Assembly (NCBI GenBank): GCA_903919145.1 | Contig: CAIXGW010000063.1 | Span: 8,253-72,252, forward strand | Length of the DNA: 64,000 nt | From: an uncultured Myxococcales bacterium | GTDB lineage: Bacteria > Myxococcota_A > UBA9042 | Reading direction: 5' to 3' | Shown: positions 1 to 64,000 of the stretch, piece after piece | How the letters are laid out: each line of letters starts with the position of its first letter | Position numbering within the stretch: the stretch's first letter is position 1 | The notes under the pieces: generated by a model | The model's input: only the letters and a program-made list of their open reading frames with translations | The model's database searches: none | Told to the model about the DNA's origin: nothing | Translations under genes and position numbers: made by a program

Positions 1-1531
1 GCTGGCCGTGGCGCAAGCGGTCGGCGCCGTCAAAGCCCCAGCGCATCGCCGAGTCCTCTATCATCTCTCTCAGGACGCCCAGATCCTCAGACTCTAGGCC
101 AAAACGCTGCCGCACCGGGGCCAGCTGCAGCAGGTCGACCAGCCGCGGCGCCGTGGCCCGCTCGCCCGCCAGCGCCACCGCCGCGACCAACGCTTCTGCC
201 ACAGGGTTGGCAGCGGTGATGCCCATGTCGGCGATTTCAACGGGTAGCGGCGGAGTTCTTGCAGGTTGACCCGGCCCGGCACCGGCGGACGGCGGCTCCG
301 CCCGGGCAAACACCGCAGACACCAGCGGCGCAAAGGTCGCCACGTCTGGGGTCATGACCAGGATGTCGCGCGGCATCAGCTGCGGGTGGCGCACCATCAG
401 CCGCAGCAGCTGATCGCGCAGCACCTCGACCTGGCGCAAGGGCCCGTGGGTGCTGTGAAATTGCAGGCTCTCATCGCTGGGCCACGGCGCCTGCTCGGGC
501 GAGCGCGGGGCTCCGGCCTGCACCACCCACTGCTGGAGCTGTTGCAGCAGGGTCCCGGGCTGTGCATCGGCCGGCTGCGGGGCGGGCGTGTCTGGGTCGG
601 TGTAGCCAAATTCCTCCAGTCTGGCCTGCAAGAACTGGCTGGGCTGCCCCAGGCTGGCCAGCAGCGGATTCTGGTTGGCTAGGTCCTGCAGGGTCTGATC
701 GAGCTCCTCGTCTTGGCGGGCGTGGCGCAGCGCTTGGGCGGCCTGGCGGGGCCCGCGGACGTCTTGCCACCATTCCTGAGACGGCGCCAGCAGATACAAA
801 TGCACCGTCAGGTGCTTGGCGATGTGCTCCAGGCGCAGCAGCTCGCCCAGGCCCAGGGTAGACAGGCCAAATACGTGCAGCTGGCGCCCGGTGTCCAGGC
901 CGCCGCGGCGGTTCAATTCGCTCAGCAGCTCCAGCCGCGCCGCTGGGTCCTCTGCCTGCAGGTCCCGTCGCAGGTGCTGGAGCAAATCGGCCAGCCAAGC
1001 GTGCTCTGGCGGGGCGCTGGCCGGCCAGGTCGCAGTCTCTAGCGGCCGCTCGTGCAGCAGCCGGTCCAGGGTATCGGCGACTTGGCGGGCAAACTGGTAT
1101 TCCCTAGCCATGACGGGGGCATGGGGGTCCGCCGCCTGGCCGTAGCCCAAGTAGCGCGTCACCGCTTGGTAGGCTTCAGCGCCGGCCTGGGCGCGCAGCA
1201 GCGGCACGACCTTGAGGGTCAGGGCGTCAGCCTGCCAAGGATCAGCCACCGCTGCCTGGGTCTGCCAGAACGGCGCGCGCGGGGGCCGCTGCGGGTCCAG
1301 CAGCCAGCTGATCGCCCCCTCTAATGCCTGACGCGGAAAGGGAAAAGCCAGCCCGGCGGCAATGCCCAGCTGCTCGGCCAGGCGGTGCTTGAGCCAGCGC
1401 TCCATGCCGCGGCTGCCCACCACAATCGGCACCGCCTCAAACGGGTCGGCCGGCCAATGGGCTTGCAGCTGCGCGGCCAGAACCTGCAGCAGGTCTTCGG
1501 TGCGGGGGGATCGGTGCAGGACCAGCGCCAC
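1..1531 (-). CDS. recC: RecC-like exodeoxyribonuclease V gamma subunit, N-terminal portion; the C-terminus lies beyond the window start
   Basis: This minus-strand frame is absent from the ORF track because it has no stop inside the window. It is open from position 1 up to a GTG at 1529-1531, preceded by AAGGAGG. GC3 is high throughout. The translation VALVLHRSPRTEDLLQVLAAQLQ..PIVVGSRGMERWLKHRLAEQLGIAAGLAFPF parallels the E. coli RecC N-terminus (MFTVYHSNQLDLL..VQSPGMAQWLQ..GIAANIDFPLP). A later AMRWGFDGADRLR segment matches RecC IRWGLDDDN. Confidence 0.7.
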   Translation of the reverse strand, partial: MALVLHRSPRTEDLLQVLAAQLQAHWPADPFEAVPIVVGSRGMERWLKHRLAEQLGIAAGLAFPFPRQALEGAISWLLDPQRPPRAPFWQTQAAVADPWQADALTLKVVPLLRAQAGAEAYQAVTRYLGYGQAADPHAPVMAREYQFARQVADTLDRLLHERPLETATWPASAPPEHAWLADLLQHLRRDLQAEDPAARLELLSELNRRGGLDTGRQLHVFGLSTLGLGELLRLEHIAKHLTVHLYLLAPSQEWWQDVRGPRQAAQALRHARQDEELDQTLQDLANQNPLLASLGQPSQFLQARLEEFGYTDPDTPAPQPADAQPGTLLQQLQQWVVQAGAPRSPEQAPWPSDESLQFHSTHGPLRQVEVLRDQLLRLMVRHPQLMPRDILVMTPDVATFAPLVSAVFARAEPPSAGAGPGQPARTPPLPVEIADMGITAANPVAEALVAAVALAGERATAPRLVDLLQLAPVRQRFGLESEDLGVLREMIEDSAMRWGFDGADRLRHGQ

Positions 1532-1636
1532 GGCAGCCTCCTTGAGAGGCCCGAGGATAGGGGCTGGGATCGGCAGCGGCAAGGTCGGCGGTGGGCGGCG
1601 GTGGTGGTATGCGACAACGGCTGTCGCGTGGCGACC

Positions 1637-2881
1637 TCAAGGCTTGCCGCAGTCTTCCGGGCAGTTGCACGGATTCTCTTTGCCGTCGCATTTGCCGTCG
1701 CCGCACGCCAGGCAGACCTTGCACATGCACTTGAGCGGCTGGCAGGTCTTGCCGTCCCAGCCGACCTCGTCGCGCGCGACGGTGCCGGGGCAGCATTGGC
1801 CGATTTCTCCAGGCTCTGTCCACCCTTCTCCTGCCTTCTTGCACAGCTTGATGGCGACGCACTTCTTCCACGGCTCGGGGTCGCACTTCCACTGGCCGGT
1901 GGCGCAGTTGGCCCAGGTAATAAGGCCAGTGCAGTCGGAGTACCAGCCCTCTGACTTGGAGCCGATCTTGTCGCAATTGGCGTTGCAGCCCATGCACTTG
2001 CCAAGCTTGATCATGGCTTTGGAGCACGAGTCCACCCAGCCTTCTTGGCCGGCGCTGTCGTACCCACAGGTCGGCTGGCAGGGGCCGTTAGAGGGGGCGC
2101 ACTGGCAGAACTGCGGCGTTTCGCCGGCTTTGCAGGTGTAGCTTGCCTCTGCGCCGGCTTTGCAGCTGGTGGTCTTGCAGGTCGCTGCGCCGCTGCAGTC
2201 CCAGTTGGCGTCGCAGGAATCCTGCCACAATTCGCCGCCGGTGCAGCCATCTAGCCAGGCCTGTGGGCTGCTCCAGCCGGGTGAACACGCCAGCGCACAT
2301 CCTTTGCAGGCGGCGGGCTTCTTGGCGCCGGTGCAGGGGTTAAGCCAGGCGGTCGATCCGTCGGCGGCGGTTTGGCAAATTGGCTGGCACGGCGGGGCTT
2401 TGCAGGTGCACATCGGCGCAGTGGAGCCGTCTGGGCACGGCATGTCTAGCTTCTGGCCGGGGATGCAGGTTTGGGGGCAGCCGTACTCAGGATGGTCCAT
2501 GCATTCCAGGCCTTTGGCGGTGCAGAGACACCACGGAAAGGCCATTGCGTTGGTCGGGCAGCCGAAGAACTTGGCGGCGGCGGCATCACAACTGGCTGTG
2601 TCAGCTGCAGTATCGGCTGCAGTGTCGACGTCGGTGTCGACGTCGGTGTCGATGGCGGTATCGGCTGCTACCTCAGGTGCGACGTCGGCGAGGGTGTCGG
2701 CGGCGACGTCGCTCGTGGCATCGACGGCAGTGTCGGCCCCGGCGTCGGCGTCGGTCGCGGCATCAGCAGCACTATCGCCCGCCACATCAGCTACGGCGAC
2801 GGTCGCAGGCGGCACAGTTTCAGGGCCGCAGGCCGCGACCAGGCCCACTCCTACCAGGCAGATCCACTGCAGTATTCGCAT
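1637..2881 (-). CDS. Cys-rich secreted lipoprotein with an Asp/Thr/Ala-rich linker and a myxobacterial-type Cys repeat (CxxCGDGxC..NPCNCPEDC)
   Basis: ATG at 2879-2881 (MRILQWICLVGVGLVAACGP, lipobox LVAAC) with GAGGG 5 nt upstream. About 50 Cys in the mature part. It ends 18 bp before the P-type ATPase stop, on the same strand, so it is probably co-transcribed. Confidence 0.7.
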   Translation of the reverse strand: MRILQWICLVGVGLVAACGPETVPPATVAVADVAGDSAADAATDADAGADTAVDATSDVAADTLADVAPEVAADTAIDTDVDTDVDTAADTAADTASCDAAAAKFFGCPTNAMAFPWCLCTAKGLECMDHPEYGCPQTCIPGQKLDMPCPDGSTAPMCTCKAPPCQPICQTAADGSTAWLNPCTGAKKPAACKGCALACSPGWSSPQAWLDGCTGGELWQDSCDANWDCSGAATCKTTSCKAGAEASYTCKAGETPQFCQCAPSNGPCQPTCGYDSAGQEGWVDSCSKAMIKLGKCMGCNANCDKIGSKSEGWYSDCTGLITWANCATGQWKCDPEPWKKCVAIKLCKKAGEGWTEPGEIGQCCPGTVARDEVGWDGKTCQPLKCMCKVCLACGDGKCDGKENPCNCPEDCGKP

Positions 2882-2900
2882 CTTGCCCTCTTTGCCGCCT

Positions 2901-5660
2901 TCAAGACTGCGGCACGCGATCGATCTGGCCAAACCAGCCCTTGCGCTCCATCCACTTGGCCAGCTCCAGGACGGGGATGACCGAGGCGGCGGCGGCGGTG
3001 GTGGCGACCCACTCCAGCGGTGTCAGGTCGCTCAGGCCAAACACCTCCTGCAGGGCGGGAATATGCAACAACGCCATCATCAAAACCAATTCCCAGCCCA
3101 CCGCCAGGTTGAGCCAGCGGTTGGCAAAGGGCCTGACAAAAGTAGACAGCCGGTCAGAGCGGAACGAATAAGCCTTGAAGAACTGCACCAGCACCAGCGA
3201 GAGAAAAGCCATGGTCATGGCATGTTGCAGACCGTGGCCGCGGCTGAGGGCCCAGTAGAACAGGCCCAGGTTGACCAGCGTGGACCACAGGCCGCCGGTC
3301 AGCATCAGCGTGACCACCGGCCGGGTAAAGATGCCTTGCTTGGGATCGCGCGGCGGCCGCTGCATCAGGTCGGGCTCGGGCGGATCCAGGGCCAGGGCCA
3401 GCGCCGGCAGGCCATCGGTGGCCAGGTTGACATATAACAACTGGACAGCTGACAAAGGCAACGGCCAGCCGAGCAGGCTCGCCACCGTCATCAGCCCCAT
3501 CTCGCCAATGTTGGAAGACAGCAGATACATCAGGTATTTCTTGATATTGCCATAGATCGCTCGGCCTTCCTCCACCGCCGCCACGATCGACGCAAAGTTG
3601 TCATCGGTCAGGGTCATCGCCGCGGCTTCTTTGGAGACGTCGGTGCCGGTGATGCCCATGGCGATGCCGATGTCGGCTTTCTTGAGCGCTGGCGCATCGT
3701 TGACGCCGTCGCCGGTCATCGCCACCACCGCGCCGCGCTGCTGCAGGGCCTGCACCACCCGCAGCTTGTCGGCCGGCGAGACGCGGGCAAAGACCTCAAT
3801 GGTATGAACTTTTTCTGCCAGCTCCTGGTCGCTCAGCGCCGCCAGCTCTGGGCCGGCCATCACCTCGCCTTGGCGCAGCAGGCCCAGCTCGCGCGCCACG
3901 GCTTGCGCAGTCAGGGGATGGTCGCCGGTGATCATCACCACCCGCACCCCCGCTTCGTGGCACAGGGCAATCGCCGCCTTGGCCTCGGCGCGCGGCGGGT
4001 CGAGCATGCCCACCAGGCCCAGCAACGTCAGGTCGCAGTGGATGTTGTCGCGGGTGGCCTGCTCTCTGCGCACGATCGCCAGAACCCGCAGCGCCTGCAA
4101 GGCCATCTGCTTGGCACCGCTCAGGATGCGCTGGCGGTCGTGGTCGGTAAGCGGCAGCAGCTGCCCGTCGACGCCCAGGGCCTGGGTACACTGCGGCAGC
4201 AGCATCTCTGGCGCGCCCTTGATGCAGGCAAAGCGCCCGGCTGGCCCGTCGTGAAAGGTGGTCATCCGCTTGGATTCAGAGGTGAAGGGGATCTCATCGA
4301 CCCGCGGCGAATCCTGATGAACCTTGGCCTTTTCGATTCCCGCCTTGCCCGCCGCGACCAGCAGAGCGCCTTCGGTCGGATCGCCGTGCAGCTGATCCTG
4401 GCCACCGGCCTCGCCAGGCTCAAAGCGCGCATCAGAGGCCAGCACCGCCGCCGTCAGCAGCGCCTCCAGCTGCTCACTGGCCACTACGGCTTGGCCATCC
4501 AAAAGGAATTCGCCCTCTGCGCCATAGCCGGCGCCGGTCACTTGCAGCTCGGTGCCGTGCATCAGGATCGCCCGCACCGTCATCTCATCGCGGGTCAGCG
4601 TGCCGGTCTTGTCAGAACAAATCACCGAGGTGCTGCCCAGGGTTTCCGCCGCCGCCAGGCGCCGCACCAGCGCGTTGCGCTTGACCAGCCGCTGTACGCC
4701 AATCGCCAGCGAGATCGTCACCACCGCCGGCAGCGCCTCAGGCACCACCGCCACCGCCAGGGCAATGCCAAAGATCAGCAGCTCGGTCAGCGGCTGGCCG
4801 CGCCACAGCCCCAGCAGCACGATGCCGGCCACCAGCACCAGGGCAGCGCGCACCAGCTGCTTGCCCACCCGGTCCAGGCTGGTCTGCAGCGGCGTCTGGT
4901 TCTGCACCACTTCGCCAAGCATCCCTGCAATCTTGCCAAGCTCTGTGTCCAGCCCGGTCGCCGATACCACCGCCCGGCCGCGGCCATAGGTCACCGCCGT
5001 GGCGGCGTGCACCATGTTGCGGCGGTCGCCCAGGGGCAGCCCAGAGCCCAGCGGTTGACTGTGCTTCTCTGCCGGCACCGACTCGCCGGTCAGCGCCGCC
5101 TCTTCGGCTTGCAGATTGACCGACTCCAGCAGCCGGCAGTCCGCGGGCACCCGATCGCCAGCGGCCAGCAGCACCACGTCGCCGGGCACCAGCTCGCGGG
5201 CGGGCAGGCGCATTTCGCGGCCGTCGCGCAGCACCGTCGCCAGGGGGGCCGCCATCTCGCGCAGCGACTCAAGAGAGCGCTCTGCTCTAAATTCCTGAAT
5301 GAACCCAAGGATTACTGCGAATACGATGATCGCCGTGATCGCCACCGCTTCGGCCGTGTGCCCCAGGGCGATCGACAGGGCCACCGCCACCATCAGCACG
5401 ATCAGCAACACGTTCTTGAACTGGGCCGCCAGCACCGCCCAGGCCGAAACCCGCTGGGCCGTGGCGAGCTCGTTCCAGCCGTAGCGAAGGCGGCGCTGTT
5501 CCACCTCGGCGGTCGTCAGGCCCTCAGGGCGCGACTGCAATTGCTGCAAGGCAGCGTCTACCGACAGAGAGTGGGGCGGCAGGAGCGGAGGCAGCTCGGG
5601 ACCAGCCGGGGCTCTTGCAGCAACAGGTTGAGAGGCCACGGGATTCTCCTTGTGCAACAC
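2901..5660 (-). CDS. Cation-transporting P-type ATPase (P2-type, Ca2+/Mg2+-like)
   Basis: 919 aa. It carries the phosphorylation motif CSDKTGTLT, the TGES actuator motif, PEALP in TM4, and the hinge MTGDGVNDAPALKKADIGIAMG. About 10 TM segments. Confidence 0.9.
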   Translation of the reverse strand: MLHKENPVASQPVAARAPAGPELPPLLPPHSLSVDAALQQLQSRPEGLTTAEVEQRRLRYGWNELATAQRVSAWAVLAAQFKNVLLIVLMVAVALSIALGHTAEAVAITAIIVFAVILGFIQEFRAERSLESLREMAAPLATVLRDGREMRLPARELVPGDVVLLAAGDRVPADCRLLESVNLQAEEAALTGESVPAEKHSQPLGSGLPLGDRRNMVHAATAVTYGRGRAVVSATGLDTELGKIAGMLGEVVQNQTPLQTSLDRVGKQLVRAALVLVAGIVLLGLWRGQPLTELLIFGIALAVAVVPEALPAVVTISLAIGVQRLVKRNALVRRLAAAETLGSTSVICSDKTGTLTRDEMTVRAILMHGTELQVTGAGYGAEGEFLLDGQAVVASEQLEALLTAAVLASDARFEPGEAGGQDQLHGDPTEGALLVAAGKAGIEKAKVHQDSPRVDEIPFTSESKRMTTFHDGPAGRFACIKGAPEMLLPQCTQALGVDGQLLPLTDHDRQRILSGAKQMALQALRVLAIVRREQATRDNIHCDLTLLGLVGMLDPPRAEAKAAIALCHEAGVRVVMITGDHPLTAQAVARELGLLRQGEVMAGPELAALSDQELAEKVHTIEVFARVSPADKLRVVQALQQRGAVVAMTGDGVNDAPALKKADIGIAMGITGTDVSKEAAAMTLTDDNFASIVAAVEEGRAIYGNIKKYLMYLLSSNIGEMGLMTVASLLGWPLPLSAVQLLYVNLATDGLPALALALDPPEPDLMQRPPRDPKQGIFTRPVVTLMLTGGLWSTLVNLGLFYWALSRGHGLQHAMTMAFLSLVLVQFFKAYSFRSDRLSTFVRPFANRWLNLAVGWELVLMMALLHIPALQEVFGLSDLTPLEWVATTAAAASVIPVLELAKWMERKGWFGQIDRVPQS

Positions 5661-5717
5661 CAGCTAAGGCGGCTCCCTACGGGCAAGCTAGGCGGGCAGC
5701 AAGGCGCGGTCAATGGC

Positions 5718-5746
5718 TGGACAGCTGAACACATGTTCAGTATAGT
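5718..5746 (+). promoter_or_regulatory. Sigma-70-like promoter (-35 TGGACA, 17 bp spacer, -10 TATAGT) for imuA-imuB, with a LexA operator in the spacer
   Basis: TGGACA is at 5718-5723 and TATAGT at 5741-5746. The ATG at 5753 lies 7 nt past the -10, which implies a leaderless transcript. Confidence 0.55.
5725..5740. promoter_or_regulatory. LexA (SOS) box CTGAACACATGTTCAG, a perfect 16 bp palindrome of the GAAC-N4-GTTC type
   Basis: Perfect inverted repeat. It matches 15 of 17 positions of the published Myxococcus LexA consensus CTRHAMRYBYGTTCAGS and fits the GAAC-N4-GTTC Cheo-box class. It sits directly upstream of an imuA-imuB cassette. Confidence 0.75.
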
Positions 5747-5752
5747 GACGGC

Positions 5753-6646
5753 ATGAGCGCTCTTGCCAACCTGAACAAGTCCCCACTGCCCCCACGGCCC
5801 ACGGCTCCGACTGGGCTGGACAGAACTGAGCTGGGCAGGAATGAGCTGGGCAGGAATGAGCTGGGTAGGAATGAGCCGGATAGGAAGGAGCAGGGCAGGA
5901 ATGAGCCGGAAATCCTGAGCCGCGAAAGCCGCTTGGATGACCTGCGCCACCGCCTCAAAGGGATGCCCGGTGGGCAGATGACCAGCGCCCAGGGCAGCAC
6001 TCAGGGCAGGGTGACCCTTGCAGAAGAGGGTATTTCTCCAGAGGAATTGGCCGGCCGCCTGATCGAGGTCAGCGATCCAGGGCAGGGGGCGGATCAGCTG
6101 GGGGCCTCGACCTCTTGGGCCGCCGCGCGGGTGGCAGAGGCCCATCGGCGGGGAGACACGGCCGCGTGGATCTTGTGCAGTGCAGACGATGCCAGGCGCG
6201 GCCAGCCCTATCCACCGGATCTGGCAGAGCAAGGCATTGACCTGGCCGCCCTGCCCATCGTGTGTGCCCGCGACGGCCCGGCGGTGCTGCATGCCGCGGA
6301 TGTGCTGCTGCGCTCAGGAGGTTTTGGCCTGGTCATTGCCGAGTGGCCCCACGGGGTAGATCGCCCCTCTGAGGGGGCGCTGGGGCGGCTGCTGGGCCTG
6401 TGCCAAAAGCACGACGCGGCGCTGCTGTGGCTGACCGACGGCAGCCAAACCGCCGAGGGCGGGCGGATGGGCTCCCTGATTTCGCTGCGCTTGGAGGCGG
6501 GGCGCCAGCCCTACCAGCCGGATCGCGGTGCAGACCGGCTGGGGCCTGGGCTGCTGCGCTTGAAGCTGACCGTCCGCAAAGACAAACGCCAGGGCCCCGG
6601 CCGCACCAGCCTGGAGCTGCGCCGCGCCCCCCTGGGGATCTGGTGA
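5753..6646 (+). CDS. imuA: ImuA-like SOS mutagenesis protein (RecA/SulA-fold, inactive)
   Basis: It follows a LexA box and precedes imuB with a GTGA overlap. The C-terminal 200 aa (AAWILCSADDARRG..GFGLVIAEWP..ALLWLTD..LLRLKLTVRKDKRQG) resemble ImuA. The start is uncertain: leaderless ATG at 5753 or the internal Met at 5963. The N-terminal region contains an (L/P/Q)(G/D)R(N/K)E pentapeptide repeat. Confidence 0.65.
   Translation: MSALANLNKSPLPPRPTAPTGLDRTELGRNELGRNELGRNEPDRKEQGRNEPEILSRESRLDDLRHRLKGMPGGQMTSAQGSTQGRVTLAEEGISPEELAGRLIEVSDPGQGADQLGASTSWAAARVAEAHRRGDTAAWILCSADDARRGQPYPPDLAEQGIDLAALPIVCARDGPAVLHAADVLLRSGGFGLVIAEWPHGVDRPSEGALGRLLGLCQKHDAALLWLTDGSQTAEGGRMGSLISLRLEAGRQPYQPDRGADRLGPGLLRLKLTVRKDKRQGPGRTSLELRRAPLGIW
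5816..5905 (+). repeat. Six tandem copies of a 15 bp unit CTGGGCAGGAATGAG inside the imuA 5' region
   Basis: Direct reading: ctggacagaactgag / ctgggcaggaatgag x2 / ctgggtaggaatgag / ccggataggaaggag / cagggcaggaatgag. The period is 15 bp, so the repeat stays in frame. Confidence 0.85.
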
Positions 6647-8313
6647 ATTCTACAGAACAAAGCCCTCTCCCTGGCCCAGCTCCAGGGCTGGCATGCGCCT
6701 ATCTGCCTCACTTTGCCCTGCAATTGCTGGGGCGCCGCGACCCGGCCTGCCTGCAGCACCCCGCGGTGGTGGTGAGCGAGGATCGTCCGCAAGGGCTGGT
6801 GCGCGAAGCCAATCGCCTGGCCCAAGCCGCGCGGATCCTGCCGGGGATGCGCTATGCCGCGGCGCTGGCCCTGTGCGCCGACCTGCGCGCTGGCGTCATC
6901 GAAGAAGAGCAAGAGCTTGCCGCCGCTGGCGAATTGGTCGAGCGGTTGCGCCGCCTGTCGCCGCGGATCGAGCCAAGCTCAGAAGAGCCCGGCGTCTTCT
7001 GGCTCGACACTTCTGGCCTAAGCGGGCTGTGGCCAGACCTGCAGCGCTGGGCCGAAGCCGTGCGCGACGAGCTGGCGGTGGCTGGCCTGGTCGGCGCGGT
7101 GGCCATAGGCTGGTCGCGCTTTGCCGTCTATGCGATAGCCCGCCAGCTGCGCGGGGTGTTGCTGCTGGCTGATCCTCAAGAAGAAGCCCAGCGGCTGGCC
7201 CAGGTGCGGCTGGCGGCGCTAGGTGCAGCACTGGGTCTGCCCCCAGGCCTGCGCGACACCCTGGCGCTGCTGGGCATCCACACCCTGGGCCAGTTCTTGC
7301 GCCTGCCGCCTGAAGATTTGCGAGAGCGCTACGGCAAACCTGCCTGGCTGCTGCACTGCCGCGCCCGCGACCAGCTGACCGAGCCGCTGCGCCCCGACCT
7401 GCCAGCGCCGCCGCTGCAGCTGCACCGCGACGTGGAGCCCCCCGACGACCAGCGCGATCGCCTGCTGTTTATCGCCAAAGGGCTGCTGGTAGAGCTGCTG
7501 AAAACCGCAGCAGCGCAGCACAATTCCGTTGCCGTGCTGCACCTGCGGCTAGAGCTGGAGCGGCCATGGCGCAACCGCCAGCGCGACAGCTCCGCCCCGG
7601 CGCCCCGCCGCGACAGCGCTACGCCGCCTGGGCTGCCTGACGCTCAACTTATCAATACACAAGTACAAACTGCCGAGCCCAGCCTCTATGAGCCCCAGTG
7701 GATCGACCTGCTGCGGCTGCGCCTGGACGCCCTGGTGTTGCCGGCGCGGGTAGAGCGCTTGGGCCTGCGGGCCCAAGTGGTGCCGGCCACCGCCCATCAG
7801 CTGCGGCTGTGGCAATTGCTGGCCGAAGCGGGGGGGCTGGCGCGCCGCGACCTGCTGGCGGCCACAGAGGCTTTGACCAAGCTTGGCGCGGCCTTGGGCG
7901 ACCACGCCGTGCTGCGCGCTGAGCCGCGGCCGGCCCATCTGCCAGAAGCGCGCTTTCGCTGGCTGCCCTGGCAGGGCCCTCTGCCGGCGGCGCGGGTGCC
8001 CCAGCCCCAGGATCAGCTGCCAACTCAACACTCTGCCCAGCTATTGCCGCCGCGCCCGCTGATGCGCCGCTGGTTCAGCAAGCCGCAGCCGCTGCCCTCG
8101 CGGCCCAAGCACGAGCCCGACGGCTGGCTGCTCGCCGACTGGCGGCAGGGGGCCGTTGCCAAGCTGTGGGGACCGTTCAAGCTTTCTGGAGGTTGGTGGA
8201 CCCGCGAGGTGCGCCGCGACTACTGGTACGTCTTGACCGAGCGCGGCGACCTGCTGTGGGTCTTTTACGACCACGTGCGCAAGCTATGGTTTCTGCAAGG
8301 CATTGTCAGCTAG
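6643..8313 (+). CDS. imuB: ImuB, a Y-family DNA polymerase-like protein
   Basis: GTG at 6643 overlaps the imuA stop (GTGA). The N-terminus ACAYLPHFALQLL..AVVVSED.. is the DinB/ImuB-type palm start, with a long non-catalytic C-terminal extension. 556 aa. Confidence 0.8.
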   Translation: MNSTEQSPLPGPAPGLACAYLPHFALQLLGRRDPACLQHPAVVVSEDRPQGLVREANRLAQAARILPGMRYAAALALCADLRAGVIEEEQELAAAGELVERLRRLSPRIEPSSEEPGVFWLDTSGLSGLWPDLQRWAEAVRDELAVAGLVGAVAIGWSRFAVYAIARQLRGVLLLADPQEEAQRLAQVRLAALGAALGLPPGLRDTLALLGIHTLGQFLRLPPEDLRERYGKPAWLLHCRARDQLTEPLRPDLPAPPLQLHRDVEPPDDQRDRLLFIAKGLLVELLKTAAAQHNSVAVLHLRLELERPWRNRQRDSSAPAPRRDSATPPGLPDAQLINTQVQTAEPSLYEPQWIDLLRLRLDALVLPARVERLGLRAQVVPATAHQLRLWQLLAEAGGLARRDLLAATEALTKLGAALGDHAVLRAEPRPAHLPEARFRWLPWQGPLPAARVPQPQDQLPTQHSAQLLPPRPLMRRWFSKPQPLPSRPKHEPDGWLLADWRQGAVAKLWGPFKLSGGWWTREVRRDYWYVLTERGDLLWVFYDHVRKLWFLQGIVS

Positions 8314-8429
8314 AGGCGCGTTCCATCCACGGGTTCTCCAGGCCATTCAACCCTGGAAATCGCCGCGGCAAGTCGCTGGAGGCAGTCGCTTGCGCCCCAC
8401 AGCACAGCAAGACGCCTTGCCCGGCAGGA

Positions 8430-8993
8430 CTACTTCTTGACTTCGCCTTTCTTGTCATCGCAGTCGCCGCCGCAGTCACCGGGGCAGTCGGGCTTGGCCG
8501 GTGGCGCCTTGCTGGCGTACTTTTCGGGCTCGGCGTCAAACTTCTTCTTGCAGCCGGGGCAGCAGAAAGCATAGGTCTTGCCCGTGTACTCGGACTTGGG
8601 CGACTCAGCCGTGGCCACAAACTTCTCGCCGCTGATGACACAGGTCACTTCGCCAGCCGCCGCAGCTGGTGCCGCAGCCGGAGCCGCCGGAGCCGCAGCT
8701 GGTGCCGCAGCGGCCGCCTTCATGTACTTGGCCGGATCGGCGTCAAACTTGCCCTTGCAGCCGGGGCAGCAGAAGTAGACCTTCTTGCCCTCGTACACAG
8801 AGAACTGCGAGTCCTTGGTTGGCTTGAACTTTTCGCCCATTACCGGGCAGGTGGCTTCTTCGGGAAGGGGCTCGCCCGCAACAGCCGGAGCTTCTTCTGC
8901 CTTGGTCTGAGCGCCACCGCAGCCCGTCGCAACGGCCGCCACCAACATCACCTGGGCGAACAACAGCGCCCCCGCCTGGAAGAATCTGTGCAT
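8430..8993 (-). CDS. Lipoprotein with two YHS/TRASH-type metal-binding domains
   Basis: ATG at 8991-8993 (MHRFFQAGALLFAQVMLVAAVATGC, lipobox) with GGAG upstream. There are two CPVMGEKF..YFCCPGCKGKFDADPAKY-like modules, a poly-Ala/Pro linker, and a Cys/Asp-rich tail. Confidence 0.7.
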   Translation of the reverse strand: MHRFFQAGALLFAQVMLVAAVATGCGGAQTKAEEAPAVAGEPLPEEATCPVMGEKFKPTKDSQFSVYEGKKVYFCCPGCKGKFDADPAKYMKAAAAAPAAAPAAPAAAPAAAAGEVTCVISGEKFVATAESPKSEYTGKTYAFCCPGCKKKFDAEPEKYASKAPPAKPDCPGDCGGDCDDKKGEVKK

Positions 8994-9121
8994 ACAAGGC
9001 TCCGGGCGGCGCAATTCAGTGGCCGCACGCCCCGAGCATAGAGCACAACCCAGCGGCAGCGAAACCCGCTCTTGCAAGGAGATTGTCACAGCTCAGCGCC
9101 GCAACCCCGGGACCGCAGCCA

Positions 9122-10090
9122 TCAGACAGTCGCAAAGTCCTGAAACAGCACGCTGGACAGGTAGCGCTCGCCAGCGTCCGGCAGCACCGTGACAATGCGC
9201 TTGCCCTTGTTCTCTGGACGCGCCGCGACCACCAGCGCCGCCGCCATGGCCGCACCGCAGCTGATGCCCACGGTGATGCCTTCTTCGCGGTGCAGGCGCC
9301 GCGCGGTCGCCACGGCGGAGTCATTGCTGACCGTCACCACTTCGTCAACCAGGTCCAGGTCCAAGACATCCGGCTTGAACCCGGCGCCGATCCCCTGGAT
9401 CTTGTGCGGCCCCGGCTTGGGCACCTGACCGGCCTTGATGGCCGTCAGCACCGGCGAATCGGCAGGCTCTACCGCGATGATCTGGACCTTCTTTCCCTTG
9501 CTGTTGAGGTAGCGCGCCACCCCGGTGATGGTGCCGCCGGTGCCCACGCCAGCTACAAAAATGTCGATCTCGCCATCGGTGTCGTTCCAGATCTCCGGGC
9601 CGGTGGTGCGAAAGTGGATGTCGGGGTTGGCCGGATTCTTGAACTGCTGCGGCAGGAAGTAGCGGCTGGGGTCCGAGGCGACAATCTCCTCGGCCTTGGC
9701 AATGGCCCCGGGCATGCCGCGCGGACCTTCGGTCAGCACCAGCTCCGCGCCAAACGCCAGCAGCATGCGCCGCCGCTCGATCGACATGGTCTCTGGCATG
9801 GTCAGGATCAGCGGGTAGCCGCGCGCCGCAGCCACATACGCCAGCGCAATGCCGGTGTTGCCGCTGGTCGGCTCGACGATGGTGACATCCCGCGAGCCGG
9901 GCTTGAGGAGGCCGTCGCGCTCGGCGGCCCAGATCATCGCCGCGCCAATCCGGCACTTGACCGAGTAGGCCGGGTTGCGCCCCTCAATCTTGGCCACAAT
10001 TTCCGCGCCCAAGCCTGCCGAAATGCGATTCAACCGCACCAGGGGGGTGTTGCCGATGCTCAAGCTGTTGTCATCAAAAATTCGCGCCAT
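9122..10090 (-). CDS. cysK: Cysteine synthase A (O-acetylserine sulfhydrylase)
   Basis: 322 aa. The PLP-lysine region SVKCRIG, TSGNTG, GTGGT and the overall sequence match CysK closely. Confidence 0.9.
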
Positions 10091-10220
10091 GTCTGCCTCT
10101 CAGCCCCCATCAGGGGCGGGAATGTCTAGCCAAATCAACGCACCGCAAAGTACCACTTGAACGCAAAGCCTCCAAATTCGATCGGGGCTGCGACCAGACC
10201 GCCCGGCACCCTGGGCTGCC

Positions 10221-10360
10221 CAGTGCCTCAAACCCCAAGTTTGTTCCGGGTTCCGGAACGGACCCGGTTTGGGGTACGGAAGAAGACCCAGCAGTAGGAC
10301 CCAAAACCTGTGAACAAGAACCGGGGGCAACCCAGATCGAATGAGCGGTCTTGGGTACTA
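10221..10360 (+). mobile_element. MITE-like 140 bp dispersed element, copy 1, including flanking TA
   Basis: About 88% identical to the reverse complement of 32343-32482. The right terminus is GGGTAC-TA. The left terminus is degenerate (caGTGCCTC versus taGTACCCC). It contains the internal palindromes GTTCCGG/CCGGAAC and CCAAACCCC/GGGGTTTGG. The TA at 10359-10360 is part of the rrf2 stop codon. Confidence 0.7.
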
Positions 10361-10786
10361 GATCGAAAAATCCACCTTTCCAGCCCCAGAGTCTGCCCTG
10401 AGCGCCACGTCTTCCAGCGTGGTGCGCTCCAAAATCGCCCGGATCGCCTGCGCCCACTCGCCACTCATGGCCCGCGCAGCGGCCATCCCATCGTCGCCCG
10501 TGGCCACCGGCTCTTCGCCGATCTGCAAAGGCCCGTCGGCGGCTTCCACCACCTCCAGCACCCGAATCGCCGCCAACGGCCGCGCCAGCAGGTGCCCGCC
10601 ATCCGGCCCGCGGCGGCTGTCGATCAGGCCGGCCAGGCGCAGATCCGCCAGCAGCGACTCCAGGACCTTGTGCGGCACAGCCAGGGCGGCGGCCACGTCC
10701 TGCAGCCGCACGCGGCCCCCAGGCGCTTGCCGACCGAGCAGCACCAAAGCGGCCAAAGCCTGTTCTGTTCGGTGAGAGATGCGCAC
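10358..10786 (-). CDS. Rrf2-family transcriptional regulator (IscR/CymR-like)
   Basis: 142 aa. MRISHRTEQALAALVLLG.. is a typical Rrf2 N-terminal HTH. It lies immediately upstream of cysK on the same strand. The stop TAG is shared with the MITE terminus. Confidence 0.8.
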   Translation of the reverse strand: MRISHRTEQALAALVLLGRQAPGGRVRLQDVAAALAVPHKVLESLLADLRLAGLIDSRRGPDGGHLLARPLAAIRVLEVVEAADGPLQIGEEPVATGDDGMAAARAMSGEWAQAIRAILERTTLEDVALRADSGAGKVDFSI

Positions 10787-10804
10787 TCAGAGCTCCTGGG
10801 ACCT

Positions 10805-10890
10805 GCGGCCACTGGCCACTGGCGACTGGCTGCTGGCTGCTGGCTGACTACTGACAGACTAGTGGCTACTGGCTGACCGACTGACTGCCG
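10805..10890. repeat. Degenerate CAGCCAG/CAGTCAG-type simple repeat upstream of rrf2
   Basis: ccactggccactggcgactggctgctggctgctggctgactactgacagactagtggctactggctgaccgactgactg. It is non-coding and lies directly 5' of the Rrf2 start. Confidence 0.6.
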
Positions 10891-11091
10891 ATGGGCACCC
10901 GCCCCCCGGCCAAAAGGCTTTGTCCGATAGCCTGCGGACAATGGAAAATAGTAGCCGCACCCCCGACCAATTGCAAGCCCGGCCTCACAACTCCAAGAAT
11001 CCGTTGACCGCGGCCCAAGGGGTATCCGCCGGCGCCAAATCGTGGTATCGGGGCGCAGCTTTGGTGGGCGGCCAGAGCCACTGGGGGCCCC

Positions 11092-12390
11092 ATGTCCGTG
11101 TCCGATCTAGTAGAGCTGTGGTCAGACCTCAGCCTGGATGCGCAACTGCAGTCGTTTCGCGCGCTGAGCCGCGACGATGCAGAGGTCTTCTTCTCGTCCA
11201 TCGACTCCCGCGCCGCCGCCAACCTGCTGCTGTGTCTGCCGCCCACCGAGCGGCGGACCTGGATGCGCCTGCTTGCCCCAGATGACGCGGCCGACCTTCT
11301 CCAAGAAGTCTCGCACGAAGAGCGGGTCAGCCTGCTTGGCCTCCTGGATGAAGTAAACCGCAAGGAAGTGGCGGTATTGCTTGCCTACGCCGAAGACGAC
11401 GCCGGCGGCCTGATGTCCACCCGTTTTGCCCGGCTGCGCCCAGAGCTGCGCGTCGACGAAGCGCTGCTGTACCTGCGCCGCCAAGCCAAAGAGCACCTGG
11501 AGACGATCTACTACGTGTACGTGACCGATCAAGAGCAGCACCTGCTCGGCGCGGTTTCGCTGCGGCAGCTGTTCCAGGCGCCTGCCCAGGCCACCGTGCG
11601 CGAGGTCATGCAGCCAGCGGTGGTCTCGGTCAGAGAAGACAGCGACCAGGAGGCGGTCTCTAGGCTGTTCCGCCACTACAGCTTCCTGGCCATTCCGGTG
11701 GTGGATGCCGAAGGCCACATCAAGGGCATTGTCACCATGGACGACATCGTCGACGTGGTGGACGAAGAAGCCACGGAAGACGCCCAGAAGTTCGGCGGCA
11801 TGGAGGCCCTGGACCAGCCCTATCTCGACACCGGCTTTGGCCAGATGTTCAAGAAGCGCGCCGGCTGGCTGGCGGTGCTGTTCATCGGCGAGATGTTCAC
11901 TGCCAGCGCGATGGGCCACTTTGAAGACGAAATCGCCAAGGCCGTGGTGCTGACCCTGTTTGTACCGCTGATCATCAGCTCAGGCGGCAACTCTGGCTCT
12001 CAAGCCTCGACATTGGTGATTCGCGCCATGGCCTTGGGCGAGCTGCGGCTGCGCGACGCCCTGCGCGTGGCCAAGGGCGAATTGGTGACGGGCCTGGCTC
12101 TGGGGCTGGTTCTGGGCACCCTTGGGCTTCTTCGCGTAACATTGTCGGATGTTTTCTTTGGGGGTTATGGCGACCATGCTCTGAGGATCGGCATGGCCGT
12201 TGGGATCTCTCTGGTTGGCGTGGTGATGTTCGGAACGCTTGCAGGTTCCATGCTTCCACTACTTCTGGGCCGCATGGGCTTTGACCCGGCCAGCGCCTCA
12301 GCGCCCTTTGTGGCCACGTTGGTCGACGTAACAGGCCTTGTCATCTACTTCTCAGTTGCAAGTGCGCTCCTTGGTGGCACTCTACTGTGA
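11092..12390 (+). CDS. mgtE: Magnesium transporter MgtE
   Basis: 432 aa. N-terminal MgtE_N domain, tandem CBS domains, and a C-terminal 5-TM domain with the GGNSGSQ motif. Confidence 0.9.
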   Translation: MSVSDLVELWSDLSLDAQLQSFRALSRDDAEVFFSSIDSRAAANLLLCLPPTERRTWMRLLAPDDAADLLQEVSHEERVSLLGLLDEVNRKEVAVLLAYAEDDAGGLMSTRFARLRPELRVDEALLYLRRQAKEHLETIYYVYVTDQEQHLLGAVSLRQLFQAPAQATVREVMQPAVVSVREDSDQEAVSRLFRHYSFLAIPVVDAEGHIKGIVTMDDIVDVVDEEATEDAQKFGGMEALDQPYLDTGFGQMFKKRAGWLAVLFIGEMFTASAMGHFEDEIAKAVVLTLFVPLIISSGGNSGSQASTLVIRAMALGELRLRDALRVAKGELVTGLALGLVLGTLGLLRVTLSDVFFGGYGDHALRIGMAVGISLVGVVMFGTLAGSMLPLLLGRMGFDPASASAPFVATLVDVTGLVIYFSVASALLGGTLL

Positions 12391-12496
12391 AGTAAGGACT
12401 GACGCGGTGCCTTGAAGCTGTACACGCTATCCCTGGGGTGGGCGATCGCGTGCACATTGCATTCCAGTCAAGACCGGCTCGCCAGGAGTGGAGAAC

Positions 12497-12799
12497 GTGC
12501 ACAACATTCAGTTGCCATTGACAGACAACCACTTGTCGGACCTCTCAGCCCGACTTCGAATCCTGGGCGACCCGGTTCGCCCGCGCCTGCTGCACCGCTT
12601 GGCGATCAGCCCGTGCGGCGTCACCGAATTGAGCCGCCACGTCAGCTCCACCCAACCCAACGTCAGCAAACACCTCAAAGTACTGCTGACCCAGGGCACG
12701 GTCGACCGCACCCAAGTGCGCAACACCGCCGTCTACAGCCTCATCGACAAGCGGGTGGACTGCGTCTGGCGCATGCTGGACCAGCCCAAAGAGGGCTAG
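12497..12799 (+). CDS. ArsR/SmtB-family transcriptional regulator
   Basis: LGDPVRPRLLHRL..CGVTEL..TQPNVSKHLKVL HTH signature. The preferred start is the GTG at 12497, 8 nt after AGGAG. An alternative GTG is at 12488. Confidence 0.8.
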   Translation: MHNIQLPLTDNHLSDLSARLRILGDPVRPRLLHRLAISPCGVTELSRHVSSTQPNVSKHLKVLLTQGTVDRTQVRNTAVYSLIDKRVDCVWRMLDQPKEG

Positions 12800-12830
12800 C
12801 CCGCCAAGCCCGCAGCCCCAACTGTAGCCA

Positions 12831-14216
12831 TTGCATCGCCCTTGGGCCGTTCCGTTGGCCTGCCTGCCGCAGAGCCGCTACAATGCAGCTGCGCTCCGCT
12901 CGGTGCCGCACGGAATCCCAATGCCCACAGACCCAGAGCTTCAGGCCACCGCCCAGACCGCGGGCCAGCGCCCCGCCGCGCCAGCGCCACAGCCTGATGC
13001 AAACCCCGAGACACAGCGGAGATTGTCAGAGCGAGCCCTCGTCTTTGTCGTCGGCGCAGTGCAATTTGCCAATATCCTTGATTTCATGATGGTCATGCCC
13101 CTGGGCCCCGACTTCTCCAAGGCCCTGGGCATCCCCATGTCGCAGATTGGCCTCATTGGCGCGGTCTACACCGCCTCGGCCGCCGTAGCTGGCTTGGCTG
13201 GGATGTGGTGGCTGGAGCGCTTCGACCGCCGCACCGCCCTGGCCCTGTCGATGGTCGGCCTTGGGGTCGGCACGCTGCTTGGCGCCTTTGCCACCGGCCT
13301 GACGTCGCTGGTCCTGGCGCGGGCCCTGGCCGGGTTCTGGGGCGGTCCCGCCACCTCGCTGTCGATGTCGATCATCGCCGACGTCGTGCCGGTCGAGCGG
13401 CGTGGCCGGGCCATGGGCGCCGTCATGGGCGCCTTTGCCGCCGCCTCTGTGCTGGGAGTGCCGGCGGGCCTGGAGCTCTCTCGCCGCGGCGGCTGGCAGC
13501 TGCCGTTTCAAGCTGTGGCAGCCCTGGTTTTTGCTCTTGCTGCGGCAGCCTGGTGGGGCCTGCCCAAGCTGCGTGGGCACCTGGATCACGACACCGCCAA
13601 GGTCGACCCGCTCAGCCTGTTGCGCCGCACCAAGCCACAGATGGCCTTGCTGGCCACCGCCCTGCTGATGGCTTCTTCCTTCGCCTTGGTCCCCAACATC
13701 GCCTCCTACGTGCAAAGCAACCTGGGCTACCCAAGAGAGCACCTGGGAGGCCTGTACCTGTTGGGCGGCGTCGTCAGCTTCTTTGCCACCCGCATCGCCG
13801 GTCGCGCCGCCGACCGCTTCGGCATCGCCCTGGTGTCCAGCGTGGGCGCCATCCTAGTGGTCGCGGTCACCGCCGCTGGATTCCTTGGGGATCAGGCGCT
13901 CATCTCGGTGCCCCTGCTATTTGCCACGCTGTTTCTGGCCATGGGCATGCGCAACGTGCCCTACAACACCTTGATGACGCTGGTGCCAGGTCACCAAGAG
14001 CGCGCCACCTTCATGTCGCTGCAGTCCGCCATGCAGCACCTGGCCGCAGCGGCAGGAGCATTCGCGTCGTCGCGAATCCTGGTGGTGCTGCCCAACCAGC
14101 GCCTGGCCGGCATGAACAAGGTCGCGGCGCTGTCGATTGGCCTGACTGCGCTGGGCCTGCCCGTGCTGTGGTGGCTGAGCCGCCACGTCAGCCCGCGCCG
14201 CGCAGCTGCCCGGTAG
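12831..14216 (+). CDS. MFS transporter
   Basis: 12 predicted TM helices, and an MFS motif-like GRAADRFG in loop 8-9. An alternative start is at 12921 (MPTDPELQ). It is paired with the upstream ArsR regulator. Confidence 0.75.
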   Translation: MHRPWAVPLACLPQSRYNAAALRSVPHGIPMPTDPELQATAQTAGQRPAAPAPQPDANPETQRRLSERALVFVVGAVQFANILDFMMVMPLGPDFSKALGIPMSQIGLIGAVYTASAAVAGLAGMWWLERFDRRTALALSMVGLGVGTLLGAFATGLTSLVLARALAGFWGGPATSLSMSIIADVVPVERRGRAMGAVMGAFAAASVLGVPAGLELSRRGGWQLPFQAVAALVFALAAAAWWGLPKLRGHLDHDTAKVDPLSLLRRTKPQMALLATALLMASSFALVPNIASYVQSNLGYPREHLGGLYLLGGVVSFFATRIAGRAADRFGIALVSSVGAILVVAVTAAGFLGDQALISVPLLFATLFLAMGMRNVPYNTLMTLVPGHQERATFMSLQSAMQHLAAAAGAFASSRILVVLPNQRLAGMNKVAALSIGLTALGLPVLWWLSRHVSPRRAAAR

Positions 14217-14335
14217 GGCGCCGACTCCAGCCCCTGGGTCGACTGGTGGCCCCGCGGGGACGCCGCTCCGCCGAGCCAAGTGACCCGGTCAGCAGCAAGG
14301 AATTGCGCCCACCGACCCTGGGCAGGTTCCCGCCC

Positions 14336-15787
14336 TCAATCGTCCAGCAGCACCACGTCTACCGCCTGACTGCGCGCTGGGTGCCAGTGCAGCAATTCTC
14401 CGTGCTTATCGCGAATACGCAGGAAGGTGTACTGCACCCGCTCGCGCGGCAGCAGCACGTCGTGGGTAAACACGGCGATCCAGGTGCCAGTGTTGAAGTA
14501 CCACCCGCGCTTGAGGGGCTGGACCAGGCGCTGCACCGTCTCATCGTGGGTGTGGCCAAAGGTCACCAAGGGCACCTGCAGTAATTCGGCAATCTTTGCG
14601 GCCGCCTTGGGCAGGGGGTTGGGCTCCTGCGGCGGCCCATCTCGCAGCAGCAGCAGAGTCCCGCCTACCGTCAAGCTGCTGAAGAACAGAAGGTTCAGCG
14701 CCATAAACCACAGCGACTTGGAGGCAGACCCCATGCTGGCCTGCTGAATCACGTCAAACCCCAAGAACCACAGGCCAATGACCGCCAGCACCCCCAGCAG
14801 AGACAGGCCCAACACCCGCAGCAAGTTGCGCGCTAGCGACTCGACGGCTGCCACCACGTCGCCGCGCAGCTCCTTGAGCGAATCAATTTGCAAAAGCCGT
14901 TCTTGGAGCCCGGAGTCCTCCGCCAGCCTATGCAGCTCGGCGGCATGGACCTGGGGCAGCGCGGTGGGCGGCTGCAGCTTCTTCAAGGTCAATCGGCGCA
15001 ACCATTTGAATGCAAACGGCAGCTGACTAGTGGCCGCGTGGATCAGGACCGCCGGATTGTTCAGCAGCAGCCAGCGCCCGTAGCGGAAATTGGCCCGCGA
15101 AGACGGGACCATAAACGTGATCGGCCCAAAGCCATTGTACAGATAGCGCTGAAAGAAATTGCCAAGCGGCTGGTCGAGCTCTGTGTCGTCGGCGGCCTCT
15201 TCGGCCAGGTTGCTGCGCAGATACCAGCGAAAGGCGTTTTCGGGGTCGTACTGGCAGCCGTGCTCGATCCACACCCGCCCAGCCTCGTGGTAGAACCAGG
15301 GACGAAACTCCAGCAGATCCGCAATGATCTGATCGGGCTTCTTGCCCATGTGGACCAATTCCTCGGCCAGCACCCGGCGCAGCACCGCCTGGACCTCTGG
15401 CCACTGCAGCTCTACATCGTGGTTGCCCGGCAGGAACAACACCGGCAAGCCGGCGGACAGCGCCAACGCCAGCCCCTGCACAAAGGTCGGATGGCCGGCC
15501 AGGATATTCTCCAGGATTCGCGCAGCGATGGCCGGGGTCAGGTAGGCCGGCGCCCGCCCTTCGACACCGCCCTCTGGCTCCGGCTCTACCCGCAGAAGGT
15601 CAAAGGTGTCGCCGTTGAAGATAATCTGCGGCTTTGGCTGGTCGGGGGTGGCACTGCTGGCCAGCCACTCGATGAAGTTGACAAAGTCCTTGTCGTAGAA
15701 GAACGCTTCAAGGGCCCAATAGCGCCCCGTGTCAAGGTTTTTTCCTCTTCCCAAGTGGAAGTCAGACAGGACAATCAGATCGCGCAT
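14336..15787 (-). CDS. Calcineurin-like metallophosphoesterase with a central TM segment
   Basis: DFHLG, GDTFD, GNHD and GHTH motifs. ATG at 15785-15787 (MRDLIVLSDFHLG). The track's start at 15844 is a TTG. Confidence 0.75.
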   Translation of the reverse strand: MRDLIVLSDFHLGRGKNLDTGRYWALEAFFYDKDFVNFIEWLASSATPDQPKPQIIFNGDTFDLLRVEPEPEGGVEGRAPAYLTPAIAARILENILAGHPTFVQGLALALSAGLPVLFLPGNHDVELQWPEVQAVLRRVLAEELVHMGKKPDQIIADLLEFRPWFYHEAGRVWIEHGCQYDPENAFRWYLRSNLAEEAADDTELDQPLGNFFQRYLYNGFGPITFMVPSSRANFRYGRWLLLNNPAVLIHAATSQLPFAFKWLRRLTLKKLQPPTALPQVHAAELHRLAEDSGLQERLLQIDSLKELRGDVVAAVESLARNLLRVLGLSLLGVLAVIGLWFLGFDVIQQASMGSASKSLWFMALNLLFFSSLTVGGTLLLLRDGPPQEPNPLPKAAAKIAELLQVPLVTFGHTHDETVQRLVQPLKRGWYFNTGTWIAVFTHDVLLPRERVQYTFLRIRDKHGELLHWHPARSQAVDVVLLDD

Positions 15788-16086
15788 GCCGCCGCTTTCC
15801 CAGACTGGGTTGCCCGCCACAGCCGCGGGCAGGGTCAGCACCAATGCTGCGCCACCTCTGCGACAACATGGGCCAATCAGGCTACGCTGGCTCTACCCAA
15901 TCGTCAATGCGCGCGCTGCCCAGCCCAGACCGTGTCAGCCGCGGGCCGTTGGGAAAGACCGCAAGATGACTGGCCGCCCGCCCACCGCGCCGCGATGACC
16001 CGCCACAGCTTGACGACACCGACTGCCGCTGTGTAACGTGCCCCAGCGGTCATGTCCGGCCGCTTCCTTGCCGAAACACCTAAGAA

Positions 16087-16647
16087 ATGTCTCATCTTGC
16101 ATCACGCCGGCGGCTTGTTGTGCGCCGACCCTTGTCGACCCAGGCCCGTGGCACCACAAGGTGGCCACTGCTGCTGCTTGGCGCGCTGGGTCTGGGCTGT
16201 ACGCTCGAGAATCCCCAGCAGTCCTGGGCACCTGTGCAGCGCTCATCTTTTGAGTGCGCCGTGCAGCCCATTCTGGCCAAAGAGTGCTCGATGCCAGCCT
16301 GCCATGGCAACACTGCCAGGCGCCTGCAGGTTTTGGCTCCTGGTCGCATGCGCATCGCCGCCGAGATGGTCAAGGCCCTGGCCAGCCAGCCCCCAGAGGA
16401 CCGCCAAGCCGGCTACCACCCGCAGCTGACGGCGGCCGAGATCGACTTCAATTTTGCTCAAGCACGGAGCATGGTTGTGCCTGGCCAGCCGGTGGCCGAC
16501 AGCCCCCTTCTCAACCGCCCCCTCGCCGTCAGCGCTGGCGGCATGTACCACGCGGCCGGCGGCGACATCTTCACCAGCGCCATGGACCTGGACTATGTGA
16601 CGCTGCAGGTATGGCTCGAAGGGGCAGGGCCGGAGATGTGCAAATGA
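16087..16647 (+). CDS. Lipoprotein with a PSCyt1-like motif (..VQPILAKECSMPACHG..)
   Basis: Signal peptide with lipobox LGLGC. F..C..P.L...C....CHG resembles the planctomycete-cytochrome-type domain, but the spacing is C-x4-CH rather than the canonical CXXCH, so heme binding is unproven. Confidence 0.5.
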   Translation: MSHLASRRRLVVRRPLSTQARGTTRWPLLLLGALGLGCTLENPQQSWAPVQRSSFECAVQPILAKECSMPACHGNTARRLQVLAPGRMRIAAEMVKALASQPPEDRQAGYHPQLTAAEIDFNFAQARSMVVPGQPVADSPLLNRPLAVSAGGMYHAAGGDIFTSAMDLDYVTLQVWLEGAGPEMCK

Positions 16648-17618
16648 AGGCTCGCCGCGCGCTGCAACGTGGGTCGGCGAACCCGCGGCCCATGGCGGGT
16701 CACCAGGCCAAGCTGCTGGTATTGCTGGCCGCCGCCCCCTGGCTGTGCGGCTTCTCTTCGGTGTCGATGTTTGAGGCGGCGGCCGACCACGGCGGCGGAG
16801 GCGGCTATACTTTTGTTGGATCGCCCACTTCTCATGACCTGGACTGCACCAGCTGCCACCAGGGCAGCACCGCTGGCGGCCAACTGGCGCTGGCCAGCGA
16901 CCCACCGGGCTTGTTTGAGCGCGGCTTTGTACCGGGCACCACCTACGCCATCTTGGTGCGCCTGGTCGCCGAAGTCCGCGGCCTGGACCGCAACGGCACC
17001 TGCCAGCCCGACGCAGGCGGCTGCAACCGCAACGGGTTCGTCGCTGAGTTCTTGGGAGGCAACCACCAGCCCGCAGGTCAGCTGTGCAGCGATACCGGGC
17101 AGCTGAGCGAACAGGGCTGCGACAGCGACTCGGGCGCTGAGACCACGCTGTTCACCGGCGGCCGGGCCGTCAGCGGGGTGTCGCTGCAGCAACCTCAGGC
17201 CTGTGGCGGCAACTTGACCAGCGATTGCATAGATATTCAAGCATTGATCCAGGCTGGAAAGACCCAAGACGAAATTAATCAGCTGCTTCTTGCTAGTGTA
17301 AAAGGCCGGACATCCTGGCATTTTTTGTGGAAAGCTCCCCTGACCACCACCGCTGTGGCCTTTCACCTCGGCGCGGTGGACGGCGACGGCGGCACCCAGG
17401 TCACCCCAGAGCACAACGACTACTTTGGCGACGCCACCTATTCTGTTCACCGCACGCTGTACCCCGAAGGGATGGCCCCAGCCGACCAGCAGGCCGCTTG
17501 CGGCGCCTCGCCCGTGGGCAGCCCCAGCAGCGCCCACGCCGGGGCCCTTCTCGCCGCCGCCACTGCCTGGCTGGCGCGCATCTTCCGCCGTCGCTCGCGC
17601 CAGGAGGCCAACCCATGA
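16644..17618 (+). CDS. Secreted CXXCH (putative heme c) protein with a MYXO-CTERM-like C-terminus
   Basis: ATGA overlap with the upstream gene and GGAG 8 nt upstream. Signal peptide. One CTSCH heme motif. The C-terminus runs ..ACGASPVGSPSSAHAGALLAAATAWLARIFRRRSRQ: Cys, then a small-residue stretch, then a hydrophobic helix, then Arg-rich. Confidence 0.6.
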   Translation: MKARRALQRGSANPRPMAGHQAKLLVLLAAAPWLCGFSSVSMFEAAADHGGGGGYTFVGSPTSHDLDCTSCHQGSTAGGQLALASDPPGLFERGFVPGTTYAILVRLVAEVRGLDRNGTCQPDAGGCNRNGFVAEFLGGNHQPAGQLCSDTGQLSEQGCDSDSGAETTLFTGGRAVSGVSLQQPQACGGNLTSDCIDIQALIQAGKTQDEINQLLLASVKGRTSWHFLWKAPLTTTAVAFHLGAVDGDGGTQVTPEHNDYFGDATYSVHRTLYPEGMAPADQQAACGASPVGSPSSAHAGALLAAATAWLARIFRRRSRQEANP

Positions 17619-18814
17619 CCGCGGCAAGCCAACCTAGGCCCCCTCGCCGGCCCAAGCTAGCCAGCTTGCTCGTCAGCTTTGTGGCCGTAGCCATGGGGCT
17701 TTCTGCGGTGGCTCAGGCCGTCGAGCCGACTTCTTGCGACATCAAGACCGGCCCTTCTTGCGCATGGAAGGAGGGCTGCGACTGCGACCACGACGGCTAC
17801 GTGATCGGCAGTGGCAAAGCGTCAAAATACTGCCATTTTCCCAAGTGCCCCATCGACTCCGATGACAAAGACCCCAAGAAGCTGGGCATTGTCTCAGCGG
17901 AAAACGCCGACGGCGACGGCTGGACCAAGGCCTACGACTGCAACGACACCGACAAATGCATCGGCAAGACCTGCGGCGTCAGCACCTGCGGCAGTGCGCC
18001 CGTCGATCCAGATGCCGATCAAGACGGCTTTGCCGCCAGCCTAGACTGCAATGACAAAGACCCCAACATCAAGCCGGGCTCGCCCGTCGCCTGCTGCAAC
18101 TGCGCAAATCTGAACGATCCCGACAAGGTCAAAGCGCTCGGCTGCAGCGGTTGTCCGCTCAGCCTGTCGCCGCCAGACGCGGGCTCGACCGACGCCGGCA
18201 GCGCTGACGCCGGATCGACGGGCCCCGACTCTCTCCAATTCGATGCCGCCGCGGATCCCGGCGACGGATCTGGCGATTCCGCCGGCCCTGACGTCGCCAC
18301 TGCAGATCTGGCCAGTCCAGAGCCCGGCAAGGCCGACGCCGGCAAGCCAGACACCGCCGCCCCGGCGCCCGGCGCCGCCGACTCCGCCGCCGCCAGCCCA
18401 GGCCCACTGACGGACGCCGGCAGCGCCTTTGACCCGCAGGGTGGCTTGCTGGTGGGCAGCCGCAGCGACGAGCGCCTGCCGCCTCCCCCTCCCGGCTGCA
18501 GCGCCGGAGCGCAGGGCCAGGCCCATTCTGCATGGTTGGCAGCGCTGTGGCTGATCGCGCTGGTCGCCTGGCGCGCCATGCAGCGGTCGCAGCGCCGCAG
18601 CGTGGCTGCGACCGCGGCGGTCCTGGCAGCGGCGGCGGTCTCGGCAGGGGCTTGCGTGCGCGTGGAGCCCTGGCAGCGCCAGAAGCTGGCCCACCGCTGC
18701 ATGGTTCTGGGCCGCAACGCCGGCGAAAAAGACCTGGAGCAACACGCCTTTCAGTACAGAGAGGGCTCGGCCGGCGGCTTTGGCGGCGGCGGTGGAGGCT
18801 GCGGTTGCAACTGA
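17615..18814 (+). CDS. Cys/Asp-rich secreted protein (TSP3-like DxDxDG motifs). An internal MYXO-CTERM-like segment is fused in frame to a DUF4266-like lipoprotein module
   Basis: ATGA overlap with the upstream gene and CAGGAGG 7 nt upstream. Signal peptide. The segment ..PPPPGCSAGAQGQAHSAWLAALWLIALVAWRAMQRSQRRS is followed without a stop by VAATAAVLAAAAVSAGAC..GGGGGGCGCN. I verified by hand that the frame between 18482 and 18814 has no stop. Confidence 0.55.
   Translation: MTAASQPRPPRRPKLASLLVSFVAVAMGLSAVAQAVEPTSCDIKTGPSCAWKEGCDCDHDGYVIGSGKASKYCHFPKCPIDSDDKDPKKLGIVSAENADGDGWTKAYDCNDTDKCIGKTCGVSTCGSAPVDPDADQDGFAASLDCNDKDPNIKPGSPVACCNCANLNDPDKVKALGCSGCPLSLSPPDAGSTDAGSADAGSTGPDSLQFDAAADPGDGSGDSAGPDVATADLASPEPGKADAGKPDTAAPAPGAADSAAASPGPLTDAGSAFDPQGGLLVGSRSDERLPPPPPGCSAGAQGQAHSAWLAALWLIALVAWRAMQRSQRRSVAATAAVLAAAAVSAGACVRVEPWQRQKLAHRCMVLGRNAGEKDLEQHAFQYREGSAGGFGGGGGGCGCN
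18578..18814 (+). CDS. Possible independently initiated DUF4266-like lipoprotein (78 aa) nested in frame in the previous CDS
   Basis: The ATG at 18578 gives MQRSQRRS-VAATAAVLAAAAVSAGAC (signal peptide plus lipobox-like AGAC), then ..VEPWQRQKLAHRCMVLG..HAFQYREGSAGGFGGGGGGCGCN*. From memory, the GCGCN ending and the pairing with a DUF3570 barrel protein are typical of DUF4266. No clear SD. Confidence 0.35.
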   Translation: MQRSQRRSVAATAAVLAAAAVSAGACVRVEPWQRQKLAHRCMVLGRNAGEKDLEQHAFQYREGSAGGFGGGGGGCGCN

Positions 18815-20124
18815 TCAGCGAGAAATATCGCCAGCCCATCCGCTCGCTGGCAGCGCTGCTGGCGGCGCTGTTGCCGTTGGTGGCGGCCCCAGGCGCAGCC
18901 GAGCCGGTCGCCCGCCCCGCCAAGAGGCTGGCCCACCCGCGCCCCAGCCGGTCGCGGCTGGCTCGGCTACGCCCGAGCACGGTGGGCGCAGCGCGGCCGG
19001 CCAGCTCCGCCGCTGAGGCAGCCGAGGTTCCCTTAGGCCAGTTGGCCTCTGATCTTGTGGTAGAATTTGTTCCGGCAGCGCAAGAACCACTGCCTACCGC
19101 TGCGCCTACCCCTGCCGGCGTCAGCGCAGAGACCCGCACCAACTACTACTTTGACAACGACCACAACCGCATCGTGACCCCCACCGTCCGCGTCGCCGCC
19201 GATCTAGGCGAGCGCTGGGCCGTCGCTGCCCATGCCGCGGTCGACATGATGACCTGCGCCTCGGTCGATGTGGTGAGTGCGGCGACTTCCAAGGGCTATT
19301 TCCAAGAAAACCGCCAGGAGTACGGCGCCTCGGTCACGGCCAAGCAAGAGCAGCTCAACATCACCCTGGGCGCCAGCCACTCGCAAGAGAATGACTACGC
19401 CTCGGCAACGGGGTCCATTGCAGTCAGCGACGAATTTGCCAAGCGAAATACAACACTATCTCTGGCCTACAGCTTTACCGGCTCTGACGTCGGCCGCGCC
19501 CACGACCCCACCTTTGTCCGCAGCCTAGACAGCCATGCCCTGACCGCCTCTTGGACGCAGGTGCTCGGCCGCGCCTGGGTCGGCCAGCTCAGCGGTTTTG
19601 TTGGCGTGCTCGACGGCTTTCAGTCCAGCGTCTACCGCTTTGTCCACTATGCCGACGGCACCTCTGGCCCCGAGGTGGCGCCCGATCTGCGCGTCCGCCA
19701 AGCCGTCGCCGCCGAGGTGCGCGGCGCCCTCAGCCAGACCTGGTTCAGCGGCGCCAGCTACCGCCTGTACAGCGACACCTGGGGCGTGCTTTCTCACACT
19801 GGCGAGGTAACGCTTTCGCACGCCCCGACCGACTGGCTGAATCTGCGGCTGCGCGACCGCGTTTATACCCAGCGCGGCGCCGGCTTCTACCAGGCCGTCT
19901 ATGACAAGCCCATGCGCTACAGAACGATTGATCGAGAACTCGGCACCATGTATGGCAATCTGATCGGAGTCAAGGCGGCCATCGACCTCGGCAGCCCCGC
20001 CAGCACCAGCAGCTGGCAGCTGGACCTCAAGTACGACTGGATGTGGCAGCACTTTGACGATTTCCGCTGGCTCCCAGAACGAACAATGTCAATGATTGAG
20101 GCGGGATTGCAGTACACATTTTGA
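18805..20124 (+). CDS. DUF3570-like predicted outer-membrane beta-barrel protein
   Basis: TTG at 18805, 6 nt after GGTGGAGG, overlapping the upstream stop (TTGCAACTGA). Signal peptide IRSLAALLAALLPLVAAPGAA. Alternating amphipathic strands, and a C-terminal ..GLQYTF typical of OM barrels. Confidence 0.55.
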   Translation: MQLISEKYRQPIRSLAALLAALLPLVAAPGAAEPVARPAKRLAHPRPSRSRLARLRPSTVGAARPASSAAEAAEVPLGQLASDLVVEFVPAAQEPLPTAAPTPAGVSAETRTNYYFDNDHNRIVTPTVRVAADLGERWAVAAHAAVDMMTCASVDVVSAATSKGYFQENRQEYGASVTAKQEQLNITLGASHSQENDYASATGSIAVSDEFAKRNTTLSLAYSFTGSDVGRAHDPTFVRSLDSHALTASWTQVLGRAWVGQLSGFVGVLDGFQSSVYRFVHYADGTSGPEVAPDLRVRQAVAAEVRGALSQTWFSGASYRLYSDTWGVLSHTGEVTLSHAPTDWLNLRLRDRVYTQRGAGFYQAVYDKPMRYRTIDRELGTMYGNLIGVKAAIDLGSPASTSSWQLDLKYDWMWQHFDDFRWLPERTMSMIEAGLQYTF

Positions 20125-20154
20125 TAAAGCCGCTTTCGAGTTGTGACTATGTCC

Positions 20155-20172
20155 ATTACTTGCAATAGTAAT
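20155..20172. promoter_or_regulatory. Perfect inverted repeat ATTACT-TGCAAT-AGTAAT in an AT-rich tlpA-apbE leader
   Basis: 18 bp palindrome inside the roughly 100 bp low-GC intergenic region 20125-20224. A candidate operator. Confidence 0.3.
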
Positions 20173-20224
20173 TTGAATCCACAGGCCTAAACCTACGCCC
20201 TCCCCAGCCCCCTCTGAGGTCAAC

Positions 20225-20743
20225 ATGCTTGCTGCGATCCTCTCTGCTGTGGCCTCTTGGCTATTGATGACCCCTGCTGCAGGAGCGCTGCCGCTGGCCG
20301 CGGGCCCGGCCGTCGCCCAGGTGGCTCCGCCGATCAAGGGCGCACTGCTCGATGGCAAAGCCTATGATCTGGCAGCGATGCGCGGCCAAGTGGTGCTGGT
20401 CGACTTCTGGGCGACTTGGTGCGAGCCGTGCAAGCTCAGCCTGCCGCGCTACGCCGCCCTGGAGCGCAAGCTGGGCAGTCAGGGCTTTCACATCCTGACG
20501 GTCAGCGTCGATGAAGAGGTCGACGTCCTGAAGCGCTTTGTCGCCGCCACCAAGCTGGGCCTGCGAGTCTTTCACGACCCCGAGTCCAAGGTGGCAGAGC
20601 GTTACCAGCCGGCCAAGATGCCCACCGCCTACCTGGTGGGCAAAGACGGCGCCATCACCTGGATCCACTCCAGTTTTGTGGTCGGCGATGAAGCCAAGGT
20701 GGAGGCCGAAGTGCTCAAGGCCCTGGCCAAGCCGGCGCCGTGA
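20225..20743 (+). CDS. TlpA/ResA-like periplasmic thiol-disulfide oxidoreductase (thioredoxin fold)
   Basis: Signal peptide. WCEPC active site in a redoxin-like context (VVLVDFWATWCEPCK). Confidence 0.8.
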   Translation: MLAAILSAVASWLLMTPAAGALPLAAGPAVAQVAPPIKGALLDGKAYDLAAMRGQVVLVDFWATWCEPCKLSLPRYAALERKLGSQGFHILTVSVDEEVDVLKRFVAATKLGLRVFHDPESKVAERYQPAKMPTAYLVGKDGAITWIHSSFVVGDEAKVEAEVLKALAKPAP

Positions 20744-22161
20744 TCCGCTGGCGCGCGCGGTGGCTGGTTGCGCTGGCCCTGGCGCTGCCCGCAGGCTGGG
20801 TCGGGCAGGCTGCCGCGCTTAAGGCGCAGACCGCGCCCGCCGCCGTGCAGGTGCCGCACCCCGAGGGCGGCGGTCGGCCGGCAGTGGCCCACCTGCCCAT
20901 GAACCCAGGTGAAATTGCCGCCGTGTGGCCGGCCGCGCGGCTGTCTGCACCTCAGCGCAAGCAAGCCCAGCTCAAGCTGGTGGCCCTGGTCGGGCCCGCC
21001 GCTGGCTACACCACGGCGCAGCTGGACGCCCTGGCCCGCCAGTTGCTGCTGCAGACGGCGCCACTGGCCATCGCCGCCGTGCCGCAAGAGGTGGACGGTC
21101 TGGTCATCGACGCGGCCAACCACTGGCTGTTTGCCGGGCGAATGCGCGACCGCTTGGCCAACAGCTCGGCAGAGTATCAGCTCTTTCGCGCCCCTATCAT
21201 GAGCACCGCCATCGAAGTGCTGCTGCCCAAGGGCCCCGATGCCCAGCGCCAAGCAGACGGCGTGTTTGGCATTTTTCGCCAATTAGAACAACAGCTTAAT
21301 GAGTGGAAGCCGGGCTCGCCCATCGCGGAGGTCAATCGCCTGGCCGGCAGCGCCGCCGTGCAGGTCGATGCCGACGCCATCGCGCTGCTGAACCAGGCCC
21401 TGGAAGTCAGCAGGCGCACCGGCGGCGCCTTTGACCCGACCTGGGCGGCCCTGTGGGGAGTCTGGGATTTCTCTGACCACAGCCAGGGCCTTGTGCCCGA
21501 TCCCGCTGAGATCGCCAGGCGAATCCCCCTCATTGACTACCGCAAGGTGGTGGTGAACCCGCAGGCCTCCACCGTTGCGCTGCCCGTCGCCGGCATGAAG
21601 CTGGGCCTGGGCGGCATCGCCAAGGGTTGGGCGCTGGCCCGCGCCGGCCGCTGGCTGAAAGAGCAGGGCGCACCCAGCTTTTCGCTGTCAGCCGGCGGCC
21701 AGGTGCTGGTCGGTGGTCGGCATGGGGCTCGACCGTGGCGGGTCGGGCTGCGCCATCCGCGCGGTGCCCCGCAGGCGGTGCTGGCAGTGCTCGACCTGAG
21801 CGACGCCTCCATCTCGACCAGTGGCGACTACGAGCATTACTTTGAGCGCAACGGCGTGCGCTACCACCACATCATTGACCCGCACACTGGCCAGCCGACG
21901 CGGGGCCTGCAAAGCGCATCGGTAGTGGCCGCCGATGCCACCCTGGCCGACGCGCTGTCTACCGCGCTGATGGTCCTGGGCCGCCAGCGGGCCCTGGCGC
22001 TGGTCGCCGCTTGGCCTGGCGTCGAATGCGCCCTGGTCGACGATGCAGGGCGCCTGTGGCTCAGCAAGGGCCTGCAGGGCAAGGTGACGCCAGTGCCCTC
22101 AGCCAGCGCGGTCAAACCGGGCAAAGTGCATAGAGAAGCTGGCGCGCCCCTGGGTCTGTGA
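20740..22161 (+). CDS. apbE: ApbE-family FAD:protein FMN transferase
   Basis: GTG overlapping the tlpA stop (GTGA). N-terminal signal peptide. GGIAKGWALARA, FDPTWAALWG and SGDYE..RYHHIIDPHTGQP match ApbE motifs. There is a roughly 130 aa N-terminal extension. Confidence 0.8.
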   Translation: MIRWRARWLVALALALPAGWVGQAAALKAQTAPAAVQVPHPEGGGRPAVAHLPMNPGEIAAVWPAARLSAPQRKQAQLKLVALVGPAAGYTTAQLDALARQLLLQTAPLAIAAVPQEVDGLVIDAANHWLFAGRMRDRLANSSAEYQLFRAPIMSTAIEVLLPKGPDAQRQADGVFGIFRQLEQQLNEWKPGSPIAEVNRLAGSAAVQVDADAIALLNQALEVSRRTGGAFDPTWAALWGVWDFSDHSQGLVPDPAEIARRIPLIDYRKVVVNPQASTVALPVAGMKLGLGGIAKGWALARAGRWLKEQGAPSFSLSAGGQVLVGGRHGARPWRVGLRHPRGAPQAVLAVLDLSDASISTSGDYEHYFERNGVRYHHIIDPHTGQPTRGLQSASVVAADATLADALSTALMVLGRQRALALVAAWPGVECALVDDAGRLWLSKGLQGKVTPVPSASAVKPGKVHREAGAPLGL

Positions 22162-24186
22162 CCGCAGCTCGCTGGCATAGCCAAACATCTGCCGCAGCGG
22201 CGCTTCGGCCTGGACGACCCGCAGCCCGGCCGCTCGCTCCAGCACATCGCTGACCACGCCGCGGCGACTGCTCAGCGTCGCCAGCGCATCGCCCAGATAC
22301 TCGGCCGGCGCCGTCACCTCTATGGCCATGATGGGCTCCAGCATCACCGGCCCGGCTTTCAGCACCGCTTCGCGCACGGCCTTGGCGGTGGCAATCTGGT
22401 AGGCCATGGGCCTGGACTGACCGTCTCTCCAGTGGCCCTCCAGCAGGGTCACCCTCAGGTCATCCAGGGGATAGCCTTCTACCACGCCCGCCTGCATGGC
22501 ATCGTGGGCCCCCTGGCGGCAGGCCTGCGCCGTCTCGCCTTGCTGAAAGTGGCGGTCCAGCAGACCCGCATCCACGGCAAACTCAAAGCCGGCGCCGCGC
22601 GGCCGCGGCTCGACCCGCACCCGCACCGAGCCAAACAGCTGGACCTCCTCGCCGTGGCGCTCGGCCAGATGCCTCTCAAAAGTCCCTGTGGCTTCAGCGG
22701 TTTTGCCCACCGTCTCTCTCAGCATCACCTGCGGCTTGCCGGCGCGCACGTCCAGGCCAAAGGTCCGCCGCAGCCGGTCCACCGCCACCTCCAGGTGCAG
22801 CTCGCCCATGCCGCTGAGGATCAGCTCGCCGGTCTCCTTGTCTTCGCCGCTGCGCAGGGTCGGATCCTCGTCGGTCAGCTTGGCCAGGGCCTCGATCAGG
22901 CCTTCGCGGTCCTTGAGTGCCGCCGGCTCAATGGCCTGGCTGATCACCGGCTCGTAGTCCGTCAGCGTCTCCAGGATCAGCGGATGGTGGGTGTCGGCCA
23001 AGGTATCGCCCGTCATGGTCTTTTTCAGGCCCATCACCGCGCAGATCTGCCCGGCCGCCACGCTGATCACCCGGGTCTTCTGAACGGCGTGCAGCAACAG
23101 CAGCCGCGACACCTTCTCGCTGACCCCGCGCGCCGGGTTCCACACCTCGTCGCCTTCGCGCAGCGTGCCCGAGTACAGGCGCAGGAACACAAACCGCCGC
23201 CCCTCATCCAGCGCAGAGACCTTGAACGCCAGCGCGCACAGGGGCCCCTGGGCATCAGCGGGTCGCCGCTCCGTCTCGCCGCTGCGCGGATGCACGCCCG
23301 CGATGGCCGGCACGTCAAGGGGCGACGGCAGCCAGGCGCAGATCGCATCCAACAGCGGCGGAATCCCGCAGTTGCGCAGCGCCGAGCCGCACAGCACCGC
23401 CACAAACTGCCCGGCGATGGTCGCGCGGCGGATCGCCTGGCTGAGCTCGGAGGGGTCCAGGTCGCGGCCCTCCAGGTAGGCGTCGGCCACGGCCTCATCG
23501 GCATCTGCAAGTACTTCAATCAGTTCCTGACGGCGCTGCTCCTGATCGGCCGTCAGCCCCGGTTCCTCGGTCACGACCCGCGGATCCTCTTCATCGGGAA
23601 AGCGCAGTTGCCGGCGGTGGACCAGGTCGGCGCAGCCCTGCAGATCGCCCTCGCTGCCCAGCGGCCACTGCACCGCGGCGATCTTCTTGCCCTGCGGGCT
23701 GGCGCCAAAGTGCTGCCGCAGCGACGCCAGGGTCTTGGCAAAGTCCGCTCCTACCCGGTCCATCTTGTTGGCAAAGGCGATGCGCGGCACCTGCCAGCGG
23801 TCGGCCTGCCGCCACACCGTCTCGCTTTGCGGTTCCACGCCATTGGCCGCGTCAAAGACCGCCACTGCCCCATCCAGCACCCGCAGCGACCGCTCTACCT
23901 CGACGGTAAAATCCACGTGGCCCGGGGTGTCGATCAGGTGCAACTCGTGGTCGCGCCAGCCCATGCTGGTGGCCGCCGAGGTGATGGTGATGCCGCGCTC
24001 GCGCTCTTGGGGCATCCAGTCGAGCACGGCCTCGCCATCGTGCACTTCGCCCATGCGGTAGCTGCGGCCGGCGACAAACAGCAGCCGCTCGCTGACGGTG
24101 GTCTTGCCTGCGTCGATGTGGGCCATGATGCCCAGGTTGCGAACCATGCGCAGCGGCACGGAATTTGGGGAGTCCTTGTGGCTCAT
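22099..24186 (-). CDS. Elongation factor G paralog (EF-G-like translational GTPase)
   Basis: 695 aa. G1 AHIDAGKTT, G3 DTPGH, NKMD, and domains II-V co-linear with EF-G. The 3' end overlaps the apbE 3' end by 63 bp (convergent). Confidence 0.85.
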   Translation of the reverse strand: MSHKDSPNSVPLRMVRNLGIMAHIDAGKTTVSERLLFVAGRSYRMGEVHDGEAVLDWMPQERERGITITSAATSMGWRDHELHLIDTPGHVDFTVEVERSLRVLDGAVAVFDAANGVEPQSETVWRQADRWQVPRIAFANKMDRVGADFAKTLASLRQHFGASPQGKKIAAVQWPLGSEGDLQGCADLVHRRQLRFPDEEDPRVVTEEPGLTADQEQRRQELIEVLADADEAVADAYLEGRDLDPSELSQAIRRATIAGQFVAVLCGSALRNCGIPPLLDAICAWLPSPLDVPAIAGVHPRSGETERRPADAQGPLCALAFKVSALDEGRRFVFLRLYSGTLREGDEVWNPARGVSEKVSRLLLLHAVQKTRVISVAAGQICAVMGLKKTMTGDTLADTHHPLILETLTDYEPVISQAIEPAALKDREGLIEALAKLTDEDPTLRSGEDKETGELILSGMGELHLEVAVDRLRRTFGLDVRAGKPQVMLRETVGKTAEATGTFERHLAERHGEEVQLFGSVRVRVEPRPRGAGFEFAVDAGLLDRHFQQGETAQACRQGAHDAMQAGVVEGYPLDDLRVTLLEGHWRDGQSRPMAYQIATAKAVREAVLKAGPVMLEPIMAIEVTAPAEYLGDALATLSSRRGVVSDVLERAAGLRVVQAEAPLRQMFGYASELRSQTQGRASFSMHFARFDRAG

Positions 24187-24231
24187 GGTCCTCCAGCGGT
24201 TGCCGGGCGACAGCAGGCCAGCAGCAGTCGC

Positions 24232-25455
24232 CTACCCCAGCTCTACATACACCAATTCCACCATGCGCCGCAGTGCCTGCTCGACGACCTTGGTCTCTGG
24301 GTGGCGCAGCAGCGCGTAACCGTCGCCTTCATAGCTGGTGCTGGGTCGAGCACCGATGTGCGGCAGCTTGAGCTCGACAACTAGGTGTCCTACCTCGCGT
24401 TGAGCCTGCTCCAGCCCGTGGATCGCCTTGATTCTGCCCCGGCCCTGACCGCGAAAGAACGCGGCGCCCGCTGCAAATTTGCGCTGGGGCGGCGTGAACT
24501 GGCCGTGACACATCAGCAGCGCCCAGGCGCGGTACAGGTCAAAATCACAGGCCAGGCTGTTGAGGGTGACGATCTGCGCCCCTGGCGGCCGCGCGGCGAT
24601 CTCGCTGATGGCCAACCGCCCGTCTGGCCTGCGGAACCACTCCATGTGCGACATACCGGTGTCCATGCCCAGCGCCTGCAAAGCCGCATAGCCGGCCTTG
24701 CGCACGTCGTCATAGCGCGGGTCCTCGACCTCTTTGGGCAGCAACACGCACCACTGGATCCACGGATTGCGCACCACGTCCAAAGGGTTGGGCAAGTAGC
24801 GGGTCAGCGAGTGCCACAGCGGCTTGCCGGCCAGGCTTAGGACTTCAAAGCTGAACTCGTCTCCGGTGACAAATTCCTCAATCACCGCCGGGCGCAGGTC
24901 AGAGGGCCGAACCACCAGCAGGGCTTCGGCCAGGTCCTTGTCTCCATCGACGCGGAACGTCCCCTTGGACCCGGCGCCTTCGCGCGGCTTAAGCACCAGC
25001 GGATAGCCGACCTTGGCAGCAAACTGCCACGCATCAGAAGACGACTTGACCTCGTGGTGTCTCGCACACGGCAGGCCCGCGCTCTGCAGCACGTCCTTCA
25101 TCTGGGCCTTGTCGCGAAAATTGCGCGCCGCCACCGGGCTCAAGCCGCCCAGCCCCAAAGAGGCCCGCACGTCTGCCAGTTGCACCTGAATGTGCTCCAG
25201 GGCGCCAAACAGCTTGTCTACCTTGCCGTGCTTGCTCTGGATCAGCCGCACGCCGCGCTCGATGTGGCGGGCGTCCATCGCATCCTCCACTTGGCAGAAG
25301 CCGGCCAGCAGCTTGCGCAGGTCATCGGGGACCTTGTACGGCGCTTCCTGGCTCAGCAAAGAGCAGCGCACGTCTGGCGTCGCGGCCACCGCCCTGACAA
25401 AGCGCAAGGTGGTGTCCATGAAAAACGGGGCGACAAACACGACGTGAAGGGGCAT
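24232..25455 (-). CDS. ATP-grasp domain protein (carboxylate-amine ligase family)
   Basis: ATG at 25453-25455 (MPLHVVFVAPFF). YPLVLKPREGAGSKG and EEFVTGDEFSFEV are typical ATP-grasp B-loop and Mg-site elements. Confidence 0.7.
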   Translation of the reverse strand: MPLHVVFVAPFFMDTTLRFVRAVAATPDVRCSLLSQEAPYKVPDDLRKLLAGFCQVEDAMDARHIERGVRLIQSKHGKVDKLFGALEHIQVQLADVRASLGLGGLSPVAARNFRDKAQMKDVLQSAGLPCARHHEVKSSSDAWQFAAKVGYPLVLKPREGAGSKGTFRVDGDKDLAEALLVVRPSDLRPAVIEEFVTGDEFSFEVLSLAGKPLWHSLTRYLPNPLDVVRNPWIQWCVLLPKEVEDPRYDDVRKAGYAALQALGMDTGMSHMEWFRRPDGRLAISEIAARPPGAQIVTLNSLACDFDLYRAWALLMCHGQFTPPQRKFAAGAAFFRGQGRGRIKAIHGLEQAQREVGHLVVELKLPHIGARPSTSYEGDGYALLRHPETKVVEQALRRMVELVYVELG

Positions 25456-25597
25456 AGCGGATCCTTGGCGCCGGCTGAGTCGGGCGCCCATCGGGGTAGT
25501 GGGGCTTTGGGTGGCCACCCAGCAACTTCAACGTCCTGGCAGCTGGACCAGCGGCGAGTCAGCCAGAGGCGGTGTCCGTTGCTTGTTGGCGATGGCC

Positions 25598-27037
25598 CTA
25601 GGCCTTCTTCTTGGCGGACTTCTTCTTGGCGGCGGGCTCGGCCAGCACCAGCGGCTCCGCTTGGGTCGGCGGCACTGGCTCTGAAACCGGGTCTGAAACC
25701 GGCTCTGACGCTGGCACCGAAGCTGGCCCTGGCTCTGCCGCAACCACCGCTGGCACGCCGCCCAGCCGCTGCTCGCGCTTGGCCTTGACCGCAGCCATGC
25801 GATCGACCTCGGTCTTGCGCCAGAACTGGACCAGACCAAAGAAGTGATCGGTAAACTGCTCGACCTCGTGGGCGGGAAACAGGGCCGCGACCTTGGCCCG
25901 CACGATCTCCTTGGCCTTGGGGGTGCCAAAAAAGTTCCAGACGACTTCGTCCAGATGCGGCAGGTGGCGATCGCAGAACTCGACAAACCGGTCCGTCTCA
26001 AACCGCTGGTGGGCGATCTTGGCGTATTCGCGCAGCCGGTCGTCAAAGCTCAGATCCTTCTTGGCCACCGCGTAATACGGCGCCCAGTCCAGGTTGGGCT
26101 TGAATTCGCGCTTGGTGGCGGCGCAGAACAGCGACCACTTGATCATGTTCTTGACCATGATCGGGAAGTGGTAGTGCAGAGACGTGACCTGAAAGTCCGG
26201 GCAGGCGTTGGCAAAATCGATGGGGTAGAAGGTGCCGTTCTGGCGCAGCGACTCGCAGGAATTGAACTCCCACTGAAAGAAGCTGTTGATGGTCAAGCAC
26301 ATGTCGCTCAGCTGCTGGTACTCGGCGCCATCGACAAAGTTGAAGCCCACCTCGTACCGGCTGTGCAGCGGCGCGTCGGGGTTGTACTTGACGATGTGCG
26401 TCTGCGGTCCAATGCCAATGGCCCGCACAAACAGGTCAAAGGGCGCCACGGCCTTTTGCACGTGCATGAGGCGCTGGCCCGACTTCTCATAGGCGGCGCG
26501 CAGTTCTTGATCGTTGTTGATCTTGGTCACGCCAACCCAGGCGCCGCCGTCATAGGGCTTCATGAACACCGGGTAGCCCAGGTTCTGGCCGACCTTGGTC
26601 AGATCAAACAGCCGGGCGTAGCGGGTCAGCGTGGTCTTGGCGTCGCCCAGGTCGGGGCTGTACTCCTTGGGCGGCACCATCCACGTCTCTGGCACCGGCA
26701 GGCCCAGGTGCATCATGGCCGCGTAGGAAGTGTGCTTCTCCATGGACTGCAAAGACCACGGATTATTGAGCACATACAAGCCGTCCATGATCACGGCCTT
26801 CTTGATCCACTCGCGGGTGGTCTGGTACCAGTGGGTCAGGCGGTCGACCACCACGTCGTACTTGACCGGTTGCTTGAGGTTGAAGGGCTCAATGGACACC
26901 CGGTCGATGTCAAAGCTCACCGTGTCGCCGTCGATAGGCAAAGACAGCTTGAGTTGCTTGATGATTTCTTCATAGGCCGCAGGCCAGCACAAGTCAGCAC
27001 CTAGCGACAAACCGATTTTCCGCGTGACGTTGGCCAT
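25598..27037 (-). CDS. Second ATP-grasp-like ligase, with a Lys-rich C-terminal tail
   Basis: 479 aa. GYPVFMKPYDGGAWVGVTKINNDQEL is a B-loop-like segment. GAGAGGA 5 nt upstream of the ATG. GC is slightly lower than in the surrounding genes. Confidence 0.6.
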   Translation of the reverse strand: MANVTRKIGLSLGADLCWPAAYEEIIKQLKLSLPIDGDTVSFDIDRVSIEPFNLKQPVKYDVVVDRLTHWYQTTREWIKKAVIMDGLYVLNNPWSLQSMEKHTSYAAMMHLGLPVPETWMVPPKEYSPDLGDAKTTLTRYARLFDLTKVGQNLGYPVFMKPYDGGAWVGVTKINNDQELRAAYEKSGQRLMHVQKAVAPFDLFVRAIGIGPQTHIVKYNPDAPLHSRYEVGFNFVDGAEYQQLSDMCLTINSFFQWEFNSCESLRQNGTFYPIDFANACPDFQVTSLHYHFPIMVKNMIKWSLFCAATKREFKPNLDWAPYYAVAKKDLSFDDRLREYAKIAHQRFETDRFVEFCDRHLPHLDEVVWNFFGTPKAKEIVRAKVAALFPAHEVEQFTDHFFGLVQFWRKTEVDRMAAVKAKREQRLGGVPAVVAAEPGPASVPASEPVSDPVSEPVPPTQAEPLVLAEPAAKKKSAKKKA

Positions 27038-27054
27038 GGGCGTCCTCTCATGAT

Positions 27055-27140
27055 GGGTTTAAGCGGGCAAAGTGGGTTCAAGCGGGCAAAGTGGGTTCAG
27101 GCGGGCAAAGTGGGTCTAAGCGGGCAAAGAAGGAGCAGGC
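27055..27140. repeat. Tandem 21 bp direct repeat (about 4 units) immediately 5' of the ATP-grasp gene start/RBS
   Basis: Minus-strand reading: cttagacccactttgcccgc / ctgaacccactttgcccgc / ttgaacccactttgcccgc / ttaaacccatcatGAGAGGacgcccATG. Each unit carries a TTGAAC-like hexamer. Confidence 0.75.
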
Positions 27141-27317
27141 GGGCAGGGGCCCGCAGAGGGCAAGCAGGCGGTGCAAGCCAGAGTCACAAGTCCCAAAGGA
27201 TCCGGCAGTTGCAGGGCAATGGCTCCAAGCGATCCAAAGGGCGGCTGCGGGCGTGCATCGTAAGGGATTTGCCAGAATCTGGCTACCGCACGCCGACCCG
27301 TCCCAGCGAGCGGAAAC

Positions 27318-28304
27318 CTACTGCGGCAGCGTCCTGACACAGCGAAAGCCAATGTACTCTACGCGCACCGGCGGCCCATAGGCGCTGCGGAACGCATGGC
27401 TGGCCTCGCCGCTGCCGTAGCGAAAGTTGCCGCCGCGAAAGACCCGGTTGTCGCCAGCTTTGGGGCCCACGGGGTCGGCCACGGCTTGGCTGGGGTACTC
27501 GCCCTGCCAGTCCCACACCCACTCGCCGGCGTTACCAAGCATGTCAAACAAACCAAACGCATTAGCAAGCTTGCCTTTGACGGCGTGGGGCTTTAGCTCT
27601 GAGTTCTCATCAAACCAAGCGTAATCTATAATGTTCTTTGGCGCCTGTTCGGTCGAACCGCCGCGAGAGGCGTACTCCCATTCGGCCTCGGTGGGCAGCC
27701 GATAGCCGGTGCACGCCAGCCCCTCGGGCCAGGCGACCGCAAAGCCGTCGATGCGATAACACTGCGCCAAGCCTTGTCTTTTAGACAGGTCGTTGCAGTA
27801 CGTCGCCGCCTGGTACCAAGACACCATGGCCGCCGGGCACTGCTGGCAGGGGCTGAGCTGATCCCCAGAAGTTGACATCAATTCGCCGTATTGCTTAACG
27901 GTCACCTCGGTGGACATCATCTCAAACGGCCGGGTAATCACCACCTGGTGCAGCTGGGCATCGTTGTAGCCGGGCCCGGCCTGCTCGGCGCTCAGCCCCA
28001 TGGCAAACTGGCCCGGCGCCACCGCGACAAAACCTGGGGTCAGCGTCGCCTTGATGCGCTGCAATTCTGAGTCTTTGCGTTGGGGCTCCTCAGGCTTGGC
28101 CAGGGGAAGGGCTGCGGCCTTCTGGCTGTCTGCAGGGACGGCGACGGCAGCGCCCGGGGCCAGCGCGGCACCCTCCTGCGGCGCGGCTTGCGCGCGGTCC
28201 GCGGCAGTCGGCTTGCATGCGACCGCCACCGCACCAATGACCAGCGCCCAGACCGCCGCTTGCGAGCCAAGGCCAAGGTTCAGTCTGGCCAATTCTCTAC
28301 CCAT
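27318..28304 (-). CDS. Formylglycine-generating-enzyme (SUMF1/FGE-sulfatase) family lipoprotein
   Basis: Lipobox AVAVACKP. C-terminal ..GNAGEWVWDW..RVFRGGNF..RSAYG..IGFRCV is the FGE-sulfatase fold signature. Confidence 0.8.
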   Translation of the reverse strand: MGRELARLNLGLGSQAAVWALVIGAVAVACKPTAADRAQAAPQEGAALAPGAAVAVPADSQKAAALPLAKPEEPQRKDSELQRIKATLTPGFVAVAPGQFAMGLSAEQAGPGYNDAQLHQVVITRPFEMMSTEVTVKQYGELMSTSGDQLSPCQQCPAAMVSWYQAATYCNDLSKRQGLAQCYRIDGFAVAWPEGLACTGYRLPTEAEWEYASRGGSTEQAPKNIIDYAWFDENSELKPHAVKGKLANAFGLFDMLGNAGEWVWDWQGEYPSQAVADPVGPKAGDNRVFRGGNFRYGSGEASHAFRSAYGPPVRVEYIGFRCVRTLPQ

Positions 28305-30897
28305 GTTTGCTCCTGCGCCTGGCCCACCAACCGGCGACCAACCCTAAGACGGACCACAGGCCGCGGCGATCCGCGCCAAAACCCGCCGCACAGCCGCTGT
28401 CTGCTGGCAGGCGGGCAGGCGCTGGCCTAGCGGCGCCATCCTTGCTATTTATCAATTTGTCATTTAGCAAATTGTCAGCCAGCGAGTCCTGCCCAGCTGC
28501 TGGCACATCGCCAACTGCCGCAGAGAGTTCGCCAGCATCGCTCCCCGCTGCAGCATCGCTCCCCGCGGGTACGTCGGCCAGCGCCACGCCGTCGCCTTCG
28601 CCGTCGAGCGCCAGCGCAACCTCAAGGTCTGCGGCTGTGGCGTCGCCGCCGCCGGCATCCGGTCCGGGGTCAGCGACCACGGCGGTGCCCGCTTGCAGGC
28701 AGGCCTCCAGGTCGTCGTCCATCGCCGCGCCGCCCAGGGCCAGGACTGCGGCGCCGGCGCCAAAGCCCATCATCGGCACCGCGCCGGCAAACTGGCCCGC
28801 CGCAGCGCCAGAGGTACCCAGCAGCTCGGGGACGATGCCACCGCCTTGCTGGGCGACCTCCAGCACCCGCTGGCGCAGGGCATCGCGGTGCGCCTGCAGC
28901 GGGGCCCCGGCGTCCACGGCCCTGTCTAGCCAGCGCAGGACCCGCAGGTCAATAAACAGCCACTCTTGACTGTCGTACTCGCCGCCGTCGTCATTGCGAA
29001 AAAAGCCCGGGCCGCCCCCCGCCGCCAGCTTGGCCAGCCAGGCTGCCCAGGAGGCCTGCGCCACCGCGCCCCACGGCGGCAACTGCCCGTCCAGAAAAGC
29101 TTCTACCGCGGCAAGGTCATGGGCCTGGCCCGGGGCTTCCTCCAGATTGCCGCGCAGATAGCTCTTTCCATCTGAAAGCTTGGTCTGGATAGCTTGATGC
29201 AGCGCTTTGGCATCTGCGCGGTACTGCCCAGCCAGCTTGCCTTCTCCGGCCCAGGTGGCCAGCTGAGCCGCTGCGCACAGGCCGCGCACGGCCGCTATGG
29301 AGGTGTAGGCAAAGTGCTTTTGCTGGCCGTTCCAGTGCACCTCCCAGATCGACGAGTCGGGCTTGACCAGCCCGGTGGCGTCCACCGATTTTCGCAGCGG
29401 CTCTGCGATCAGGTCGCGCAGGACCGGCCACCACTGCGCCAAAAACTCGCTGTCGGCCGAGGCCTGCAGATACCTGCCGGCCTGCCACAGCACCAGACCA
29501 AAACCGTCCAGCTCGATGTTGGGGCCAAACTCATTGATATCGCTTTCTTCTGTGCCACCGCCCCAGTAGCGGGTGACCGACACCCGGTACGGACCGCCGA
29601 CCTCTGCCTGGTACTGACCCGCCTTGCCGCGCAGCACAAACTCCAGCGCCGCCTTGGCCATGTCCAGCCGTCCGGCAGCTGCCAGAGCCACCCCGGCGTA
29701 GGCCTGGTCGCGCGGCCAGGTGATATTCCACTGGCCTGGAGGCAGGCTGGCCACGATCTGCCCGCGCGGCGCCAGCCCGGTGCCGGCGCCATCCTGCGGC
29801 CCGCTGGCATTGGGCTGGCGGCTCTGGGCCATCCGCAGCAACATCAAAGAGCGCCGATACAGCAGCAGCGCTTCGCCGGCCAGCCCCGCGGGCTCTTTCG
29901 CTTGCGCGTGCCAGGACTGCCACCAGGCCAGCTCGTCAGCCAGCAGCTGCTGCGGCGTCCGGCCCTGCAGAAACTGGTCGCTCTGGGCCGCCAGCACCGC
30001 CGCTGAGGCGCCCGCTTGGTACAGCGCCAGCGCCGCCACCGCCGCCTTTTGCCCAGGGGCCAGCTGAATCTGCCAGAGCATGCCGGCCACGCGGTCGGCA
30101 CCAACGCCGCTGTCGGCCTGGCCACCCAGGGGCTGCGCCTTGACAAACTTGTTGAAGGGATTGACTGTTTCAAGAGAGATGGGGGTCTGAGCACTGGTCG
30201 CGGTGGCGCTGTGGGCCAGCCCGTCTACGGCTTGCAGCCAAACGCGGTGGTCCGACGCCGGGCTGGACTCCAGCAGCGATCGCACCCCGGTGGCCACCAG
30301 CTGCTCTGGCTCGCTGGCGGGCTGCGGCGCACCGGCGCCCAGGTGGGCATTAAAAAGCAGAGATACTTCAATGGTTTTGGCGGAATCGCTCTGGTTATGC
30401 ACCTCTGCCATCAGCACCACGCCGCGCCCCTGCAGGGTCTGCGGCACCCACACCATGGTCTGAAGTGTTACTTTACCATTGACATCCCAACTGCGCTTTT
30501 CAGCTATCACTCCGGCCGATTCAGGGTAACCCAATACGGCCGAACTGGCGGTGCACACCTGGCCGACCGCGCAGCCCTGCAGCGGCAGCCCCGGCGCCCA
30601 GACGCCCGCAGCTCCCGGCGTGCGCAGGCCAAAGTAGGCGTCATGCAAGACATCTTGGGTCGGCTGGCCGGCCACCAGCGCTTGGTAGGGCTGCAGCCAC
30701 AGGTCTTGCAGCCGCCCTTTGGCGTGGTCAAACACCGCGATCGCCAAGCCATTGCCGGCCACGCGCAGCGCAAACGGCTTGGCGGCGGGCAGGGCGGCAC
30801 CGGCCCCGGAAGCCCCAGCGGCGATCGCCAGGGCCCCCACAGCAGCCGCGGCGACCCACCGCACGCAATGACCGCGGCGAAAAGCTACCTTGGGCAT
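28297..30897 (-). CDS. GH15-like ((alpha/alpha)6 glucoamylase/glucodextranase-type) glycoside hydrolase with a MYXO-CTERM-like tail
   Basis: ATG at 30895-30897 with GGAGG 7 nt upstream. Signal peptide. WPRDQAYAGVALAAAGR is the GH15 W-x-RD motif. The C-terminus DSGCAAGFGADRRGLWSVLGLVAGWWARRRSKHG follows the MYXO-CTERM pattern. An 8 bp overlap with the FGE gene implies an operon. Confidence 0.65.
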   Translation of the reverse strand: MPKVAFRRGHCVRWVAAAAVGALAIAAGASGAGAALPAAKPFALRVAGNGLAIAVFDHAKGRLQDLWLQPYQALVAGQPTQDVLHDAYFGLRTPGAAGVWAPGLPLQGCAVGQVCTASSAVLGYPESAGVIAEKRSWDVNGKVTLQTMVWVPQTLQGRGVVLMAEVHNQSDSAKTIEVSLLFNAHLGAGAPQPASEPEQLVATGVRSLLESSPASDHRVWLQAVDGLAHSATATSAQTPISLETVNPFNKFVKAQPLGGQADSGVGADRVAGMLWQIQLAPGQKAAVAALALYQAGASAAVLAAQSDQFLQGRTPQQLLADELAWWQSWHAQAKEPAGLAGEALLLYRRSLMLLRMAQSRQPNASGPQDGAGTGLAPRGQIVASLPPGQWNITWPRDQAYAGVALAAAGRLDMAKAALEFVLRGKAGQYQAEVGGPYRVSVTRYWGGGTEESDINEFGPNIELDGFGLVLWQAGRYLQASADSEFLAQWWPVLRDLIAEPLRKSVDATGLVKPDSSIWEVHWNGQQKHFAYTSIAAVRGLCAAAQLATWAGEGKLAGQYRADAKALHQAIQTKLSDGKSYLRGNLEEAPGQAHDLAAVEAFLDGQLPPWGAVAQASWAAWLAKLAAGGGPGFFRNDDGGEYDSQEWLFIDLRVLRWLDRAVDAGAPLQAHRDALRQRVLEVAQQGGGIVPELLGTSGAAAGQFAGAVPMMGFGAGAAVLALGGAAMDDDLEACLQAGTAVVADPGPDAGGGDATAADLEVALALDGEGDGVALADVPAGSDAAAGSDAGELSAAVGDVPAAGQDSLADNLLNDKLINSKDGAARPAPARLPADSGCAAGFGADRRGLWSVLGLVAGWWARRRSKHG

Positions 30898-31769
30898 GGC
30901 TTTACCTCCGCCAAGGGGCAGCGCTGCCAGGTGACTTTGCCGTCCACCCTGGTCAGGTAGCGAATCTCGGCGTAGCCCGCCGCCGCTACCGCCGCCACGC
31001 AAGCCTGCAGCCCACCGCCAACGTCTTGCGGAGCATGGCTATCGTCGCCCAGCGTCACAGCTATCCCCATGCGCCGGGCCTGGTCCAGCACATCGGGCAG
31101 CGGGTAGACCGGACCCAGGCCGCGCCGCACCGGAGCCGCGTTGACATCGATCACGCTGCCCGCCGCTTCAATGGACTGCAACGCCCGCTGCAGCGCTGGC
31201 CAGGCCTCGGGCCGGATCTGCGGTGTCGGACCGTCAAACTTGCGAATCAGGTCCAGGTGACCCACAACCTCGGGCCGCAGCACCTGCACCAGCTCGGCCA
31301 CGGCTTCAAAGTAGTGGATCTGCAAAGCCGCCGGTCCGCCCAGGTCGCGGGCCAGCTGCGCCGTTGTCTCTGCGGCAAAATCAATGCAGATGCCGTTGAC
31401 GTGGTGGACGCTGCCCACCAGGTAATCCAGCTGGCACTGGCTGCGCAGGTCGGTCATTGCCGTAGCCCAGCTTTCGGGCGGCAACCGCTCGGTCTCCATG
31501 CCCACCAGCACTTCCATGCGCCCCTGCCACTGCAGCTGCAGCGCGCGGGCCTCGCTCACAAAGGCGTAAAACATCTCGAGCAGTTGGTCGGGCCGCAGCC
31601 CTTGCTCCTCTGGAAACAGGTCCTGGGGGCGAAAGCGCGGCGCGTGCTCAGAGAGGCCGTAGTGGCTAAAGCCGCGGGCGTAGGCGGCCTGCAGCACGTC
31701 GGCCAGATTGCCGTGGGCGTGCAGGCAGTAGCGACCGCTGTGCCCCCCGTGATAGCTGCACCAAGCCAT
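30885..31769 (-). CDS. PHP-domain phosphoesterase, HisJ-type histidinol-phosphatase family
   Basis: ATG at 31767-31769. MAWCSYHGGHSGRYCLHAHG..FSHYGLSEHAPR parallels HisJ (DGHTHTEFCPHG..IVEHAPL). The tool ORF begins 129 codons earlier in a low-quality region. Confidence 0.7.
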   Translation of the reverse strand: MAWCSYHGGHSGRYCLHAHGNLADVLQAAYARGFSHYGLSEHAPRFRPQDLFPEEQGLRPDQLLEMFYAFVSEARALQLQWQGRMEVLVGMETERLPPESWATAMTDLRSQCQLDYLVGSVHHVNGICIDFAAETTAQLARDLGGPAALQIHYFEAVAELVQVLRPEVVGHLDLIRKFDGPTPQIRPEAWPALQRALQSIEAAGSVIDVNAAPVRRGLGPVYPLPDVLDQARRMGIAVTLGDDSHAPQDVGGGLQACVAAVAAAGYAEIRYLTRVDGKVTWQRCPLAEVKPCPR

Positions 31770-31934
31770 GGCCCCTGCGCCGCGCCGCCCGTGCGCGCCT
31801 GGGCCCCAGTGTAGCCGCAGTAGCGGGCCGCGTCTCGGCTGTTGGGCCCCGCGTCGCCACAGCCGCGCTTGCGCCGCCGCCAATGTCGGACTAAAATGGT
31901 CCGCGAATGGGCCGACGGCCCTGCAGGTGAATTC

Positions 31935-32345
31935 ATGGGCGGCGTCAATCCTTATGTTCGCACCAGCTCTGTGCCGCTGCCGACCCGGCCCTACCGGATC
32001 ACCGTGGCCGGCACAGGTCAGGTCATTGAAGTCCATCCAGAAGAGCTGCCGCTTGGCCGCGATGGCCGGCCAGGATCGCTGCTGGATGTCTTGCTGCACC
32101 ACGGCGTCAAGGTCGACCACGCGTGCGGCGGTGTGGTCAGCTGCTCTACGTGCCATGTGATCGTTCGCAAGGGTCTTTCTAGCTGCAATCCCGCCGAAGA
32201 GGCCGAAGAGGACATGCTCGATACGGCGCCCGGTCTGACCCCGCAGTCGCGCCTGTCTTGCCAGGCCGTGCCAAACGGCTCGCAGGACGTGGTGGTCGAG
32301 ATCCCGGCGTGGAACCGCAACCAGATCAAAGAGTCTGATTTCTAG
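31935..32345 (+). CDS. fdx: [2Fe-2S] ferredoxin, ISC/adrenodoxin type
   Basis: 136 aa. DHACGGVVSCSTCHVIV, EDMLDTAPGL..SRLSCQA and VVEIP align with E. coli Fdx. The stop TAG at 32343-32345 lies in the MITE terminus. Confidence 0.8.
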   Translation: MGGVNPYVRTSSVPLPTRPYRITVAGTGQVIEVHPEELPLGRDGRPGSLLDVLLHHGVKVDHACGGVVSCSTCHVIVRKGLSSCNPAEEAEEDMLDTAPGLTPQSRLSCQAVPNGSQDVVVEIPAWNRNQIKESDF

Positions 32346-32482
32346 TACCCAAGGCCGTTAATTCGATCCGGGTTGCACCCGGTTCTTGTTCACGGGCCTT
32401 GGCTACTACTACTGGGTCTTTTTCCGTACCCCAAACCACCTCCGTTCCGGAACCCGGAACAAACTTGGGGTTTGGGGTACTA
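32343..32482 (-). mobile_element. MITE-like 140 bp element, copy 2 (best preserved), TA-GTACCC...GGGTAC-TA
   Basis: Perfect terminal inverted repeat TCTAGTACCC/GGGTACTAGA. It is the reverse complement of copy 1 at about 88% identity. TA dinucleotides flank both ends. It sits between the fdx stop and the cyaY RBS. Confidence 0.75.
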
Positions 32483-32506
32483 GAGTGTTGTCGCCAGGAG
32501 CCCCCG

Positions 32507-32836
32507 ATGGACGAGCTGATGTTCCGCCAATACACCGACCGCCTCTACCGCGCGGTGCTGCAGCGCCTGGACCGCGAAGATCCCGATGTCATTGAAGGGG
32601 AGCTGTCGGCCGGGGTCGTCAAGATCCGCAATGCCGCCGGCCAGATCTATGTGCTGAACCACCAGGTGCCGGTCAGCGAGATCTGGTATGCCGCGGGCGA
32701 CCGCGCCTGGCACTTCCAGCACCAGACCGATGGGCACTGGCTGGACCCGCGCAACGGCGAAGAGCTGGCCGCCGTCCTGGGCCAGACCCTGAGCCGACTC
32801 GCCGGCATTCCGCTGGAGTTTGACATCCCGCAGTAG
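32507..32836 (+). CDS. cyaY: Frataxin homolog CyaY (iron-sulfur cluster assembly)
   Basis: ATG at 32507, 8 nt after AGGAG. MDELMFRQYTDRLYRAVLQRLD..IYVLNHQVPVSEIWYAAGDRAWHF..GHWLDPRNGEEL matches the CyaY/frataxin fold sequence. Confidence 0.8.
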   Translation: MDELMFRQYTDRLYRAVLQRLDREDPDVIEGELSAGVVKIRNAAGQIYVLNHQVPVSEIWYAAGDRAWHFQHQTDGHWLDPRNGEELAAVLGQTLSRLAGIPLEFDIPQ

Positions 32837-32976
32837 CGGCCAAGGCGCTCCGCTGCAGGGATCCGTTGGCACCCGCCGGGCTTTTCGCTATGCTGCGGCC
32901 AATGAACACGCCACACCCTACGAAATCACTAGAAAACTACCGCCATCCGTCGCGAGCTCGGCGTCGCGCCTTTCCC

Positions 32977-34620
32977 ATGGCGCTGGTGGCGGCCAGCTTG
33001 GCAGCGGCGCTGGTGGCCGGGCCAGCGCTGGCCTTCTCGGTCGACGTGCACCGCTGGCTGACCGAGCGGGCGCTGCGCGGCGTGGTGCCGATTGGGGCGC
33101 TGATGACGCCAACCGAAGACCAGTACATGGGGTTTTGGCTGTGGTTTGGCAAGGCTATGGCCTCGCCCTCGGTCAGCGCCGAGCTCGACGGGCCGGACCC
33201 CAAGCGCTTCACCACCCGCTACACCAGCCCTCGCTCTTTTGACGCCTTTGCGATCCGCGGTTTCTTGGGGCTCTCTCAAGAGCCAACGCCGGCCGTGCTG
33301 GGCTTGGAGACTTTTGACCGCGACGGCGAGGTCGATCGCTTCAACGCGATGGTGCGCGGCTCGGCCCAGCCCGACATCGACCGGCGCAACCAGAATCGCT
33401 TTGCCTATGACGAACGGCGCAATCCGCTGCTGGCCCCCGACGGCCGGCGCGTGCCCGCCGACCCAACTGCGCTGAACATGGGCGCAGCCTCGGGAATTGC
33501 CAGCCAGGCCCACGCCCACTACCAGCTGGCGGCCGACAAGCCCAGTGACGACCCAGAAGTGCTCAAGACTGAGCCCTGGAACTTTGCCGTGCGGCTGGGC
33601 TTTGACGGGCCGGTCGAGACTTCGGCCGCCGACATGGCGCAGATGCACCTGGACATGGCGATTGTGATGCGCGCTTGGGTCGATGAGCAGCAGGGCGCTG
33701 TCAGCGACTACATGCCAATTCTATGGGCGTCTGCGGGCTTGCACTACGTTCAGGATGCGGCGGGCCAGCTGCACACCGTGCAAGTCGGCGCCTATGACGT
33801 GTTTGTCCGCGCCAAGCTGATGTGGTACCTGCACGGTCTGCGCACCGCCGGCGGCTACTTGGCGCCTCTGCCGACCTTCACCTCGATCGGCGCCGACCTG
33901 CTGCGCAATTTGCACTTTCTGGCAGAGGCGTGGATGGCCGACCAGCTGGACCGCGCGCGCCTTGGCAAACCGCTGGAGCCGGCGATCCAAAAAGCCTGGG
34001 CAGCTCTTGATAAGCCAGAGCGTTTTGAGCCCGACCCGCAACTTGTGGCCGCCTTGGGCAAACAGCTGGAGCCACACTTGGCCGACCCGTTCAAAGTGCA
34101 GCCGTGGCAAGACGGGCAGGGTGCTGCCTCGATCCTGGTGCACACGCTGGCCAAAATCGGCAGCCGCGAAGGGGCGGCGATCTATCAGGCCGCCCTGGAC
34201 ATGGCCGACGGCGAGCTGCTGCAAGTGGGCTACAAGCTCGATGACAGCCTACCCTTGCAGCCGCGCCACCTGGCCAGCGGAGACACGGCGGCGGCCGCCG
34301 TGCAGGCCATGGCCCAGCTGCAGGCCAAGAGCGTCACCCGGACCCTGACCGCGACCCGGCTTTACTGGCAGGCCTACGAGCAGGGCAACGCCGACTCGGC
34401 CGCCAGGCGCCTGCGTCGCAATGCCCTGAACCGGCTAGACAAACAGCAGCGACTGCAGAAAGAGTGGCTGGCCGCTGCCGGCCGCAGCGCCGGAGCCGCC
34501 AAGCTGGACAATGGCAGCGAGCAGCGCCCTGAGTTCTTGGCGGCCGAGCTGGCGGCCGGGCTTGGGGCCGCTGGGCTGGCGGCATGGGCGTGGCGGCGGC
34601 GCCGCAAGGGGGCTATATGA
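32977..34620 (+). CDS. Secreted protein with a zinc-dependent phospholipase C/P1-nuclease-like N-terminus and a hydrophobic, Arg-rich C-terminal anchor
   Basis: Signal peptide MALVAASLAAALVAGPALA. The mature N-terminus FSVDVHRWLTERAL resembles the PLC start SHLWIVNRAI. The C-terminus ends ..LGAAGLAAWAWRRRRKGAI. Confidence 0.45.
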   Translation: MALVAASLAAALVAGPALAFSVDVHRWLTERALRGVVPIGALMTPTEDQYMGFWLWFGKAMASPSVSAELDGPDPKRFTTRYTSPRSFDAFAIRGFLGLSQEPTPAVLGLETFDRDGEVDRFNAMVRGSAQPDIDRRNQNRFAYDERRNPLLAPDGRRVPADPTALNMGAASGIASQAHAHYQLAADKPSDDPEVLKTEPWNFAVRLGFDGPVETSAADMAQMHLDMAIVMRAWVDEQQGAVSDYMPILWASAGLHYVQDAAGQLHTVQVGAYDVFVRAKLMWYLHGLRTAGGYLAPLPTFTSIGADLLRNLHFLAEAWMADQLDRARLGKPLEPAIQKAWAALDKPERFEPDPQLVAALGKQLEPHLADPFKVQPWQDGQGAASILVHTLAKIGSREGAAIYQAALDMADGELLQVGYKLDDSLPLQPRHLASGDTAAAAVQAMAQLQAKSVTRTLTATRLYWQAYEQGNADSAARRLRRNALNRLDKQQRLQKEWLAAAGRSAGAAKLDNGSEQRPEFLAAELAAGLGAAGLAAWAWRRRRKGAI

Positions 34621-35810
34621 GCCAGGAATCGGGGGACCACGCGCAAGCGCTTGGGCTTTGGCGGATGCAGGTTGCCGAGCTGCTGGACCGCCCCGAGCGG
34701 CTGCAGCTGCAGCTGCGCGATGTGCGCAGTGCCGGCTTGGGGCTGGCGGACCAATGGCCTGCGGATTTTGACAGTGTCTGCGCGGCGTTGTGGCGAAGCT
34801 GCGACGGCGGCGGTCGGCGCCTGGTGCTGCTGCCGCTGCTGGAGGGGCACGCCCTGGGCCCAGCGCTGACCCAAGCCATGCTTAGCAGCGTAGAGGGGCG
34901 CGAAGAGCGATCGGCCAACGCCGCCCTGGCATTGCTGGACGAGCGCGGGCAGCTCGATCCTTCGCAGTGGCGCCGCGTGGCCGCCGTTGCCCGCGCCCAG
35001 CGCCAGGCACTGCTACCCGACATCGATGCCGTACAGCTTCTGGCCCGGCACGGGCCCCCTGAGGCCATGGCCACCGTGGCCCTGACGGCCTTTCGCCTGG
35101 GCCCAGAAGACGCCGATGACCGCCTGACCTGCCTGGCTGGGCTGGGCCGGTTTGCCGACCCGCGGATCCTGCCGTGGCTGCAGGCTCTGGCCCGAACCGG
35201 CTCGGCCGGCCTGGAAGTGCTTCAGGCCGCCGCCCAGATCATGGCGCGCGAGCCAGAAGCGCCGGGCCTCGCCGAGCTGCTGCTGGAATTGGCCAGCGGC
35301 GAAGCTGGGCTAGATGCGTTGCTGCGCTGGTCTGCGTTAGACGGCCTCTGCCACTTGCAGGGCGCTGAGGCACTGCCGGCCCTGCTGGCGGCCCACGCGG
35401 CGGCCGGCCAAGACCTGCCTGCCTGGTACCTGCCCATGCTCGCCGGCCGGGCCTTGGCCCTGGAACCCAGCCTGGCCAAAGGCGGTCCCGCGGCGCTGCA
35501 CCTGGCGGCAGTGGCTCTGCAAGTGCCAAGCTGGCCGCCGGTTCCGGGCTTGGACCAGCGCGCCCTTTCTCGCGATGCGCGGGTGGCCCGCCAGGCCGCC
35601 TTTGAGCAACCAAGCCCCAGCCCTGATGTATTGCGCCAGCGCGCTGGCATGGAGGCCGCGCTGGTCGCCCGCCACCAGCTGGTGGGCAGCCTGCTGCCAG
35701 AGGCGCCGGCAAAAGCCCTGCCGGTCGAGTTCGCCGCCAACTGGGCCAGCATCACCGAAGAAGAGCGAGACCTATTGCTCCGCCAGGAGGCTATCTGGCT
35801 GCAGGGCTAG
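34617..35810 (+). CDS. Hypothetical Ala/Leu-rich helical-repeat protein
   Basis: ATGA overlap with the upstream gene. GC3-rich frame. No recognised domain. Confidence 0.45.
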   Translation: MSQESGDHAQALGLWRMQVAELLDRPERLQLQLRDVRSAGLGLADQWPADFDSVCAALWRSCDGGGRRLVLLPLLEGHALGPALTQAMLSSVEGREERSANAALALLDERGQLDPSQWRRVAAVARAQRQALLPDIDAVQLLARHGPPEAMATVALTAFRLGPEDADDRLTCLAGLGRFADPRILPWLQALARTGSAGLEVLQAAAQIMAREPEAPGLAELLLELASGEAGLDALLRWSALDGLCHLQGAEALPALLAAHAAAGQDLPAWYLPMLAGRALALEPSLAKGGPAALHLAAVALQVPSWPPVPGLDQRALSRDARVARQAAFEQPSPSPDVLRQRAGMEAALVARHQLVGSLLPEAPAKALPVEFAANWASITEEERDLLLRQEAIWLQG

Positions 35811-35925
35811 GAATTGCAGCGCACAAGGGCGCCGCTGTGGAACTCGCTGGTTGCCGGCGGTGCGCATATTTCGCTATGCTGCACGCAGTGGACCCTGCCT
35901 TGGGTCAGTTTGGGTGGTCGCGCTG

Positions 35926-38900
35926 ATGGGGTTCCCGCTCGGCTTTGAGGCACTGCGCCGCTATGACGCTCTGGCCGGTCGGGCTGTGCATGGCGTCGTC
36001 GTGGCTTGCCGCGGGCGATCGCCGGTCAGCGCACTGGCGCGGCTGGCGAGGGTGGCGGCAGCGGCGATGGCTGTGCTAGTGCTTGGCGGCTGCCTGGAGA
36101 CCGAGTTTGGTCCGGCCCTGACCGACAGCGCCAGTCCCGCCGACGACCAGGGCAGCAGCTCTGGCGATGCACCCACCGACAGCACCCGAATTGACAGCCA
36201 ACCCGCAGACACCGCCCAAGACAGCTCTGGCACTGCCGACGCGGGCCAGACGAAGTGCCCTGGCAGCCCGGGCTGCCCCTGCGCCATCACCCAGGACTGC
36301 GGCGCAGGAGCCTGCCTGGTGACCGCCAATGGCAAGCGCTGCGCCGCCTTCTGCATAGAGGGCAGCTGCGACGTGGGGTCGACCTGTGGCGCCGTGGCGG
36401 TCGAAATTCCGGGCGCGCCCACGGCAACCAAGTTCGGCGTGTGCCTGCCGCGCTGGCCCACTGACTGCGTGCCGTGCCTTGGCAACTCCGACTGCGCCAA
36501 CCCGGCCGACGCCGCGGCCGCCTGCGTCGATCCTGCCGGCGGCGACGGCGCCAACGGCTGGTTTTGCGCCTCCTCTTGCAAGCAGGACGCCGACTGCGCG
36601 CCAGGGCGCACCTGCAAAACCCTCAAGGGCCTGGACGGCAGCATGCACCAGACCTGTGCGCCAACCTCAGGCCAGTGCGCCTGCTCTCCGCTGGCCGTGC
36701 AGACGGCTGCCGCCACTTCCTGCCGCAAAACAGCTGCGGGCATGGGCGTTTGCAAGGGCCTGCGCAGCTGCTCCAGCGGTGCGCTCAGCGCCTGCTCAGC
36801 CCAGACTCCCCTCCCCGAAGCCTGCAACGGCCTGGACGACGACTGCGACAGCGCCGTAGACGAGCCGATCGACGCCACGCCGCTGTGCGCCGACCAGGAG
36901 CCGTGCACGGCAGAAAGTTGCCAGGGATCCAAGGGCTGCGCCTACCTGCCCGTCAGCGTAACCTGCAGCGATGACGACCCCTGCACCAGCGGAGACAAGT
37001 GCGGCAACGGCAAATGCGCTGGCGGTCCAGCCAACTGCGACGACAACAACCCCTGCACTACTGATTCTTGCGCCAGCGAAACCGGCTGCACTTATGTGGC
37101 CACTGCCGGCCCCTGCCACGACGGCGACAAGTGCACCAAGGGCGACGTGTGTGCTGCCGGCGAGTGCGCGTCAGGCCCCGCACTGAGCTGCGACGACGCC
37201 AACCCCTGTACCAACGACTGGTGCGACGCGCTACAGGGCTGCACCTCCCTGCCCAATGACGTCACCTGCACCGACGGCAACGAGTGCACCGGTGTGGACA
37301 CCTGCAAGTCGGGCAAGTGCAGCGGCCCACTGCTGGCCTGCGACGACGGCTGGGGCTGCACTTCAGACAGCTGTGACCCGCTTGCCGGCTGCGTTTTTGC
37401 CTCTGGCCAGCCCAGCTGCGGCCAGGCTCCCATGCCTTATGCCATCGCCATGGACTGCACCGAGACCGCGTTCAGCAGCTGGCGGGTGTCGGCCCCGGGC
37501 ATCGCTGTTGCCGATCCGCAGCCGCCGCTGGTCGCCTGGAAGCTCGACAATCTGCCTCCCTTGGGCGGCACCAGCCAGTGCGCCCTCAATGTCAACAACG
37601 GCAAGGATCTGGCGTGCGGCTTCTTGCAGACGTCGGTCGATGCGTGGGCAGAATCTCCATGGATTGGCCTGACTTCTGTGACCCCAGAGGCTCCGGTGGT
37701 GCTGCGCATGGAGAGTGCCGGCTTCTGGTCCAGCAGCTGGACCGCCAAGATCCTGGTCAGGCAAGAGAACCAGCCGTGGAAAGAGCTGGGCAAGCCCTCG
37801 GCCTCTGGCGCCATCTGGGGCAAGGTCACCGTCGATGTGCCAGAGCTGGCCGGCAAGATGGCGCAGATCCGCTTTCAGTTTTCTGGCAGCGACTGTGCCG
37901 ACAGCGACGGCACCGGCTGGTACGTCCGCAAGGTCTCTTTGGCGGTCGAGCCCTGCGCCAAGAACAACGGCGGCTGCGCACCCACCGCCACTTGCAGCGC
38001 CGGGCCCAACAACAGCGCGGTGTGCGCCTGCAATGCGGGCTACAGCGGCACGGGCAAGATCTGCAGCGACATCAACGAATGCGCCAAGAACAACGGCGGC
38101 TGCGCGGTCGGCGCCACCTGCACCAACAGCATCGGCAGCTTCTCTTGCGGCTGCAAGCCGGGCTTTCAGGGCGATGGCGTCACCTGCACCGACATCAATG
38201 AATGCGCCACCGGTAAGGCCAATTGCGCCGTAGACGCGCTCTGCACCAACACCTCTGGCAGTTTTGTCTGCTCGTGCAAGCCCGGCTACACCGGCAACGG
38301 CAAAATCTGCACCGACATCAATGAATGTGCCTCTGCCAACGGTGGGTGCGCGGTCCAGGCTACCTGCACCAACCTTCCGGGGTCGATGCAGTGCGCCTGC
38401 AAGGCGGGCTACACCGGCACTGGCAAGACCTGCACAGACGTCAACGAGTGCACCACCGTGGGCCTGGCCGACTGCGCCACCGAGGCGACCTGTACCAACA
38501 GCACCGGCTCGTTCAGCTGCGCCTGCAAGCCAGGCTACTTGGGCAACGGCAAGTCGTGCGTGCTCTACGGCAGCGCCGAGCTACCCGCTTCGACCTGCAA
38601 GTCGATCCAGTTGGCCAATCCCGCTACAATCTCTGGCCCTTACTGGCTCAACCTTGCCGGTTCGACGGTCCAGGTCAACTGCGACATGGTCACCGACGGC
38701 GGCGGCTGGACCCTGGTCGGCTACAAGACCGACCTGACCCTCAAGGTCAACAACACCAAGTGCTGCAGTGAGAGTTGGCTAATCAGCGACTTTGCGACGT
38801 ACTTGACGGCCGTTCAGATCAAAGCCCTGCAGTCCCTTTCTACAGAGGGCAGACAGACCTACGTGGGGCAGTGCGTCAAGTTTGCCCACTACGAATACAA

Positions 38901-39153
38901 CAGCGGCAATTTCAACCGCGCTATCGGCTTTCGCTTCGCCGATGGTTCCGTAAGCGTCAACGGCCTCAAGAGCTACCTGCCTTTGGACATCAGCGTGCCG
39001 GTTGACGAGTGCAAGGCCTTGTCTTCGCTGCCCGCCACCACCCAGTTTGTCATCCATTCCGTCAAGGTACCGGTAGTCAACATCCTGACCGACTTCCAGG
39101 GCAACGGCCAGTTCGGTTCTCAGTTGACCAAGCAGCCGGCCATGCTGCGGTAG
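35926..39153 (+). CDS. Large secreted lipoprotein: myxobacterial Cys-rich repeats, five tandem calcium-binding EGF-like domains, and a fibrinogen-C-like motif
   Basis: Lipobox VLVLGGC. Repeated CDDxNPCTxDxC modules. The cbEGF domains recur five times: CSDINECAKNNGGCA..C.C..GY.G.G..C. A later ..SGPYWLNLAGSTVQVNCDMVTDGGGWTLVGYKT matches the fibrinogen-related-domain core CDMDTDGGGWTV. The start is uncertain (35926 ATG or a downstream GTG). GC falls to about 57% over 38.0-39.15 kb. Confidence 0.65.
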   Translation: MGFPLGFEALRRYDALAGRAVHGVVVACRGRSPVSALARLARVAAAAMAVLVLGGCLETEFGPALTDSASPADDQGSSSGDAPTDSTRIDSQPADTAQDSSGTADAGQTKCPGSPGCPCAITQDCGAGACLVTANGKRCAAFCIEGSCDVGSTCGAVAVEIPGAPTATKFGVCLPRWPTDCVPCLGNSDCANPADAAAACVDPAGGDGANGWFCASSCKQDADCAPGRTCKTLKGLDGSMHQTCAPTSGQCACSPLAVQTAAATSCRKTAAGMGVCKGLRSCSSGALSACSAQTPLPEACNGLDDDCDSAVDEPIDATPLCADQEPCTAESCQGSKGCAYLPVSVTCSDDDPCTSGDKCGNGKCAGGPANCDDNNPCTTDSCASETGCTYVATAGPCHDGDKCTKGDVCAAGECASGPALSCDDANPCTNDWCDALQGCTSLPNDVTCTDGNECTGVDTCKSGKCSGPLLACDDGWGCTSDSCDPLAGCVFASGQPSCGQAPMPYAIAMDCTETAFSSWRVSAPGIAVADPQPPLVAWKLDNLPPLGGTSQCALNVNNGKDLACGFLQTSVDAWAESPWIGLTSVTPEAPVVLRMESAGFWSSSWTAKILVRQENQPWKELGKPSASGAIWGKVTVDVPELAGKMAQIRFQFSGSDCADSDGTGWYVRKVSLAVEPCAKNNGGCAPTATCSAGPNNSAVCACNAGYSGTGKICSDINECAKNNGGCAVGATCTNSIGSFSCGCKPGFQGDGVTCTDINECATGKANCAVDALCTNTSGSFVCSCKPGYTGNGKICTDINECASANGGCAVQATCTNLPGSMQCACKAGYTGTGKTCTDVNECTTVGLADCATEATCTNSTGSFSCACKPGYLGNGKSCVLYGSAELPASTCKSIQLANPATISGPYWLNLAGSTVQVNCDMVTDGGGWTLVGYKTDLTLKVNNTKCCSESWLISDFATYLTAVQIKALQSLSTEGRQTYVGQCVKFAHYEYNSGNFNRAIGFRFADGSVSVNGLKSYLPLDISVPVDECKALSSLPATTQFVIHSVKVPVVNILTDFQGNGQFGSQLTKQPAMLR

Positions 39154-39198
39154 CGGTCGGTCATTCCCCCCAACATTTTCGCCAGGGAGTTCAGTTTC

Positions 39199-40080
39199 AT
39201 GCGCAATTCTTCGATGTTCTCTAGTCATTTTGCCCGCGCGGGCGTGGCAGGTATGTGTGCGGTCGCCATGGCGGGGGCCGCCGGCTGCAAGCAGCAAGAG
39301 GTCAAGCCTGCCGAGGCGCCCAAGGCCGAAGCCCCCAAAGAGGAGCCCAAGGCGGCTGAGGCGCCCAAGGCCGAAGAGCCCAAGCCGGCAGAGCCCGCCC
39401 CCGTCGCCGCCGAGGCTTCGCCCGTGGCTGCTGCTGCCGATTTGACTGCCGCCGCTGCTCCTGGCGGCGCCACCGCCCCTGCCGCCGCCCCTGCTGGGGT
39501 CAACGAGGCTGCCATGAAAGATCCCAAGCTGGCCAACGAGAAAGCCCCAGACGAGTTCAAGGTCAAGTTTGAGACCTCCAAGGGCAGCTTTACCATTGCC
39601 GTGCACAAGGCGTGGTCGCCCATTGGCGCGGACCGCTTCTACAACCTGGTCAAGATTGGCTACTTCCAAGATGTGGCCTTCTTCCGCGCCATCGCCGGCT
39701 TCATGGCCCAGTTTGGCATCCACGGCGACCCGGCGGTTAACAACAGCTGGCGCGAGGCGTCGATCACCGACGACCCATCGGCCAACCAGTCCAACAAGAA
39801 GTACACCGTTACCTTTGCCAAGAAGGGCATGCCCAACTCGCGGTCGGTGCAGTTCTTTATCAACTTCAGTGACAACGCGATGCTCGACCAAATGGGCTTT
39901 ACCCCGTTTGGCGAAGTGATTGAGGGCAAAGACGTCATTGACCGCATCAACACCGAGTACGGCGAGGGCGCCCCGCGCGGCAACGGGCCCGACCAGATGC
40001 GCGTGCAGACCGAGGGCAACGCCTACCTCAAGAAAGACTTCCCGAACCTGGACTACATCAAGTCCGCTTCGGTCCTGTGA
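39199..40080 (+). CDS. Cyclophilin-type peptidyl-prolyl cis-trans isomerase lipoprotein with an AEAPK-repeat linker
   Basis: Lipobox AGAAGC. FFRAIAGFMAQFGIHGD and the remaining cyclophilin core. Confidence 0.85.
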   Translation: MRNSSMFSSHFARAGVAGMCAVAMAGAAGCKQQEVKPAEAPKAEAPKEEPKAAEAPKAEEPKPAEPAPVAAEASPVAAAADLTAAAAPGGATAPAAAPAGVNEAAMKDPKLANEKAPDEFKVKFETSKGSFTIAVHKAWSPIGADRFYNLVKIGYFQDVAFFRAIAGFMAQFGIHGDPAVNNSWREASITDDPSANQSNKKYTVTFAKKGMPNSRSVQFFINFSDNAMLDQMGFTPFGEVIEGKDVIDRINTEYGEGAPRGNGPDQMRVQTEGNAYLKKDFPNLDYIKSASVL

Positions 40081-42098
40081 GAATCGCCTTCTCGCGTCGC
40101 CCGCTGGCGGCCTGGAGCGCTCTGACAGCGCTCTGGGCCGCCGTTGGCATGGCTGGCCCGCCCCCGCCCCCGCCCGCGCCGGCGGAGGCAAAGACCTTGC
40201 CCGGCCTGCTGGAGCCCTACTCGGGCTTTGACGTAGTCTTTGGTCCGGCCGGTCCGCGGGTGCTGGGCCCAGAGGCCAATCCGCAGATAGAGGCGATGCT
40301 CTTTGGTCCCGGCAAGGCCCTGGGCGGCGCCACTGCCTGCGAGCTGGGCAATGTGCGCGTAGAGGCCAGCCGCTTGCTGGTCGAAGTGCAGTGCCCAGAA
40401 GAGGCCAAGGTTACCCTGGAGCTGCAGGTGCGCGACCGCGGCCTTGCTGCCGACAAGGGGCAGGGCTCTACCTGGTTTGCCATCGCGTGGCCGCCGGCTT
40501 GGCAAGGCGGAGCCGAAGGGCCAGCCCAGGAGCGCCACCGCGCCGCCCAGGCCGATTTGCTGCAGCGCGTCCTGGCCAAAGAAGGGCTGCTGACGTGGCA
40601 GCGCGTCAGGCCGGCGCCGGGCAGCCCGGGCGATGGCTGGATGACCGCGCTGCTTGCCGCACAAGTTAGCCTGGCAACAGGCGAATTGCCGGGAGGCCGC
40701 CGGTCCCTGGCCCAGGCCAAGGCCGCTCGACCGTGGGCGGAGTTGCGGCCCGGCGAATTGTTTGACTTTGCCGTACTGGCTTATGGCCTGGGCGACAGCG
40801 AAGCGGTCCGCGCCGCGGTCGCCTCCCTTGAAAAAGCTGTGGCAGCCCAAAGTGCTCCGTCGCAGGGTAGCTCAGCCAGTGACGCGGCCGAGCTGCGGGC
40901 CTTGGCGGCGGCCGTACCGGCGCTGGCTGGCGACCCTACGGCAACAGTGGTCAAGGCGGGCGCCTGCCTGTCTGCCCCGGGCTGCGACCTGCTGCCGGCG
41001 GTGCGCGCCCTGGCCGCCACCCGCGCCTTTGCCCAGGCAGCCGCAGTGCTCGATGGCGGTCCGCTGGCCGGACAGGCAAAGGTCCACTTTGACTTGCTGA
41101 AGTTGCGATTTGGCATGGCCAGTGCGCTGAACGATTTTGCTGCTGAGCTGGCCGTCGCCGAGCGCATGACCCAAGAGAATCCCGACCTGCCGCAAGCGCT
41201 GGACCTGCGCGCCGCTGGCTTTGGCCGGGCAGGCCGCTATCGCGAATCCATTGAAATCATGCACGATCTCAGTCGCCGCTATCCCGATCGCGACATCGTG
41301 CTGGGGCGCATCGCCGGTCTGCTGGCGTTTCTGACGGCGGAGTCCAATGAGAACCCGGCCAAGAAGGCCGACCTGGAGGCCGTCGAACAGCGCATGCGCC
41401 AGGCAGCCGCCGACCCCAAAGACGTGGTGGCGCGCTTCATTGTGGCTACTCGCGGCTACTACGCCGGCCATTTCGCCCAGGCCCTGCCAGAATTGCAGGC
41501 CCTGGCCAAGACCAGCAACCGCGATCCGCGCATCCCGCTGTACTTGGCCATGACCCATTTTTGGACGGGACAGCAGGCCGAGGCAGAGCGCTGGATCGAC
41601 CGCGCCGTGGCCATTGGCCCCTCTGACCCCGATGTCTTCTACTGCCGCAGCCAGATCGTGCGACGCGTCGACTTACCATTGGCAATCAAAGACTTAGAGC
41701 GATACGAGGCTATGACCAAGCAGCCCTGGTCGGTCGGGCCGCGCTCCAAGTCAGAGCGGGTCGAAGCCGAGCTCGCCTTGATGCGCAAAGGGCGGATCCC
41801 CCCAGATTGGGACAAGCCGGGCCCTGACCGCGCGGTGTTCCTGCCCGCCGAACAGACCGGCACGGCAGCCTCGCCCCAGGCCATCCAAGGCCGCGCAGCG
41901 GCAGGCCTTGCCGCAGCGGGTGGCAATAACGGGCCAGCTGGCCCTGCCGCAGCGGCCTCTGCCAGCGCAGACAGCGGCGCTTTGCCCGGCGGATCCCCAG
42001 AGGATCCGCGGTCCTCGCTGCCATGGACTGCCATCGGCTTGGCGGCAGCCCTGGCCGCGGCGCTGGCCCTGCGGCTGTACCGCTGGAAGCGCAAATAG
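40077..42098 (+). CDS. TPR-repeat protein with a C-terminal TM anchor
   Basis: GTGA overlap with the PPIase stop. Pro-rich N-terminus, multiple TPR-like helical pairs, and the C-terminus LPWTAIGLAAALAAALALRLYRWKRK. Confidence 0.55.
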   Translation: MRIAFSRRPLAAWSALTALWAAVGMAGPPPPPPAPAEAKTLPGLLEPYSGFDVVFGPAGPRVLGPEANPQIEAMLFGPGKALGGATACELGNVRVEASRLLVEVQCPEEAKVTLELQVRDRGLAADKGQGSTWFAIAWPPAWQGGAEGPAQERHRAAQADLLQRVLAKEGLLTWQRVRPAPGSPGDGWMTALLAAQVSLATGELPGGRRSLAQAKAARPWAELRPGELFDFAVLAYGLGDSEAVRAAVASLEKAVAAQSAPSQGSSASDAAELRALAAAVPALAGDPTATVVKAGACLSAPGCDLLPAVRALAATRAFAQAAAVLDGGPLAGQAKVHFDLLKLRFGMASALNDFAAELAVAERMTQENPDLPQALDLRAAGFGRAGRYRESIEIMHDLSRRYPDRDIVLGRIAGLLAFLTAESNENPAKKADLEAVEQRMRQAAADPKDVVARFIVATRGYYAGHFAQALPELQALAKTSNRDPRIPLYLAMTHFWTGQQAEAERWIDRAVAIGPSDPDVFYCRSQIVRRVDLPLAIKDLERYEAMTKQPWSVGPRSKSERVEAELALMRKGRIPPDWDKPGPDRAVFLPAEQTGTAASPQAIQGRAAAGLAAAGGNNGPAGPAAAASASADSGALPGGSPEDPRSSLPWTAIGLAAALAAALALRLYRWKRK

Positions 42099-42143
42099 CT
42101 CGGCCTTGACCCAAAGCCAACCCAGCCCCTTGGGTCGAGCCTG

Positions 42144-42710
42144 CTACTCCGCCCCCGGCTTGAACAGCAGCGCGTCTCCCAGCGGATACGTTTCCAGCTT
42201 GGCGTAGCGGGCCCCCTCTTCGCCGGGCGTGCTGGAATACAGGTGGAATTCAGAGACTGTCCACGGCTCGGTGCGCAACAGCGAGTGGGCCGCCAAGAAG
42301 CCCGCCACGTCGCCATCGGCCGCCCGCTCCAGGCGGGCCAAGCTGATGTGGGGCGCAAAGTTGCGCTTTTCTGGCGGGGCCCCTGCGTGGCGCACCAGAT
42401 GCTCCACCCGCGCTTGCAGGCGCTCAAGCGGCGGACTCGGCGCGGTGCCAGCCCACAAAGAGTGCGGGCGCCCGCGCGGCGGAAAGTGGCCTACCCCAAG
42501 AATCTGCAGAGAAAACTCGGGCAAGTGAACCAGTTGCAGCGCTTCGTCGACCTCTCTGGCCAAGCTGGCATCGGTGGGGCCCAGAAAGCGCAGGGTCAAG
42601 TGCAAGTCATCGGGGTGCACCCAGCGCGCCCCTGGCAGAGGTCCATAGAGATCAATTAGTTGGTCGCTGATGGCGTCAGGCAGGCTGAGGCCAATGAACA
42701 GACGGATCAT
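42144..42710 (-). CDS. thpR: RNA 2',3'-cyclic phosphodiesterase ThpR/LigT (2H family)
   Basis: 188 aa. Two H-x-T/S-x motifs (HLTLRFLG, HISLARL) at the canonical spacing. Confidence 0.8.
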   Translation of the reverse strand: MIRLFIGLSLPDAISDQLIDLYGPLPGARWVHPDDLHLTLRFLGPTDASLAREVDEALQLVHLPEFSLQILGVGHFPPRGRPHSLWAGTAPSPPLERLQARVEHLVRHAGAPPEKRNFAPHISLARLERAADGDVAGFLAAHSLLRTEPWTVSEFHLYSSTPGEEGARYAKLETYPLGDALLFKPGAE

Positions 42711-42799
42711 GGGGACCTAGGGGCCTCGACAAAGACCGGTCGATCTGCTGTCGGGGTGGCGACGCGTTTCCGCGGCAATGAGCTTGGCGAACCGGCTGG

Positions 42800-42935
42800 C
42801 ACCCAAACCCGCAGTCCGGTGTGGAAGCCGCAGCCGACTTGGTTAGGGGGTGTGGGAGAAGACCCAGCAGCAGCCAAGACCAGCGAAGAACAGCCAGGTG
42901 CCATCCGGATCAAACTGGCGGTCTTGGAGACTGGC
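42800..42935 (+). mobile_element. Degenerate third copy of the MITE-like element
   Basis: cacccaaacccgcagtccggtgtggaagcc..gggagaagacccagcagcagccaagacc..ggtcttggagactgg aligns along its whole length with copy 1, at roughly 65-70% identity. It lies between the CHAP gene stop and the thpR start. Confidence 0.5.
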
Positions 42936-42973
42936 AGCGCAAGGGCCACCAAAGAAGGATGGCTGCTGGTGAC

Positions 42974-43924
42974 CTAGGCCACTTCTCCAAAGCCGAAGAT
43001 GGTCTCCATGCCGCGGACTTTTTGGTAGACGCCTTCTTGGCCGCGGTCGCGTGGATTGGCGGTGTTGCCTTCGATGGTGGTGATCGACCCGTCGGCATTG
43101 ACGGCTTTGACGATGCCCACGTGGTCGGGGTTCTTGTCGTGGTCCCAGTCAAAAAAGACCAGGTCGCCGGGCTGCGGGTCGTTCTTGCCCTTCCAGCGTC
43201 CCTGCTTCTTGAGCTGCTGGACAAAGGTGGGGCAGTACGGGCTGTTGGTCGACTTGCCAGCCTTGCTATAGACCCAGGACACAAAGTCGGCACACCAGGG
43301 CTCTGGGCCGCGGCCAAAAAACTGCTGGTACTTAAGGGCGCCACCGCGGTTCTCGCCCTTTTCTGTGGTGCCGATTTGCGACTCAGCGACGCGCAGAATC
43401 TCTTGGCGAAGCTGAGCCTCGTCGCGCGGATTGGCCGGCGGTCGCCGCCCAGGGCGCTGCCCCGGCTCAGGCTGGGGGCGCTGGCTGCCGCCGCGCTGCT
43501 GGTCGCCACCGGGGCTGCGCTGCGGCGTGCCATATTGGGCGGTGTCCAGCTCCATGCCGCTGCGTTCGCGCAGGCCTGCCCAGGTTTGCGGACCCACAAT
43601 GCCATCGACTTCAAGGCCGCGCTTCTCTTGGAATTGAACCACTGCGCGGTGGGTGGCGGGGCCAAAAATGCCGTCTGCCGGGCCGGGAGCCAGCCCGACT
43701 TTGTTGAGCAGCGTCTGGCACATCCGCACCTCGGCCCCCGAGGAGCCGCGGCGAATCATCTTGGGCATGTGCGCCATGCCGGGGGCGACGACGCCCTGCT
43801 GGCCCTGCTGGCCCTGCGTACCTTGCCGGCCCTGGGCGCCTTGCTGGCCCTGCGCGCCCTGCGATCCCTGCTGGGGATTGCGCTGCTGACTTTGCTGGGG
43901 ACCTCTGTGGGCTGGCATCGACAA
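42974..43924 (-). CDS. Peptidoglycan-binding (PG_binding_1) plus CHAP-domain cell-wall hydrolase with an N-terminal GQQ triplet tract
   Basis: GIFGPATHRAVVQFQEKRGLEVDGIVGPQTWAGL is a PG-binding domain. The C-terminal CADFVSWVY..HVGIV is the CHAP Cys/His pair. The start is uncertain: the internal Met MAHMPKMIRRG is possible. Confidence 0.6.
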   Translation of the reverse strand: MSMPAHRGPQQSQQRNPQQGSQGAQGQQGAQGRQGTQGQQGQQGVVAPGMAHMPKMIRRGSSGAEVRMCQTLLNKVGLAPGPADGIFGPATHRAVVQFQEKRGLEVDGIVGPQTWAGLRERSGMELDTAQYGTPQRSPGGDQQRGGSQRPQPEPGQRPGRRPPANPRDEAQLRQEILRVAESQIGTTEKGENRGGALKYQQFFGRGPEPWCADFVSWVYSKAGKSTNSPYCPTFVQQLKKQGRWKGKNDPQPGDLVFFDWDHDKNPDHVGIVKAVNADGSITTIEGNTANPRDRGQEGVYQKVRGMETIFGFGEVA

Positions 43925-44253
43925 CTCCGCTAGGCCGCTGCGGCGGCGCTACAGCACAAATAGCCCTGCTGCCGCCGACCGTCAACTGTTCGGTTCCCCC
44001 AAAGCGGCGATCCGGGGGCATCCAGACCCCAGGCCTCGATCTTGGCGGGCCGGACTGCCAGCCATCGCTTGGTGGTTGCAGCGTCGCCGGCCCTTCTCGG
44101 CAAGGGTCCCAGCCCCCCAGCCGGCGGGGCAAAGGCCGCGGACGCGCCGTGGGTGGTGGTGCCGCCTGGCCCCAGCCGCAGCAGAACCTGACAGCGCCGC
44201 GCGTTGTTGCTACAAGGGGAGTGCTCGCCACACCTGCGGGCAGAGAGGTAGCC

Positions 44254-45501
44254 ATGCGCGTGGCGTTCTTGGCCATTGGCGATGAGTTGTTGCGCGGCGA
44301 GTCGCGCGAAGGCAATGGCTACTTCTTGGCGCAGCAGCTGAGCGACCGCCGGGTGCCCCTTGAACAAGTTAGGATTGTGGCTGACGATTTCTCTGCAGTG
44401 GCCCAGGCCCTGGCCGACTTTGCCAGCTCTCCGACCCTGCTCATCTGCAGCGGCGGCCTCGGCCCGACGGACGACGACTTCACCCGAGCCGCGGTGGCGG
44501 CGGCGCTGGGCGTGCCGGTGATTCGCGACCTGGAGGCCCTGGCCGCCATCCAAGGGCGGTTTGAGGCGCTGGGCCGGCCGATGCACCCCGCCAACGCGCG
44601 GCAGGCCGATTTTCCGCTAGGGGCAGAGGTCATCGCCAATCCTTTTGGCACCGCGCCGGGTTTTGTGGCCCACCAAGGCGAGCTGACGGCGGTGTGCCTT
44701 CCCGGGGTGCCCCGCGAATTCAGCGGCATGGTCCAGGCCCACCTGGACTCGTGGCTGCGGCGGGTCGGCCTGCACGCTCAGGCCCCCGGCCAGGAGGTGA
44801 CGCTGCGGCTGTTCGGCATCCCAGAGAGCGACATGCAGGGCGTGCTGTCAGGCCTGCCGCTGTACAGCGCTGCCAAGATGCGCTCTTTGCCCACCTGGCC
44901 GGAGATCCGCCTCAAGCTGGCGCCGCTGGCCGGGCAGGCCCAGGACCTTGCGGAGTTCAAGCTGTTTCTGCAGCAGGTGCACCACGCGCTGGGCTGGCGG
45001 ATCTATGGCGAAGGCGATGCCGACAGCCACCCAGCGGCGGTGCTGCGGGCATTGCAGAGTCGCGATCTGCGGGTGGCAGTGGCCGAGTCCTGCACCGGCG
45101 GGCTGATCGCCCAGCTGCTGACTTCGGTGCCCGGCGCCAGCCGCAGCGTGACGGCGGGGGTAGTGGCGTACGCCAACTCGGCCAAGACCGCCCTGCTGGG
45201 GGTCGAGGCCGCGCTCATCGACCGGCACGGCGCTGTCTCTAAGGAAGTCGCCGAGGCGATGGCCCAGGGCGCCCTGCAGGTCAGCGGCGCCGACGTGGCG
45301 GTGGCGACCACTGGGATTGCCGGGCCAGACGGCGGCACGCCAGACAAACCAGTGGGTACGCTGTGGCTGGCGCTGGCCTGGCGCGGAGGTCAGCAAAGCG
45401 TGCAACTGCAGCTGCTTGGCCTGGGCCGGGCACGCTTTCAGCTGCTGGCTGCCCACCACGCGCTCAGCTGGGTGCGGCGCTGGGCGCTGGCGGTGCTGTA
45501 G
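44254..45501 (+). CDS. cinA: CinA-family competence/damage-inducible protein (MoCF-like N domain plus PncC nicotinamide-nucleotide amidase C domain)
   Basis: ATG at 44254, 5 nt after GAGAGGTAG. MRVAFLAIGDELL..LICSGGLGPTDDD plus the C-terminal ..VAVAESCTGGLIA..TGIAGPDGGT. Confidence 0.85.
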   Translation: MRVAFLAIGDELLRGESREGNGYFLAQQLSDRRVPLEQVRIVADDFSAVAQALADFASSPTLLICSGGLGPTDDDFTRAAVAAALGVPVIRDLEALAAIQGRFEALGRPMHPANARQADFPLGAEVIANPFGTAPGFVAHQGELTAVCLPGVPREFSGMVQAHLDSWLRRVGLHAQAPGQEVTLRLFGIPESDMQGVLSGLPLYSAAKMRSLPTWPEIRLKLAPLAGQAQDLAEFKLFLQQVHHALGWRIYGEGDADSHPAAVLRALQSRDLRVAVAESCTGGLIAQLLTSVPGASRSVTAGVVAYANSAKTALLGVEAALIDRHGAVSKEVAEAMAQGALQVSGADVAVATTGIAGPDGGTPDKPVGTLWLALAWRGGQQSVQLQLLGLGRARFQLLAAHHALSWVRRWALAVL

Positions 45502-45591
45502 GGAGGCCTGCCAGAAAGCGCCTGGGTTCACTGGCAAGTTGACCGCCCGAAACTGCAGGCGCATCCTCAGGGGCAGCTTGACGGAGGTCCC

Positions 45592-46944
45592 ATGCGGATC
45601 AGCGACATCACCCTTTGGCACGTCTCAGTGCCGCTGCGTGCTCCATTCTATCCGGCCTGGATCCCTGGCCTCGCCCAGACGGAAAACCGCTTTACCCTGG
45701 TGCGCCTGGTCACGGCCAGCGGCGTGGAGGGCTGGTCGGCTGGGCCGGCCATGGAGCGCGAGCGCCAGGGCCTTGGGGCCTTGCTGGGGCCGTACATGCT
45801 GGGCGAGCGCGCCGACGATATCGCCTCTGTGCGCCAGCGGTTGCGCGAGATGAGCTACCTTGGCTGGCACCTGGGCTGGCTCGAGGCGGCGTGCTGGGAC
45901 ATCGTAGGCAAGGCCCGCGGCGTGCCGGTGTACCGGCTGCTGGGCGGTACGCCGGGGCGGGTGCAGCTGTACGCCTCGACCGGCGACGTGCGCGACGGCA
46001 AGCAGCGGGTGGTAGAGCTAGAGAAGCGCCGGGCAGAGGGCTTTGCGGCGGCCAAGCTGCGGGTCCATGCCTTTGAAGAGGCTGACGATCTTGAGCAAAT
46101 CGAGACCGCTCGGGCCGCCATGGGCCCTGAGTTCACCATGGGCATTGACGCCAATCAGGGCTGGCGCGTAGCGGTAGTGGCCGACGCGCCGCTGTGGAAC
46201 GTCGAGCGAGCCCGCCGCTTTGCCGACCGCGCCTTTGAGCTGGGCTACAAGTGGCTGGAAGAGCCCCTGGCCAATGACGACTACCCCGGTATGAGCGAGC
46301 TGCGCGCTTCGACCCGCATGGCCATCGCCGGCGCCGAACTGAACCACCACGGGCTGCCGGAAATTGGCGGAATGCTGCAGCAGCGCTGCCTCGACGTGTA
46401 CCAACCAGACGCGGTTTTTGCCGGCGGCATCAGCGAAACTTGGAAGATTGTGGCGGCTGTGGCCAAGGCCGGGGCGCGCTACACCCCGCACACCTGGACC
46501 AACGGCATCGGCTTTGCCATCAATCTGCAAGTCTTTGCCGCGTCGCCGTGGCGGGCCGACACTCTGCTTGAGTATCCGCTCAGCGAGCCCGGGTGGGTGC
46601 CCGAGCAGCGCGACGGCCTGCTGACCCAACCGTGGCTGCACCAGCAGGGCTGGCTGGACCTGCCCACCGCGCCGGGGCTGGGATTCTCTATTGATCCTGA
46701 GCAGCTGCGTCGGCACGGCCACTGCTTCTATCGCGGCACCAAGCTGCGGGTAGCGGTTCGCGCCGTGCTCGACAAGGGCATCAAGACCGCCAAAGCCCTG
46801 GGGGCCGTTCGCGATGCCCGGCTGGCCGCGCGCCATGCCCAGCTGGACAGCCAGACCGCTGCCGGCGTGGACCCGCTGGCCGAGTTTGTGCAGCCGGTCC
46901 AGGCCTTGCCGCGCAGCGACTGGAAGTTGGCGGATCTGCCGTGA
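45592..46944 (+). CDS. Enolase-superfamily enzyme (mandelate racemase/muconate lactonizing family)
   Basis: GGAGG 5 nt upstream. Capping domain, then a barrel with KLRVH, MGIDANQGW, EEPL and AGAE metal/base ligand motifs. Confidence 0.75.
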   Translation: MRISDITLWHVSVPLRAPFYPAWIPGLAQTENRFTLVRLVTASGVEGWSAGPAMERERQGLGALLGPYMLGERADDIASVRQRLREMSYLGWHLGWLEAACWDIVGKARGVPVYRLLGGTPGRVQLYASTGDVRDGKQRVVELEKRRAEGFAAAKLRVHAFEEADDLEQIETARAAMGPEFTMGIDANQGWRVAVVADAPLWNVERARRFADRAFELGYKWLEEPLANDDYPGMSELRASTRMAIAGAELNHHGLPEIGGMLQQRCLDVYQPDAVFAGGISETWKIVAAVAKAGARYTPHTWTNGIGFAINLQVFAASPWRADTLLEYPLSEPGWVPEQRDGLLTQPWLHQQGWLDLPTAPGLGFSIDPEQLRRHGHCFYRGTKLRVAVRAVLDKGIKTAKALGAVRDARLAARHAQLDSQTAAGVDPLAEFVQPVQALPRSDWKLADLP

Positions 46945-47462
46945 AATGGTCGCGCCGGCGCTTTGTGGTCGCCGCCCTGGCAGGGGTCGGCGCCGCCGGG
47001 GCTGCTGGCGGCGGACTGCTGGCGCTGCGCGGGGCGGCGCCGCCGGTAGAGGGCCTCAAGGTGCTGTCTGGCCAGGCCTACCGCACATTTTCTGCCATTG
47101 CGGCAGCGCACTTGCCCGCTGGCGGGGCCTTTGCCGCCGGTGCCGCTGAGTTTGAGTTGGCGCGGCTCTTTGACGGCTATCTGGCCGACCAGCCCGCCGA
47201 CGAGCAGCGCGAAGCCCTGGCTGCGCTTCACCTTGTAGAGTTTGGTCCCTTGCTGTTTGAGCGGCGCTGGGCCACGTTTTCGCAGCTGGCGCCGGCCGAC
47301 CAGCTGGCTCACTGGCGCGGCTGGGCGCGGGCCAGGGCGCAGGTCCGCCGCGAAATCTACAGCGGCTTTGCCAAGTTCATTGGCATGGCCTTCTATGACC
47401 GACCCGAGGTGTGGCCCCACATTGGCTATCCCGGACCGTCTTTTGCCAGGCTGGCCCCATGA
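46941..47462 (+). CDS. Tat-signal small subunit of a GMC-type (gluconate 2-dehydrogenase-like) dehydrogenase
   Basis: GTGA overlap with the upstream gene. Twin-arginine signal SRRRFVVAALAGVGAAGAAGG. 173 aa. ATGA-coupled to the flavoprotein gene. Confidence 0.7.
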   Translation: MKWSRRRFVVAALAGVGAAGAAGGGLLALRGAAPPVEGLKVLSGQAYRTFSAIAAAHLPAGGAFAAGAAEFELARLFDGYLADQPADEQREALAALHLVEFGPLLFERRWATFSQLAPADQLAHWRGWARARAQVRREIYSGFAKFIGMAFYDRPEVWPHIGYPGPSFARLAP

Positions 47463-49003
47463 GCACCATTGTCGATTGCTCTCAGCCGGGTTTTGCCCCC
47501 GCGGACCTGCGCTGCGAAGTGGTGGTCATTGGCTCTGGCTGCGGCGGGGCCACGGCGGCGCGCGTGCTGGCCCAAGCAGGCCGAGACGTGGTCCTGCTGG
47601 AAGAGGGAGGCGACTTTGAGGGGCCTGAGCGACTGACCCAGCGCGACCTGACCATGTATGACCAGCTCTACGCTGGCCGCGGCGCGCGCACCACCAGCGA
47701 CCGCTCGATTGCGGTGCAGTCGGGCAGGGTCCTGGGCGGCGGTGGGGTGATCAATGCCTGCGACGTAGTGCCAGTGGCACCGCAGACGTGGCAGCTTTGG
47801 CAGCAGCGCTACGGCCTCACCGAGCTTTCTGCAGAAGCAATGCGCCCTTTTGCCGCCCTGGCGCTGCAAGACCTGGGCGCCAACCCAATCCGCGAAGACC
47901 AGCTGAATCGCAACAACTTGCTGCTGCGCCAGGGGGCTCAGGCGCTGGGCTGGCGCGGCGAGGTGATGCAACACAACCGCCAGGATTGCAAAGGGTTGGG
48001 CAGTTGCCTAGTTGGTTGCCCGATCGGCGCCAAGCGCAATCCGCGCAGGGTGTCGGTGCCGCTGGCCCTGGCTGCCGGGGCGCGAATCCTGACCCGGGCG
48101 CGAGCGGTAGAGATTCGCGGCGGCGGCCGCCCGCAAAAAACCGTGGTGGTGCGCACGCTGGACGCCAAGGGCTACCACCCGCAGGCCACCTTCCAGGTGC
48201 AGGCCCAGGTGGTGGTGGTGGCGGCCAATCCGGTGGGCACGGTGCAGCTGCTGCTGGCCTCGGGGATCGGCAATCCATGGGTGGGCCATTTCTTGAGCCT
48301 GCAGCCGCAGATCCCCATCACCGCGCTGCTGCCGGACCCGGTCGACGCTTTTTTGGGGATTCCGCAGGCTTACGCCGTCACCGAGTTTGAGCGGCACGAC
48401 CCCCAACGCGGCCTCAGCGGATTTCGCATCGAGCCGATTTTTGGCACCCCAGGCGTGATTGGCTCAATGGTGACCGACCCAGGCCCAGAGGGAAAGCAGC
48501 TGATGGCGCGCATGAGGCACCTGGCGGCCGCGCTGTTGCTGCTGCCCGATGAGTCGGTGGGGCGGATTCGCCGCAGCTGGTCATCTGGCAAGCCCATTAT
48601 CGACTACACCTTGACGGAGGAGTATCGCCAGCGCGGTCGCCAAGCCATTGTGGCCGCAGCCAAGCTGTACCTGACGGTTGGCGCCGAGTCGGTCCTGCTG
48701 CCGACCGCACCGCCGCTGGTCCTGCGCAGCCAGCAAGACCTTGCCAAGATTGAGCAAACCGTAACGCTGGCCCCAGCGACCCTGCCGCTCATCAGTGCTC
48801 ACCAGCAGGGCGGGATGCGCATGGCACCGGCGCCGGAGCTGGGGCCCTGTGACCCCCACGGGCAGGTCTGGGGCGCGCCGGGCATCTATGTGATGGATGG
48901 CTCTGTGTTTCCCAGTTCCAGCTCCAGCCACACCATGGCGCCGATCCTGACCATGGCCCACTACCTGGCGGGGCGGCTGGCGGCGGAGTGGCCGCGGGGC
49001 TAG
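47459..49003 (+). CDS. GMC-family FAD-dependent oxidoreductase, large subunit
   Basis: VVVIGSGCGGATAARVLAQAG Rossmann motif. GMC_oxred_N and C regions with active-site His in ..HQQGGMRMA... Confidence 0.8.
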   Translation: MSTIVDCSQPGFAPADLRCEVVVIGSGCGGATAARVLAQAGRDVVLLEEGGDFEGPERLTQRDLTMYDQLYAGRGARTTSDRSIAVQSGRVLGGGGVINACDVVPVAPQTWQLWQQRYGLTELSAEAMRPFAALALQDLGANPIREDQLNRNNLLLRQGAQALGWRGEVMQHNRQDCKGLGSCLVGCPIGAKRNPRRVSVPLALAAGARILTRARAVEIRGGGRPQKTVVVRTLDAKGYHPQATFQVQAQVVVVAANPVGTVQLLLASGIGNPWVGHFLSLQPQIPITALLPDPVDAFLGIPQAYAVTEFERHDPQRGLSGFRIEPIFGTPGVIGSMVTDPGPEGKQLMARMRHLAAALLLLPDESVGRIRRSWSSGKPIIDYTLTEEYRQRGRQAIVAAAKLYLTVGAESVLLPTAPPLVLRSQQDLAKIEQTVTLAPATLPLISAHQQGGMRMAPAPELGPCDPHGQVWGAPGIYVMDGSVFPSSSSSHTMAPILTMAHYLAGRLAAEWPRG

Positions 49004-49139
49004 GGGCGTGGCAGACCAGCCCGGCAGATCACAGAGAACTGCTTAAAACTGTTGGATGGCATCGGTCTGGCGCTGCGCTCCTAAGCTGGGCGTCTCGCCA
49101 GCGCCCAGGTGGGCGAACCAGTCGAACTCAGGGGCAATC

Positions 49140-52100
49140 CTAGTTGCACAGCCCGCCGCTGCACTTGCCCAGGCCACACGCCATGCCATCTGGCGCGGTG
49201 GGGTGCAGGCAGACGCCGGCCAGGCAGTTCTCCAGCGTGCACGGGTTGCCGTCGTCGCAGCCGGCATAGGTCTTGGCGGCGCAGCCTGCGCTCTCGCTGC
49301 AGTCTGGGTTGCCCCAGGCATCGACACGGAACAACGGAGAAAGCTTGACGTTGCTGTTGGGCTCGCGCAGGGCAATGACGGCGCCTTGGCCACTGCGCGC
49401 GGCGACGGGCACGTAGCCGCCCCACTGGCCGCTGACCGTCCAGGCCTTGCTGAACAGCACCTTGCCATCGCTCAGGCGCAGCCGCGTCCACAACCAGCCA
49501 GAGACCTTCCAGTCGCCGATGCTGGAGACCACCACCACGGTATCGCCTTCGGTCCACACGCCGCCTACCACCTCGTCACTGCCCAGGCTGCTGACCAGCG
49601 GTGTCTGCCACAAGGTAGTGCCGTCCGGGCCAAAGCGGGCCACGCCCAGTTCCTGCCATGGGCTGGAGCAGGAGCTACTGCCACAGGACTTGTAGGTGCG
49701 GCCCGCGGCGACCACGTCATCCGTCGCTGCGACCTTGACCGCTTGAAAGTCGATCCAAGAGGTCCACACGGTCAGGTTGAGCTTGATGGGGGACCCAGGC
49801 ACGCCCGCAGCCGAGAATTTGGTCAGATACATCGGCGGGCCATCGCTGAGGTTGGGGTTGGCGTAGAGCAAGGTCTCGCCGCCTTCGGTCACGCTCAAGA
49901 AGCCGCTGGAGTGGGTCATGGGGGTCTTGATCCGCCAAGAGACCACGCCGCTCTGAGACAGCCGGATGAGCTCGGTCTGGTAGGCGTTGCCGGTCGAGCT
50001 GCCCATCACCACTACCGTGCCACCTTGGGGGTGCGCGGCGAGCATGGTCAAGTTGGGCCAGCCGTACCCGCTGAGGGCTGGAATCTGCACCTGCACCTCA
50101 GGCACGCCGGCATTGCCAATCAGCAACACCTCATTGCCCCTGGCGATCCACGTGCCCTGGGCTGTCCAGGCGGTAGTGTGCCACGCGGGCTCTCCTGTGA
50201 GAGACCAGTTGGCCGTCACGCTGCCGCCAGCCGAGGTGCGCCCCAGCCACGCCGTGCCCTTGGAGGCTCCCGCGGGGTACCAAACGCCCGCCCACTGGGT
50301 GGTGCCGTCTGCCAAAGCCTGCGCCCGCCAGGGCACCACCGTCCCTCCCGTTACCCCTAGGGTTTTCTGCCACAGCCCAGGCCCTTGCGAGGCGCACTTG
50401 CCGCCCGTGCAGGCAAACGCTTCGCAGCCGCTGCCGCCTACAGCGGTGCAGGGCGCTCCGTCGGCGGCTGGCGCCTTGGTGCACTGGCCCTGGCTGCAGC
50501 CATCGGCGGTGCACGGATCGCCGTCATCGCAGGCCATGGAGATCCAGGCAGTGCCTAGGGAATTGCAGGTCTGCACGGCGCTGCCCAGGCACTGCTTGGC
50601 CCCGGGCAGGCACACGGCTGGCGGCACCTCGCACTTGCCGCCATCGCACACCTGACCCATGGCCGCGCACTTGCTCAAGACCGTTGCCTTGGTGCCGGTG
50701 GAATCGCAGGTCGCGACGTCATCGCCCTGACAATACGTCTGCCACGGCACGCACACCTTGGCCTTGCACTCGCCTTTGTTGATGCACACCTGTCCACTGG
50801 GGCAGGGGGCTTGCTTGGACCAGCCGGCGTCTTTGGTGCAGAAACCCGGCACGCCATCGACGCAGCCGTAGTTGCCAAAGATGCAGGGGTTGGTCACGCA
50901 GCTGCCGCTCTTGCAGGAGGCGCCGTTCTGCTGACAGTCCAAGAGGTTTTGCCAGACGCCGCCGATGGCACAGGTCTGCACAATGTCGCCGCTGCACTGG
51001 ACTTGGCCAAGGCTGCAGGGCGGCACCACGCACTGCCCGCTGCTGCACACTTTGCCCGCCTCGCAAGGGGTCGTTTGGTAGGCCTCGCCGTCGGCAGCAC
51101 AGGTCTGCAGGGTCTTGCCGTCGGCACAGGAGACCGCGCCGGCCGTGCACAGGGGGGCTTTCACGCAGGCCCCGGCTTGGCAGATCGTGGGCGACGGGCA
51201 AGGCGCCGCAGTCGTTTTTGCGGTCCCGGTGGCGTCGCAGGTGGCAACCGCGTTGTCTTGGCAGGTCTTGGAGCCGGGAGTACAGACCAGCGGCTTGCAC
51301 AGCCCTTTGCCGGCCTCCACTACGCAGGTCTGGTTGCTGGCGCACGGCCCGCTCTGCCAAAGGCCTTGAGCCGTGCACGTCTGCAGCGCGCTGCCGGCGC
51401 AGCTGGTCTGGCCGCTGGCGCACACCTTGCTGGCACAAGCGCCCGCCAAGCAGACCTTTTCCGCAGGGCAGTCCTTGGCTGCCGACCACTGCAGGCCGTT
51501 GTCGGCACAGGTCTGCCACTGTGGCCCTTGGCACTGGCTGGCGCCGGGCTGGCAGATCTGCGCCTTGCACACGCCGCCCTCGCAGCCCTGATCCTTGGCG
51601 CACGCAGCCTTGATCCACTGTCCGCCATTGCACAATTCGCGGGTCAGCGCATCGGCGCACTGCGCATCGCCGTCTAGGCACAGCTGGGTCACGCACTGGT
51701 TGTCTACGCAGGTCGCACCGCCGTCGCAGTCGGTTGGGTCCACGCACTGCACGCACTGGCCCTTGGATTTGTCGCACACTTGGTCGCCGTCGCACTCTTT
51801 GGTGCTGGCACAGGGCTTGGCCGGGGCCACACACACCCGATCTGCACAGGTCCAGTCTGGCTGGCAGTCCACGCTCTCTTCGCATTGCACGCAGTGGCCA
51901 GCCGAGGAGTCGCACACCGCGTCTAGGCTGGTGCAGTTCTTGTCGCTCTTGCACGGCACGGCAGGCGAGCACACGCCGTCAAAGCACGCTTGGTCAGCGG
52001 CGCACTGGGCTTGACCCTGGCAGCCGCTGGCGGGCGCATCGCCGGCCCCGCCATCGCCGACGGCATCCTTGTCTTGTAGCCCGCCGTCCTGGATGTCTTG

Positions 52101-52292
52101 GTCGGTGCCAGAGGCTCCCAGGTCATTGCCGGCTTGACCGCTGTCGGCAACGCTCAGGCTTGGCGAGGTCTCGGGCCCGCCTCCGCAGCCCGCCAGCCAC
52201 GCGGCCAGCACCGCCACACCAGCTAACTGGGCCCAGCACCGCCGCCTGTCGCCTCGTGAATGCCAGTTCAACGGTGCCTCCCCGGGGTTCAT
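49140..52292 (-). CDS. 1050 aa lipoprotein: about nine tandem 43 aa eight-Cys modules, a beta-propeller-like region, and a C-terminal CDDGNPC motif
   Basis: Lipobox LAGCGGG. Recurrent modules such as (I/V)CxxGxxxCxGxxxQTCxxxGxWxxxxxCxxxxxCxxGxC. The C-terminus is ..GCDDGNPCTLENC... Confidence 0.7.
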   Translation of the reverse strand: MNPGEAPLNWHSRGDRRRCWAQLAGVAVLAAWLAGCGGGPETSPSLSVADSGQAGNDLGASGTDQDIQDGGLQDKDAVGDGGAGDAPASGCQGQAQCAADQACFDGVCSPAVPCKSDKNCTSLDAVCDSSAGHCVQCEESVDCQPDWTCADRVCVAPAKPCASTKECDGDQVCDKSKGQCVQCVDPTDCDGGATCVDNQCVTQLCLDGDAQCADALTRELCNGGQWIKAACAKDQGCEGGVCKAQICQPGASQCQGPQWQTCADNGLQWSAAKDCPAEKVCLAGACASKVCASGQTSCAGSALQTCTAQGLWQSGPCASNQTCVVEAGKGLCKPLVCTPGSKTCQDNAVATCDATGTAKTTAAPCPSPTICQAGACVKAPLCTAGAVSCADGKTLQTCAADGEAYQTTPCEAGKVCSSGQCVVPPCSLGQVQCSGDIVQTCAIGGVWQNLLDCQQNGASCKSGSCVTNPCIFGNYGCVDGVPGFCTKDAGWSKQAPCPSGQVCINKGECKAKVCVPWQTYCQGDDVATCDSTGTKATVLSKCAAMGQVCDGGKCEVPPAVCLPGAKQCLGSAVQTCNSLGTAWISMACDDGDPCTADGCSQGQCTKAPAADGAPCTAVGGSGCEAFACTGGKCASQGPGLWQKTLGVTGGTVVPWRAQALADGTTQWAGVWYPAGASKGTAWLGRTSAGGSVTANWSLTGEPAWHTTAWTAQGTWIARGNEVLLIGNAGVPEVQVQIPALSGYGWPNLTMLAAHPQGGTVVVMGSSTGNAYQTELIRLSQSGVVSWRIKTPMTHSSGFLSVTEGGETLLYANPNLSDGPPMYLTKFSAAGVPGSPIKLNLTVWTSWIDFQAVKVAATDDVVAAGRTYKSCGSSSCSSPWQELGVARFGPDGTTLWQTPLVSSLGSDEVVGGVWTEGDTVVVVSSIGDWKVSGWLWTRLRLSDGKVLFSKAWTVSGQWGGYVPVAARSGQGAVIALREPNSNVKLSPLFRVDAWGNPDCSESAGCAAKTYAGCDDGNPCTLENCLAGVCLHPTAPDGMACGLGKCSGGLCN

Positions 52293-52396
52293 TGCGCCTG
52301 CCTAGCCGAGCCCTTGCTGGCTGTGCGAATGGACTGCGCGCAGTGGTGCCACAGAACGGCAATTGTGACGATCCCCGCGCCGGCGGTCAATGCGGT

Positions 52397-52699
52397 GCCG
52401 CGCCATCGGACATTGCCCTGGGGACTGTCCGACGGCCCGCCGTGTCGCATCGGACACTGCCCTGGGGAGTGTCCGACGGCCGCCGTGTCGCATCGGACAT
52501 TGCCCTGGGGACTGTCCGACGGCCCGCCGTGTCGCATCGGACATTGCCCTGGGGAGTGTCCGACGGCCCGCCGTGTCGCATCGGACATTGCCCTGGGGAG
52601 TGTCCGACGGCCTGCCGTGTCGCATCGGACATTGCCCTGGGGAGTGTCCGACGGCCCGCCGTGTCGCATCGGACACTGCCCTGGGGAGTGTCCGAGGGC
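52397..52699. repeat. Tandem array of seven copies of a 44 bp palindromic unit GTGTCGCATCGGACAYTGCCCTGGGGASTGTCCGACGGCCCGCC
   Basis: The hairpin cores begin at 52404, 52448, 52491, 52535, 52579, 52623 and 52667. The period is 44 bp (one unit is 43 bp). Each unit contains the inverted repeat CGGACA..TGTCCG around CCCTGGGG. Units differ only by 1-2 SNPs. There are no unique spacers. Confidence 0.9.
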
Positions 52700-53568
52700 T
52701 ACGCCACGCCCCACTCAACCGGCACCCCAACCTGCTGGCAAGACAGGCGCCACAACCGCTCGATGTCGTCGGCTCTGCCCGCCTGAGGGGCCGGCTGCGC
52801 AGGCTGCGACCGCGCGAAATACTGGCCGCTCAGCGCCTCAAGCCCGGGCGCCAGTGCGCAATACACAGATGTGGCGGCGCCTTCCTGCAAGCTGTCGGGG
52901 CCGTCCATGCCAAAGCCCTCTCGCAGCAGCTTGGTGCCCACCACGCCTGGATGCAGGCTGAAGGCGCTTAGCTGCGCCGCGTCAAAGCGCTGTGCCAGGG
53001 CGCGGGCAAACATCACATTGGCCAGCTTGGACTGGGCATAGGCGGCGTAGCCCGTCTGCTGTTGCAGGTGATCCCAGTGGATCTGCCCGCGGTTGTGCGC
53101 CACAGACGCGACCACGACCACCCGCGCCGGTGCCGAGCGCAGCAGCAATGGCAACAGCTCGTGAGTCAGCAGCAGGGGCGCCAAGTGGTTGACCTGCCAG
53201 CTGCGTTCCAGCGGATCGACCTGCCCAGTGGCGCCCCGGGCCTGCGCGGCGGCAGCGGCTGGACCGGCGGTCGAAAACACCCCGGCATTGTGAATGACCC
53301 GGTCCAACCGCGGCAGCTGTTCGACCAGTTGCGCGGCTCCGCGGCGAATCGCGGCAAAGTCGGCCAGGTCAAAGACCACCCCCTGGGGCTGGGCGCGACC
53401 GCAGAGCGCTGCGAGTTCAGCGCTCACCGCCTGAACTTTTACCCCGTCGCGACCATGCACGACCACCTGAGCGCCGCGGCTGACCAACTGGCGGGCGGTC
53501 TCGCGGCCGATGCCGTCCGTCGACCCGGTCACAAGGACTACTAGAGAAAGAGGGGTACTGCTGCTCAC
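52699..53568 (-). CDS. Short-chain dehydrogenase/reductase (SDR) family oxidoreductase
   Basis: VLVTGSTDGIGRETARQL is the TGxxxGxG NAD(P)-binding motif. The YxxxK catalytic region is present. Confidence 0.8.
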   Translation of the reverse strand: MSSSTPLSLVVLVTGSTDGIGRETARQLVSRGAQVVVHGRDGVKVQAVSAELAALCGRAQPQGVVFDLADFAAIRRGAAQLVEQLPRLDRVIHNAGVFSTAGPAAAAAQARGATGQVDPLERSWQVNHLAPLLLTHELLPLLLRSAPARVVVVASVAHNRGQIHWDHLQQQTGYAAYAQSKLANVMFARALAQRFDAAQLSAFSLHPGVVGTKLLREGFGMDGPDSLQEGAATSVYCALAPGLEALSGQYFARSQPAQPAPQAGRADDIERLWRLSCQQVGVPVEWGVA

Positions 53569-53604
53569 CTGGACCTCCGATGCTGGCGCTTTCCTGGATT
53601 GGGC

Positions 53605-53799
53605 TCAGCGCGCCGGCGGAAACACTTTGCCCACCGTGTAGTGGACCGGGCAAAACCCAGTAAACAAGCTGGATACCATCACCACGCCGTCCGCAGCGGC
53701 GATCGCCAAGAACCGCGGGTCCACGTAGTAGCCCAGGGCCAAGCTGCTGAGGTTGAGCAACGCTATGATGCCGTCGTGGAATTTTGTCTGTTTGGTCAA
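53605..53799 (-). CDS. DUF2892 (YgaP-like) small two-TM membrane protein, 64 aa
   Basis: TTG at 53797-53799, 6 nt after AGGAGG. LTKQTKFHDGIIALLNLSSLALGYYVDP..MVSSLFTGFCPVHYTVGKVF resembles the YgaP C-terminal TM module. The consensus GFCP(L/V)Y is from memory. Confidence 0.55.
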   Translation of the reverse strand: MTKQTKFHDGIIALLNLSSLALGYYVDPRFLAIAAADGVVMVSSLFTGFCPVHYTVGKVFPPAR

Positions 53800-53889
53800 G
53801 GGAATCCTCCTGTGGGGGCTGGCTATGCACGCCGAAAGGGTGCGCGCTGGCCGGCAGACCATAGCAGACCGCCGGCGCAAGCACGACTG

Positions 53890-54185
53890 ACCGCCGGACA
53901 CCCCCAGGGGAATGTCTGATGCTTGTAGCCGTTGACGAATTTCGGACGGCCAGCAGGCGGCCCGCACCGAGAAGCCCCGTCGGACATTCCCTAGGGGAAT
54001 GTCTGATACTTGTAGCCGCTGATGAATTTTGGACGGCCAGCGTTCCGTCCCCGCCGGGCGACACCGCCGGACACTCCCTAGGGGAATGTCTGATCCTTGT
54101 AGCCTTTGACGAATTTCGGACGGCCAGCAGACGGCCCGCACCGAGAAGCCCCGTCGGACACTCCCTAGGGGAATGTCTGATCGGG
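53890..54185. repeat. Tandem array of about 3.5 copies of an 87 bp unit, each carrying the palindrome CGGACAYTCCCTAGGGGAATGTCTG
   Basis: CGGACA recurs at 53895, 53981, 54068 and 54155. The units alternate between two spacer variants, giving an A-B-A pattern. The core is related to the 44 bp unit at 52397-52699, sharing CGGACA..TGTC and a cggacggcc segment. Confidence 0.85.
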
Positions 54186-54206
54186 TTGGCAGCCCTGGTT
54201 GCCGGC

Positions 54207-55661
54207 TCAGGGCTTGCCGATGGCGCCGATCGCCCGAACCTCCGCCGGGCTGTTGTGGTCAAAGCGGATCTCAAACACCGGCAGGCCAGCGGCGAGGCGG
54301 GTCAGCGTGCCGTTGGCCTGGATGCCTCCCAGCCGCTCCAGGGTCGGCAGCAGGTCTCGGGCGGCATCTGGAGGGCACACGCCGGACTCTACCAGGTGAG
54401 TCGCCAGTTCAGCGCGCAGAAAGGCTGTGACCTGGGGGTGGTTCACAAACATCTGAGCGCCCGCCACCATCGGCGACACCAGCGGAACGCGTGTATAGCT
54501 GTGCAGCGCGCCGGTGATGACCACGCTGGCCACCGCGGCCTCGACGTGCTCTCCGCCCAGCACCACCCACTCTAGCTCGGGCGCACCTGCCCAGCGCAGC
54601 TCGTGAAAAGCCCTGAGGAATGCCTGGGCCAGCTCGGGGCGCACGCCATAGCTCGGGTCGGTCATGGCAAACCGCAGGTGGCCGCAGCCCATGTGCTCGG
54701 GGCGCGCCAGGTGGTCCAGCAGAGCAGGGCGCACGCCAGCCGGAGGGTGAATCAGCCAGCGGCGCCACTCCTGCGCATCAAAGATAGAGCCCAGGTGCGG
54801 CGCCACGCGGTCATCTTTGCGCAACCCCTCAACAATCAGGCGATTCATCGCATGGGTGTCGCTGTGCATGTAGAAGCGGCCAAAGGTGTCGACGTGGCGC
54901 TCTAGAATCTGGGCAACTTCGCGCCCGTCCAGGGGCTGGCCTCGCACCTGCTCAATGGCGGCCAGCGCCAGCAGCAGCTCGCCGGCGTCACCGCCCGGCG
55001 TCCCGATGACGCCGTGGTCGTCGCGACCGTCAACGCAGCTGCGCTTGCCGTGCAGCGCCAGCGCCGCCAGCTTGACCCAGCGCACGGCATGGGGATCGCC
55101 CACGTGCAGCTGGATCTGTTCTTGGGTCAGCGGCCCTACACAGGCCTGGGCGTGCAGCGGCCGACCGTCGCGGCCCATGCCCGGCGCCAAGGCAAACAGC
55201 TCTTTGCGGTACGAATTGGGGTCGCGCAGGCACACAAAACCCTGCGAGCGCCAGGCCGCCATCCCGCCCTGCATGGCCGCCACGCGCACCATGCCCAGGG
55301 CCTCCAGATAGCGCGCCGCCACCCCAGCGCGGTCGCCGTGCTGCGACACCAGCACCACGCAGGTCTCGCGGTCCAGCACTTGCGGCACTTCGCCAAGCTT
55401 GTGCAGCGGCACGTGCGTCACCGCCGGAATGTGGCCCAGGGGCCCGGTCAGCTCGGCCTCCTCGCGCAGGTCCAAGATGCGCACCAGCTGGCCCTGCTCG
55501 GCCACAAAGCTGGGCGGCAGCGTGGGCGTGCCACCGCCATCGCGGCGCAGCGTCCCCTGCCAATTCAGCCGCAACAGTCTGGTGGCCGGCGAGTCCGCGG
55601 TAGCCGCGGGAGGATTCACGGGATCAGCAGCAAGCACGGCGTTCTCCTTGGGCATCACCAT
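54207..55661 (-). CDS. Rhodanese-homology domain protein with Ser in place of the catalytic Cys, plus a roughly 350 aa uncharacterised C-terminal domain
   Basis: ILDLREEAELTGPLGHIPAVTHVP..VVLVSQHGDRAGVAARYL follows the rhodanese fold pattern with S at the Cys position. A 7 bp overlap with the bestrophin gene implies an operon. Confidence 0.55.
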   Translation of the reverse strand: MVMPKENAVLAADPVNPPAATADSPATRLLRLNWQGTLRRDGGGTPTLPPSFVAEQGQLVRILDLREEAELTGPLGHIPAVTHVPLHKLGEVPQVLDRETCVVLVSQHGDRAGVAARYLEALGMVRVAAMQGGMAAWRSQGFVCLRDPNSYRKELFALAPGMGRDGRPLHAQACVGPLTQEQIQLHVGDPHAVRWVKLAALALHGKRSCVDGRDDHGVIGTPGGDAGELLLALAAIEQVRGQPLDGREVAQILERHVDTFGRFYMHSDTHAMNRLIVEGLRKDDRVAPHLGSIFDAQEWRRWLIHPPAGVRPALLDHLARPEHMGCGHLRFAMTDPSYGVRPELAQAFLRAFHELRWAGAPELEWVVLGGEHVEAAVASVVITGALHSYTRVPLVSPMVAGAQMFVNHPQVTAFLRAELATHLVESGVCPPDAARDLLPTLERLGGIQANGTLTRLAAGLPVFEIRFDHNSPAEVRAIGAIGKP

Positions 55662-56554
55662 AGGATGCCGTTGGCGTCGACAGTCACGGCGGCGGGCAAC
55701 TCGCTATCGCCCAAGCGCTGGCGCAAGTTGCGTTCGATAGTGACGGACAGGCTGGTAATGGGCAGCGAGTTCCAGAAGTGGTTGAACGGGTCTTCGAGCA
55801 CACGCCCCGTCTCGCTGATCAGGGTAAAGGCCAGGCAGACCGCCAGGTTGACCGGCACCACCGCCCAGCTGAGGTTGGCCACCACCGCCAGCGGAAACAG
55901 GATCGCAAACAGCACCAAGAGCTGCGACACAAAGAAGGCGTAGCCGCGCGGCATCGGCGTGCGCTTGATCCGCTCGCAGCCGCCTTGGGCGTCCAGCAGC
56001 GCTGCCAAGGTTTGGTCCAGGCTCTGCAGACGCAGCGGCTCGACGCCGGCGCGGGTCAGCTCGCTCAGCGTCTGGTCCAGCAGCGCGTGGCACGGCGAGC
56101 TCTGTAGCCGCAATTCGTCGACTTGGCCCTCGGTCAGGCCGCACAGCGCGACAGAACGCTGCACCATGGGGTCGGTAAAGGGGTCGTCGTCGCGCAATTG
56201 GCAACGCAGGACATGAACATACAGGACCTGCCGCCTGACCGCGCGCTCGGCCGTGGCGCGATCGCTTAGGTAGGCCAACGCCTGCGAGCCAAGCATGCGG
56301 CTGCTGTTGACGAGCTTGCCCCACAGCTGCCGGCCCTCCCACCAGCGCGCATAGGCACCGTTGACGCGAAAGCTGGCGAAAATGCCCAGCGCCGCGCCAA
56401 CGATGCTGGCCGGAGCGATGGGAATCTGAAAGTGGGTCCAGCCAGCGACGTCGTGGATCAGCCACGCCGAAGCGCCCAACCCGGCGTACATCAGCCCATA
56501 GCGCCATTGCCAGCGCAGCACCCGCAGTAGGGAGCCGCCGTTGGAGACCATCAT
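55655..56554 (-). CDS. Bestrophin/YneE (UPF0187) family putative anion channel
   Basis: 299 aa. Four TM segments. RWWEGRQLWGKL is the family hallmark. Confidence 0.7.
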   Translation of the reverse strand: MMVSNGGSLLRVLRWQWRYGLMYAGLGASAWLIHDVAGWTHFQIPIAPASIVGAALGIFASFRVNGAYARWWEGRQLWGKLVNSSRMLGSQALAYLSDRATAERAVRRQVLYVHVLRCQLRDDDPFTDPMVQRSVALCGLTEGQVDELRLQSSPCHALLDQTLSELTRAGVEPLRLQSLDQTLAALLDAQGGCERIKRTPMPRGYAFFVSQLLVLFAILFPLAVVANLSWAVVPVNLAVCLAFTLISETGRVLEDPFNHFWNSLPITSLSVTIERNLRQRLGDSELPAAVTVDANGILW

Positions 56555-56773
56555 CGCGCCGCATCCTCCCGATCCTCTGTTCGCGCCGCCAAGCTAGCCG
56601 GGCCCCGCCGTCCGCGTCCAGCGGCACCCAGCCAACCTACCATCCTGGCTTGCATTTTTGAACTCCGTCTGGCGGCTGCGCCGACCTCCGTTGCTTGAGC
56701 TTGGCTTCGCGCCGCTACACGGGGCCCCCTGGGAGCCCGGGCGCTTGGGTGGCCAGCAGCCGACCGCCAGTCT

Positions 56774-57211
56774 CTAACTGCCGCGGCGATGGCGCCACTG
56801 GGGGCTGGGAATTGGCAATTCTACGGCAGAAAACTGCACCGGCAGCTGCCGCACTACCTCCAGCCGGTTGGCGGCCGCTGCCTCGGTCGCCACAATAAAC
56901 GGCAAGGAAATCGCCGGTGGTTGCCGACCACTGCCGTCAACGCTGCGGGTGACATAACGCTCCAGGTCCATCAGCGCTCCCTCAAAGCCCGCGCCGGCCT
57001 CGACCTCCAGCAGGATGGGCACTTTGACCACCAACGGCACCCCGTCAAACAGCGGCACCCGCACTTCCATTTCCAGCACAAAGTCTGGGCTTTTGTTTGA
57101 CTCGGCCTCGCGCTGGGGGTGCAGGCGCAGGGTCACGGTGGCGTCTTGCATGGCGGCTTGCAGGCGCGGCTGCAGCCACGCAGCCATGGCGTCTTCGCCG
57201 CGGCCTTTCAT
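56774..57211 (-). CDS. Hypothetical 145 aa protein translationally coupled (ATGA) to the large NTPase
   Basis: GC3-rich frame. ATG overlaps the upstream stop. No recognised motif. The central segment is probably beta-rich: FVLEMEVRVPLFDGVPLVVKVPILLEVEAG. Confidence 0.5.
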   Translation of the reverse strand: MKGRGEDAMAAWLQPRLQAAMQDATVTLRLHPQREAESNKSPDFVLEMEVRVPLFDGVPLVVKVPILLEVEAGAGFEGALMDLERYVTRSVDGSGRQPPAISLPFIVATEAAAANRLEVVRQLPVQFSAVELPIPSPQWRHRRGS

Positions 57212-60200
57212 GTGGGCTCCTCTACGGTGCGCAGCAGCCCCAGGGCCACCAGCTCGGCGACCGCTGGGGGCAGGGCCGCAGCGTCACCGGCCAGCACGGC
57301 CGCGTAGTACTGCTGGGCCGCGGGCGACGCACCACTCAGGCGTTGCTGGCGCTGCTGCGCCACGTGGGCACGCGTCTGGTCCAGGCGCTGGCGGGCCTCT
57401 GGCAGCGGCAGGTTGGCGGGTACCGGCCGCGGCATCGGCCCTCCCAGGCGCGCCAGCCGCTCGGCGCAGTCCTCCTGCTGGCGTTGCAGGGCCGCAAGCT
57501 CCTCTAGTGCCTGCTGATTGTGGGTCCTGAGTGCCACCAACAGCTCGGACCAATCCGCTGTGGCCGCGGTGGGCAGCGGCAAGCCCAGGCGCCGCGCAGT
57601 GTCAAGGTGTGGCTGAATTTCGCCCACCTGCCGCCACGCCTCGGCCAGGGCGCCGCGCCACTCCTCCAGCTCTGGCCGCGGCGGCGGGGCCAGGCGCAGC
57701 GGCAGCCGCGCGGTCTGCAGCCAGTTGGCCAGGGCCTCGTGGCGGCGCACCAGGGCCTCTCGCACCCGGGCCTGCTCGCGCTCTAGCAGCCGGGTCGCAC
57801 CGGCCAGAGAAAGCTCATGGGGGATGCCGGCCGCGCGTTCGCCCAGCACGACAAGCACGCTGCCGACTTCGCGCAGCTGCCCGACTTGGGCCTCCAGTGT
57901 CGCCGCCTGCTGGGCGCACATGGCCTCCAGCTCCACCAGGGCGGCCTGGGCCGTGGTGGCCTCCAGGACCCCAGTGGGATAGCTGCCGGCGGTCTTGGCG
58001 TGGAGGTCTTTGAGGGCCAGCCAACGCTCCTCAAAGTCGCGCGCCGCCTGAACGATCGCCTGGTACGCGCGCGCCCCGTCGCTGGATTGGCCGGCACCGG
58101 CCAGCTCGTCGATGACCGCCTGGGGCAACAGGCTTGAGCGCAGGTTCTGCAGACTGGCCAGGGCGCGTTGGCGCATCCGCCCGGCTTCGCGCAGATCGTC
58201 GGGCGTCACGCTCAAGCCCTGGCTCCAGCCGGCCATCCGGCGATCGAGCTGAGCCAGCGCCGGCAGTGGCGCCTCGCCCCACCCCGCCAACAGCTGGATC
58301 TTGACTGCCGCATCGACGATCCAACGCTGGATTTCGTCAGAGCCGCGCGGGGTCGCCGCTTGCAGCGCCTGGCTCAGCTGCTGGCGCGGAAAATCGCCCA
58401 GGGCCGCCCACGCGGCGTCAATGGCTTGCACATCGCCGGGATCGACCCGCAGCTCGCCGTCCAGCACCGTGCCCAGCAGGTTCTCCAAGTGCATGCGCAG
58501 GCGCTGATGCCGCGACGCCTCGGCGTGTTTGCGCAGGGCCTCCAGGTAGTCCATCAGGCCGCGGCCCGCCGGTCGGGGAGCGTCGGCGCCCAGCTCCGCC
58601 ATCAGCTCTGGCAGGCGCCGCAGCAGCCCCAGCTCGGCGCTGGTCGCATCCAGGTCTGGCAGATAGGCCTCCAGCGCCTCGGCAATCGAGATGCCGCGCT
58701 CTTGCAGGGCTTCGCTGGCGTGCTCCAAAGCCTCTACCAGCGGCCCCAGCAAAGTCACCGCTGCGCGCAGGTGGTCGACTTCGCGGGCTGCCGTGGCCAG
58801 GGCGTCCAGCTGGTTGGCGAGCTGGGCCCGGCGGTGGCGCAGCAGGTCGACGCAGCGCTGGGCGCCCAGCTCCGCCAAGCTGCGCTGCAATTCATCAGCC
58901 TGGCGGCCCAGATCCGCGCCGGCCGCGGCAATGCGCTGCCACTCGGCCAAAGCGGCCTGCTCCTTTTCGACGCCCTTAAGCAGCCGCGCAGCCATCACGC
59001 CACACACCCACAGCAGCAGCGAGCGCACCCAGGCCTGACCGCTGCGCTCCCCCAGCCCCTGCAGCTCGCTGGTCAACAGGCGCAGCTGCTCTACCGGCCC
59101 CGCCTGCGTGCGCACCTGATCGGTGAAATTGCCCAGCCGCAATGCGCTCAAGCCCGCCTGGCGCCGGCCGGTGCAGCGCTCCAAGTCGCTGACAATGGCC
59201 GCCGCCTGGCGCGAGGTGTCGTCGAGCCGCCGCAGCGCATCCAGGGCGTCCAGCTCGCGCGACACATCGGGCAGGGTGCCGGCGTGGTGCTGCAGCAAAG
59301 TCTCCAGCCTTAGGCGATCTTCGCTGTACAGCCACGCCGCCAGGCGCGAGCGCAGCGCTGGCTCGCCGGCAAACCGCTCCAGCAGGGCGTTCAGCTCCGC
59401 GGCCGGCGCCACCGCCACCTCTGTCCAGCGCGGCGTGCGCGCCCCCGCCGGCAACAGGTTGTCGATCACCACCGCCGCGCCAGAGAGCCGCCCACCGGGA
59501 TTGGCCTCGCGGGCCAGCCGTCGCAGCGGACTTCCTTCGGCAAATAGCGCCGCCGCTTTGGCGCTCACAATCCGCTCGGCCGGCGAGATCGGCCGCAGGG
59601 CAAACAGCAGGCCCAGCAGCGCCGGGCTGTCGCGGTCCAGGCGCGCCAACGTGCCGCGAAAGCTGTCGTTCTGGCGAATGTAGCTGACGGCGGCTTGCCA
59701 GCGCGGGGCAGGCCGCGGGCGCACATCGCGCACTTGCACCGCCACCCGATCGCGGTGCCATGCGATTTTGCGGGCCAATTGCCGGTCGCTGCGCGGGCTT
59801 TCCAGCAGTGCATCCATGCGCGCCCCAAGGCCCGCAGCGTGGCAGCGCACCGCCAAACACTTCAGAAATGTCGCGTGAAAGCGCCCCGGGTCCACCACCG
59901 CCAGCCGGCCGGCAAACTCGGCCAAGTCCAGCTGCGGCGGCCGCGGCCCGCTGGCGTCCAGCAGCAGCGCGCGCAGGGGATCGTCCGCGCCATCCAGTGC
60001 CCCCGCTTCGATGTGCTGGGCCAGGCGACCGGCATGGGCAAACACGCTGAAGCCCGCCGATTCTGACCGCAGCAAAGGCCCCTGTACCCCCGCAAGATCG
60101 CGCAGGCGCCGGTCGAGCTCGGCTTCGTTGGGCACGCGGCCATCGTCCAGGGGCAGATAGGGGTCGGTAAACGGCGAGGGAAACAGCTCGTCCGCCAGTT

Positions 60201-61425
60201 CCCGCAGGGCAAAAGGCAGGCGCCGGGCAAGAGGCCCCATCTCGCCCAGGGCGTCAAAAATCCGCGCTCCCTCTTGGCCCAGCCCGTCCAGGGGCTCGCG
60301 GATGCGCCCCGACTCCACGGCGCGGGCCTCGGCTACCCGCAGCGCCGCGGCAAAATCGTCCAACGTCAGGTAGGCGCGGTCGTCTTCGTCAGCGCAGGCT
60401 TCGATCACCGCCACCAGCTCATTGGCCACCGGCTGCAGCTCTTCGGTCGCACGCCAACGCCGGCCCAGCTCATGGCGAATCCGGTCGGCCAGGCTGCGGC
60501 GGTCGCTGACCTGAATGACCACGCCGCCACACGGAGTGGCACAGGCCACCGGGCGCAGATCGGCCAGCTCGCCCAGTCGGCGGTGGTCCAGGCCGTGGCG
60601 CAGCAGCGCGGGGACGCCAAAAACCCCAGGCAGGGCATCCATTGCGTCGCCAAGGGCCGCCAGATCTGTGCCAAAGAGCCCGGCATTGAGCGGCTCCAGC
60701 ACCGCTCGCACCGCCTGCTCGACGCCACGGGCGCGGCCCCGGCTGATCCACCAGGCAAAATTGGCCTGACCGCGCGACAGGCCAAAATGCGCCTGAATAG
60801 CAGGGACATCGATGGACGGCACTGGCAGGGTCACCAGCCGGCCGCGATCGGCATCGCCCAGGGCGTGGTAAGACTCAGGAGCGTAGGCCAGCAGCAGCCG
60901 CAGGTCGGGGCCACAGGCGTCCACCAGGGCCCGCAACGGCTGGCCGTCGTCGGTGGCAATGCGCTTGAGCAACAGCTGGTGGGCCTGCTCGACCTCATCT
61001 AGCAGCAGCACCACGGTGCAACCAGGGCCCTGGCCTTGCCCCAAGCGCTCTGCCACGTCGCTGCGGCCGCGCTGGTGCAGGTCGGCCAGGTAGGCGCGCC
61101 GCTCTGGGCTATCTTGGGCCAGCTGCGCGAGCCAGTGGCGCACGCGGGCCACAAAGGTCTGCGGCAGCAGCGTCTCGCCGGCGGGGGCCAGCCGCTCGAT
61201 AAAGGCCGCTGCTTCGTCCCACACGGGCAAGGCGCCGCGGGTCAGAGCTTGGCGCAAAATCGCAAACAGCAAGGTACTTTTGCCCGACCCATAGACCCCG
61301 ACCGCCGCCGCGGCAAACGGACCGTCGGCGCCAAAGGCGATCTGCTCGGCGCTGGCCAGTGTGTGCGCCGCCAGCGGCGTAAAGGCAACCCAGGGCGTGT
61401 CGATCCGCGCGGTAAGGCCCTTCAT
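57208..61425 (-). CDS. Large (about 1405 aa) P-loop NTPase with a roughly 1200 aa Ala/Leu/Arg/Glu-rich helical region
   Basis: Walker A GVYGSGKSTLL at residues 45-55. Walker B VVLLLDEVEQ near residue 140. The rest is helical/coiled-coil-like with no SMC signature motif. The preferred start is the ATG at 61423-61425 (MKGLTARID); the tool start is a GTG two codons upstream. Confidence 0.6.
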   Translation of the reverse strand: MKGLTARIDTPWVAFTPLAAHTLASAEQIAFGADGPFAAAAVGVYGSGKSTLLFAILRQALTRGALPVWDEAAAFIERLAPAGETLLPQTFVARVRHWLAQLAQDSPERRAYLADLHQRGRSDVAERLGQGQGPGCTVVLLLDEVEQAHQLLLKRIATDDGQPLRALVDACGPDLRLLLAYAPESYHALGDADRGRLVTLPVPSIDVPAIQAHFGLSRGQANFAWWISRGRARGVEQAVRAVLEPLNAGLFGTDLAALGDAMDALPGVFGVPALLRHGLDHRRLGELADLRPVACATPCGGVVIQVSDRRSLADRIRHELGRRWRATEELQPVANELVAVIEACADEDDRAYLTLDDFAAALRVAEARAVESGRIREPLDGLGQEGARIFDALGEMGPLARRLPFALRELADELFPSPFTDPYLPLDDGRVPNEAELDRRLRDLAGVQGPLLRSESAGFSVFAHAGRLAQHIEAGALDGADDPLRALLLDASGPRPPQLDLAEFAGRLAVVDPGRFHATFLKCLAVRCHAAGLGARMDALLESPRSDRQLARKIAWHRDRVAVQVRDVRPRPAPRWQAAVSYIRQNDSFRGTLARLDRDSPALLGLLFALRPISPAERIVSAKAAALFAEGSPLRRLAREANPGGRLSGAAVVIDNLLPAGARTPRWTEVAVAPAAELNALLERFAGEPALRSRLAAWLYSEDRLRLETLLQHHAGTLPDVSRELDALDALRRLDDTSRQAAAIVSDLERCTGRRQAGLSALRLGNFTDQVRTQAGPVEQLRLLTSELQGLGERSGQAWVRSLLLWVCGVMAARLLKGVEKEQAALAEWQRIAAAGADLGRQADELQRSLAELGAQRCVDLLRHRRAQLANQLDALATAAREVDHLRAAVTLLGPLVEALEHASEALQERGISIAEALEAYLPDLDATSAELGLLRRLPELMAELGADAPRPAGRGLMDYLEALRKHAEASRHQRLRMHLENLLGTVLDGELRVDPGDVQAIDAAWAALGDFPRQQLSQALQAATPRGSDEIQRWIVDAAVKIQLLAGWGEAPLPALAQLDRRMAGWSQGLSVTPDDLREAGRMRQRALASLQNLRSSLLPQAVIDELAGAGQSSDGARAYQAIVQAARDFEERWLALKDLHAKTAGSYPTGVLEATTAQAALVELEAMCAQQAATLEAQVGQLREVGSVLVVLGERAAGIPHELSLAGATRLLEREQARVREALVRRHEALANWLQTARLPLRLAPPPRPELEEWRGALAEAWRQVGEIQPHLDTARRLGLPLPTAATADWSELLVALRTHNQQALEELAALQRQQEDCAERLARLGGPMPRPVPANLPLPEARQRLDQTRAHVAQQRQQRLSGASPAAQQYYAAVLAGDAAALPPAVAELVALGLLRTVEEPT

Positions 61426-61734
61426 GGACACCGCCGCGGCGCCAGCGCCCCAAAGCGCCCAGAGCGAACCAGAAAACTAACTGAATTAGCTGCTGTTCTC
61501 ATTGTTTTGCTGCTGCCGTCGTCGGCTGGCGGGGCGTCGAGAGTACTCTTGCCCGCGGGCGTTCGCCAGTCGCAGGGCAGCTGCCCAATAGGGCCACTGC
61601 TGTGAACCCCAGACCGGCAAATCACCAACATTTCTAGCGGAACTCGCTGCCCGACTCCCTGCCCGCGCTCTCCTGTTGACGGTTTCGGCACATCTGTAGA
61701 AAGTATCCACAACTTCACCGGTGTGGAAATTCTA

Positions 61735-64000
61735 TGCACAGCGCCAAACCCCAGCCAGATCCAGCCATTTCGCCCGACGCCCCGCCGCAGATCGCCCAGT
61801 GGCAGGGGGCGCAGCCGCTGGCCCAAGGCGGTGGCGGTGCCGTGTGGCTGGCGAGCCAAGGCCCCGCTGGCCCCCTCAACCCGGCGGCCTTCGTCATCAA
61901 GCTGGCCAACCGCGACCAGCAAGACGTGCTGAGCCGCGAGTGGCGGGCGCTGCTAGAGGTGCCGCTGGCGATGCTGCCAGAGCCGGTGTGGCTGAGCCCG
62001 GTGGCACCGAGCCAGCACCGCGGCCGGGCCCAGGCACTGGTACTGGCGCGCTGTCCGGGCCTGCCGCTCGACGCGGCGCTGCAAGGGCACACCGCCCAAG
62101 AAGTCTTGGCCGTCGGCGCGGCATTGTTGCGCGGACTGGCGGTGTTGCATGCTCAAGGCTGGGTCCACGGCGACCTGCACGCGGGCAATGTGTTGGTCGA
62201 GACCACGGCGGCAGGTCCCGAGGTCACGCTGTTGGACCTGGGCCTGGCGGACCGCCACGGCGAGGCGATCCGCGGCCCAGGTCGGCTGGACGGCGCGGCG
62301 CCGGACCGCTTGCGCGGCGGACTGGCGGACCCGCGCGACGACCTGTTCTCTCTGGCTGCGGCGCTGTGGAAGGCGTGGCTAGGGGCGCCGGCCTGGCCCA
62401 ACTACCCGGCCCAACAGCCACAACGCCACCAGCGGCCCCAATTGCCGGCTGGGCACGGCGACCCGCTGGACCAGCGCCTGCTGGCGGCCTTGAGCGCCAT
62501 GCTGGCCCCGGAGCGCAGCCACCGCCCTCAAGACGCCGAGGCGGCGCTGCTGCTGTGGCGGGGGGCCGACGCCGACCCAGCGCAGGATCGCCGGTGGTGG
62601 GCGCAGGCGATGCGCCGGGCGGGCTCGCGGCGGTCACTGACACAGGTAGGGCAGGCCCTGCCCGAGCACCGCGGGTTGTGGCTGCAGGGGCCGCCGGGCA
62701 GCGGGCGCTCTTCGCTGCTGTGGACGCTGGCCACCCAAGCGGCAGACAGCGGCCGGGCGGTGGCGTGGCTGACCTCTGACAAGCAAGGGCAAATGCTGAT
62801 CAATTGCGGGCAGCACAGCTGGGCTTGGCAAGCGCCGGCGCTGCGCGGCTCCCTGCTGGGAGACGGACTGGCGCAGGCGGCGGAGCAGGGCGCGGCATGG
62901 CTGGCCCAGCACCTGGACGCGCTGGACGAGGGCCTGGCGCCCGGTTGGCTGCTGGCAGACGATGCCGGCGAATTGTCTCCGGCGGCGGCGGCGGTGCTGC
63001 AGGCGCTGCTGGCCGATCCACAGCGGCTGCCGGGTTGGCGACTGGCCGCTGCGGGCGGCGAGGCGCCGGCGGCGGCCCAGGCTTGGCAGCTGCCGGCCCT
63101 GAACCTGCAGGACCTGGCAGACCGACTGAGCGCCGTGACCGGTGGGCGCCGCTGGGATGCCGCCGTGGTCGCAGCGCTGGCGGAGACGGTTGGGGCGCGG
63201 CGCAGAGAAGCCCTTGAGCTGGCTGCAGAACTCATCGACCAGGGCGCAGTCGAGATTGGCGCAGAGCGGGTTGACTGGCGCGACGGCTCCGCGCTGCCGC
63301 CCGTGGTGGTTGGCGAGCTGGCCCAAGCCCGCCGCGCGCTGCAGCTCCCGGATCCCAGCTGGTGGCCGCTCATCGGCCGGTTGGCGACGGCCAGCGGAGC
63401 GATGGCGCTGCCCCCCCAAGCCCGCGCCTTTGCCGAGCGCTCGCCGCTGTTGGCGCTGCGTGGCCCAGACCGGGTGGCCATGGCCGACCAGGCGGCGCGG
63501 CAATTCGTCTTGGCGGCGCTGCCTTGTGAGCTAGTGGGCGCGGAATTGCGTGCTCAGGCCAGCGCTGCTGAGACGGCGGCCGAGCGCGCGGCGCTGCGGG
63601 TCAGGGCGTGGCAGAGCGATGCCTCCCAGGCGCCAGAGGGGCGCGAAGTGGCCGATGCAGCTGCCGCCCTTCTTGGCCAGGGCGCCTACGCCGCAGCCGA
63701 GGCGCTGTGCGGACCGTGGTTGGCGGCGCAGCCGTTGGACGCCGCCGCGCCAGAGCTGCCAGAGGTGGCCGCGGCGCTGCTGAGGGCCAAGACCGCCCAG
63801 GGCCAGCTGATCCAAGCCGGAGAGCTGGCCGGGCGCTGGCCAGAGGCCTGGGATCGCCACCGGCCATTGCTGTTGGCGCGGGCAGAGTGGGCTTTTCGCT
63901 CGGGGCTCTATCCCCAATGCCGCGAGCTGGCGACGCAATTGACCAAGAGCGACCCCAGCGACGCCGACGCCTGGCTGTGGTTGACCTTTGCCGCCACCTG
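61735..64000 (+). CDS. Ser/Thr protein kinase-like domain fused to a P-loop (AAA/STAND-type) NTPase and helical repeats; the C-terminus lies beyond the window end
   Basis: Missing from the ORF track because it has no stop in the window. The frame is open from the ATG at 61735 to 64000 with high GC3. Kinase subdomains: glycine-rich loop AQGGGGAVW, FVIKL, catalytic loop HGDLHAGN (atypical) and DLG. Then LWLQGPPGSGRSSLLWTLA Walker A, followed by Ala/Leu-rich repeats. Confidence 0.7.

Follow-up and report, generated by a model that had tools for sequence, protein, structure and literature searches.

Three copies of a short repeated element lie in the 64-kb stretch of DNA that was analysed here (the window; G+C content 67%). 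Copy 1 lies at 10220-10361 on the minus strand, copy 2 at 32342-32483 on the plus strand and copy 3 at 42801-42934 on the minus strand. Copy 2 is the best preserved and copy 3 is diverged. Copies 1 and 2 are 87-88% identical and form a 141-nt inverted pair (10222-10362 and 32341-32481) that is 88% complementary, and copy 3 shares about 69% identity with each of them. When a profile of nine family members was run against the 64-kb window, these three copies were the only matches, with E-values of 1e-44, 3e-43 and 8e-29. An earlier note on this DNA, made from the sequence itself, had described the three copies, two of them about 88% identical in inverted orientation and the third diverged, and they are present where it had placed them.

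Each copy in the window sits between two genes that run in the same direction. Copy 1 is preceded by the gene for an rrf2-family regulator (10358..10786, minus strand) and followed by one for a cysK-like PLP-dependent enzyme (9122..10090, minus strand). Upstream of copy 2 is fdx, encoding a 2Fe-2S ferredoxin (31842..32345, plus strand; these are the limits of the longest ORF, and the start is probably later), and downstream of it is the frataxin-like cyaY (32507..32836, plus strand). Copy 3 lies between a peptidoglycan-binding/CHAP gene (42974..43924, minus strand) upstream and thpR, encoding a LigT 2',3'-cyclic phosphodiesterase (42144..42710, minus strand), downstream. All six of these flanking genes had been named in the earlier note, and Pfam matched every one.

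In the window, the longest ORF for cyaY (32399-32836; 145 aa) has its TTG start within copy 2. Public annotation of the identical CyaY protein, like that of all of the listed homologs, starts at the ATG at 32507 (109 aa), and the extension to 145 aa is therefore an artefact of the element's open frame. ORFs or N-terminal extensions that run across the element, as in this example, should be treated with caution in annotation.

The window also holds repeats of other kinds. Two tandem arrays (52404-52699 and 53891-54182) flank a short-chain dehydrogenase gene (52699-53568, minus strand). One consists of 6.8 copies of a 44-nt unit (95% match) with the palindrome CGGACAnTGCCCTGGGGAGTGTCCG in each, and the other of 3.4 copies of an 87-nt unit with that palindrome inverted. 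These arrays may belong to a separate repeat family or provide a series of protein-binding sites. Shorter tandem repeats occur at 27054-27145 and 5815-5906 (19-nt units TGGGTTCAAGCGGGCAAAG, four times; 15-nt units GCTGGGCAGGAATGA, six times), and the region 35575-39153 encodes a large protein of secreted type, syntenic in the relatives, in which cysteine-rich 123-nt repeats resembling EGF_CA/cEGF are numerous.

Anatomy and folding of the element

In copy 2, with the flanks read as a TA duplication, the core of the element is 136 bp long (32345..32480) and runs from GTACCCAAGGCC to GGTTTGGGGTAC; the distance from CTAG to CTAG is exactly 138 nt. The core has no coding capacity, in that we found no ORF with a start of its own and no Pfam or Rfam identity, and its size and lack of a transposase gene are those generically expected of bacterial MITEs (below about 300 bp). 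Its termini are imperfect inverted repeats of the form GTACCC(C)AARSCC, with GTACCCAAGGCC at one end set against GTACCCCAAACC, the reverse complement of the other. The first 6 nt match perfectly and about 12 of 15 match overall, again as in MITEs. The ends that the earlier note had given for copy 2, TCTAGTACCC and GGGTACTAGA, are real. One reading frame is open throughout the element, and the gene-sense strand of all three window copies begins CTAGTACCCAAG.

Each element carries four occurrences of the motif TAGTACCC(C)AARRCC, in the order + - + -, and the window has seven matches to it against 1.5 expected. Because the four motifs alternate in this way, each end pairs with an internal partner and not with the other end, and the element forms two independent folds of about 55-62 nt each. 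Hairpin A of copy 2 (32345..32406, plus strand) has an outer stem CCAAGGCC/GGCCTTGG and an inner stem-loop CCGGGTTGCACCCGG, followed by TTCTTGTTCA. A 19-nt linker, TACTACTGGGTCTTTTTCC (32407..32425, plus strand), joins it to hairpin B (32426..32480, plus strand), which has an outer stem GTACCCCAAACC/GGTTTGGGGTAC and an inner stem GTTCCGG/CCGGAAC. The nested hairpin reported earlier exists and corresponds to hairpin B, but hairpin A, of similar size, had been overlooked. Pairing of the ends with internal segments instead of with each other is unusual for a MITE, and counts against that assignment. Conservation of the linker extends over the close copies and copy 3 but is lower in two diverged copies described below (L121b and L124).

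The folding energies of copies 1 and 2 lie far below those of shuffled controls on both strands (z of -3.2 to -8.0), and that of copy 3 does not differ from shuffles (z of +0.5 and -1.1). A 33-nt segment between copy 1 and cysK, AAAGCCTCCAAATTCGATCGGGGCTGCGACCAG (10165-10197, plus strand), weakly resembles an inverted inner hairpin A (5 bits) and may be the remnant of a second insertion, or a chance similarity.

Dispersed copies, target duplications and empty sites

Searching 185,579 species-representative genomes for the core pattern gave 13 matches, of which two were real, in two genomes with one copy each. L001 is a Myxococcota MAG from Lake Mendota, and L002 is a MAG from Lake Erken labelled 'uncultured proteobacterium'. 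Their copies are 84-91% identical to copies 1 and 2, and the genes that adjoin them are unrelated. An exhaustive profile search with the element's open frame led to ORFs that had been called across four further, diverged copies. Two of these, L121a and L121b (L121, 450-591 and 853-983), lie about 400 nt apart in the same orientation within one intergenic region upstream of a DoxX gene, where the gene caller had merged them into a spurious 189-aa ORF. Another diverged copy, L124, is situated between divergent genes.

The remaining copy, L123 (657-799), is inserted in frame (46 codons, LVPKTAEAIRV...) in a gene for a 924-aa PilZ/Ser-Thr kinase protein (P0162), with CTAG on both sides. It occupies a disordered linker and leaves the downstream kinase domain intact; the kinase ortholog in L001, whose kinase domain is 77% identical, lacks the element. 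Since the element is open in one frame and an insertion adds exactly 138 nt, or 46 codons, it can survive in frame in a tolerant coding region. The description of the copies as all intergenic thus applies within the window but does not extend to the family. One more copy is known as protein only, from a DUF2330 protein (P0038) that ends 25 codons into it and that was the single match of a protein search with 897 aa of concatenated six-frame translations, a long and noisy query.

With the three copies in the window and the six elsewhere, nine distinct copies are available as DNA, with pairwise identities of 52-91% across the family. Outside the window the copies neighbour a small membrane ORF, a GGDEF gene and a DUF2330 gene, lie upstream of DoxX, or interrupt the kinase gene; dispersal over such unrelated contexts is a property of MITEs. 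A JGI metagenome scan with the linker pattern GGTNNGGRARAAGACCCAGYAG yielded no copy, all 19 matches being chance, and none was found in viral contigs (linker and terminus scans) or in plasmids and phages (blastn). The known copy number in public MAGs is therefore low, which counts against the MITE reading, but it is probably an underestimate, since repeats of this sort tend to interrupt MAG assemblies. Copy 2 contains the ends of four short-read contigs from the same organism (CyaY 100% identical), as is expected of a repeat, and contigs do run through copies 1 and 3, which are more diverged. The element thus explains contig breaks in short-read assemblies of the source organism.

The flanks of the copies carry a putative target duplication. 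At copy 2, the left TA (32343..32344) is within a CTAG (32342-32345) and doubles as the TA in the TAG stop of fdx (32343-32345), and the right TA (32481..32482) is within a second CTAG (32480-32483), so that the window junction reads TTC-TAG-TACCC...GGGGTAC-TAG-AGTG. CTAG is present on both sides of copy 2 and of the copies in L002 and L123, at distances of 138, 137 and 138 nt, and in L001 one flank is CTAG and the other CTAA. In these four copies, then, TA within CTAG or its L001 variant borders the element at both ends, as a target-site duplication does in MITEs, and all intact copies are consistent with a 2-bp TA duplication. Copy 1 keeps its CTAG on the rrf2 side (10358-10361), where it supplies the rrf2 TAG stop; its far end has degenerated to CCAGTGCC (plus strand). 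The duplication has likewise degenerated in both L121 copies and in L124. Copy 3 is flanked on both sides by CCAG in the gene-sense orientation, and because this repeat is direct and not inverted, it behaves as a duplication and not as part of the inverted repeats.

Homologs of CyaY and ThpR gave us syntenic contigs of close relatives in which two of the three window positions are empty, that is, polymorphic for the insertion. In L038-L045 (CyaY 78% identical) the fdx-cyaY junction reads GACTAGATG, or GAC-TAG-ATG; the fdx stop abuts the cyaY start, and there is a single CTAG exactly at the place of copy 2. In L052-L055 (ThpR 73% and 86% identical) CHAP and thpR are separated by 6-7 nt, against 263 nt in the window, with junctions of TAG-CCTGTG-ATG and TAA-GCCTAAG-ATG. 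The proposal that the element is a MITE with a TA duplication around GTACCC..GGGTAC accordingly gains support from the CTAG flanks, from the CTAG/CTAA pair in L001 and from the two empty sites. As markers of lineage-specific insertions, such sites are useful for strain typing. In contig L037 (CyaY 86% identical), the fdx-cyaY spacer is G+C-rich, starts right after the same TTCTAG and is 138 nt long (6629-6766), coincidentally the length of one insertion; it gave no nhmmer match, and we rejected it as a diverged copy.

The extra DNA at the CHAP-thpR position is larger than the element. As a whole it spans 42717..42977 (minus strand), has its CTAGs 257 nt apart and carries an 8-bp direct repeat, CCTAGGTC, at its two boundaries. 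The 257-nt insert comprises copy 3, at about 134-140 nt, and about 118 nt of unique sequence that had no match in any other sequence compared. A second, inverted copy in the DNA flanking copy 3 was considered and rejected, its local alignment scores being within the shuffle range. The MITE model does not cover these roughly 118 nt, and they count against it.

Mobilisation, stop codons and alternative readings

We consider it likely that the repeats make up a MITE family, non-autonomous transposable elements carried by a clade of uncultured Myxococcota, most of them from freshwater. The family is lineage-specific and apparently recently active. It is previously undescribed, although its kind is familiar; among the matches listed in a literature search on MITEs in Myxococcota, no title or abstract dealt with such a family. 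A DDE transposase acting in trans, most likely of the IS630/Tc1-mariner type, would bind the termini, excise the element and paste it into a TA, preferably within CTAG, with duplication of the TA. Elements of the IS630/Tc1-mariner group insert at TA and duplicate it, and the preferred target of IS630 is TA within CTAG (PMC2170065, citing Tenzen and Ohtsubo 1991). The targeting of TA in CTAG is the one observation that suggests this type of mobilisation, and a scan of 26 ORFs in the window showed no transposase domain. Copies in operons would presumably be co-transcribed and so place two stable hairpins in the mRNA, which may incidentally alter its stability, processing or read-through.

The target preference may also account for the association of the element with stop codons. 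The TAG stops of rrf2, of fdx and of the GGDEF gene in L002 fall exactly on an element boundary; that of the CHAP gene is the boundary of the larger 257-nt insert that holds copy 3, and not of copy 3 itself. Both CTAG and TA are depleted in the window, with observed/expected ratios of 0.34 and 0.45, and an element seeking TA within CTAG would have few neutral targets there besides C|TAG stops. We infer that the surviving copies are mostly at such stops because of this depletion and because insertions within genes are selected against. With G as its first base at either end, the element restores the TAG stop whichever way round it inserts, and the upstream protein stays as it was. The element in this respect illustrates target scarcity in a high-G+C genome, where the rarity of TA and CTAG funnels a TA-targeting element onto TAG stops.

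Other transposases deserve consideration. IS5-type elements duplicate CTAG-like targets, and a MITE could have been moved by another DDE family such as this one, with a 4-bp YTAR/CTAG duplication and TACCC...GGGTA as the element. The three intact copies with a perfect CTAG on both sides, and the CTAG in the empty site of L038, fit such a mechanism. At CTAG targets, duplication of 2 bp (TA) and duplication of 4 bp (CTAG) predict the identical sequence, so only L001 discriminates between them; its CTAG/CTAA flanks call for no extra mutation under the 2-bp model and for one under the 4-bp model, which favours TA on the strength of a single informative copy. We think the IS5-type alternative unlikely, if the least unlikely of those weighed here. 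A REP/REPIN or an IS200/IS605-type single-strand element (PATE), moved by a Y1 (HUH) transposase that recognises subterminal hairpins, could explain the hairpin at each end, and the alternation in motif orientation recalls that of REPs in BIMEs (PMC2817692). Such elements would, on this hypothesis, insert beside a fixed tetranucleotide without duplicating it, and here the TA forms part of genuine inverted repeats at the ends, and TA/CTAG is duplicated relative to the empty site. Moreover, the window copies are on strands -, + and - within 33 kb, which is unexpected for lagging-strand-specific insertion, and no Y1 transposase domain is present among the scanned window ORFs. We hold this origin to be very improbable.

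A different possibility is that a mobile element has been co-opted as a structured RNA module in operons, with one orientation kept by selection. In that role it might raise or lower mRNA stability, be processed by RNase III or RNase E, or act as a weak attenuator. There is precedent in ERIC and Correia, whose effects on the mRNA of adjacent genes depend on orientation (PMC2229807). The earlier note had gone further, reading an orientation bias as the behaviour of a transcribed RNA element rather than of random insertions. Relative to the co-directional flanking genes the orientation is indeed the same in three of three window copies, but over all six copies in co-directional contexts it is 4:2 (two-sided binomial p of about 0.7), which is not significant: copies 1-3 and the copy in L001 are sense, whereas that in L002, after the GGDEF gene, and that in P0038, into which the DUF2330 gene reads, are antisense to the upstream gene. 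This tally leaves out L121 and L124 (between divergent genes) and L123, which came from a frame-specific search. In the nine-copy alignment, 87.5% of cells in five helices are paired, and hairpins are kept even in diverged copies. Double-sided changes occur in 11 cells, against 4.9 +/- 1.9 after shuffling, a value reached by 1 of 500 shuffles, and slid controls pair far worse; related sequences that lack structure nevertheless exceed the shuffle control in 5-25% of cases. These results give modest support to the maintenance of the palindromes, as DNA for transposition or as RNA. In the four palindromic helices, where an excess on one strand would point to a strand-specific RNA, the gene-sense strand has 12 G-U pairs and the opposite strand 11; with the 4:2 orientation, this leaves the claim of a transcribed RNA element unsupported. 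A simple scan marked the inner stem-loop of hairpin A, with the TTCTTGTTCA that comes after it, as weakly terminator-like in copies 1 and 2 when read in the gene-sense direction; its T-run is poor. Rfam 15 gave no match over the whole window at the gathering score, and at a permissive E-value copy 2 drew only chance matches to miRNA hairpins, at 13-22 bits against cut-offs of 65-100. Because the sites are empty in close relatives, any RNA function would be dispensable and recent. The family does not, on these observations, behave as a strand-specific structured RNA element, and we regard the co-opted RNA module as improbable; a new biological question would arise only if a function at the RNA level were shown. 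Equally doubtful, in our estimation, is a bolder scheme in which the element is a stop-codon-seeking mobile module that regenerates TAG, splits translationally coupled gene pairs and is kept by host selection in one orientation within operons as a two-hairpin RNA processing or attenuation signal, and in which it could in addition be read as a 46-residue peptide insert in proteins. If that scheme were true, the fdx TAG-ATG cyaY pair would have been turned into two genes about 160 nt apart.

Comparison with known repeat families

Returning to the MITE reading, the bacterial MITEs RUP, Correia and ERIC are characterised by terminal inverted repeats (TIRs), TA termini, target duplications, stable stem-loops and in-frame ORF fusions (PMC2229807), and every feature of this generic class for which we tested was found in the element. 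RUP is the closest functional analogue: it is about 107 bp long and non-coding, has TIRs, and inserts at TA with duplication (PMC2229807), and its mobilisation in trans by an IS630-family transposase (IS630-Spn1) was likewise deduced from its TIRs and target (PMC2229807). There is no sequence relationship between the two. The partner IS is known for RUP, whereas we found none here, and the host of RUP is a firmicute, in contrast to the high-G+C Myxococcota that carry the present element.

Correia/NEMIS in Neisseria and ERIC/IRU in enterobacteria, at 100-160 bp, resemble the element in their TIRs, TA termini and target duplication (PMC2229807, PMC2649163). Most of their copies occupy intergenic positions inside transcription units, where they are transcribed along with the genes as stable stem-loops, and both empty and filled sites occur among relatives (PMC2229807, PMC2649163). 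Correia and ERIC are the analogues for the operon-embedded copies. They fold end-to-end into one long stem-loop, whereas the present element forms two hairpins and a linker. RNase III/RNase E processing effects and the creation of promoters have been demonstrated for Correia/NEMIS and ERIC/IRU themselves, which reach hundreds of copies per genome, compared with the apparently low number of our element in public MAGs.

For the 46-codon in-frame copy in the Ser/Thr kinase linker of L123, the analogues are the Rickettsia palindromic elements (RPE) and YPAL. These share no sequence similarity with the element, for which there is one in-frame case and one C-terminal read-in (P0038), most copies being intergenic. 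The two-part fold has its counterpart in CIR, the CcrM-associated intergenic repeat of Caulobacter and Brucella, whose halves also fold independently into two stem-loops with a linker (PMC2229807). CIR has GANTC methylation motifs and is without TIRs or a shown target duplication, whereas the element described here has clear TIRs and TA flanks.

Follow-up and report, generated by a model that had tools for sequence, protein, structure and literature searches.

Fusion of a Cys/Asp-rich secreted protein to DUF4266, conserved in freshwater Myxococcota, through a transmembrane hairpin with two predicted sorting signals

Does an open reading frame that runs through a C-terminal sorting tail and straight on into a lipoprotein signal encode a genuine fused protein, or does it reflect an error or a pair of nested genes? 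Sorting tails are by definition C-terminal and lipoprotein signals N-terminal, but in a 399-aa ORF of the window analyzed here (a 64,000-nt stretch of DNA from an uncultured Myxococcales bacterium, contig CAIXGW010000063.1), both are internal and share one Arg cluster. The original prediction for this locus had offered three options: a stop codon lost through mutation or assembly error, a real fusion, or an internal start at ATG 18578 giving a second product from the same frame. Reading the sequence confirmed that all features it had quoted for 17615-18814 are in place, and the ORF and its surroundings are organized as follows (window coordinates):

16087..16647, + strand: gene A, which opens the apparent operon and encodes a small lipoprotein-like product with an LGLGC lipobox and a CSMPACH motif
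16644..17618, + strand: gene B, encoding a secreted protein whose single CxxCH (aa 68) is invariant; its stop overlaps the start of the fused ORF (ATGA)
17615..18814, + strand: fused ORF (399 aa) with signal peptide, Cys/Asp-rich domain, linker, hairpin and DUF4266
17615..17719, + strand: Sec-type signal peptide, aa 1-35, predicted by reading the sequence (probable cleavage between ..AVAQA and VEP)
17720..18169, + strand: Cys/Asp-rich domain of 150 aa, containing 16 Cys and 22 Asp
18170..18478, + strand: variable low-complexity linker rich in D, A, P and G (many indels in the homologue alignment; AF2 pLDDT <50)
18479..18601, + strand: internal MYXO-CTERM-like tripartite tail (PPPPPGC, small-residue stretch plus TM1 with its helix at aa 303-319, Arg loop)
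18602..18655, + strand: lipoprotein-type h-region VAATAAVLAAAAVSAGA and lipobox Cys347 (codon 18653-18655)
18653..18814, + strand: predicted mature DUF4266 lipopeptide, 53 aa (CVRVEPWQRQ...GGGGGGCGCN; Pfam PF14086), and stop codon
18794..18807, + strand: initiation signals of the DUF3570 gene, with a Shine-Dalgarno core (GGAGG) at 18794-18798 and the TTG start codon at 18805-18807
18805..20124, + strand: DUF3570 protein (PF12094), 439 aa, ending LQYTF (Pfam 96.5 bits, E=2e-27)
20225..20743, + strand: TlpA/ResA-like periplasmic thioredoxin (CEPC)
20740..22161, + strand: ApbE FAD:protein FMN transferase (Pfam E=4.6e-78)
28297..31038: 913-aa protein with a true terminal tail

The fused ORF starts at ATG 17615, 7 nt downstream of an AGGAGG sequence, and reads without a stop from the signal peptide to the end of DUF4266 (...GGFGGGGGGCGCN, stop codon 18812-18814). 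Its Cys/Asp-rich domain carries the invariant motifs TSCD..TG.SC, GCDCDHDGYV, KYCH..KCP, NADGDGWT and YDCDD, and had no meaningful match in a Pfam scan of 15 N-domain sequences or in a PDB sequence-profile search. Beyond the linker lies the tail signature PPPPPGC, in which Cys295 is encoded at 18497-18499, followed by AWLAALWLIALVAW and the Arg loop RAMQRSQRRS (18572-18601), which contains M322 (ATG 18578). An AF2 model based on a 19-sequence alignment, poor overall (pLDDT 52.5) and usable only for aa 130-180 and for the hairpin, placed the two hairpin helices at aa 303-323, where TM1 of the tail lies, and at aa 329-344. The tail and the lipoprotein-type segment together form a predicted TM hairpin, with Cys295 and Cys347 separated by 52 aa. 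A Foldseek search of the model against the PDB gave no significant match: the best hit had E=1.7, and thrombospondin type-3-repeat proteins scored E 7-9.

A Pfam scan bore out the original prediction that the C-terminal module is DUF4266 and that the barrel gene downstream encodes DUF3570: PF14086 matched aa 350-399 over its full profile (1-50/50; 64.6 bits vs a cutoff of 27, E=1.5e-17), and PF12094 matched the downstream protein. The very end of the fused protein, ...GGGGGGCGCN before the stop, holds the terminal CXC motif described for DUF4266 (PMC8238504), and C396, G397, C398 and N399 are invariant in the alignment. The preceding lipoprotein signal combines a charged n-region (RAMQRSQRRS), an h-region (VAATAAVLAAAAVS) and a lipobox matching [LVA][ASTG][GAS]C; it is internal (aa 320-347 of 399) and preceded by TM1 rather than N-terminal, although its topology would be equivalent to the usual one (N-in, C-out). 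It had been called a "perfect" signal, which is slightly generous because position -3 of the A-G-A-C lipobox is Ala rather than Leu; this residue lies inside the family profile (-3 L/A/V, -2 S/G/T, -1 G/A/S). G, A or S occurs at -1 in 36/36 fused and 105/107 standalone DUF4266 proteins, and the -3, -2 and +2 profiles of the two groups are alike.

An identical 399-aa protein was found in at least three other assemblies (ERZ1426635, ERZ18634362 and ERZ27313213). PF14086 is present in all 18 homologues of the fused protein (37-56% identity, 327-656 aa), and P291, P293, C295 and C347 are invariant across their alignment, in which the open frame survives many linker indels. We also examined metagenome loci found by a DNA scan with the N-domain alignment alone (n=11), most of which (8/11) are open through to CGCN and its stop codon. 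The search of orthologous loci for a stop codon after the tail, which had been proposed as a check, came out in two ways: 18/18 homologues and 8/11 loci have none and are fused in frame, whereas L013, L016 and L017 stop after the tail. Frame and hairpin features are kept in 14 distinct DNA loci. The gene joining the Cys/Asp-rich secreted protein to DUF4266, a small redox lipoprotein, is conserved in freshwater Myxococcota. These sequence comparisons strongly support a genuine, evolutionarily conserved fusion, and we read the locus as neither an error nor two nested genes.

The hairpin itself (Cys, TM, Arg loop, TM, lipobox Cys) recurs beyond this domain combination, a point that the original prediction had missed. 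Across 31 fused proteins the two Cys residues lie 36-57 aa apart and the loop holds 2-8 R/K, and the hairpin is found in three architectures: C-DUF4266, where C is the Cys/Asp-rich domain, B(CxxCH)-DUF4266 and B-C-DUF4266. In other lineages it links to DUF4266 the CxxCH domain that is encoded here by gene B, and in the triple fusions it occurs twice. B-C fusions were counted by in-frame homology only (P0012, P0022 and P0045), because spurious open frames are common at such GC content; ORF length measured from the previous stop was dropped as a fusion sign for this reason. Two "hairpin-only" DUF4266 genes of 96-97 aa (P0020 and P0023) had appeared to be separate genes starting before TM1, a reading we rejected because both are truncated calls of fused ORFs, one containing an N-run and the other running off the contig edge. 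An NJ tree was built from the 52-aa DUF4266 modules, which are too short to decide the number of independent fusion events.

Is the first half of the hairpin a sorting tail? TIGR03901.2 (MYXO-CTERM) was the best NCBIfam model for 9/10 excised tails; homologous tails scored from 9.1 to 26.9 bits, of which those of P0004 (20.1) and P0028 (26.9) passed the cutoff of 20. The fused ORF's own tail scored 12.2 bits (E 0.19), under the cutoff but in a range similar to that of true terminal tails in the window, at 18.9 (gene B) and 16.2 bits. The MYXO-CTERM model requires lineage-specific rebuilding (Haft 2023 preprint). An HMM built from 25 true terminal gene B tails found the tail position in 19/19 Cys/Asp-rich proteins, in 15 of them above the shuffled maximum of 7.8 bits, which the fused ORF's tail barely exceeded (9.8 bits). 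The tripartite build, with invariant C295, an uncharged TM and then 2-8 R/K, was seen in 31/31 proteins. The host also fits, as the closest loci come from Myxococcota MAGs and the window contains two true terminal tails. MYXO-CTERM is by definition near the C-terminus (Haft 2023 preprint), whereas 70 residues follow the Arg cluster of the fused ORF. In the unfused relatives L013, L016 and L017, however, the stop codon comes directly after the tail, so that elsewhere the tail is a true C-terminal signal. Judged by its sequence, it is a sorting signal of this lineage. Membership in JDVT-CTERM (NF033191) was rejected: the model was listed for only 1/10 excised tails (10.2 bits, E 0.55, cutoff 27), and its near-invariant DP, 9 residues after the Cys, is not conserved in the homologue alignment.

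Three other accounts of the locus have to be weighed. Loss of the stop codon after ..RRS, by sequencing or assembly error or by recent mutation in the contig, might be suspected in a GC-rich, stop-poor genome in which long open frames are common, the more so as MAG assemblies may contain errors (an N-run in L021 broke the gene calls). This option is nevertheless refuted for the window, and in our estimate extremely improbable, because independent assemblies contain the identical protein and every homologue, close or distant, is fused; the same hairpin is also present in other architectures. We consider it very unlikely, too, that DUF4266 is made separately from ATG 18578, or from the equivalent codon in relatives, with the long ORF existing alongside. 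This ATG does stand exactly where a plausible signal peptide begins (MQRSQRRSVAAT..AGAC), and in-frame ATG, GTG or TTG codons lie near the loop in 11/14 loci. But M322 is unique to the window sequence among aligned homologues, L004, L012 and L019 have no candidate start within the loop +/- 3 codons, and none of 15 candidate in-frame starts in the 14 loci has a Shine-Dalgarno core at 3-12 nt, whereas the flanking starts do (AGGAGG for the fused ORF; GGAGG for DUF3570 in 11/14 loci). Nested initiation is thus unsupported, and it would leave the upstream open frame in every lineage unexplained.

A further possibility accepts the fusion as real but leaves the hairpin uncleaved, as a permanent inner-membrane anchor that holds the Cys/Asp-rich domain and DUF4266 together in the periplasm, with the flanking Cys residues serving redox or metal functions rather than being lipidated. 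The conserved fusion and hairpin fit this equally well, an internal MYXO-CTERM conflicts with the family definition, and the conserved Cys could act as a disulfide or metal ligand; moreover, DUF4266 and the N-domain are both Cys-rich and lie in a thiol-redox operon (PMC8238504). Against it, the lipobox profile (G/A/S at -1 in all fused proteins) is that of standalone DUF4266 proteins and would be needless in a mere TM anchor, and relatives have the same tail at their true C-terminus. In addition, standalone proteins, about 64-116 aa long and with a start codon of their own, are the rule for DUF4266 (108/148 classified proteins), which suggests that the module works as a free lipopeptide. Among the best 150 of 755 DUF4266 representatives, about 15-20 are fused when truncated gene calls are included. 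We therefore regard an uncleaved anchor as unlikely.

Since the first half of the hairpin resembles a C-terminal sorting tail and the second a lipoprotein signal, a cleaved precursor is our favored reading: we think it probable, by a modest measure, that two lipid-anchored proteins arise from one polyprotein-like precursor that is cut by LspA and probably by a myxosortase. The N-terminal signal peptide would export the fused protein until it is held by a stop-transfer anchor, the MYXO-CTERM-like segment with its invariant PxPGC followed by TM1. The one Arg cluster would remain cytoplasmic and play a double role, as the basic anchor of the tail and as the n-region of the following signal; the earlier idea that one cluster serves both signals was correct. 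The second hydrophobic segment would then go back into the membrane and export the 53-aa DUF4266 module, producing a TM hairpin whose two periplasmic ends each carry an invariant Cys. Lipobox Cys347 would most likely be diacylglyceryl-modified by Lgt before LspA cuts, freeing DUF4266 as an ordinary small lipoprotein, probably outer-membrane-bound given the Val at +2, which may join the DUF3570 / TlpA-like / ApbE flavin-thiol redox system encoded downstream. The Cys/Asp-rich domain would be kept anchored by the tail, which probably receives a lipid on Cys295 and is trimmed, akin to the MYXO-CTERM pathway, by a myxosortase of the CPBP type. The predicted outcome is two lipid-anchored partners in a 1:1 ratio and a discarded hairpin of about 50 aa. 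Consistent with such handling of a tail that is not terminal, MrtX cleavage still takes place when a C-terminal FLAG tag follows MYXO-CTERM, and the enzyme that the authors favor for lipidating the tail is Lgt (PMC11980579).

We put forward more tentatively, as a possibility somewhat short of even, a wider form of the polyprotein reading, in which one TM hairpin bears two mirror-image lipidation-and-cleavage signals (a MYXO-CTERM-type Cys-TM for a CPBP myxosortase; TM-lipobox-Cys for LspA) and the released partners serve an outer-envelope flavin/thiol/heme redox machine. As the hairpin recurs between different domains (B-DUF4266, C-DUF4266 and B-C-DUF4266), it would serve as a "cut-here-twice" connector, both selectable and open to reuse. 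Viral membrane polyproteins (flavivirus prM/E/NS1, alphavirus E2-6K-E1) likewise place the internal signal of the next product after an anchor helix, in a hairpin that is cut on the luminal side. The analogy is one of mechanism and not of homology, involving another kingdom and other enzymes, and both predicted cuts in the fused ORF, unlike the viral ones, are coupled to Cys lipidation.

The original prediction had not recognized that this is the ApbE/DUF3570 flavinylation system already described in the literature (PMC8238504). Standalone DUF4266 lipoproteins belong to clusters of ApbE, DUF3570 and thioredoxin-like genes associated with flavinylation (Meheust et al. 2021, PMC8238504). The fused module resembles them in its full-profile 50-aa C-terminus, its terminal CGCN (CXC), its lipobox Cys and profile, and its position immediately 5' of DUF3570 and then TlpA-like and ApbE genes, an order that is identical in other assemblies. 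It differs in that its second signal, lacking a conserved start or Shine-Dalgarno sequence, continues a 329-aa upstream protein whose Arg-rich tail supplies the n-region. With MYXO-CTERM proteins and MrtX (Haft 2023 preprint; Guo, Haft and Wall 2025, PMC11980579) the fused ORF shares a Gly-Cys signature, a charge-free TM helix and an Arg cluster, as well as a Myxococcota host, a disordered linker ahead of the tail and the NCBIfam model that scores highest on the excised tails, but its tail is internal (70 more residues), under the cutoff, and has a single Cys in PPxPGC rather than GCGC. JDVT-CTERM proteins are encoded beside DUF4266/DUF3570/TlpA genes in some Proteobacteria, and a joint function of the mature sorted protein with these partners was inferred there (Haft 2023 preprint). 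There, too, a Cys-containing protein with a tripartite tail partners the DUF4266/DUF3570/TlpA system, although from separate genes and in other phyla, and the DP motif is absent from the fused ORF. In searches of the literature, nothing relevant came up on internal lipoboxes, on lipoprotein polyproteins or on any described fusion of sorting tail and lipoprotein signal.

Gene A had no Pfam or NCBIfam match. Gene B ends in a true C-terminal Cys-TM-RRR tail (..AACGASP..ALLAAATAWLARIFRRRSRQEANP and stop), and both its CxxCH and its terminal tail occur in 27/27 homologues; it also matched NCBIfam choice_anch_V at 27 bits, under the cutoff. The DUF3570 gene overlaps the fused ORF by 10 nt from TTG 18805, as originally predicted and as independent gene calls agree. 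Its GGAGG and TTG are embedded in the Gly-Gly-Gly-Cys-Gly-Cys codons of DUF4266, and in the 11/14 loci with this GGAGG, a TTG or GTG stands at the same position. DUF3570 is an ApbE flavinylation substrate with two canonical [S/T]GA[S/T] motifs (PMC8238504); the protein encoded here has one canonical SGAS (aa 315), and also YGAS at 173 and LGAS at 188.

The fusion ties a CxxCH protein and a Cys/Asp-rich protein, both uncharacterized, to the DUF4266/DUF3570/ApbE extracytosolic electron-transfer system, through paired internal signals conserved over dozens of diverged proteins in three architectures. Should processing follow the prediction, bacterial sorting enzymes can serve as polyprotein-processing proteases. 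The family would also be a natural construct for the question, current in the MYXO-CTERM field, of which enzyme lipidates the tail Cys (Lgt being the leading candidate, PMC11980579), and, if the polyprotein reading is true, the hairpin would be a natural substrate for asking whether the two kinds of Cys are both lipidated by Lgt. Such proteins will be mislabeled by gene callers and domain rules: all are at present unnamed or annotated as "hypothetical protein", and for some the gene call is a truncated one of 96-97 aa.

The reading frame at 17615..18814 (+) encodes 399 amino acids, and its ATG follows an AGGAGG and overlaps the stop codon of the preceding CxxCH gene (gene B, 16644..17618 (+); ATGA). 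All the sequence features in which the original prediction had read a sorting tail running in frame into a lipoprotein module are present:

Sec-like signal peptide, read from sequence: aa 1-35 (..AVAQA, then VEP), + strand
Cys/Asp-rich ('C') domain: aa 36-185, + strand, 16 Cys and 22 Asp
D/A/P/G-rich linker: between the C domain and PPPPPGC, + strand
Tail signature PPPPPGC: Cys295, nt 18497-18499, + strand
Segment after Cys295: SAGAQGQAHS-AWLAALWLIALVAW, + strand
Arg loop RAMQRSQRRS: contains Met322 (ATG 18578), + strand
Second hydrophobic segment: VAATAAVLAAAAVSAGA, then Cys347 (nt 18653-18655), + strand
C-terminal portion: 52 residues after Cys347, ending GGGGGGCGCN and stop, + strand

Both families named in that prediction were recovered by Pfam: DUF4266 (PF14086) over its full length at aa 350-399 (E=1.5e-17, profile 1-50/50), and DUF3570 in the next ORF (TTG 18805..20124 (+), 10 nt overlap), downstream of which lie a TlpA-like thioredoxin and ApbE.

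The identical 399-aa protein, with the same neighbours, occurs on contigs of at least three other assemblies, and 18 more proteins were retrieved by database search (37-56% identity, 327-656 aa), all 18 with PF14086 at the C-terminus. In the alignment of these homologues the linker is rich in indels with the frame kept throughout, and no variation is seen at P291, P293, C295 and C347 or across most of DUF4266. These observations make an artefact behind the open frame so improbable as to be negligible, and contradict a stop lost through mutation or assembly error, one of three origins initially proposed. They favour another, a real fusion, as do five Myxococcota MAG loci found via DUF3570, all fused, and the metagenome loci found by the C domain alone (8/11 fused). 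A word-indexed protein search with this domain alone missed the identical database protein, and its negatives are untrustworthy for short Cys/Asp-rich queries. DUF4266 genes of 96-97 aa that seemed to have only the hairpin (tail Cys, TM1, Arg loop, TM2, lipobox Cys) before the module were rejected as truncated calls of fused ORFs; in metagenome locus L021 (~2700-3260), an N-run in the contig broke the calls of a fused C-DUF4266 ORF, and the resulting 97-aa 'DUF4266' (P0020) starts at an internal Met just past its PPPGC motif.

MYXO-CTERM (TIGR03901.2) was the best NCBIfam model for 9/10 excised tails (9.1-26.9 bits), and those of proteins P0004 and P0028 reach its 20-bit cutoff. The internal tail of the window scored 12.2 bits; true C-terminal tails of the same genome fall in a similar range (gene B, 18.9 bits; a 913-aa glucoamylase-like protein at 28297..31038 (-), ending ..DSGCAAGFGADRRGLWSVLGLVAGWWARRRSKHG, 16.2 bits), which fits the remark by Haft that this model needs lineage-specific rebuilding. 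The latter protein shows that the organism uses MYXO-CTERM-like tails at real C-termini. An HMM of 25 true terminal tails of the gene B family located the tail position in 19/19 C-family proteins (1.4-26.7 bits; window, 9.8 bits vs a shuffled maximum of 7.8). JDVT-CTERM did not fit, either in the alignment or in the NCBIfam scan of excised tails. A stop codon after the tail, sought in relatives, is absent from the eight fused metagenome loci and was found in three lower-GC ones (L013 1424-2188; L016 2575-3348; L017), in which the C domain ends Cys-TM-basic right before it; the tail therefore works at a true C-terminus in the C family. This gene lies there between ApbE and a TlpA-like gene (312 aa, with a C-terminal TM extension), and DUF4266 is not visible on these short contigs.

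On the other side of the loop, the lipobox profile is alike in 36 fused and 107 standalone DUF4266 proteins (-3, L/A/V; -2, S/G/T/A; +2, A/V). Position -1 is G/A/S in 36/36 and 105/107, respectively, vs only 39% G/A/S in the h-region, which argues that recognition by Lgt/LspA is maintained and that the segment is not a mere anchor.

Searching the full library with the DUF4266 module yielded 755 relatives. Among the 150 top-ranked ones, the majority are pre-lipoproteins of 64-116 aa that stand alone behind an ordinary signal peptide, and about 15-20, including truncated calls, are long proteins. The long DUF4266 proteins display three architectures with the same joining element before DUF4266:

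C domain, hairpin, DUF4266: as in the window
'B' domain, a homologue of 16644..17618 in which the one CxxCH is invariant, before DUF4266: P0033, P0077, P0095, P0097, P0128, P0130
Triple B-tail-signal peptide-C-hairpin-DUF4266: P0012, P0022, P0045 (L011)

The triple fusions are in frame and carry the tail-then-signal-peptide junction twice per ORF. B-DUF4266 fusions (L019 2604-3485; L020 691-1611) are followed by a gene for DUF2271, the second of the novel ApbE substrates; divergently upstream in L019 lie DUF3570 and a thioredoxin. Across 31 fused proteins parsed, 36-57 aa (median 47) separate the tail Cys from the lipobox Cys, and the second hydrophobic run spans 10-21 residues. Between 2 and 8 Arg/Lys are found in the loop, which may be no longer than RRR; a single basic cluster must therefore act for both signals, as predicted for the Arg-rich tail doubling as n-region.

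The third proposed origin, initiation at ATG 18578 to make DUF4266 from a nested gene, appears quite improbable. This Met is unique to the window sequence in the alignment, and when in-frame ATG/GTG/TTG codons were scanned in the Arg loop +/- 3 codons of 14 distinct fused loci, three had no candidate start, and a Shine-Dalgarno core at a distance of 3-12 nt was found for 0/15 candidates. Such sites are in use at the flanking starts (AGGAGG before 17615; GGAGG 6 nt ahead of DUF3570), which leaves internal initiation without support. An uncleaved two-TM protein is unlikely as well, since the fused lipobox profile equals the standalone one. The most likely mechanism, which we consider fairly probable, is a polyprotein-like precursor, whose processing, lipidation, topology and localization we infer. 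TM1 would halt transfer, the shared Arg loop would remain cytoplasmic and TM2 would restart export; LspA would free a 53-aa DUF4266 lipopeptide, and the upstream domain would probably be lipidated at Cys295 and trimmed by a myxosortase. MrtX cleavage of MYXO-CTERM is Cys-dependent and tolerates a C-terminal FLAG after the tail, the tail Cys has 'inverted topology' relative to a lipobox, and Lgt is the leading candidate for its lipidation (Guo, Haft and Wall 2025, PMC11980579). Speculatively, fusion would ensure that a very small protein is made in 1:1 ratio with its partner and targeted together with it.

Frame, motifs and module are conserved, and unfused relatives exist. Neither the two signals nor the gene cluster is new: flavinylation of DUF3570 by ApbE and ApbE/DUF3570/thioredoxin-like/DUF4266 clusters were reported by Meheust et al. 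2021 (PMC8238504), and a Haft preprint places some JDVT-CTERM proteins beside DUF4266/DUF3570/TlpA genes, probably as partners after sorting. The conserved in-frame merging of the two signals into one shared hairpin, found again between different domains, seems not to have been described before; the literature searched contained no account of a sorting tail fused to a lipoprotein signal, and each fused protein whose annotation was checked is either unnamed or 'hypothetical'.

In DUF4266, the codons for Gly-Gly-Gly-Cys-Gly-Cys contain the DUF3570 GGAGG and TTG (18794..18807). This GGAGG, which falls in the Gly codons of GGGCGCN, occurs in 11/14 loci, and wherever it does the start is TTG or GTG in an unchanged position; this suggests translational coupling and a dual constraint on these codons. 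The DUF3570 protein ends ..EAGLQYTF, resembling an outer-membrane beta-barrel C-terminal signal, and contains one canonical [ST]GA[ST] motif (SGAS at 315; also YGAS at 173 and LGAS at 188), whereas the published family logo has two.

In the gene B family (P0168-P0194), CxxCH occurs once and is invariant (aa 68 of gene B), a possible heme c attachment site, and the proteins carry a true terminal Cys-TM-RRR tail; gene B matched only choice_anch_V in NCBIfam, below threshold (27 bits, cutoff 42). Upstream, gene A (16087..16647 (+)) is lipoprotein-like (..LLLGALGLGC), had no Pfam or NCBIfam match, and carries CSMPACH (CX4CH) preceded by ..VQPILAKEC, motifs that presumably resemble planctomycete-type cytochrome domains. 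Elsewhere, a stop-to-stop open frame of 598 codons (32824..34620 (+)), without an NCBIfam match, ends ..AAGLGAAGLAAWAWRRRRKGAI, where a TM and an Arg cluster occur without Cys; this may be another type of tail.

What the first reader, a model, noticed from the sequence alone, without database searches (positions are those of the whole stretch)
32343..32482. MITE copies sit exactly on stop codons: fdx and rrf2 both terminate with the TAG formed by the TA flank plus element G
fdx ends ..ESDF-TAG with the TAG at 32343-32345 = TA + G(TACCC). On the other strand rrf2 ends ..DFSI-TAG with the TAG at 10358-10360 = TA + G(TACCC) of copy 1. An element that inserts at TA and begins with G regenerates a TAG stop when it lands in the TA of a TAA or TAG stop. 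Such insertions are therefore neutral for the upstream gene. This predicts enrichment of this family at stop codons. It would also be a tidy way to tag operon junctions. For copy 2 it places the element 25 nt before the cyaY RBS.
Basis: inference. Interest (0 to 1): 0.62.

Follow-up and report, generated by a model that had tools for sequence, protein, structure and literature searches.

The report
CTAG-targeting MITE landing on TAG stops
A small 136-bp mobile DNA repeat in an uncultured freshwater myxobacterium sits on two gene stop codons because it inserts into the sequence CTAG, which in this organism is often a stop codon; this is an ordinary side effect of where it inserts, not a special device.

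Summary
Two 136-bp copies (87-88% identical) abut the TAG stops of fdx (32343-32345) and rrf2 (10358-10360, minus strand).

The element behaves as a MITE:
- Its ends are inverted repeats (GTACCC...GGGTAC) and it folds into two hairpins.
- It is flanked by TA inside a C-TA-G context.
- I recovered six independent copies.
- Four assemblies break inside it, which indicates many copies.
- An ortholog 90% identical in protein lacks exactly 138 bp at one filled site.

Relatives without the element already end fdx and rrf2 in C-TAG, with unchanged C-termini. The element therefore landed in existing TAG stops.

Only 2 of the 6 copies are on stops. The others lie 27 nt and about 42 nt after a stop, in frame inside a gene's 5' end, and in junk sequence. 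TAG supplies about half of all stops in this lineage. In the window, 9 of the 26 CTAG sites outside coding sequence are stop codons (35%), so 2 of 6 is what chance predicts.

CTAG targeting with TA duplication is known for IS630. CTAG duplication is known for the IS5-derived MITEPsy1. TAG-supplying repeat termini are known for GTAG REPs.

Verdict: a new MITE family of a known kind. The stop-codon overlap is a by-product of target choice. The transposase family is unresolved.

The parts
32343..32344 (+). Left TA of the duplicated target. It is also the first two bases of the fdx stop codon TAG (32343-32345), and is preceded by C (32342).
32345..32480 (+). MITE copy 2, 136 bp, running from GTACCCAAGGCC to GGTTTGGGGTAC.
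32345..32406 (+). Hairpin A (GTACCCAAGGCCG...CGGGCCTTGGCTAC). It contains an inner stem-loop CCGGGTTGCACCCGG followed by TTCTTGTT.
32426..32480 (+). Hairpin B (GTACCCCAAACC...GGTTTGGGGTAC).
32481..32482 (+). Right TA of the duplicated target, followed by G (32483). This junction forms a second CTAG.
31971..32345 (+). 2Fe-2S ferredoxin gene (fdx). The start codon is uncertain; the stop is TAG at 32343-32345.
32507..32836 (+). cyaY (frataxin-like). AGGAG lies at 32496-32500. The ATG is 24 nt after the right TA.
10223..10358 (-). MITE copy 1, 136 bp, in the same orientation as rrf2 and cysK. Its far end is degenerate (GGTTTGAGGCAC).
10359..10360 (-). Left TA of the target for copy 1. With G at 10358 it forms the rrf2 stop TAG. 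The right-hand copy is degenerate (TG, plus-strand 10221-10222).
10358..10786 (-). Rrf2-family regulator gene, 142 aa, ending ...KVDFSI-TAG.
9122..10090 (-). cysK-like PLP enzyme gene, downstream of copy 1.
42799..42931 (-). Third, decayed copy (about 70% identity). It has CCAG at both junctions and lies about 42 nt after the C-TAG stop of a CHAP/PG-binding gene (42974-43924, minus strand). It is co-oriented with the flanking genes.

Best explanation
The feature is a non-autonomous DNA transposon (MITE) of 136 bp. It consists of two tandem hairpins, each bounded by GTAC, so the composite has imperfect terminal inverted repeats (GTACCCAAGGCC and GTACCCCAAACC). It belongs to an uncultured freshwater Myxococcota lineage.

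A transposase supplied in trans, not present in the window, inserts it into the tetranucleotide CTAG. Either the central TA is duplicated (IS630-like) or the whole CTAG is duplicated (IS5-like). Because the element ends in G...C, both junctions read CTAG again.

In this lineage TAG is about half of all stop codons, and many stops are preceded by C. C-TAG stops are therefore about a third of the CTAG sites where an insertion does not break a gene. Insertions there leave the stop and the protein untouched, so they persist.

The stop-codon overlap is a by-product of target specificity plus purifying selection, not an adaptation.

Shown: repeat family, ends, hairpins, flanks, empty sites, ancestral TAG stops, site census. 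Inferred: the transposition mechanism, the transposase family, and the neutrality of the insertions.
For: - Six independent copies were recovered: window 32345-32480, 10223-10358 and 42799-42931; L004; L005-L008; L052/L053.
- The four intact copies measured are each exactly 136 bp; the L052 copy reads as 136 bp by eye.
- The flanks are C-TA...TA-G in 5 of 6 copies, counting single-base decay. P is about 1e-3 to 3e-4 if only TA were required.
- One filled site has a precise empty site. Orthologs P0068, P0069 and P0070 (86-90% aa) are 258 aa, which is the filled protein minus 46 residues. L048 reads GAG-CTT-GTG where L005 reads GAG-CTA-[element]-TG-GTG.
- Orthologs without the element end in C-TAG with the same C-termini: fdx in L013, L014 and L018; rrf2 in L046.
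- 12 of 15 Myxococcota-type fdx loci use TAG.
- Contigs L009-L012, from four assemblies, start inside the element, as expected for a multicopy repeat.
- Site census: 39 CTAG sites in coding sequence, 17 intergenic, 9 on stops; stop codons are 22 TAG, 21 TGA and 0 TAA.
- 2 of 6 copies on stops compares with 35% expected.
- Precedents: IS630 prefers the TA in CTAG (Tenzen & Ohtsubo 1991, cited in PMC2170065). MITEPsy1 duplicates CTAG (PMC3189936).
Against: - No cognate transposase or full-length IS with matching ends was found. There is none among about 45 window proteins.
- The whole genome could not be scanned, so only six copies are known.
- Three of the six were found through called ORFs, which biases the sample.
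- TA duplication, CTAG duplication and target-adjacent insertion without duplication give the same junctions and cannot be separated.
- The right-hand TA reads TG in two copies, and one copy has C-TA...TA-C.
- Five of six copies point the same way as the flanking genes. A palindromic target does not predict this (one-sided P = 0.11).
Confidence: 0.78

Rival explanations
1. The element has been retained, or co-opted, as an orientation-specific RNA-level module at operon junctions. Two stable hairpins placed just after a stop codon would attenuate, terminate, process or stabilise the polycistronic mRNA. This would uncouple fdx from cyaY and rrf2 from cysK.
For: - Five of six copies are co-oriented with the flanking genes.
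- The transcript would fold strongly (-55 kcal/mol, z = -4.8 for copy 2).
- One stem pair shows a compensatory change (AU in 3 copies, GC in 2).
- The stretch CCGGTTCTTGTTCAC is invariant in the four intact copies compared and forms a weak terminator-like site.
- In the nearest relatives fdx and cyaY are coupled (TAGATG), whereas here they are 161 nt apart.
Against: - The orientation bias is not significant (P = 0.11) and one copy is reversed.
- The terminator-like hit is no more than shuffled sequence gives (0.6-0.8 expected).
- The fold of copy 1 is unremarkable (z = -1.6).
- One copy sits inside a coding sequence and another in junk.
- The decayed copy shows no maintenance.
- No Rfam family matches.
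- Hairpins come automatically with palindromic MITEs.
Confidence: 0.1
2. The element is moved not by a DDE transposase but by a single-strand HUH/Y1 enzyme, making it an IS200/IS605-derived PATE or a REP/REPIN-like unit. It would insert 3' of CTAG without duplicating the target, and the two hairpins would be the enzyme's recognition structures.
For: - The architecture is two terminal hairpins rather than one long stem.
- The apparent duplication could be the target CTAG plus an element-borne CTAG/CTGG cleavage site. L005 fits this without any mutation.
- REP termini are known to supply TAG stops (PMC3733652).
Against: - There is no GTAG or CGTC head.
- The hairpins are 55-62 nt, not 20-40 nt.
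- The outermost bases form inverted repeats.
- Copies lie in both orientations within one 64-kb stretch, so there is no strict replication-strand bias.
- For copy 1, a model without duplication would leave rrf2 with no stop before the insertion.
- No Y1 transposase is in the window.
Confidence: 0.1
3. The two stop-codon overlaps are coincidence for an element that needs only TA, with no CTAG preference.
For: With TA alone, 22 of the 113 TA sites outside coding sequence are stops, so P(at least 2 of 6) is about 0.3. One copy has C-TA...TA-C flanks.
Against: C before and G after the TA in 5 of 6 copies is very unlikely under TA-only targeting (about 1e-3 or less). The L048 empty site shows that the C and G belong to the host.
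Confidence: 0.04

Closest known systems
IS630 / Tc1-mariner insertion sequences and their MITEs (for example RUP of Streptococcus pneumoniae)
   Same: They duplicate TA. IS630 itself prefers the TA inside 5'-CTAG-3' (Tenzen & Ohtsubo 1991, cited in PMC2170065). RUP is a MITE of about 107 bp with TA targets, mobilised in trans (PMC2229807).
   Different: No sequence similarity was shown and no IS630-type transposase or matching ends were found. The two-hairpin build is unlike RUP's single stem. Whether the duplication is TA or CTAG cannot be told.
MITEPsy1 (IS5-family derived, Pseudomonas syringae)
   Same: It is a 100-nt MITE that inserts at CTAG or YTAA and duplicates those 4 nt (PMC3189936). 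It would give junctions identical to those seen here.
   Different: Its ends (GGAAGGTCTGAAAAAGCC) are unrelated to GTACCCAAGGCC. The phylum is different, and no IS5-type parent is known here.
GTAG-tagged REP repeats
   Same: [quoted passage not shown] This is the same overlap of a repeat end with a stop codon.
   Different: REPs are 20-40 nt palindromes with a GTAG head, have no target duplication, and are linked to RAYT enzymes. This element has GTAC ends, is 136 bp, and has TA/CTAG on both sides.
RPE, ERIC, YPAL and the 107-bp Correia elements (MITEs fused in frame into genes)
   Same: [quoted passage not shown] The L005 copy adds 46 codons in frame.
   Different: There is no sequence relation. 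Only one in-frame case is known here, and it is at the extreme N-terminus. Three open frames out of six is only mildly unusual (about 6-7% of shuffles).
CIR repeats of Caulobacter and Brucella
   Same: The 5' and 3' halves each fold into their own stem-loop (PMC2229807).
   Different: CIRs lack TIRs, have stops in all frames and carry a GANTC motif. None of this applies here.

Membership tests
MITE (non-autonomous DNA transposon) | Small size with no transposase gene | tested here: met
   136 bp. The four intact copies measured are the same length.
MITE (non-autonomous DNA transposon) | Terminal inverted repeats | tested here: met
   GTACCCAAGGCC at one end versus the reverse complement GTACCCCAAACC at the other. 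The first 6 nt are identical, and about 10 of 13 match with one gap.
MITE (non-autonomous DNA transposon) | Target-site duplication | tested here: met
   TA (or CTAG) is present on both sides of copy 2, L004 and L052. Copy 1 and L005 have TA/TG, and the decayed copy has CA/CA. The length of the duplication is ambiguous.
MITE (non-autonomous DNA transposon) | Several dispersed copies in one genome | tested here: met
   Six loci, plus contig breaks inside the element in four assemblies.
MITE (non-autonomous DNA transposon) | Empty sites in relatives | tested here: met
   L048 and L050 versus L005 (an exact 138 bp). L046 for rrf2. L013, L014 and L018 for fdx.
MITE (non-autonomous DNA transposon) | A parent insertion sequence with matching ends | not testable with these tools
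   No transposase is in the window. The genome is absent from the scannable collections. No plasmid match was found.
IS630/Tc1-mariner-derived MITE | 2-bp TA duplication | tested here: inconclusive
   The junctions fit, but they fit a 4-bp CTAG duplication equally well.
IS630/Tc1-mariner-derived MITE | Ends related to an IS630-family element | not testable with these tools
   No candidate IS sequence was available.
IS5-group-derived MITE (MITEPsy1-like) | 4-bp CTAG/YTAR duplication | tested here: inconclusive
   The junctions fit. L052 would need CTAG on one side and CTAC on the other.
IS5-group-derived MITE (MITEPsy1-like) | Ends resembling GGAAGGT... | tested here: not met
   The ends here are (G)TACCCAAGG. 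The MITEPsy1 ends given in PMC3189936 differ.
REP / REPIN (RAYT-associated) | 20-40 nt palindrome with a GTAG or CGTC head and no target duplication | tested here: not met
   The hairpins are 55-62 nt with GTAC at both feet, and TA/CTAG is present on both sides (definition from PMC3733652).
IS200/IS605-derived PATE | Subterminal hairpins, no TIR, no duplication, insertion next to a fixed short target | tested here: inconclusive
   Two hairpins and a fixed CTAG fit. The terminal inverted repeats, both orientations within 64 kb, and the rrf2 stop requirement argue against.
Any Rfam RNA family | Match at the gathering score | tested here: not met
   No hits in the whole window.

The most novel reading that the evidence does not exclude
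The element is shaped to be harmless almost anywhere it can land. Its G...C ends rebuild CTAG at both junctions, so C-TAG stops survive. Element plus duplication is 138 bp (46 codons), with frames open in three of six readings, so insertions into coding sequence can stay in frame. In a lineage where TAG is the majority stop codon, this has let it colonise gene junctions in a preferred orientation. There its hairpins may now act as RNA processing or attenuation signals.
Probability: 0.1. Interest if true: 0.55.

Novelty: new member of a known kind. Interest (0 to 1): 0.27.

Why it matters
- It gives a clean worked example of how target-site specificity plus codon usage can make a mobile element look attracted to stop codons. 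This is a useful caution for genome scans.
- It adds a MITE family for a poorly known freshwater Myxococcota lineage. The family was not found in 185,579 reference genomes or in the JGI metagenomes by k-mer scans.
- The side observation that TAG supplies about half of the stops in this lineage may be of more general interest than the element itself.

Tried and rejected
- **K-mer scans.** Exact scans of genome contigs (one 22-mer) and metagenome contigs (the same 22-mer and an invariant 23-mer) found nothing. The first 22-mer later proved variable among copies.
- **Other libraries.** The plasmid collection gave no match. Rfam gave no match. A literature search for the end sequences found only unrelated primers. 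A search for the sample names found nothing useful.
- **Missing DNA.** P0001 (element at the N-terminus of a called protein on a 107-kb contig) and P0003 had no retrievable DNA.
- **Gene finders.** The first GC3-based gene finder picked some antisense frames. I replaced it with a codon-usage model and checked that with Pfam.
- **Terminator function.** Rejected as a claim: the terminator-like hit is at the shuffle level.
- **Strict orientation rule.** Rejected after the sixth copy turned out to be reversed.
- **REP membership.** Rejected: the element has no GTAG head, the wrong size, and duplicated flanks.

Full report
**1. Observation**

- On the plus strand, fdx ends ...AAA GAG TCT GAT TTC TAG, with TAG at 32343-32345. 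This is followed by TACCCAAGGCC...GGTTTGGGGTAC (to 32480), then TA (32481-32482), then G.
- On the minus strand, rrf2 ends ...GAT TTT TCG ATC TAG, with TAG at 10358-10360, followed by the same element.
- The two copies form the longest inverted repeat in the window (141 nt, 88%) and align at 87-88% identity.
- Gene identities hold: Fer2 domain, Rrf2, frataxin/CyaY, and a PALP enzyme of CysK type.

Two details need correcting.
- The element ends 13 nt before the cyaY AGGAG and 24 nt before its ATG.
- The distal end of copy 1 is degenerate (GAGGCAC-TG).

**2. What the element is**

Each intact copy is exactly 136 bp (measured for four copies; read by eye for L052). It consists of two hairpins in tandem.
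- Hairpin A: 32345-32406, GTACCCAAGGCCG...CGGGCCTTGGCTAC.
- A 19-nt linker containing TCTTTTTCC.
- Hairpin B: 32426-32480, GTACCCCAAACC...GGTTTGGGGTAC.

Both hairpins start with GTACCC and end with GG(G)TAC, so the composite has imperfect terminal inverted repeats.

A profile search found a third, decayed copy in the window. It lies at 42799-42931 on the minus strand, has about 70% identity, and has CCAG at both junctions. It sits about 42 nt after the C-TAG stop of a CHAP/PG-binding gene.

The source genome is not in the scannable DNA collections. I therefore searched the protein collection with the element's translated frames. This gave further copies from the same set of ENA metagenomes.
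- L004: 27 nt after the TGA stop of an rmuC gene, with flanks gagC-TA...TA-Gggc.
- L005-L008: see section 3.
- L052/L053, reached through a cluster member: inside the non-homologous 3' part of a called CHAT ORF. Its flanks are C-TA...TA-C and it is oriented against the neighbouring genes.

Contigs L009-L012, from four assemblies, begin inside hairpin B just upstream of cyaY. This is the usual signature of a multicopy repeat that breaks assemblies.

No Rfam family matches. None of about 45 window proteins is a transposase.

**3. Proof of insertion**

In L005 the element lies after codon 4 of a dch-like enoyl-CoA hydratase gene, downstream of its AAGGAG and GTG start. It is in frame: 136 + 2 = 138 bp = 46 codons.

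The three closest orthologs (86-90% aa identity) are 258 aa, which is exactly the filled protein minus 46 residues. They start MAELVFAEK....

At the DNA level, L048 reads GTG GCG GAG CTT GTG TTT. L005 reads GTG GCA GAG CTA [136 bp] TG GTG TTC.
- This is a precise filled-versus-empty pair.
- The C and G next to the TA therefore belong to the host, not to the element.

**4.

*fdx.* Thirty-three related loci were fetched from reference genomes. The nearest carry titles of uncultured Myxococcota/Myxococcales MAGs, mostly from lakes, with up to 82% aa identity. None carries the element.
- Among the 15 Myxococcota-type loci, 12 end fdx in TAG.
- The two closest read ...KETD gaC-TAG-ATG, with cyaY starting immediately after the stop.
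- L018 reads ...KETDF ttC-TAG.

*rrf2.* All seven close homologs end KVDFSI.
- The 87% ortholog reads atC-TAG and has a 64-nt spacer to cysK without the element.
- The 70% ortholog reads atC-TGA.

The ancestral stops were therefore TAG in a C-TAG context, and the C-termini were not altered.

**5. Why stops**

Five of the six copies have C before the left TA and G after the right TA, allowing single-base decay. If only TA were required, this has a probability of about 1e-3 to 3e-4. The target is CTAG.

I built a codon-usage gene map, checked against Pfam, and masked the elements to mimic the state before insertion.

| Site type | In coding sequence | Intergenic | On stop codons |
|---|---|---|---|
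| CTAG (65 sites) | 39 | 17 | 9 |
| TA | 641 | 91 | 22 |

- Stop codons in the window are 22 TAG, 21 TGA and 0 TAA.
- Related Myxococcota loci give 33 TAG, 28 TGA and 4 TAA.
- Stops therefore make up 35% of the CTAG sites where an insertion does not hit coding sequence.
- Observed: 2 of 3 window copies, and 2 of 6 copies overall.
- P(at least 2 of 3) = 0.28. P(at least 2 of 6) is about 0.68. P(at least 2 of 5) = 0.56 (before the sixth copy was found).

The overlap is far above a uniform-position null. It is exactly what CTAG targeting plus loss of gene-breaking insertions predicts.

Caveat: the three copies from outside the window were found through called ORFs, which biases the sample.

**6. 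Mechanism**

Best-supported model: a transposase acting in trans inserts the element at CTAG. Because the ends are G...C, both junctions read CTAG again. At a C-TAG stop, the left junction keeps the stop intact.

The sequences do not distinguish three possibilities.
- A TA duplication. IS630 prefers the TA in CTAG (Tenzen & Ohtsubo 1991, cited in PMC2170065).
- A CTAG duplication. MITEPsy1, derived from an IS5-family element, does this (PMC3189936).
- Insertion next to CTAG without duplication (IS200/IS605-like).

The third option fits less well. The ends are inverted repeats, and copies lie in both orientations within 64 kb. It would also leave rrf2 without a stop before the insertion.

The TG in place of the right TA in L005 is a CTA-to-CTG synonymous change inside a translated frame. 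In copy 1 it is one of three changes in a decayed end.

**7. Possible function**

Points that could suggest a function:
- Five of six copies point the same way as the flanking genes (one-sided P = 0.11).
- Copy 2 folds strongly (z = -4.8), whereas copy 1 does not stand out (z = -1.6).
- One stem pair covaries.
- An inner stem followed by TTCTTGTT is conserved, but it scores no better than shuffled sequence.
- Three of the six reading frames are open, which occurs in about 6-7% of shuffles.

These are leads, not evidence. I find no support for a role as an operon-junction tag.

**8. Comparison and novelty**

Every ingredient is already known.
- TA-flanked MITEs of 100-200 bp with long stem-loops and in-frame fusions (PMC2229807).
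- CTAG targeting (IS630, MITEPsy1).
- Repeat termini that supply TAG stops (GTAG REPs; PMC3733652).

The sequence family itself appears to be new and restricted to one lineage. It was absent from the loci of close relatives and from the large collections as far as k-mer scans can tell.

I classify it as a new member of a known kind, of modest interest.

The unusually high use of TAG stops in this clade is the more unexpected observation. TAG is normally the least-used stop codon in bacteria; that statement rests on my own knowledge, not on a tool result. The TAG counts here come from a crude gene finder and need confirmation.

Noticed in passing
whole window; loci L013-L027, L048, L050: TAG supplies about half of all stop codons and TAA almost none. 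The window has 22 TAG, 21 TGA and 0 TAA. Related Myxococcota loci have 33 TAG, 28 TGA and 4 TAA. This is unusual for bacteria. The counts come from an in-house codon-usage gene finder.
   Followed up: partly
L005 2017-2156 (identical in L006-L008): One copy of the element is a 138-bp in-frame insertion after codon 4 of a dch-like enoyl-CoA hydratase gene. It is kept in four samples. Orthologs without it are exactly 46 residues shorter. A GTG directly after the element could serve as a new start codon.
   Followed up: yes
window 52393-52699 and 53902-54181: A tandem array of about seven 44-nt palindromic units (ATCGGACAYTGCCCTGGGGAGTGTCCGACGG). A related inverted array with an 87-nt period and CCCTAGGGG cores lies on the other side of a short-chain dehydrogenase gene. 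This is a different repeat family from the MITE.
   Followed up: no
window 27054-27148: Five tandem 19-nt units (TGGGTTCAAGCGGGCAAAG) lie just upstream of the gene at 25598-26992 on the minus strand.
   Followed up: no
window 42799-42931: The decayed third copy has CCAG at both junctions where intact copies have CTAG. Two other copies have CTGG at the right junction. This hints that the extra CTAG sites are lost by mutation.
   Followed up: no
window 35914-39153: A 1079-aa protein full of eukaryote-like EGF_CA, cEGF and EGF_3 domains plus Dictyostelium-type repeats. Its repeats account for several direct-repeat families in the window.
   Followed up: no
L052 3601-5004: The called 467-aa CHAT-domain ORF loses homology after about residue 330 and then runs through a reversed copy of the element. 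It is probably a truncated gene whose call was extended through junk.
   Followed up: partly
L013, L014 around 3369: In the nearest relatives the fdx stop and the cyaY start are adjacent (TAGATG). In the window they are 161 nt apart, or 23 nt if the element is removed.
   Followed up: partly

Follow-up and report, generated by a model that had tools for sequence, protein, structure and literature searches.

Our results suggest that the tandem palindromic repeats described here arose by local expansion of an extragenic palindromic element that is REP-like and specific to one uncultured Myxococcota lineage, an explanation to which we give a probability of roughly 55%. The window (by which we mean the whole stretch of DNA that was analysed, 64,000 nucleotides with a G+C content of 67%) holds this element in only two regions, which are adjacent intergenic regions and each carry a tandem array. 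The explanation draws on the anatomy of the arrays, the inversion of the second relative to the first, their absence from close relatives, the location of family members 3′ of non-orthologous genes, and differences in copy number between assemblies. The best reading of the array is a REP/BIME- or MIRU-like repeat that has at most hairpin effects on mRNA.

The initial annotation described seven tandem 44-bp units between an SDR gene and the promoter of a lipoprotein gene, and this description is borne out. Tandem Repeats Finder places array 1 at 52404-52699 (period 44, 6.8 copies, 95% matches, no indels, score 543), and each of its seven head-to-tail units contains the 25-bp palindrome CGGACAYTGCCCTGGGGASTGTCCG. 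Exact matches to this palindrome on the + strand number seven, against a mean expectation of 0.00 in 100 shuffles, and start at 52407, 52451, 52494, 52538, 52582, 52626 and 52670. The resulting spacings (44, 43, 44, 44, 44 and 44) agree with the 44/43-bp period reported earlier. Each unit consists of a 25-bp dyad, CGGACA-N13-TGTCCG, followed by a constant 19-bp spacer, and reads CCGTCGGACACTCCCCAGGGCAATGTCCGATGCGACACGGCGGG on the − (gene) strand. The CGGACA/TGTCCG arms are those first described, with pairing that extends one base further out on each side (TCGGACA/TGTCCGA), and the interior of the dyad is partly self-complementary. The claim that the array fills the whole gap upstream of the lipoprotein gene did not hold: array 1, which extends from 5 nt past the SDR stop to 16 nt above the −35 box, covers about 73% of the 406-bp SDR-lipoprotein gap, and the promoter-proximal 111 bp before the ATG (52293-52403) are unique sequence. 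A CRISPR reading had already been discounted, and we reject it as well, because the spacers are the same 19 bp in all array-1 units and about 80% alike in array 2, and Pfam identified no cas domain in the genes scanned nearby. An iteron or centromere reading is likewise rejected, the genes scanned around the arrays having no rep or par domains by Pfam.

A second array, overlooked in the initial annotation, lies at 53891-54182 and comprises four units with an 87-bp period. Its 31-bp cores, CCGYCGGACAYTCCCTAGGGGAATGTCTGAT, start at 53895, 53981, 54068 and 54155 on the + strand, where the units hold CGGACAYTCCCTAGGGGAATGTCTG, and they are separated by spacers of 56-62 bp that are about 80% alike. 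Array 2 starts 25 nt past the stop of a rhodanese-domain gene, within a gap of 407 nt that is close in size to the 406-nt gap of array 1, and the two arrays are about 1.2-1.7 kb apart. When array 1 on the − strand is compared with array 2 on the + strand by local alignment, CCGTCGGACACTCCCCAGGGCAATGTCCGAT and CCGTCGGACATTCCCTAGGGGAATGTCTGAT are identical at 27 of 31 positions, and an independent repeat search likewise reported arms of 31 nt in the two arrays with 84-90% complementarity. The conserved core of about 31 bp can be written CCGTC-GGACA-N-TCCCY-A-GGGS-AA-TGTCY-GAT, or GGACANTCCCYNGGGSAATGTCY as a search string for the family, and is predicted to be capable of forming a hairpin or cruciform. 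Since one core is found in both arrays with different spacers and periods, the recurring element is the core and not the whole unit. Orientation is uniform within each array, and the only inversion is that between arrays 1 and 2, which thereby bracket a two-gene segment consisting of a 64-aa ORF and the SDR gene.

Other repeats occur elsewhere in the window. At 27054-27129, four tandem copies of the 19-bp sequence TGGGTTCAAGCGGGCAAAG lie 17 bp upstream of the start of a − strand gene (25598-27037), and these could be an operator or iteron-like set. At 10820-10945, within the intergenic region above a gene starting at 11092, are short CTGGCTG/CTGACTG repeats and the palindrome TTGTCCG-N8-CGGACAA. 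A 123-bp tandem repeat at 38023-38373 is coding, and specifies the EGF units of a 1192-aa protein (35575-39153) with eukaryote-like EGF_3/cEGF/EGF_CA domains and Dicty_CTDC repeats.

All the genes around the arrays lie on the − strand, in the transcriptional order bestrophin, rhodanese, array 2, 64-aa ORF, SDR, array 1, promoter and lipoprotein. The bestrophin gene (55655-56554) is upstream of the rhodanese-domain protein gene (54207-55661; called as 482 aa elsewhere), and the latter directly precedes array 2. The 64-aa membrane ORF (53605-53799), situated between this array and the SDR gene, has a strong Shine-Dalgarno sequence (AGGAGG 7 nt before a TTG start) and a weak YgaP-like_TM similarity (E=0.054). 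The SDR gene (52699-53568) matches adh_short with E=8.5e-31, and the lipoprotein gene (49140-52292) encodes, as the initial annotation stated, a Cys-rich lipoprotein of 1050 aa, with the lipobox LAAWLAGC, in which no Pfam domain scored above threshold. For both the lipoprotein and the rhodanese, named homologues come from Myxococcota (among them Sandaracinaceae, Kofleriaceae, Polyangium, Nannocystaceae and ‘Deltaproteobacteria’ MAGs), and lipoprotein orthologues in other Myxococcota contigs have different gene neighbourhoods.

Directly below array 1 is a predicted sigma-70-like promoter for the lipoprotein gene, TTGACC-17 nt-CACAAT (52362-52390, − strand). In a contig carrying an orthologue with 76% identity (L011), this promoter is kept as TTGACC-17-CACACT together with the 5′-UTR; homology with the window starts at about the −35 box, and the upstream DNA is unrelated where the array sits. 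The promoter being retained there without the array, the lipoprotein promoter would appear, on this comparison, to work without it in relatives. The initial annotation had also pointed to a −24-like TGGCAC hexamer about 60 bp above the ATG. The hexamer is indeed present (52346-52351, − strand, 59 nt before the ATG) and lies within the block conserved with L011, but it is 11-16 nt downstream of the −10 box, and TGGCAC-N5-TTGCW is unmatched with up to 2 mismatches at 52337-52352. The number of matches across the window equals chance, and a sigma-54 promoter is rejected. The block past the −10 box, GGCACC..TGCGCGC.GTC..CGCAC.GCC, is common to window positions 52293-52361 and L011 positions 395-470, and its conservation suggests a functional 5′-UTR or operator. 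A second in-frame start with a Shine-Dalgarno sequence, GGGGAGG-N5-TTG/GTG-AAC, is also common to the window and L011, so that the lipoprotein start codon may possibly be 24 nt downstream of the annotated ATG.

Comparison with assemblies of the same species gave differences in copy number for both arrays. In an assembly (L003) that shares 99.7% identity with the window across 6 kb, array 1 has five units where the window has seven; the flanks are identical, and a few point changes are private to L003, two of them stem-breaking. In L018, array 2 has two units where the window has four. Array copy number is either polymorphic or has been collapsed by short-read assembly. In three assemblies contigs break at or beside the arrays: L004 breaks within the first array-1 unit, and both L003 and L004 begin about 55 bp from array 2. 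The break zone just outside array 2 spans 53839-53861, with L003 and L004 starting at the equivalent of window position 53838 and L018 ending at about 53861. At the other end of L003 (7214-7246), the final 33 bases diverge from the window at about 46539, either because the contig end is chimeric or because the strain has a junction of its own. On the − strand, array 1 is traversed by an ORF (52714 to 52289) that leads from a GTG start inside the 3′ end of the SDR gene to an ATGA overlap with the lipoprotein ATG. The difference between seven and five units is 87 bp, so the frame of this ORF is kept, and no gene is called at its position in L003; it is probably a by-product of the high G+C content.

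The unequal copy numbers and the contig breaks raise the concern that the tandem structure or the copy number was created by the assembler, and the initial annotation had named an assembly artefact as something that would overturn its interpretation. We regard this as very unlikely. An independent assembly has array 1 with at least five units and private point variants, the 407-bp array-2 gap is repeated in another assembly, and a third array, described below, has identical length in two assemblies. Since the arrays recur in several independent assemblies of the same species, and only the copy number differs, the arrays themselves are not a product of assembly.

The arrays are absent from the corresponding loci of close relatives. 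In L016, whose rhodanese is 90% identical and whose SDR has 83% amino acid identity, the layout is bestrophin-rhodanese-[63 bp]-SDR-[44 bp]-convergent gene, and the locus has neither array 1 nor array 2, no 64-aa ORF and no lipoprotein gene. The core was also not found in L017 (84%) or in L019-L021 (68%). Given their absence from these relatives, the arrays are recent additions to an ancestrally compact operon. Around the lipoprotein gene the outcome is similar: no array lies upstream of the orthologues at 76%, 60%, 59% and 49% identity, and in three of these contigs (L012-L014, 59-60%), where the core was not found, a divergent methyltransferase gene is upstream.

Other members of the family were nevertheless detected. 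In the contig of the 49% lipoprotein orthologue (L015), CCGACAGTCCCCAGGGCAATGTCTGATCGTTG is located 55 bp past the lipoprotein stop, at the contig end. A second copy of the core in the same contig (153-238) lies just 3′ of another gene and is partly micro-amplified: its left arm, GGACACTCCCC(TTGCT), i.e. GGACACTCCCCTTGCT, is present in four copies with a 16-bp period ahead of the right arm. Judged from this sequence, the left-arm repeats would show slippage within the element at a second scale. Translated array 1 was searched against 5.8 billion and 1.84 billion predicted proteins, and the only match was a spurious ORF (P0001) with its one-residue variant (P0235) on a 30-kb contig. Back-translation indicates that this third array, present in two assemblies, has at least five cores, CGGACA[A/G]YCCCCAGGGCAATGTCCGATGC[G/A]ACAC, with a period of 88-89 bp. 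It is flanked by the end of a Ser/Thr kinase gene on one side and by a convergent gene on the other, and thus is no promoter element there. All five loci of the family (arrays 1 and 2, the two L015 sites and the P0001 contig) are 3′ of genes, and these are non-orthologous.

The initial annotation had proposed that the enhancer idea would fall if the unit proved to be scattered singly at hundreds of loci. That is not what we see; the family looks small and often tandem. Among contigs of relatives, core sites are present in only 2 of 10, at two loci in a total of about 90 kb. Scans with the degenerate core CRGACAYTSCCCYRGGGRNTGTCYG covered 185,579 species-representative genomes (GTDB), JGI metagenomes and viral contigs. 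Apart from a convergent Saccharibacteria terminator, their sole match was a single hairpin in a Myxococcota MAG (L001), which is terminator-like and possibly related; no other related element was revealed. The Saccharibacteria loci (L002, L005-L010) carry a conserved terminator, GGCCAGACATTCCCCCGGGGAGTGTCTGGCC followed by a T-run, which matches the degenerate core by convergence and is unrelated. A BLAST search of plasmids and phages returned a 39-bp coding repeat of Nonomuraea as its sole match, which is unrelated and was set aside.

Could the arrays be functional at the level of RNA, or as remnants of terminators? Single units are predicted to fold at −14.3 to −19.3 kcal/mol, and the whole arrays fold significantly better than shuffled sequence (z = −5.3 and −3.3). 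Together with their location in a co-directional gene string, and hence probable transcription, this is what could be expected if the transcribed array were no passive hairpin but had a function as a structured RNA, for example as a tandem sRNA, a set of processing sites or a protein-sponge RNA. We nonetheless consider this quite unlikely. The Rfam check proposed in the initial annotation gave no family match at the gathering threshold in the window, and none even at E<=1 in 52200-54300; the orientation of the core relative to the gene strand is opposite in arrays 1 and 2, and also within L015; and close relatives lack the arrays. Stem covariation was not found among ten distinct cores, the shuffled value equalling or exceeding the observed one in 172-207 of 500 shuffles. 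Core positions 7/19 and 9/17 vary without compensation, and the GACA/TGTC arms are invariant. It is about equally improbable, if slightly less so, that an ordinary gene-end terminator hairpin was duplicated by slippage independently at each locus, with no mobile or dispersed family involved. In its favour, the arrays are directly past stop codons, and similar single terminator-like hairpins are found in the Myxococcota MAG and, by convergence, in Saccharibacteria. Against it, the 31-bp core recurs with its non-palindromic positions and tails (GATGCGACAC or GATCSTTG) at no fewer than four unrelated loci in at least two organisms, and the ancestral gaps of L016 are without this hairpin. A canonical intrinsic (Rho-independent) terminator is in any case rejected: no T-run or U-tract follows the hairpins, and a terminator scan of 52000-54400 gave 0 sites.

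One of the two readings offered by the initial annotation was a set of multimerised enhancer or operator sites, to be bound by a bEBP or another dimeric regulator. In this proposal the 25-bp palindromes would bind a dimeric regulator, the seven sites above the lipoprotein promoter and the four above the 64-aa ORF and SDR genes would act as an enhancer, operator or boundary array, and the inverted arrays might loop out the two intervening genes. The near-perfect 25-bp dyad and its invariant arms are attractive features for such a site, as are the bracketing of the two-gene segment by inverted arrays, the restriction of the core to two adjacent intergenic regions in 64 kb, and the position of the proximal palindrome, whose centre is about 64 bp above the predicted transcription start and which lies 16 nt from the −35 box. 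We found the proposal to be unsupported, and judge it improbable, since the canonical −24/−12 promoter is missing, no regulator gene is nearby and the array is absent in orthologues. Specifically, in the neighbouring genes scanned within 40077-63481, Pfam identified neither a Sigma54_activat, HTH or transposase domain nor a bEBP or DNA-binding regulator of another kind; orthologous loci lack arrays although the lipoprotein promoter is conserved; and family members elsewhere lie 3′ of genes, also between convergent genes, where no promoter is served. The 44-bp and 87-bp periods correspond to 4.2 and 8.3 helical turns, hence the sites would not lie on one face of the helix. An MrpC/CRP-type operator has the motif TGTY-N8-RAC (PMC4320627). 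The TGTC/GACA arms that occur here in that order are N6 apart (TGTCCGATGCGACA; TGTC-N6-GAC), and an MrpC/CRP-family operator is rejected on this spacing; in the main dyad the order of the arms is opposite to that of an MrpC/CRP-type site, with N13 between them. We think it unlikely that the dyad is the site of a putative dimeric protein of this lineage, with the arrays forming a protein-bound boundary, enhancer, insulator or looping device tuned by copy number, or that the family represents a novel type of small mobile palindrome whose spread is independent of a RAYT.

We return to the REP-like reading and to how the family compares with known repeats. Like the REPs surveyed by Di Nocera et al. 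(2013, PMC3733652), the elements described here are imperfect palindromes (25-31 bp) with a predicted stem-loop, are extragenic and found in either orientation, mostly downstream of ORFs between co-directional or convergent genes. Clusters of REPs also arise by reiteration of the unit together with flanking DNA (PMC3733652). REPs are 20-40 bp long and number tens to hundreds of dispersed copies per genome; two loci are counted in the 64-kb window. The CGTC- and GTAG-REPs have an unpaired tag, an 8-9 bp stem beginning with AT, a 4-5 nt loop and a CCA tail, and GTAG REPs are associated with a RAYT gene (PMC3733652); no RAYT or other transposase was identified in the neighbouring genes scanned here. 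A CGTC tetranucleotide is located 5′ of six of the seven array-1 cores and two of the four array-2 cores, and its T pairs within the stem; the equivalent position is GGTC in L015 and xTTC in P0001. Membership in the CGTC-REPs is rejected, as the stem and loop geometry differs and CGTC is not kept in L015 or P0001. Myxococcota are not among the hosts listed in the REP survey (PMC3733652).

The suggestion in the initial annotation of a REP/BIME-like structural element is broadly right and is the better supported of its two readings, through the sites 3′ of genes, the palindrome and the absence in relatives, with the orientation of the units as a caveat. BIMEs and REPINs consist of REPs in alternating (inverted) orientation with short conserved linkers between them, whereas all units within each of our arrays are head-to-tail. 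The MIRU-type intergenic VNTRs of Mycobacterium offer a parallel in organization; these are direct tandem repeats of 40-100 bp in intercistronic gaps at several loci, and their copy number varies between strains. The family described here has periods of 44, 87 and 88-89 bp at three intergenic or intercistronic loci, the operon broken up by array 2 has a compact counterpart in L016, and the ORF through array 1 with its ATGA overlap recalls the MIRU ORFs. The sequences are unrelated to MIRUs, however, the units are palindromic, and the 44-bp period is not a multiple of 3. The pneumococcal BOX elements contain tandem 45-bp boxB modules in variable number, with a stable predicted fold, near gene ends and promoters. 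Array 1 resembles them in having intergenic head-to-tail modules of about 45 bp that differ in number between assemblies, have a stable predicted fold and sit near a gene end and a promoter; it differs in that the family has no boxA/boxC-like terminal modules, an unrelated sequence and a host from another phylum. Sigma-54 UAS and tandem operator arrays share with array 1 the repetition of dyad-symmetric sites above a promoter, but array 1 lacks a −24/−12 promoter as well as an activator in its vicinity, is missing where the lipoprotein promoter is conserved, and belongs to a family also found at a promoterless site. We accordingly file the family as one that works like a REP/VNTR element and stands outside the named REP families on geometry and orientation.

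A scenario consistent with these comparisons is that the core lodged just 3′ of stop codons in the ancestral bestrophin-rhodanese-SDR operon, once in each orientation, both arrays now starting 5-25 nt past a stop codon. Each copy would then have been amplified head-to-tail with flanking DNA (13 bp in array 1 and 56 bp in array 2), presumably by replication slippage or unequal recombination between units, which could lead to the copy-number variation of a VNTR. If the arrays are transcribed with the upstream genes, each unit would form a hairpin with a folding energy of about −14 to −19 kcal/mol. By analogy with REP, BIME and BOX elements, hairpins strung along the end of the SDR message would be expected to hold back 3′-5′ exonucleases and to dampen read-through into the lipoprotein gene, which would use its own conserved sigma-70-type promoter immediately below array 1. 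Some observations count against a REP-like element, namely the small number of loci (two within the 64 kb of the window, another two in relatives' contigs totalling about 90 kb), the scarcity of related sequences in the genome and metagenome scans, the single orientation of units within an array, the lack of a transposase among the genes scanned, the lack of a U-tract, the lack of stem covariation and the stem-breaking changes in some L003 units. The differences in copy number, moreover, could stem from short-read assembly.

Proteobacteria, mycobacteria and streptococci have well-documented intergenic VNTRs and small palindromic repeats outside genes. Our literature searches found none for Myxococcota, and a repetitive sequence, said to be of about 87 bp, was reportedly described in Myxococcus xanthus in 1991. 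The finding opens no new mechanism, and its practical value is mainly to caution against over-reading the array as a regulatory enhancer. The arrays would explain why metagenome contigs of the source organism break at these points and, if the differences in copy number are real, they could serve as strain markers. For the Myxococcota, the family provides a concrete example of an extragenic palindrome and shows how such elements can split a compact operon, the gap having grown from 63 bp in L016 to 407 nt in the window.
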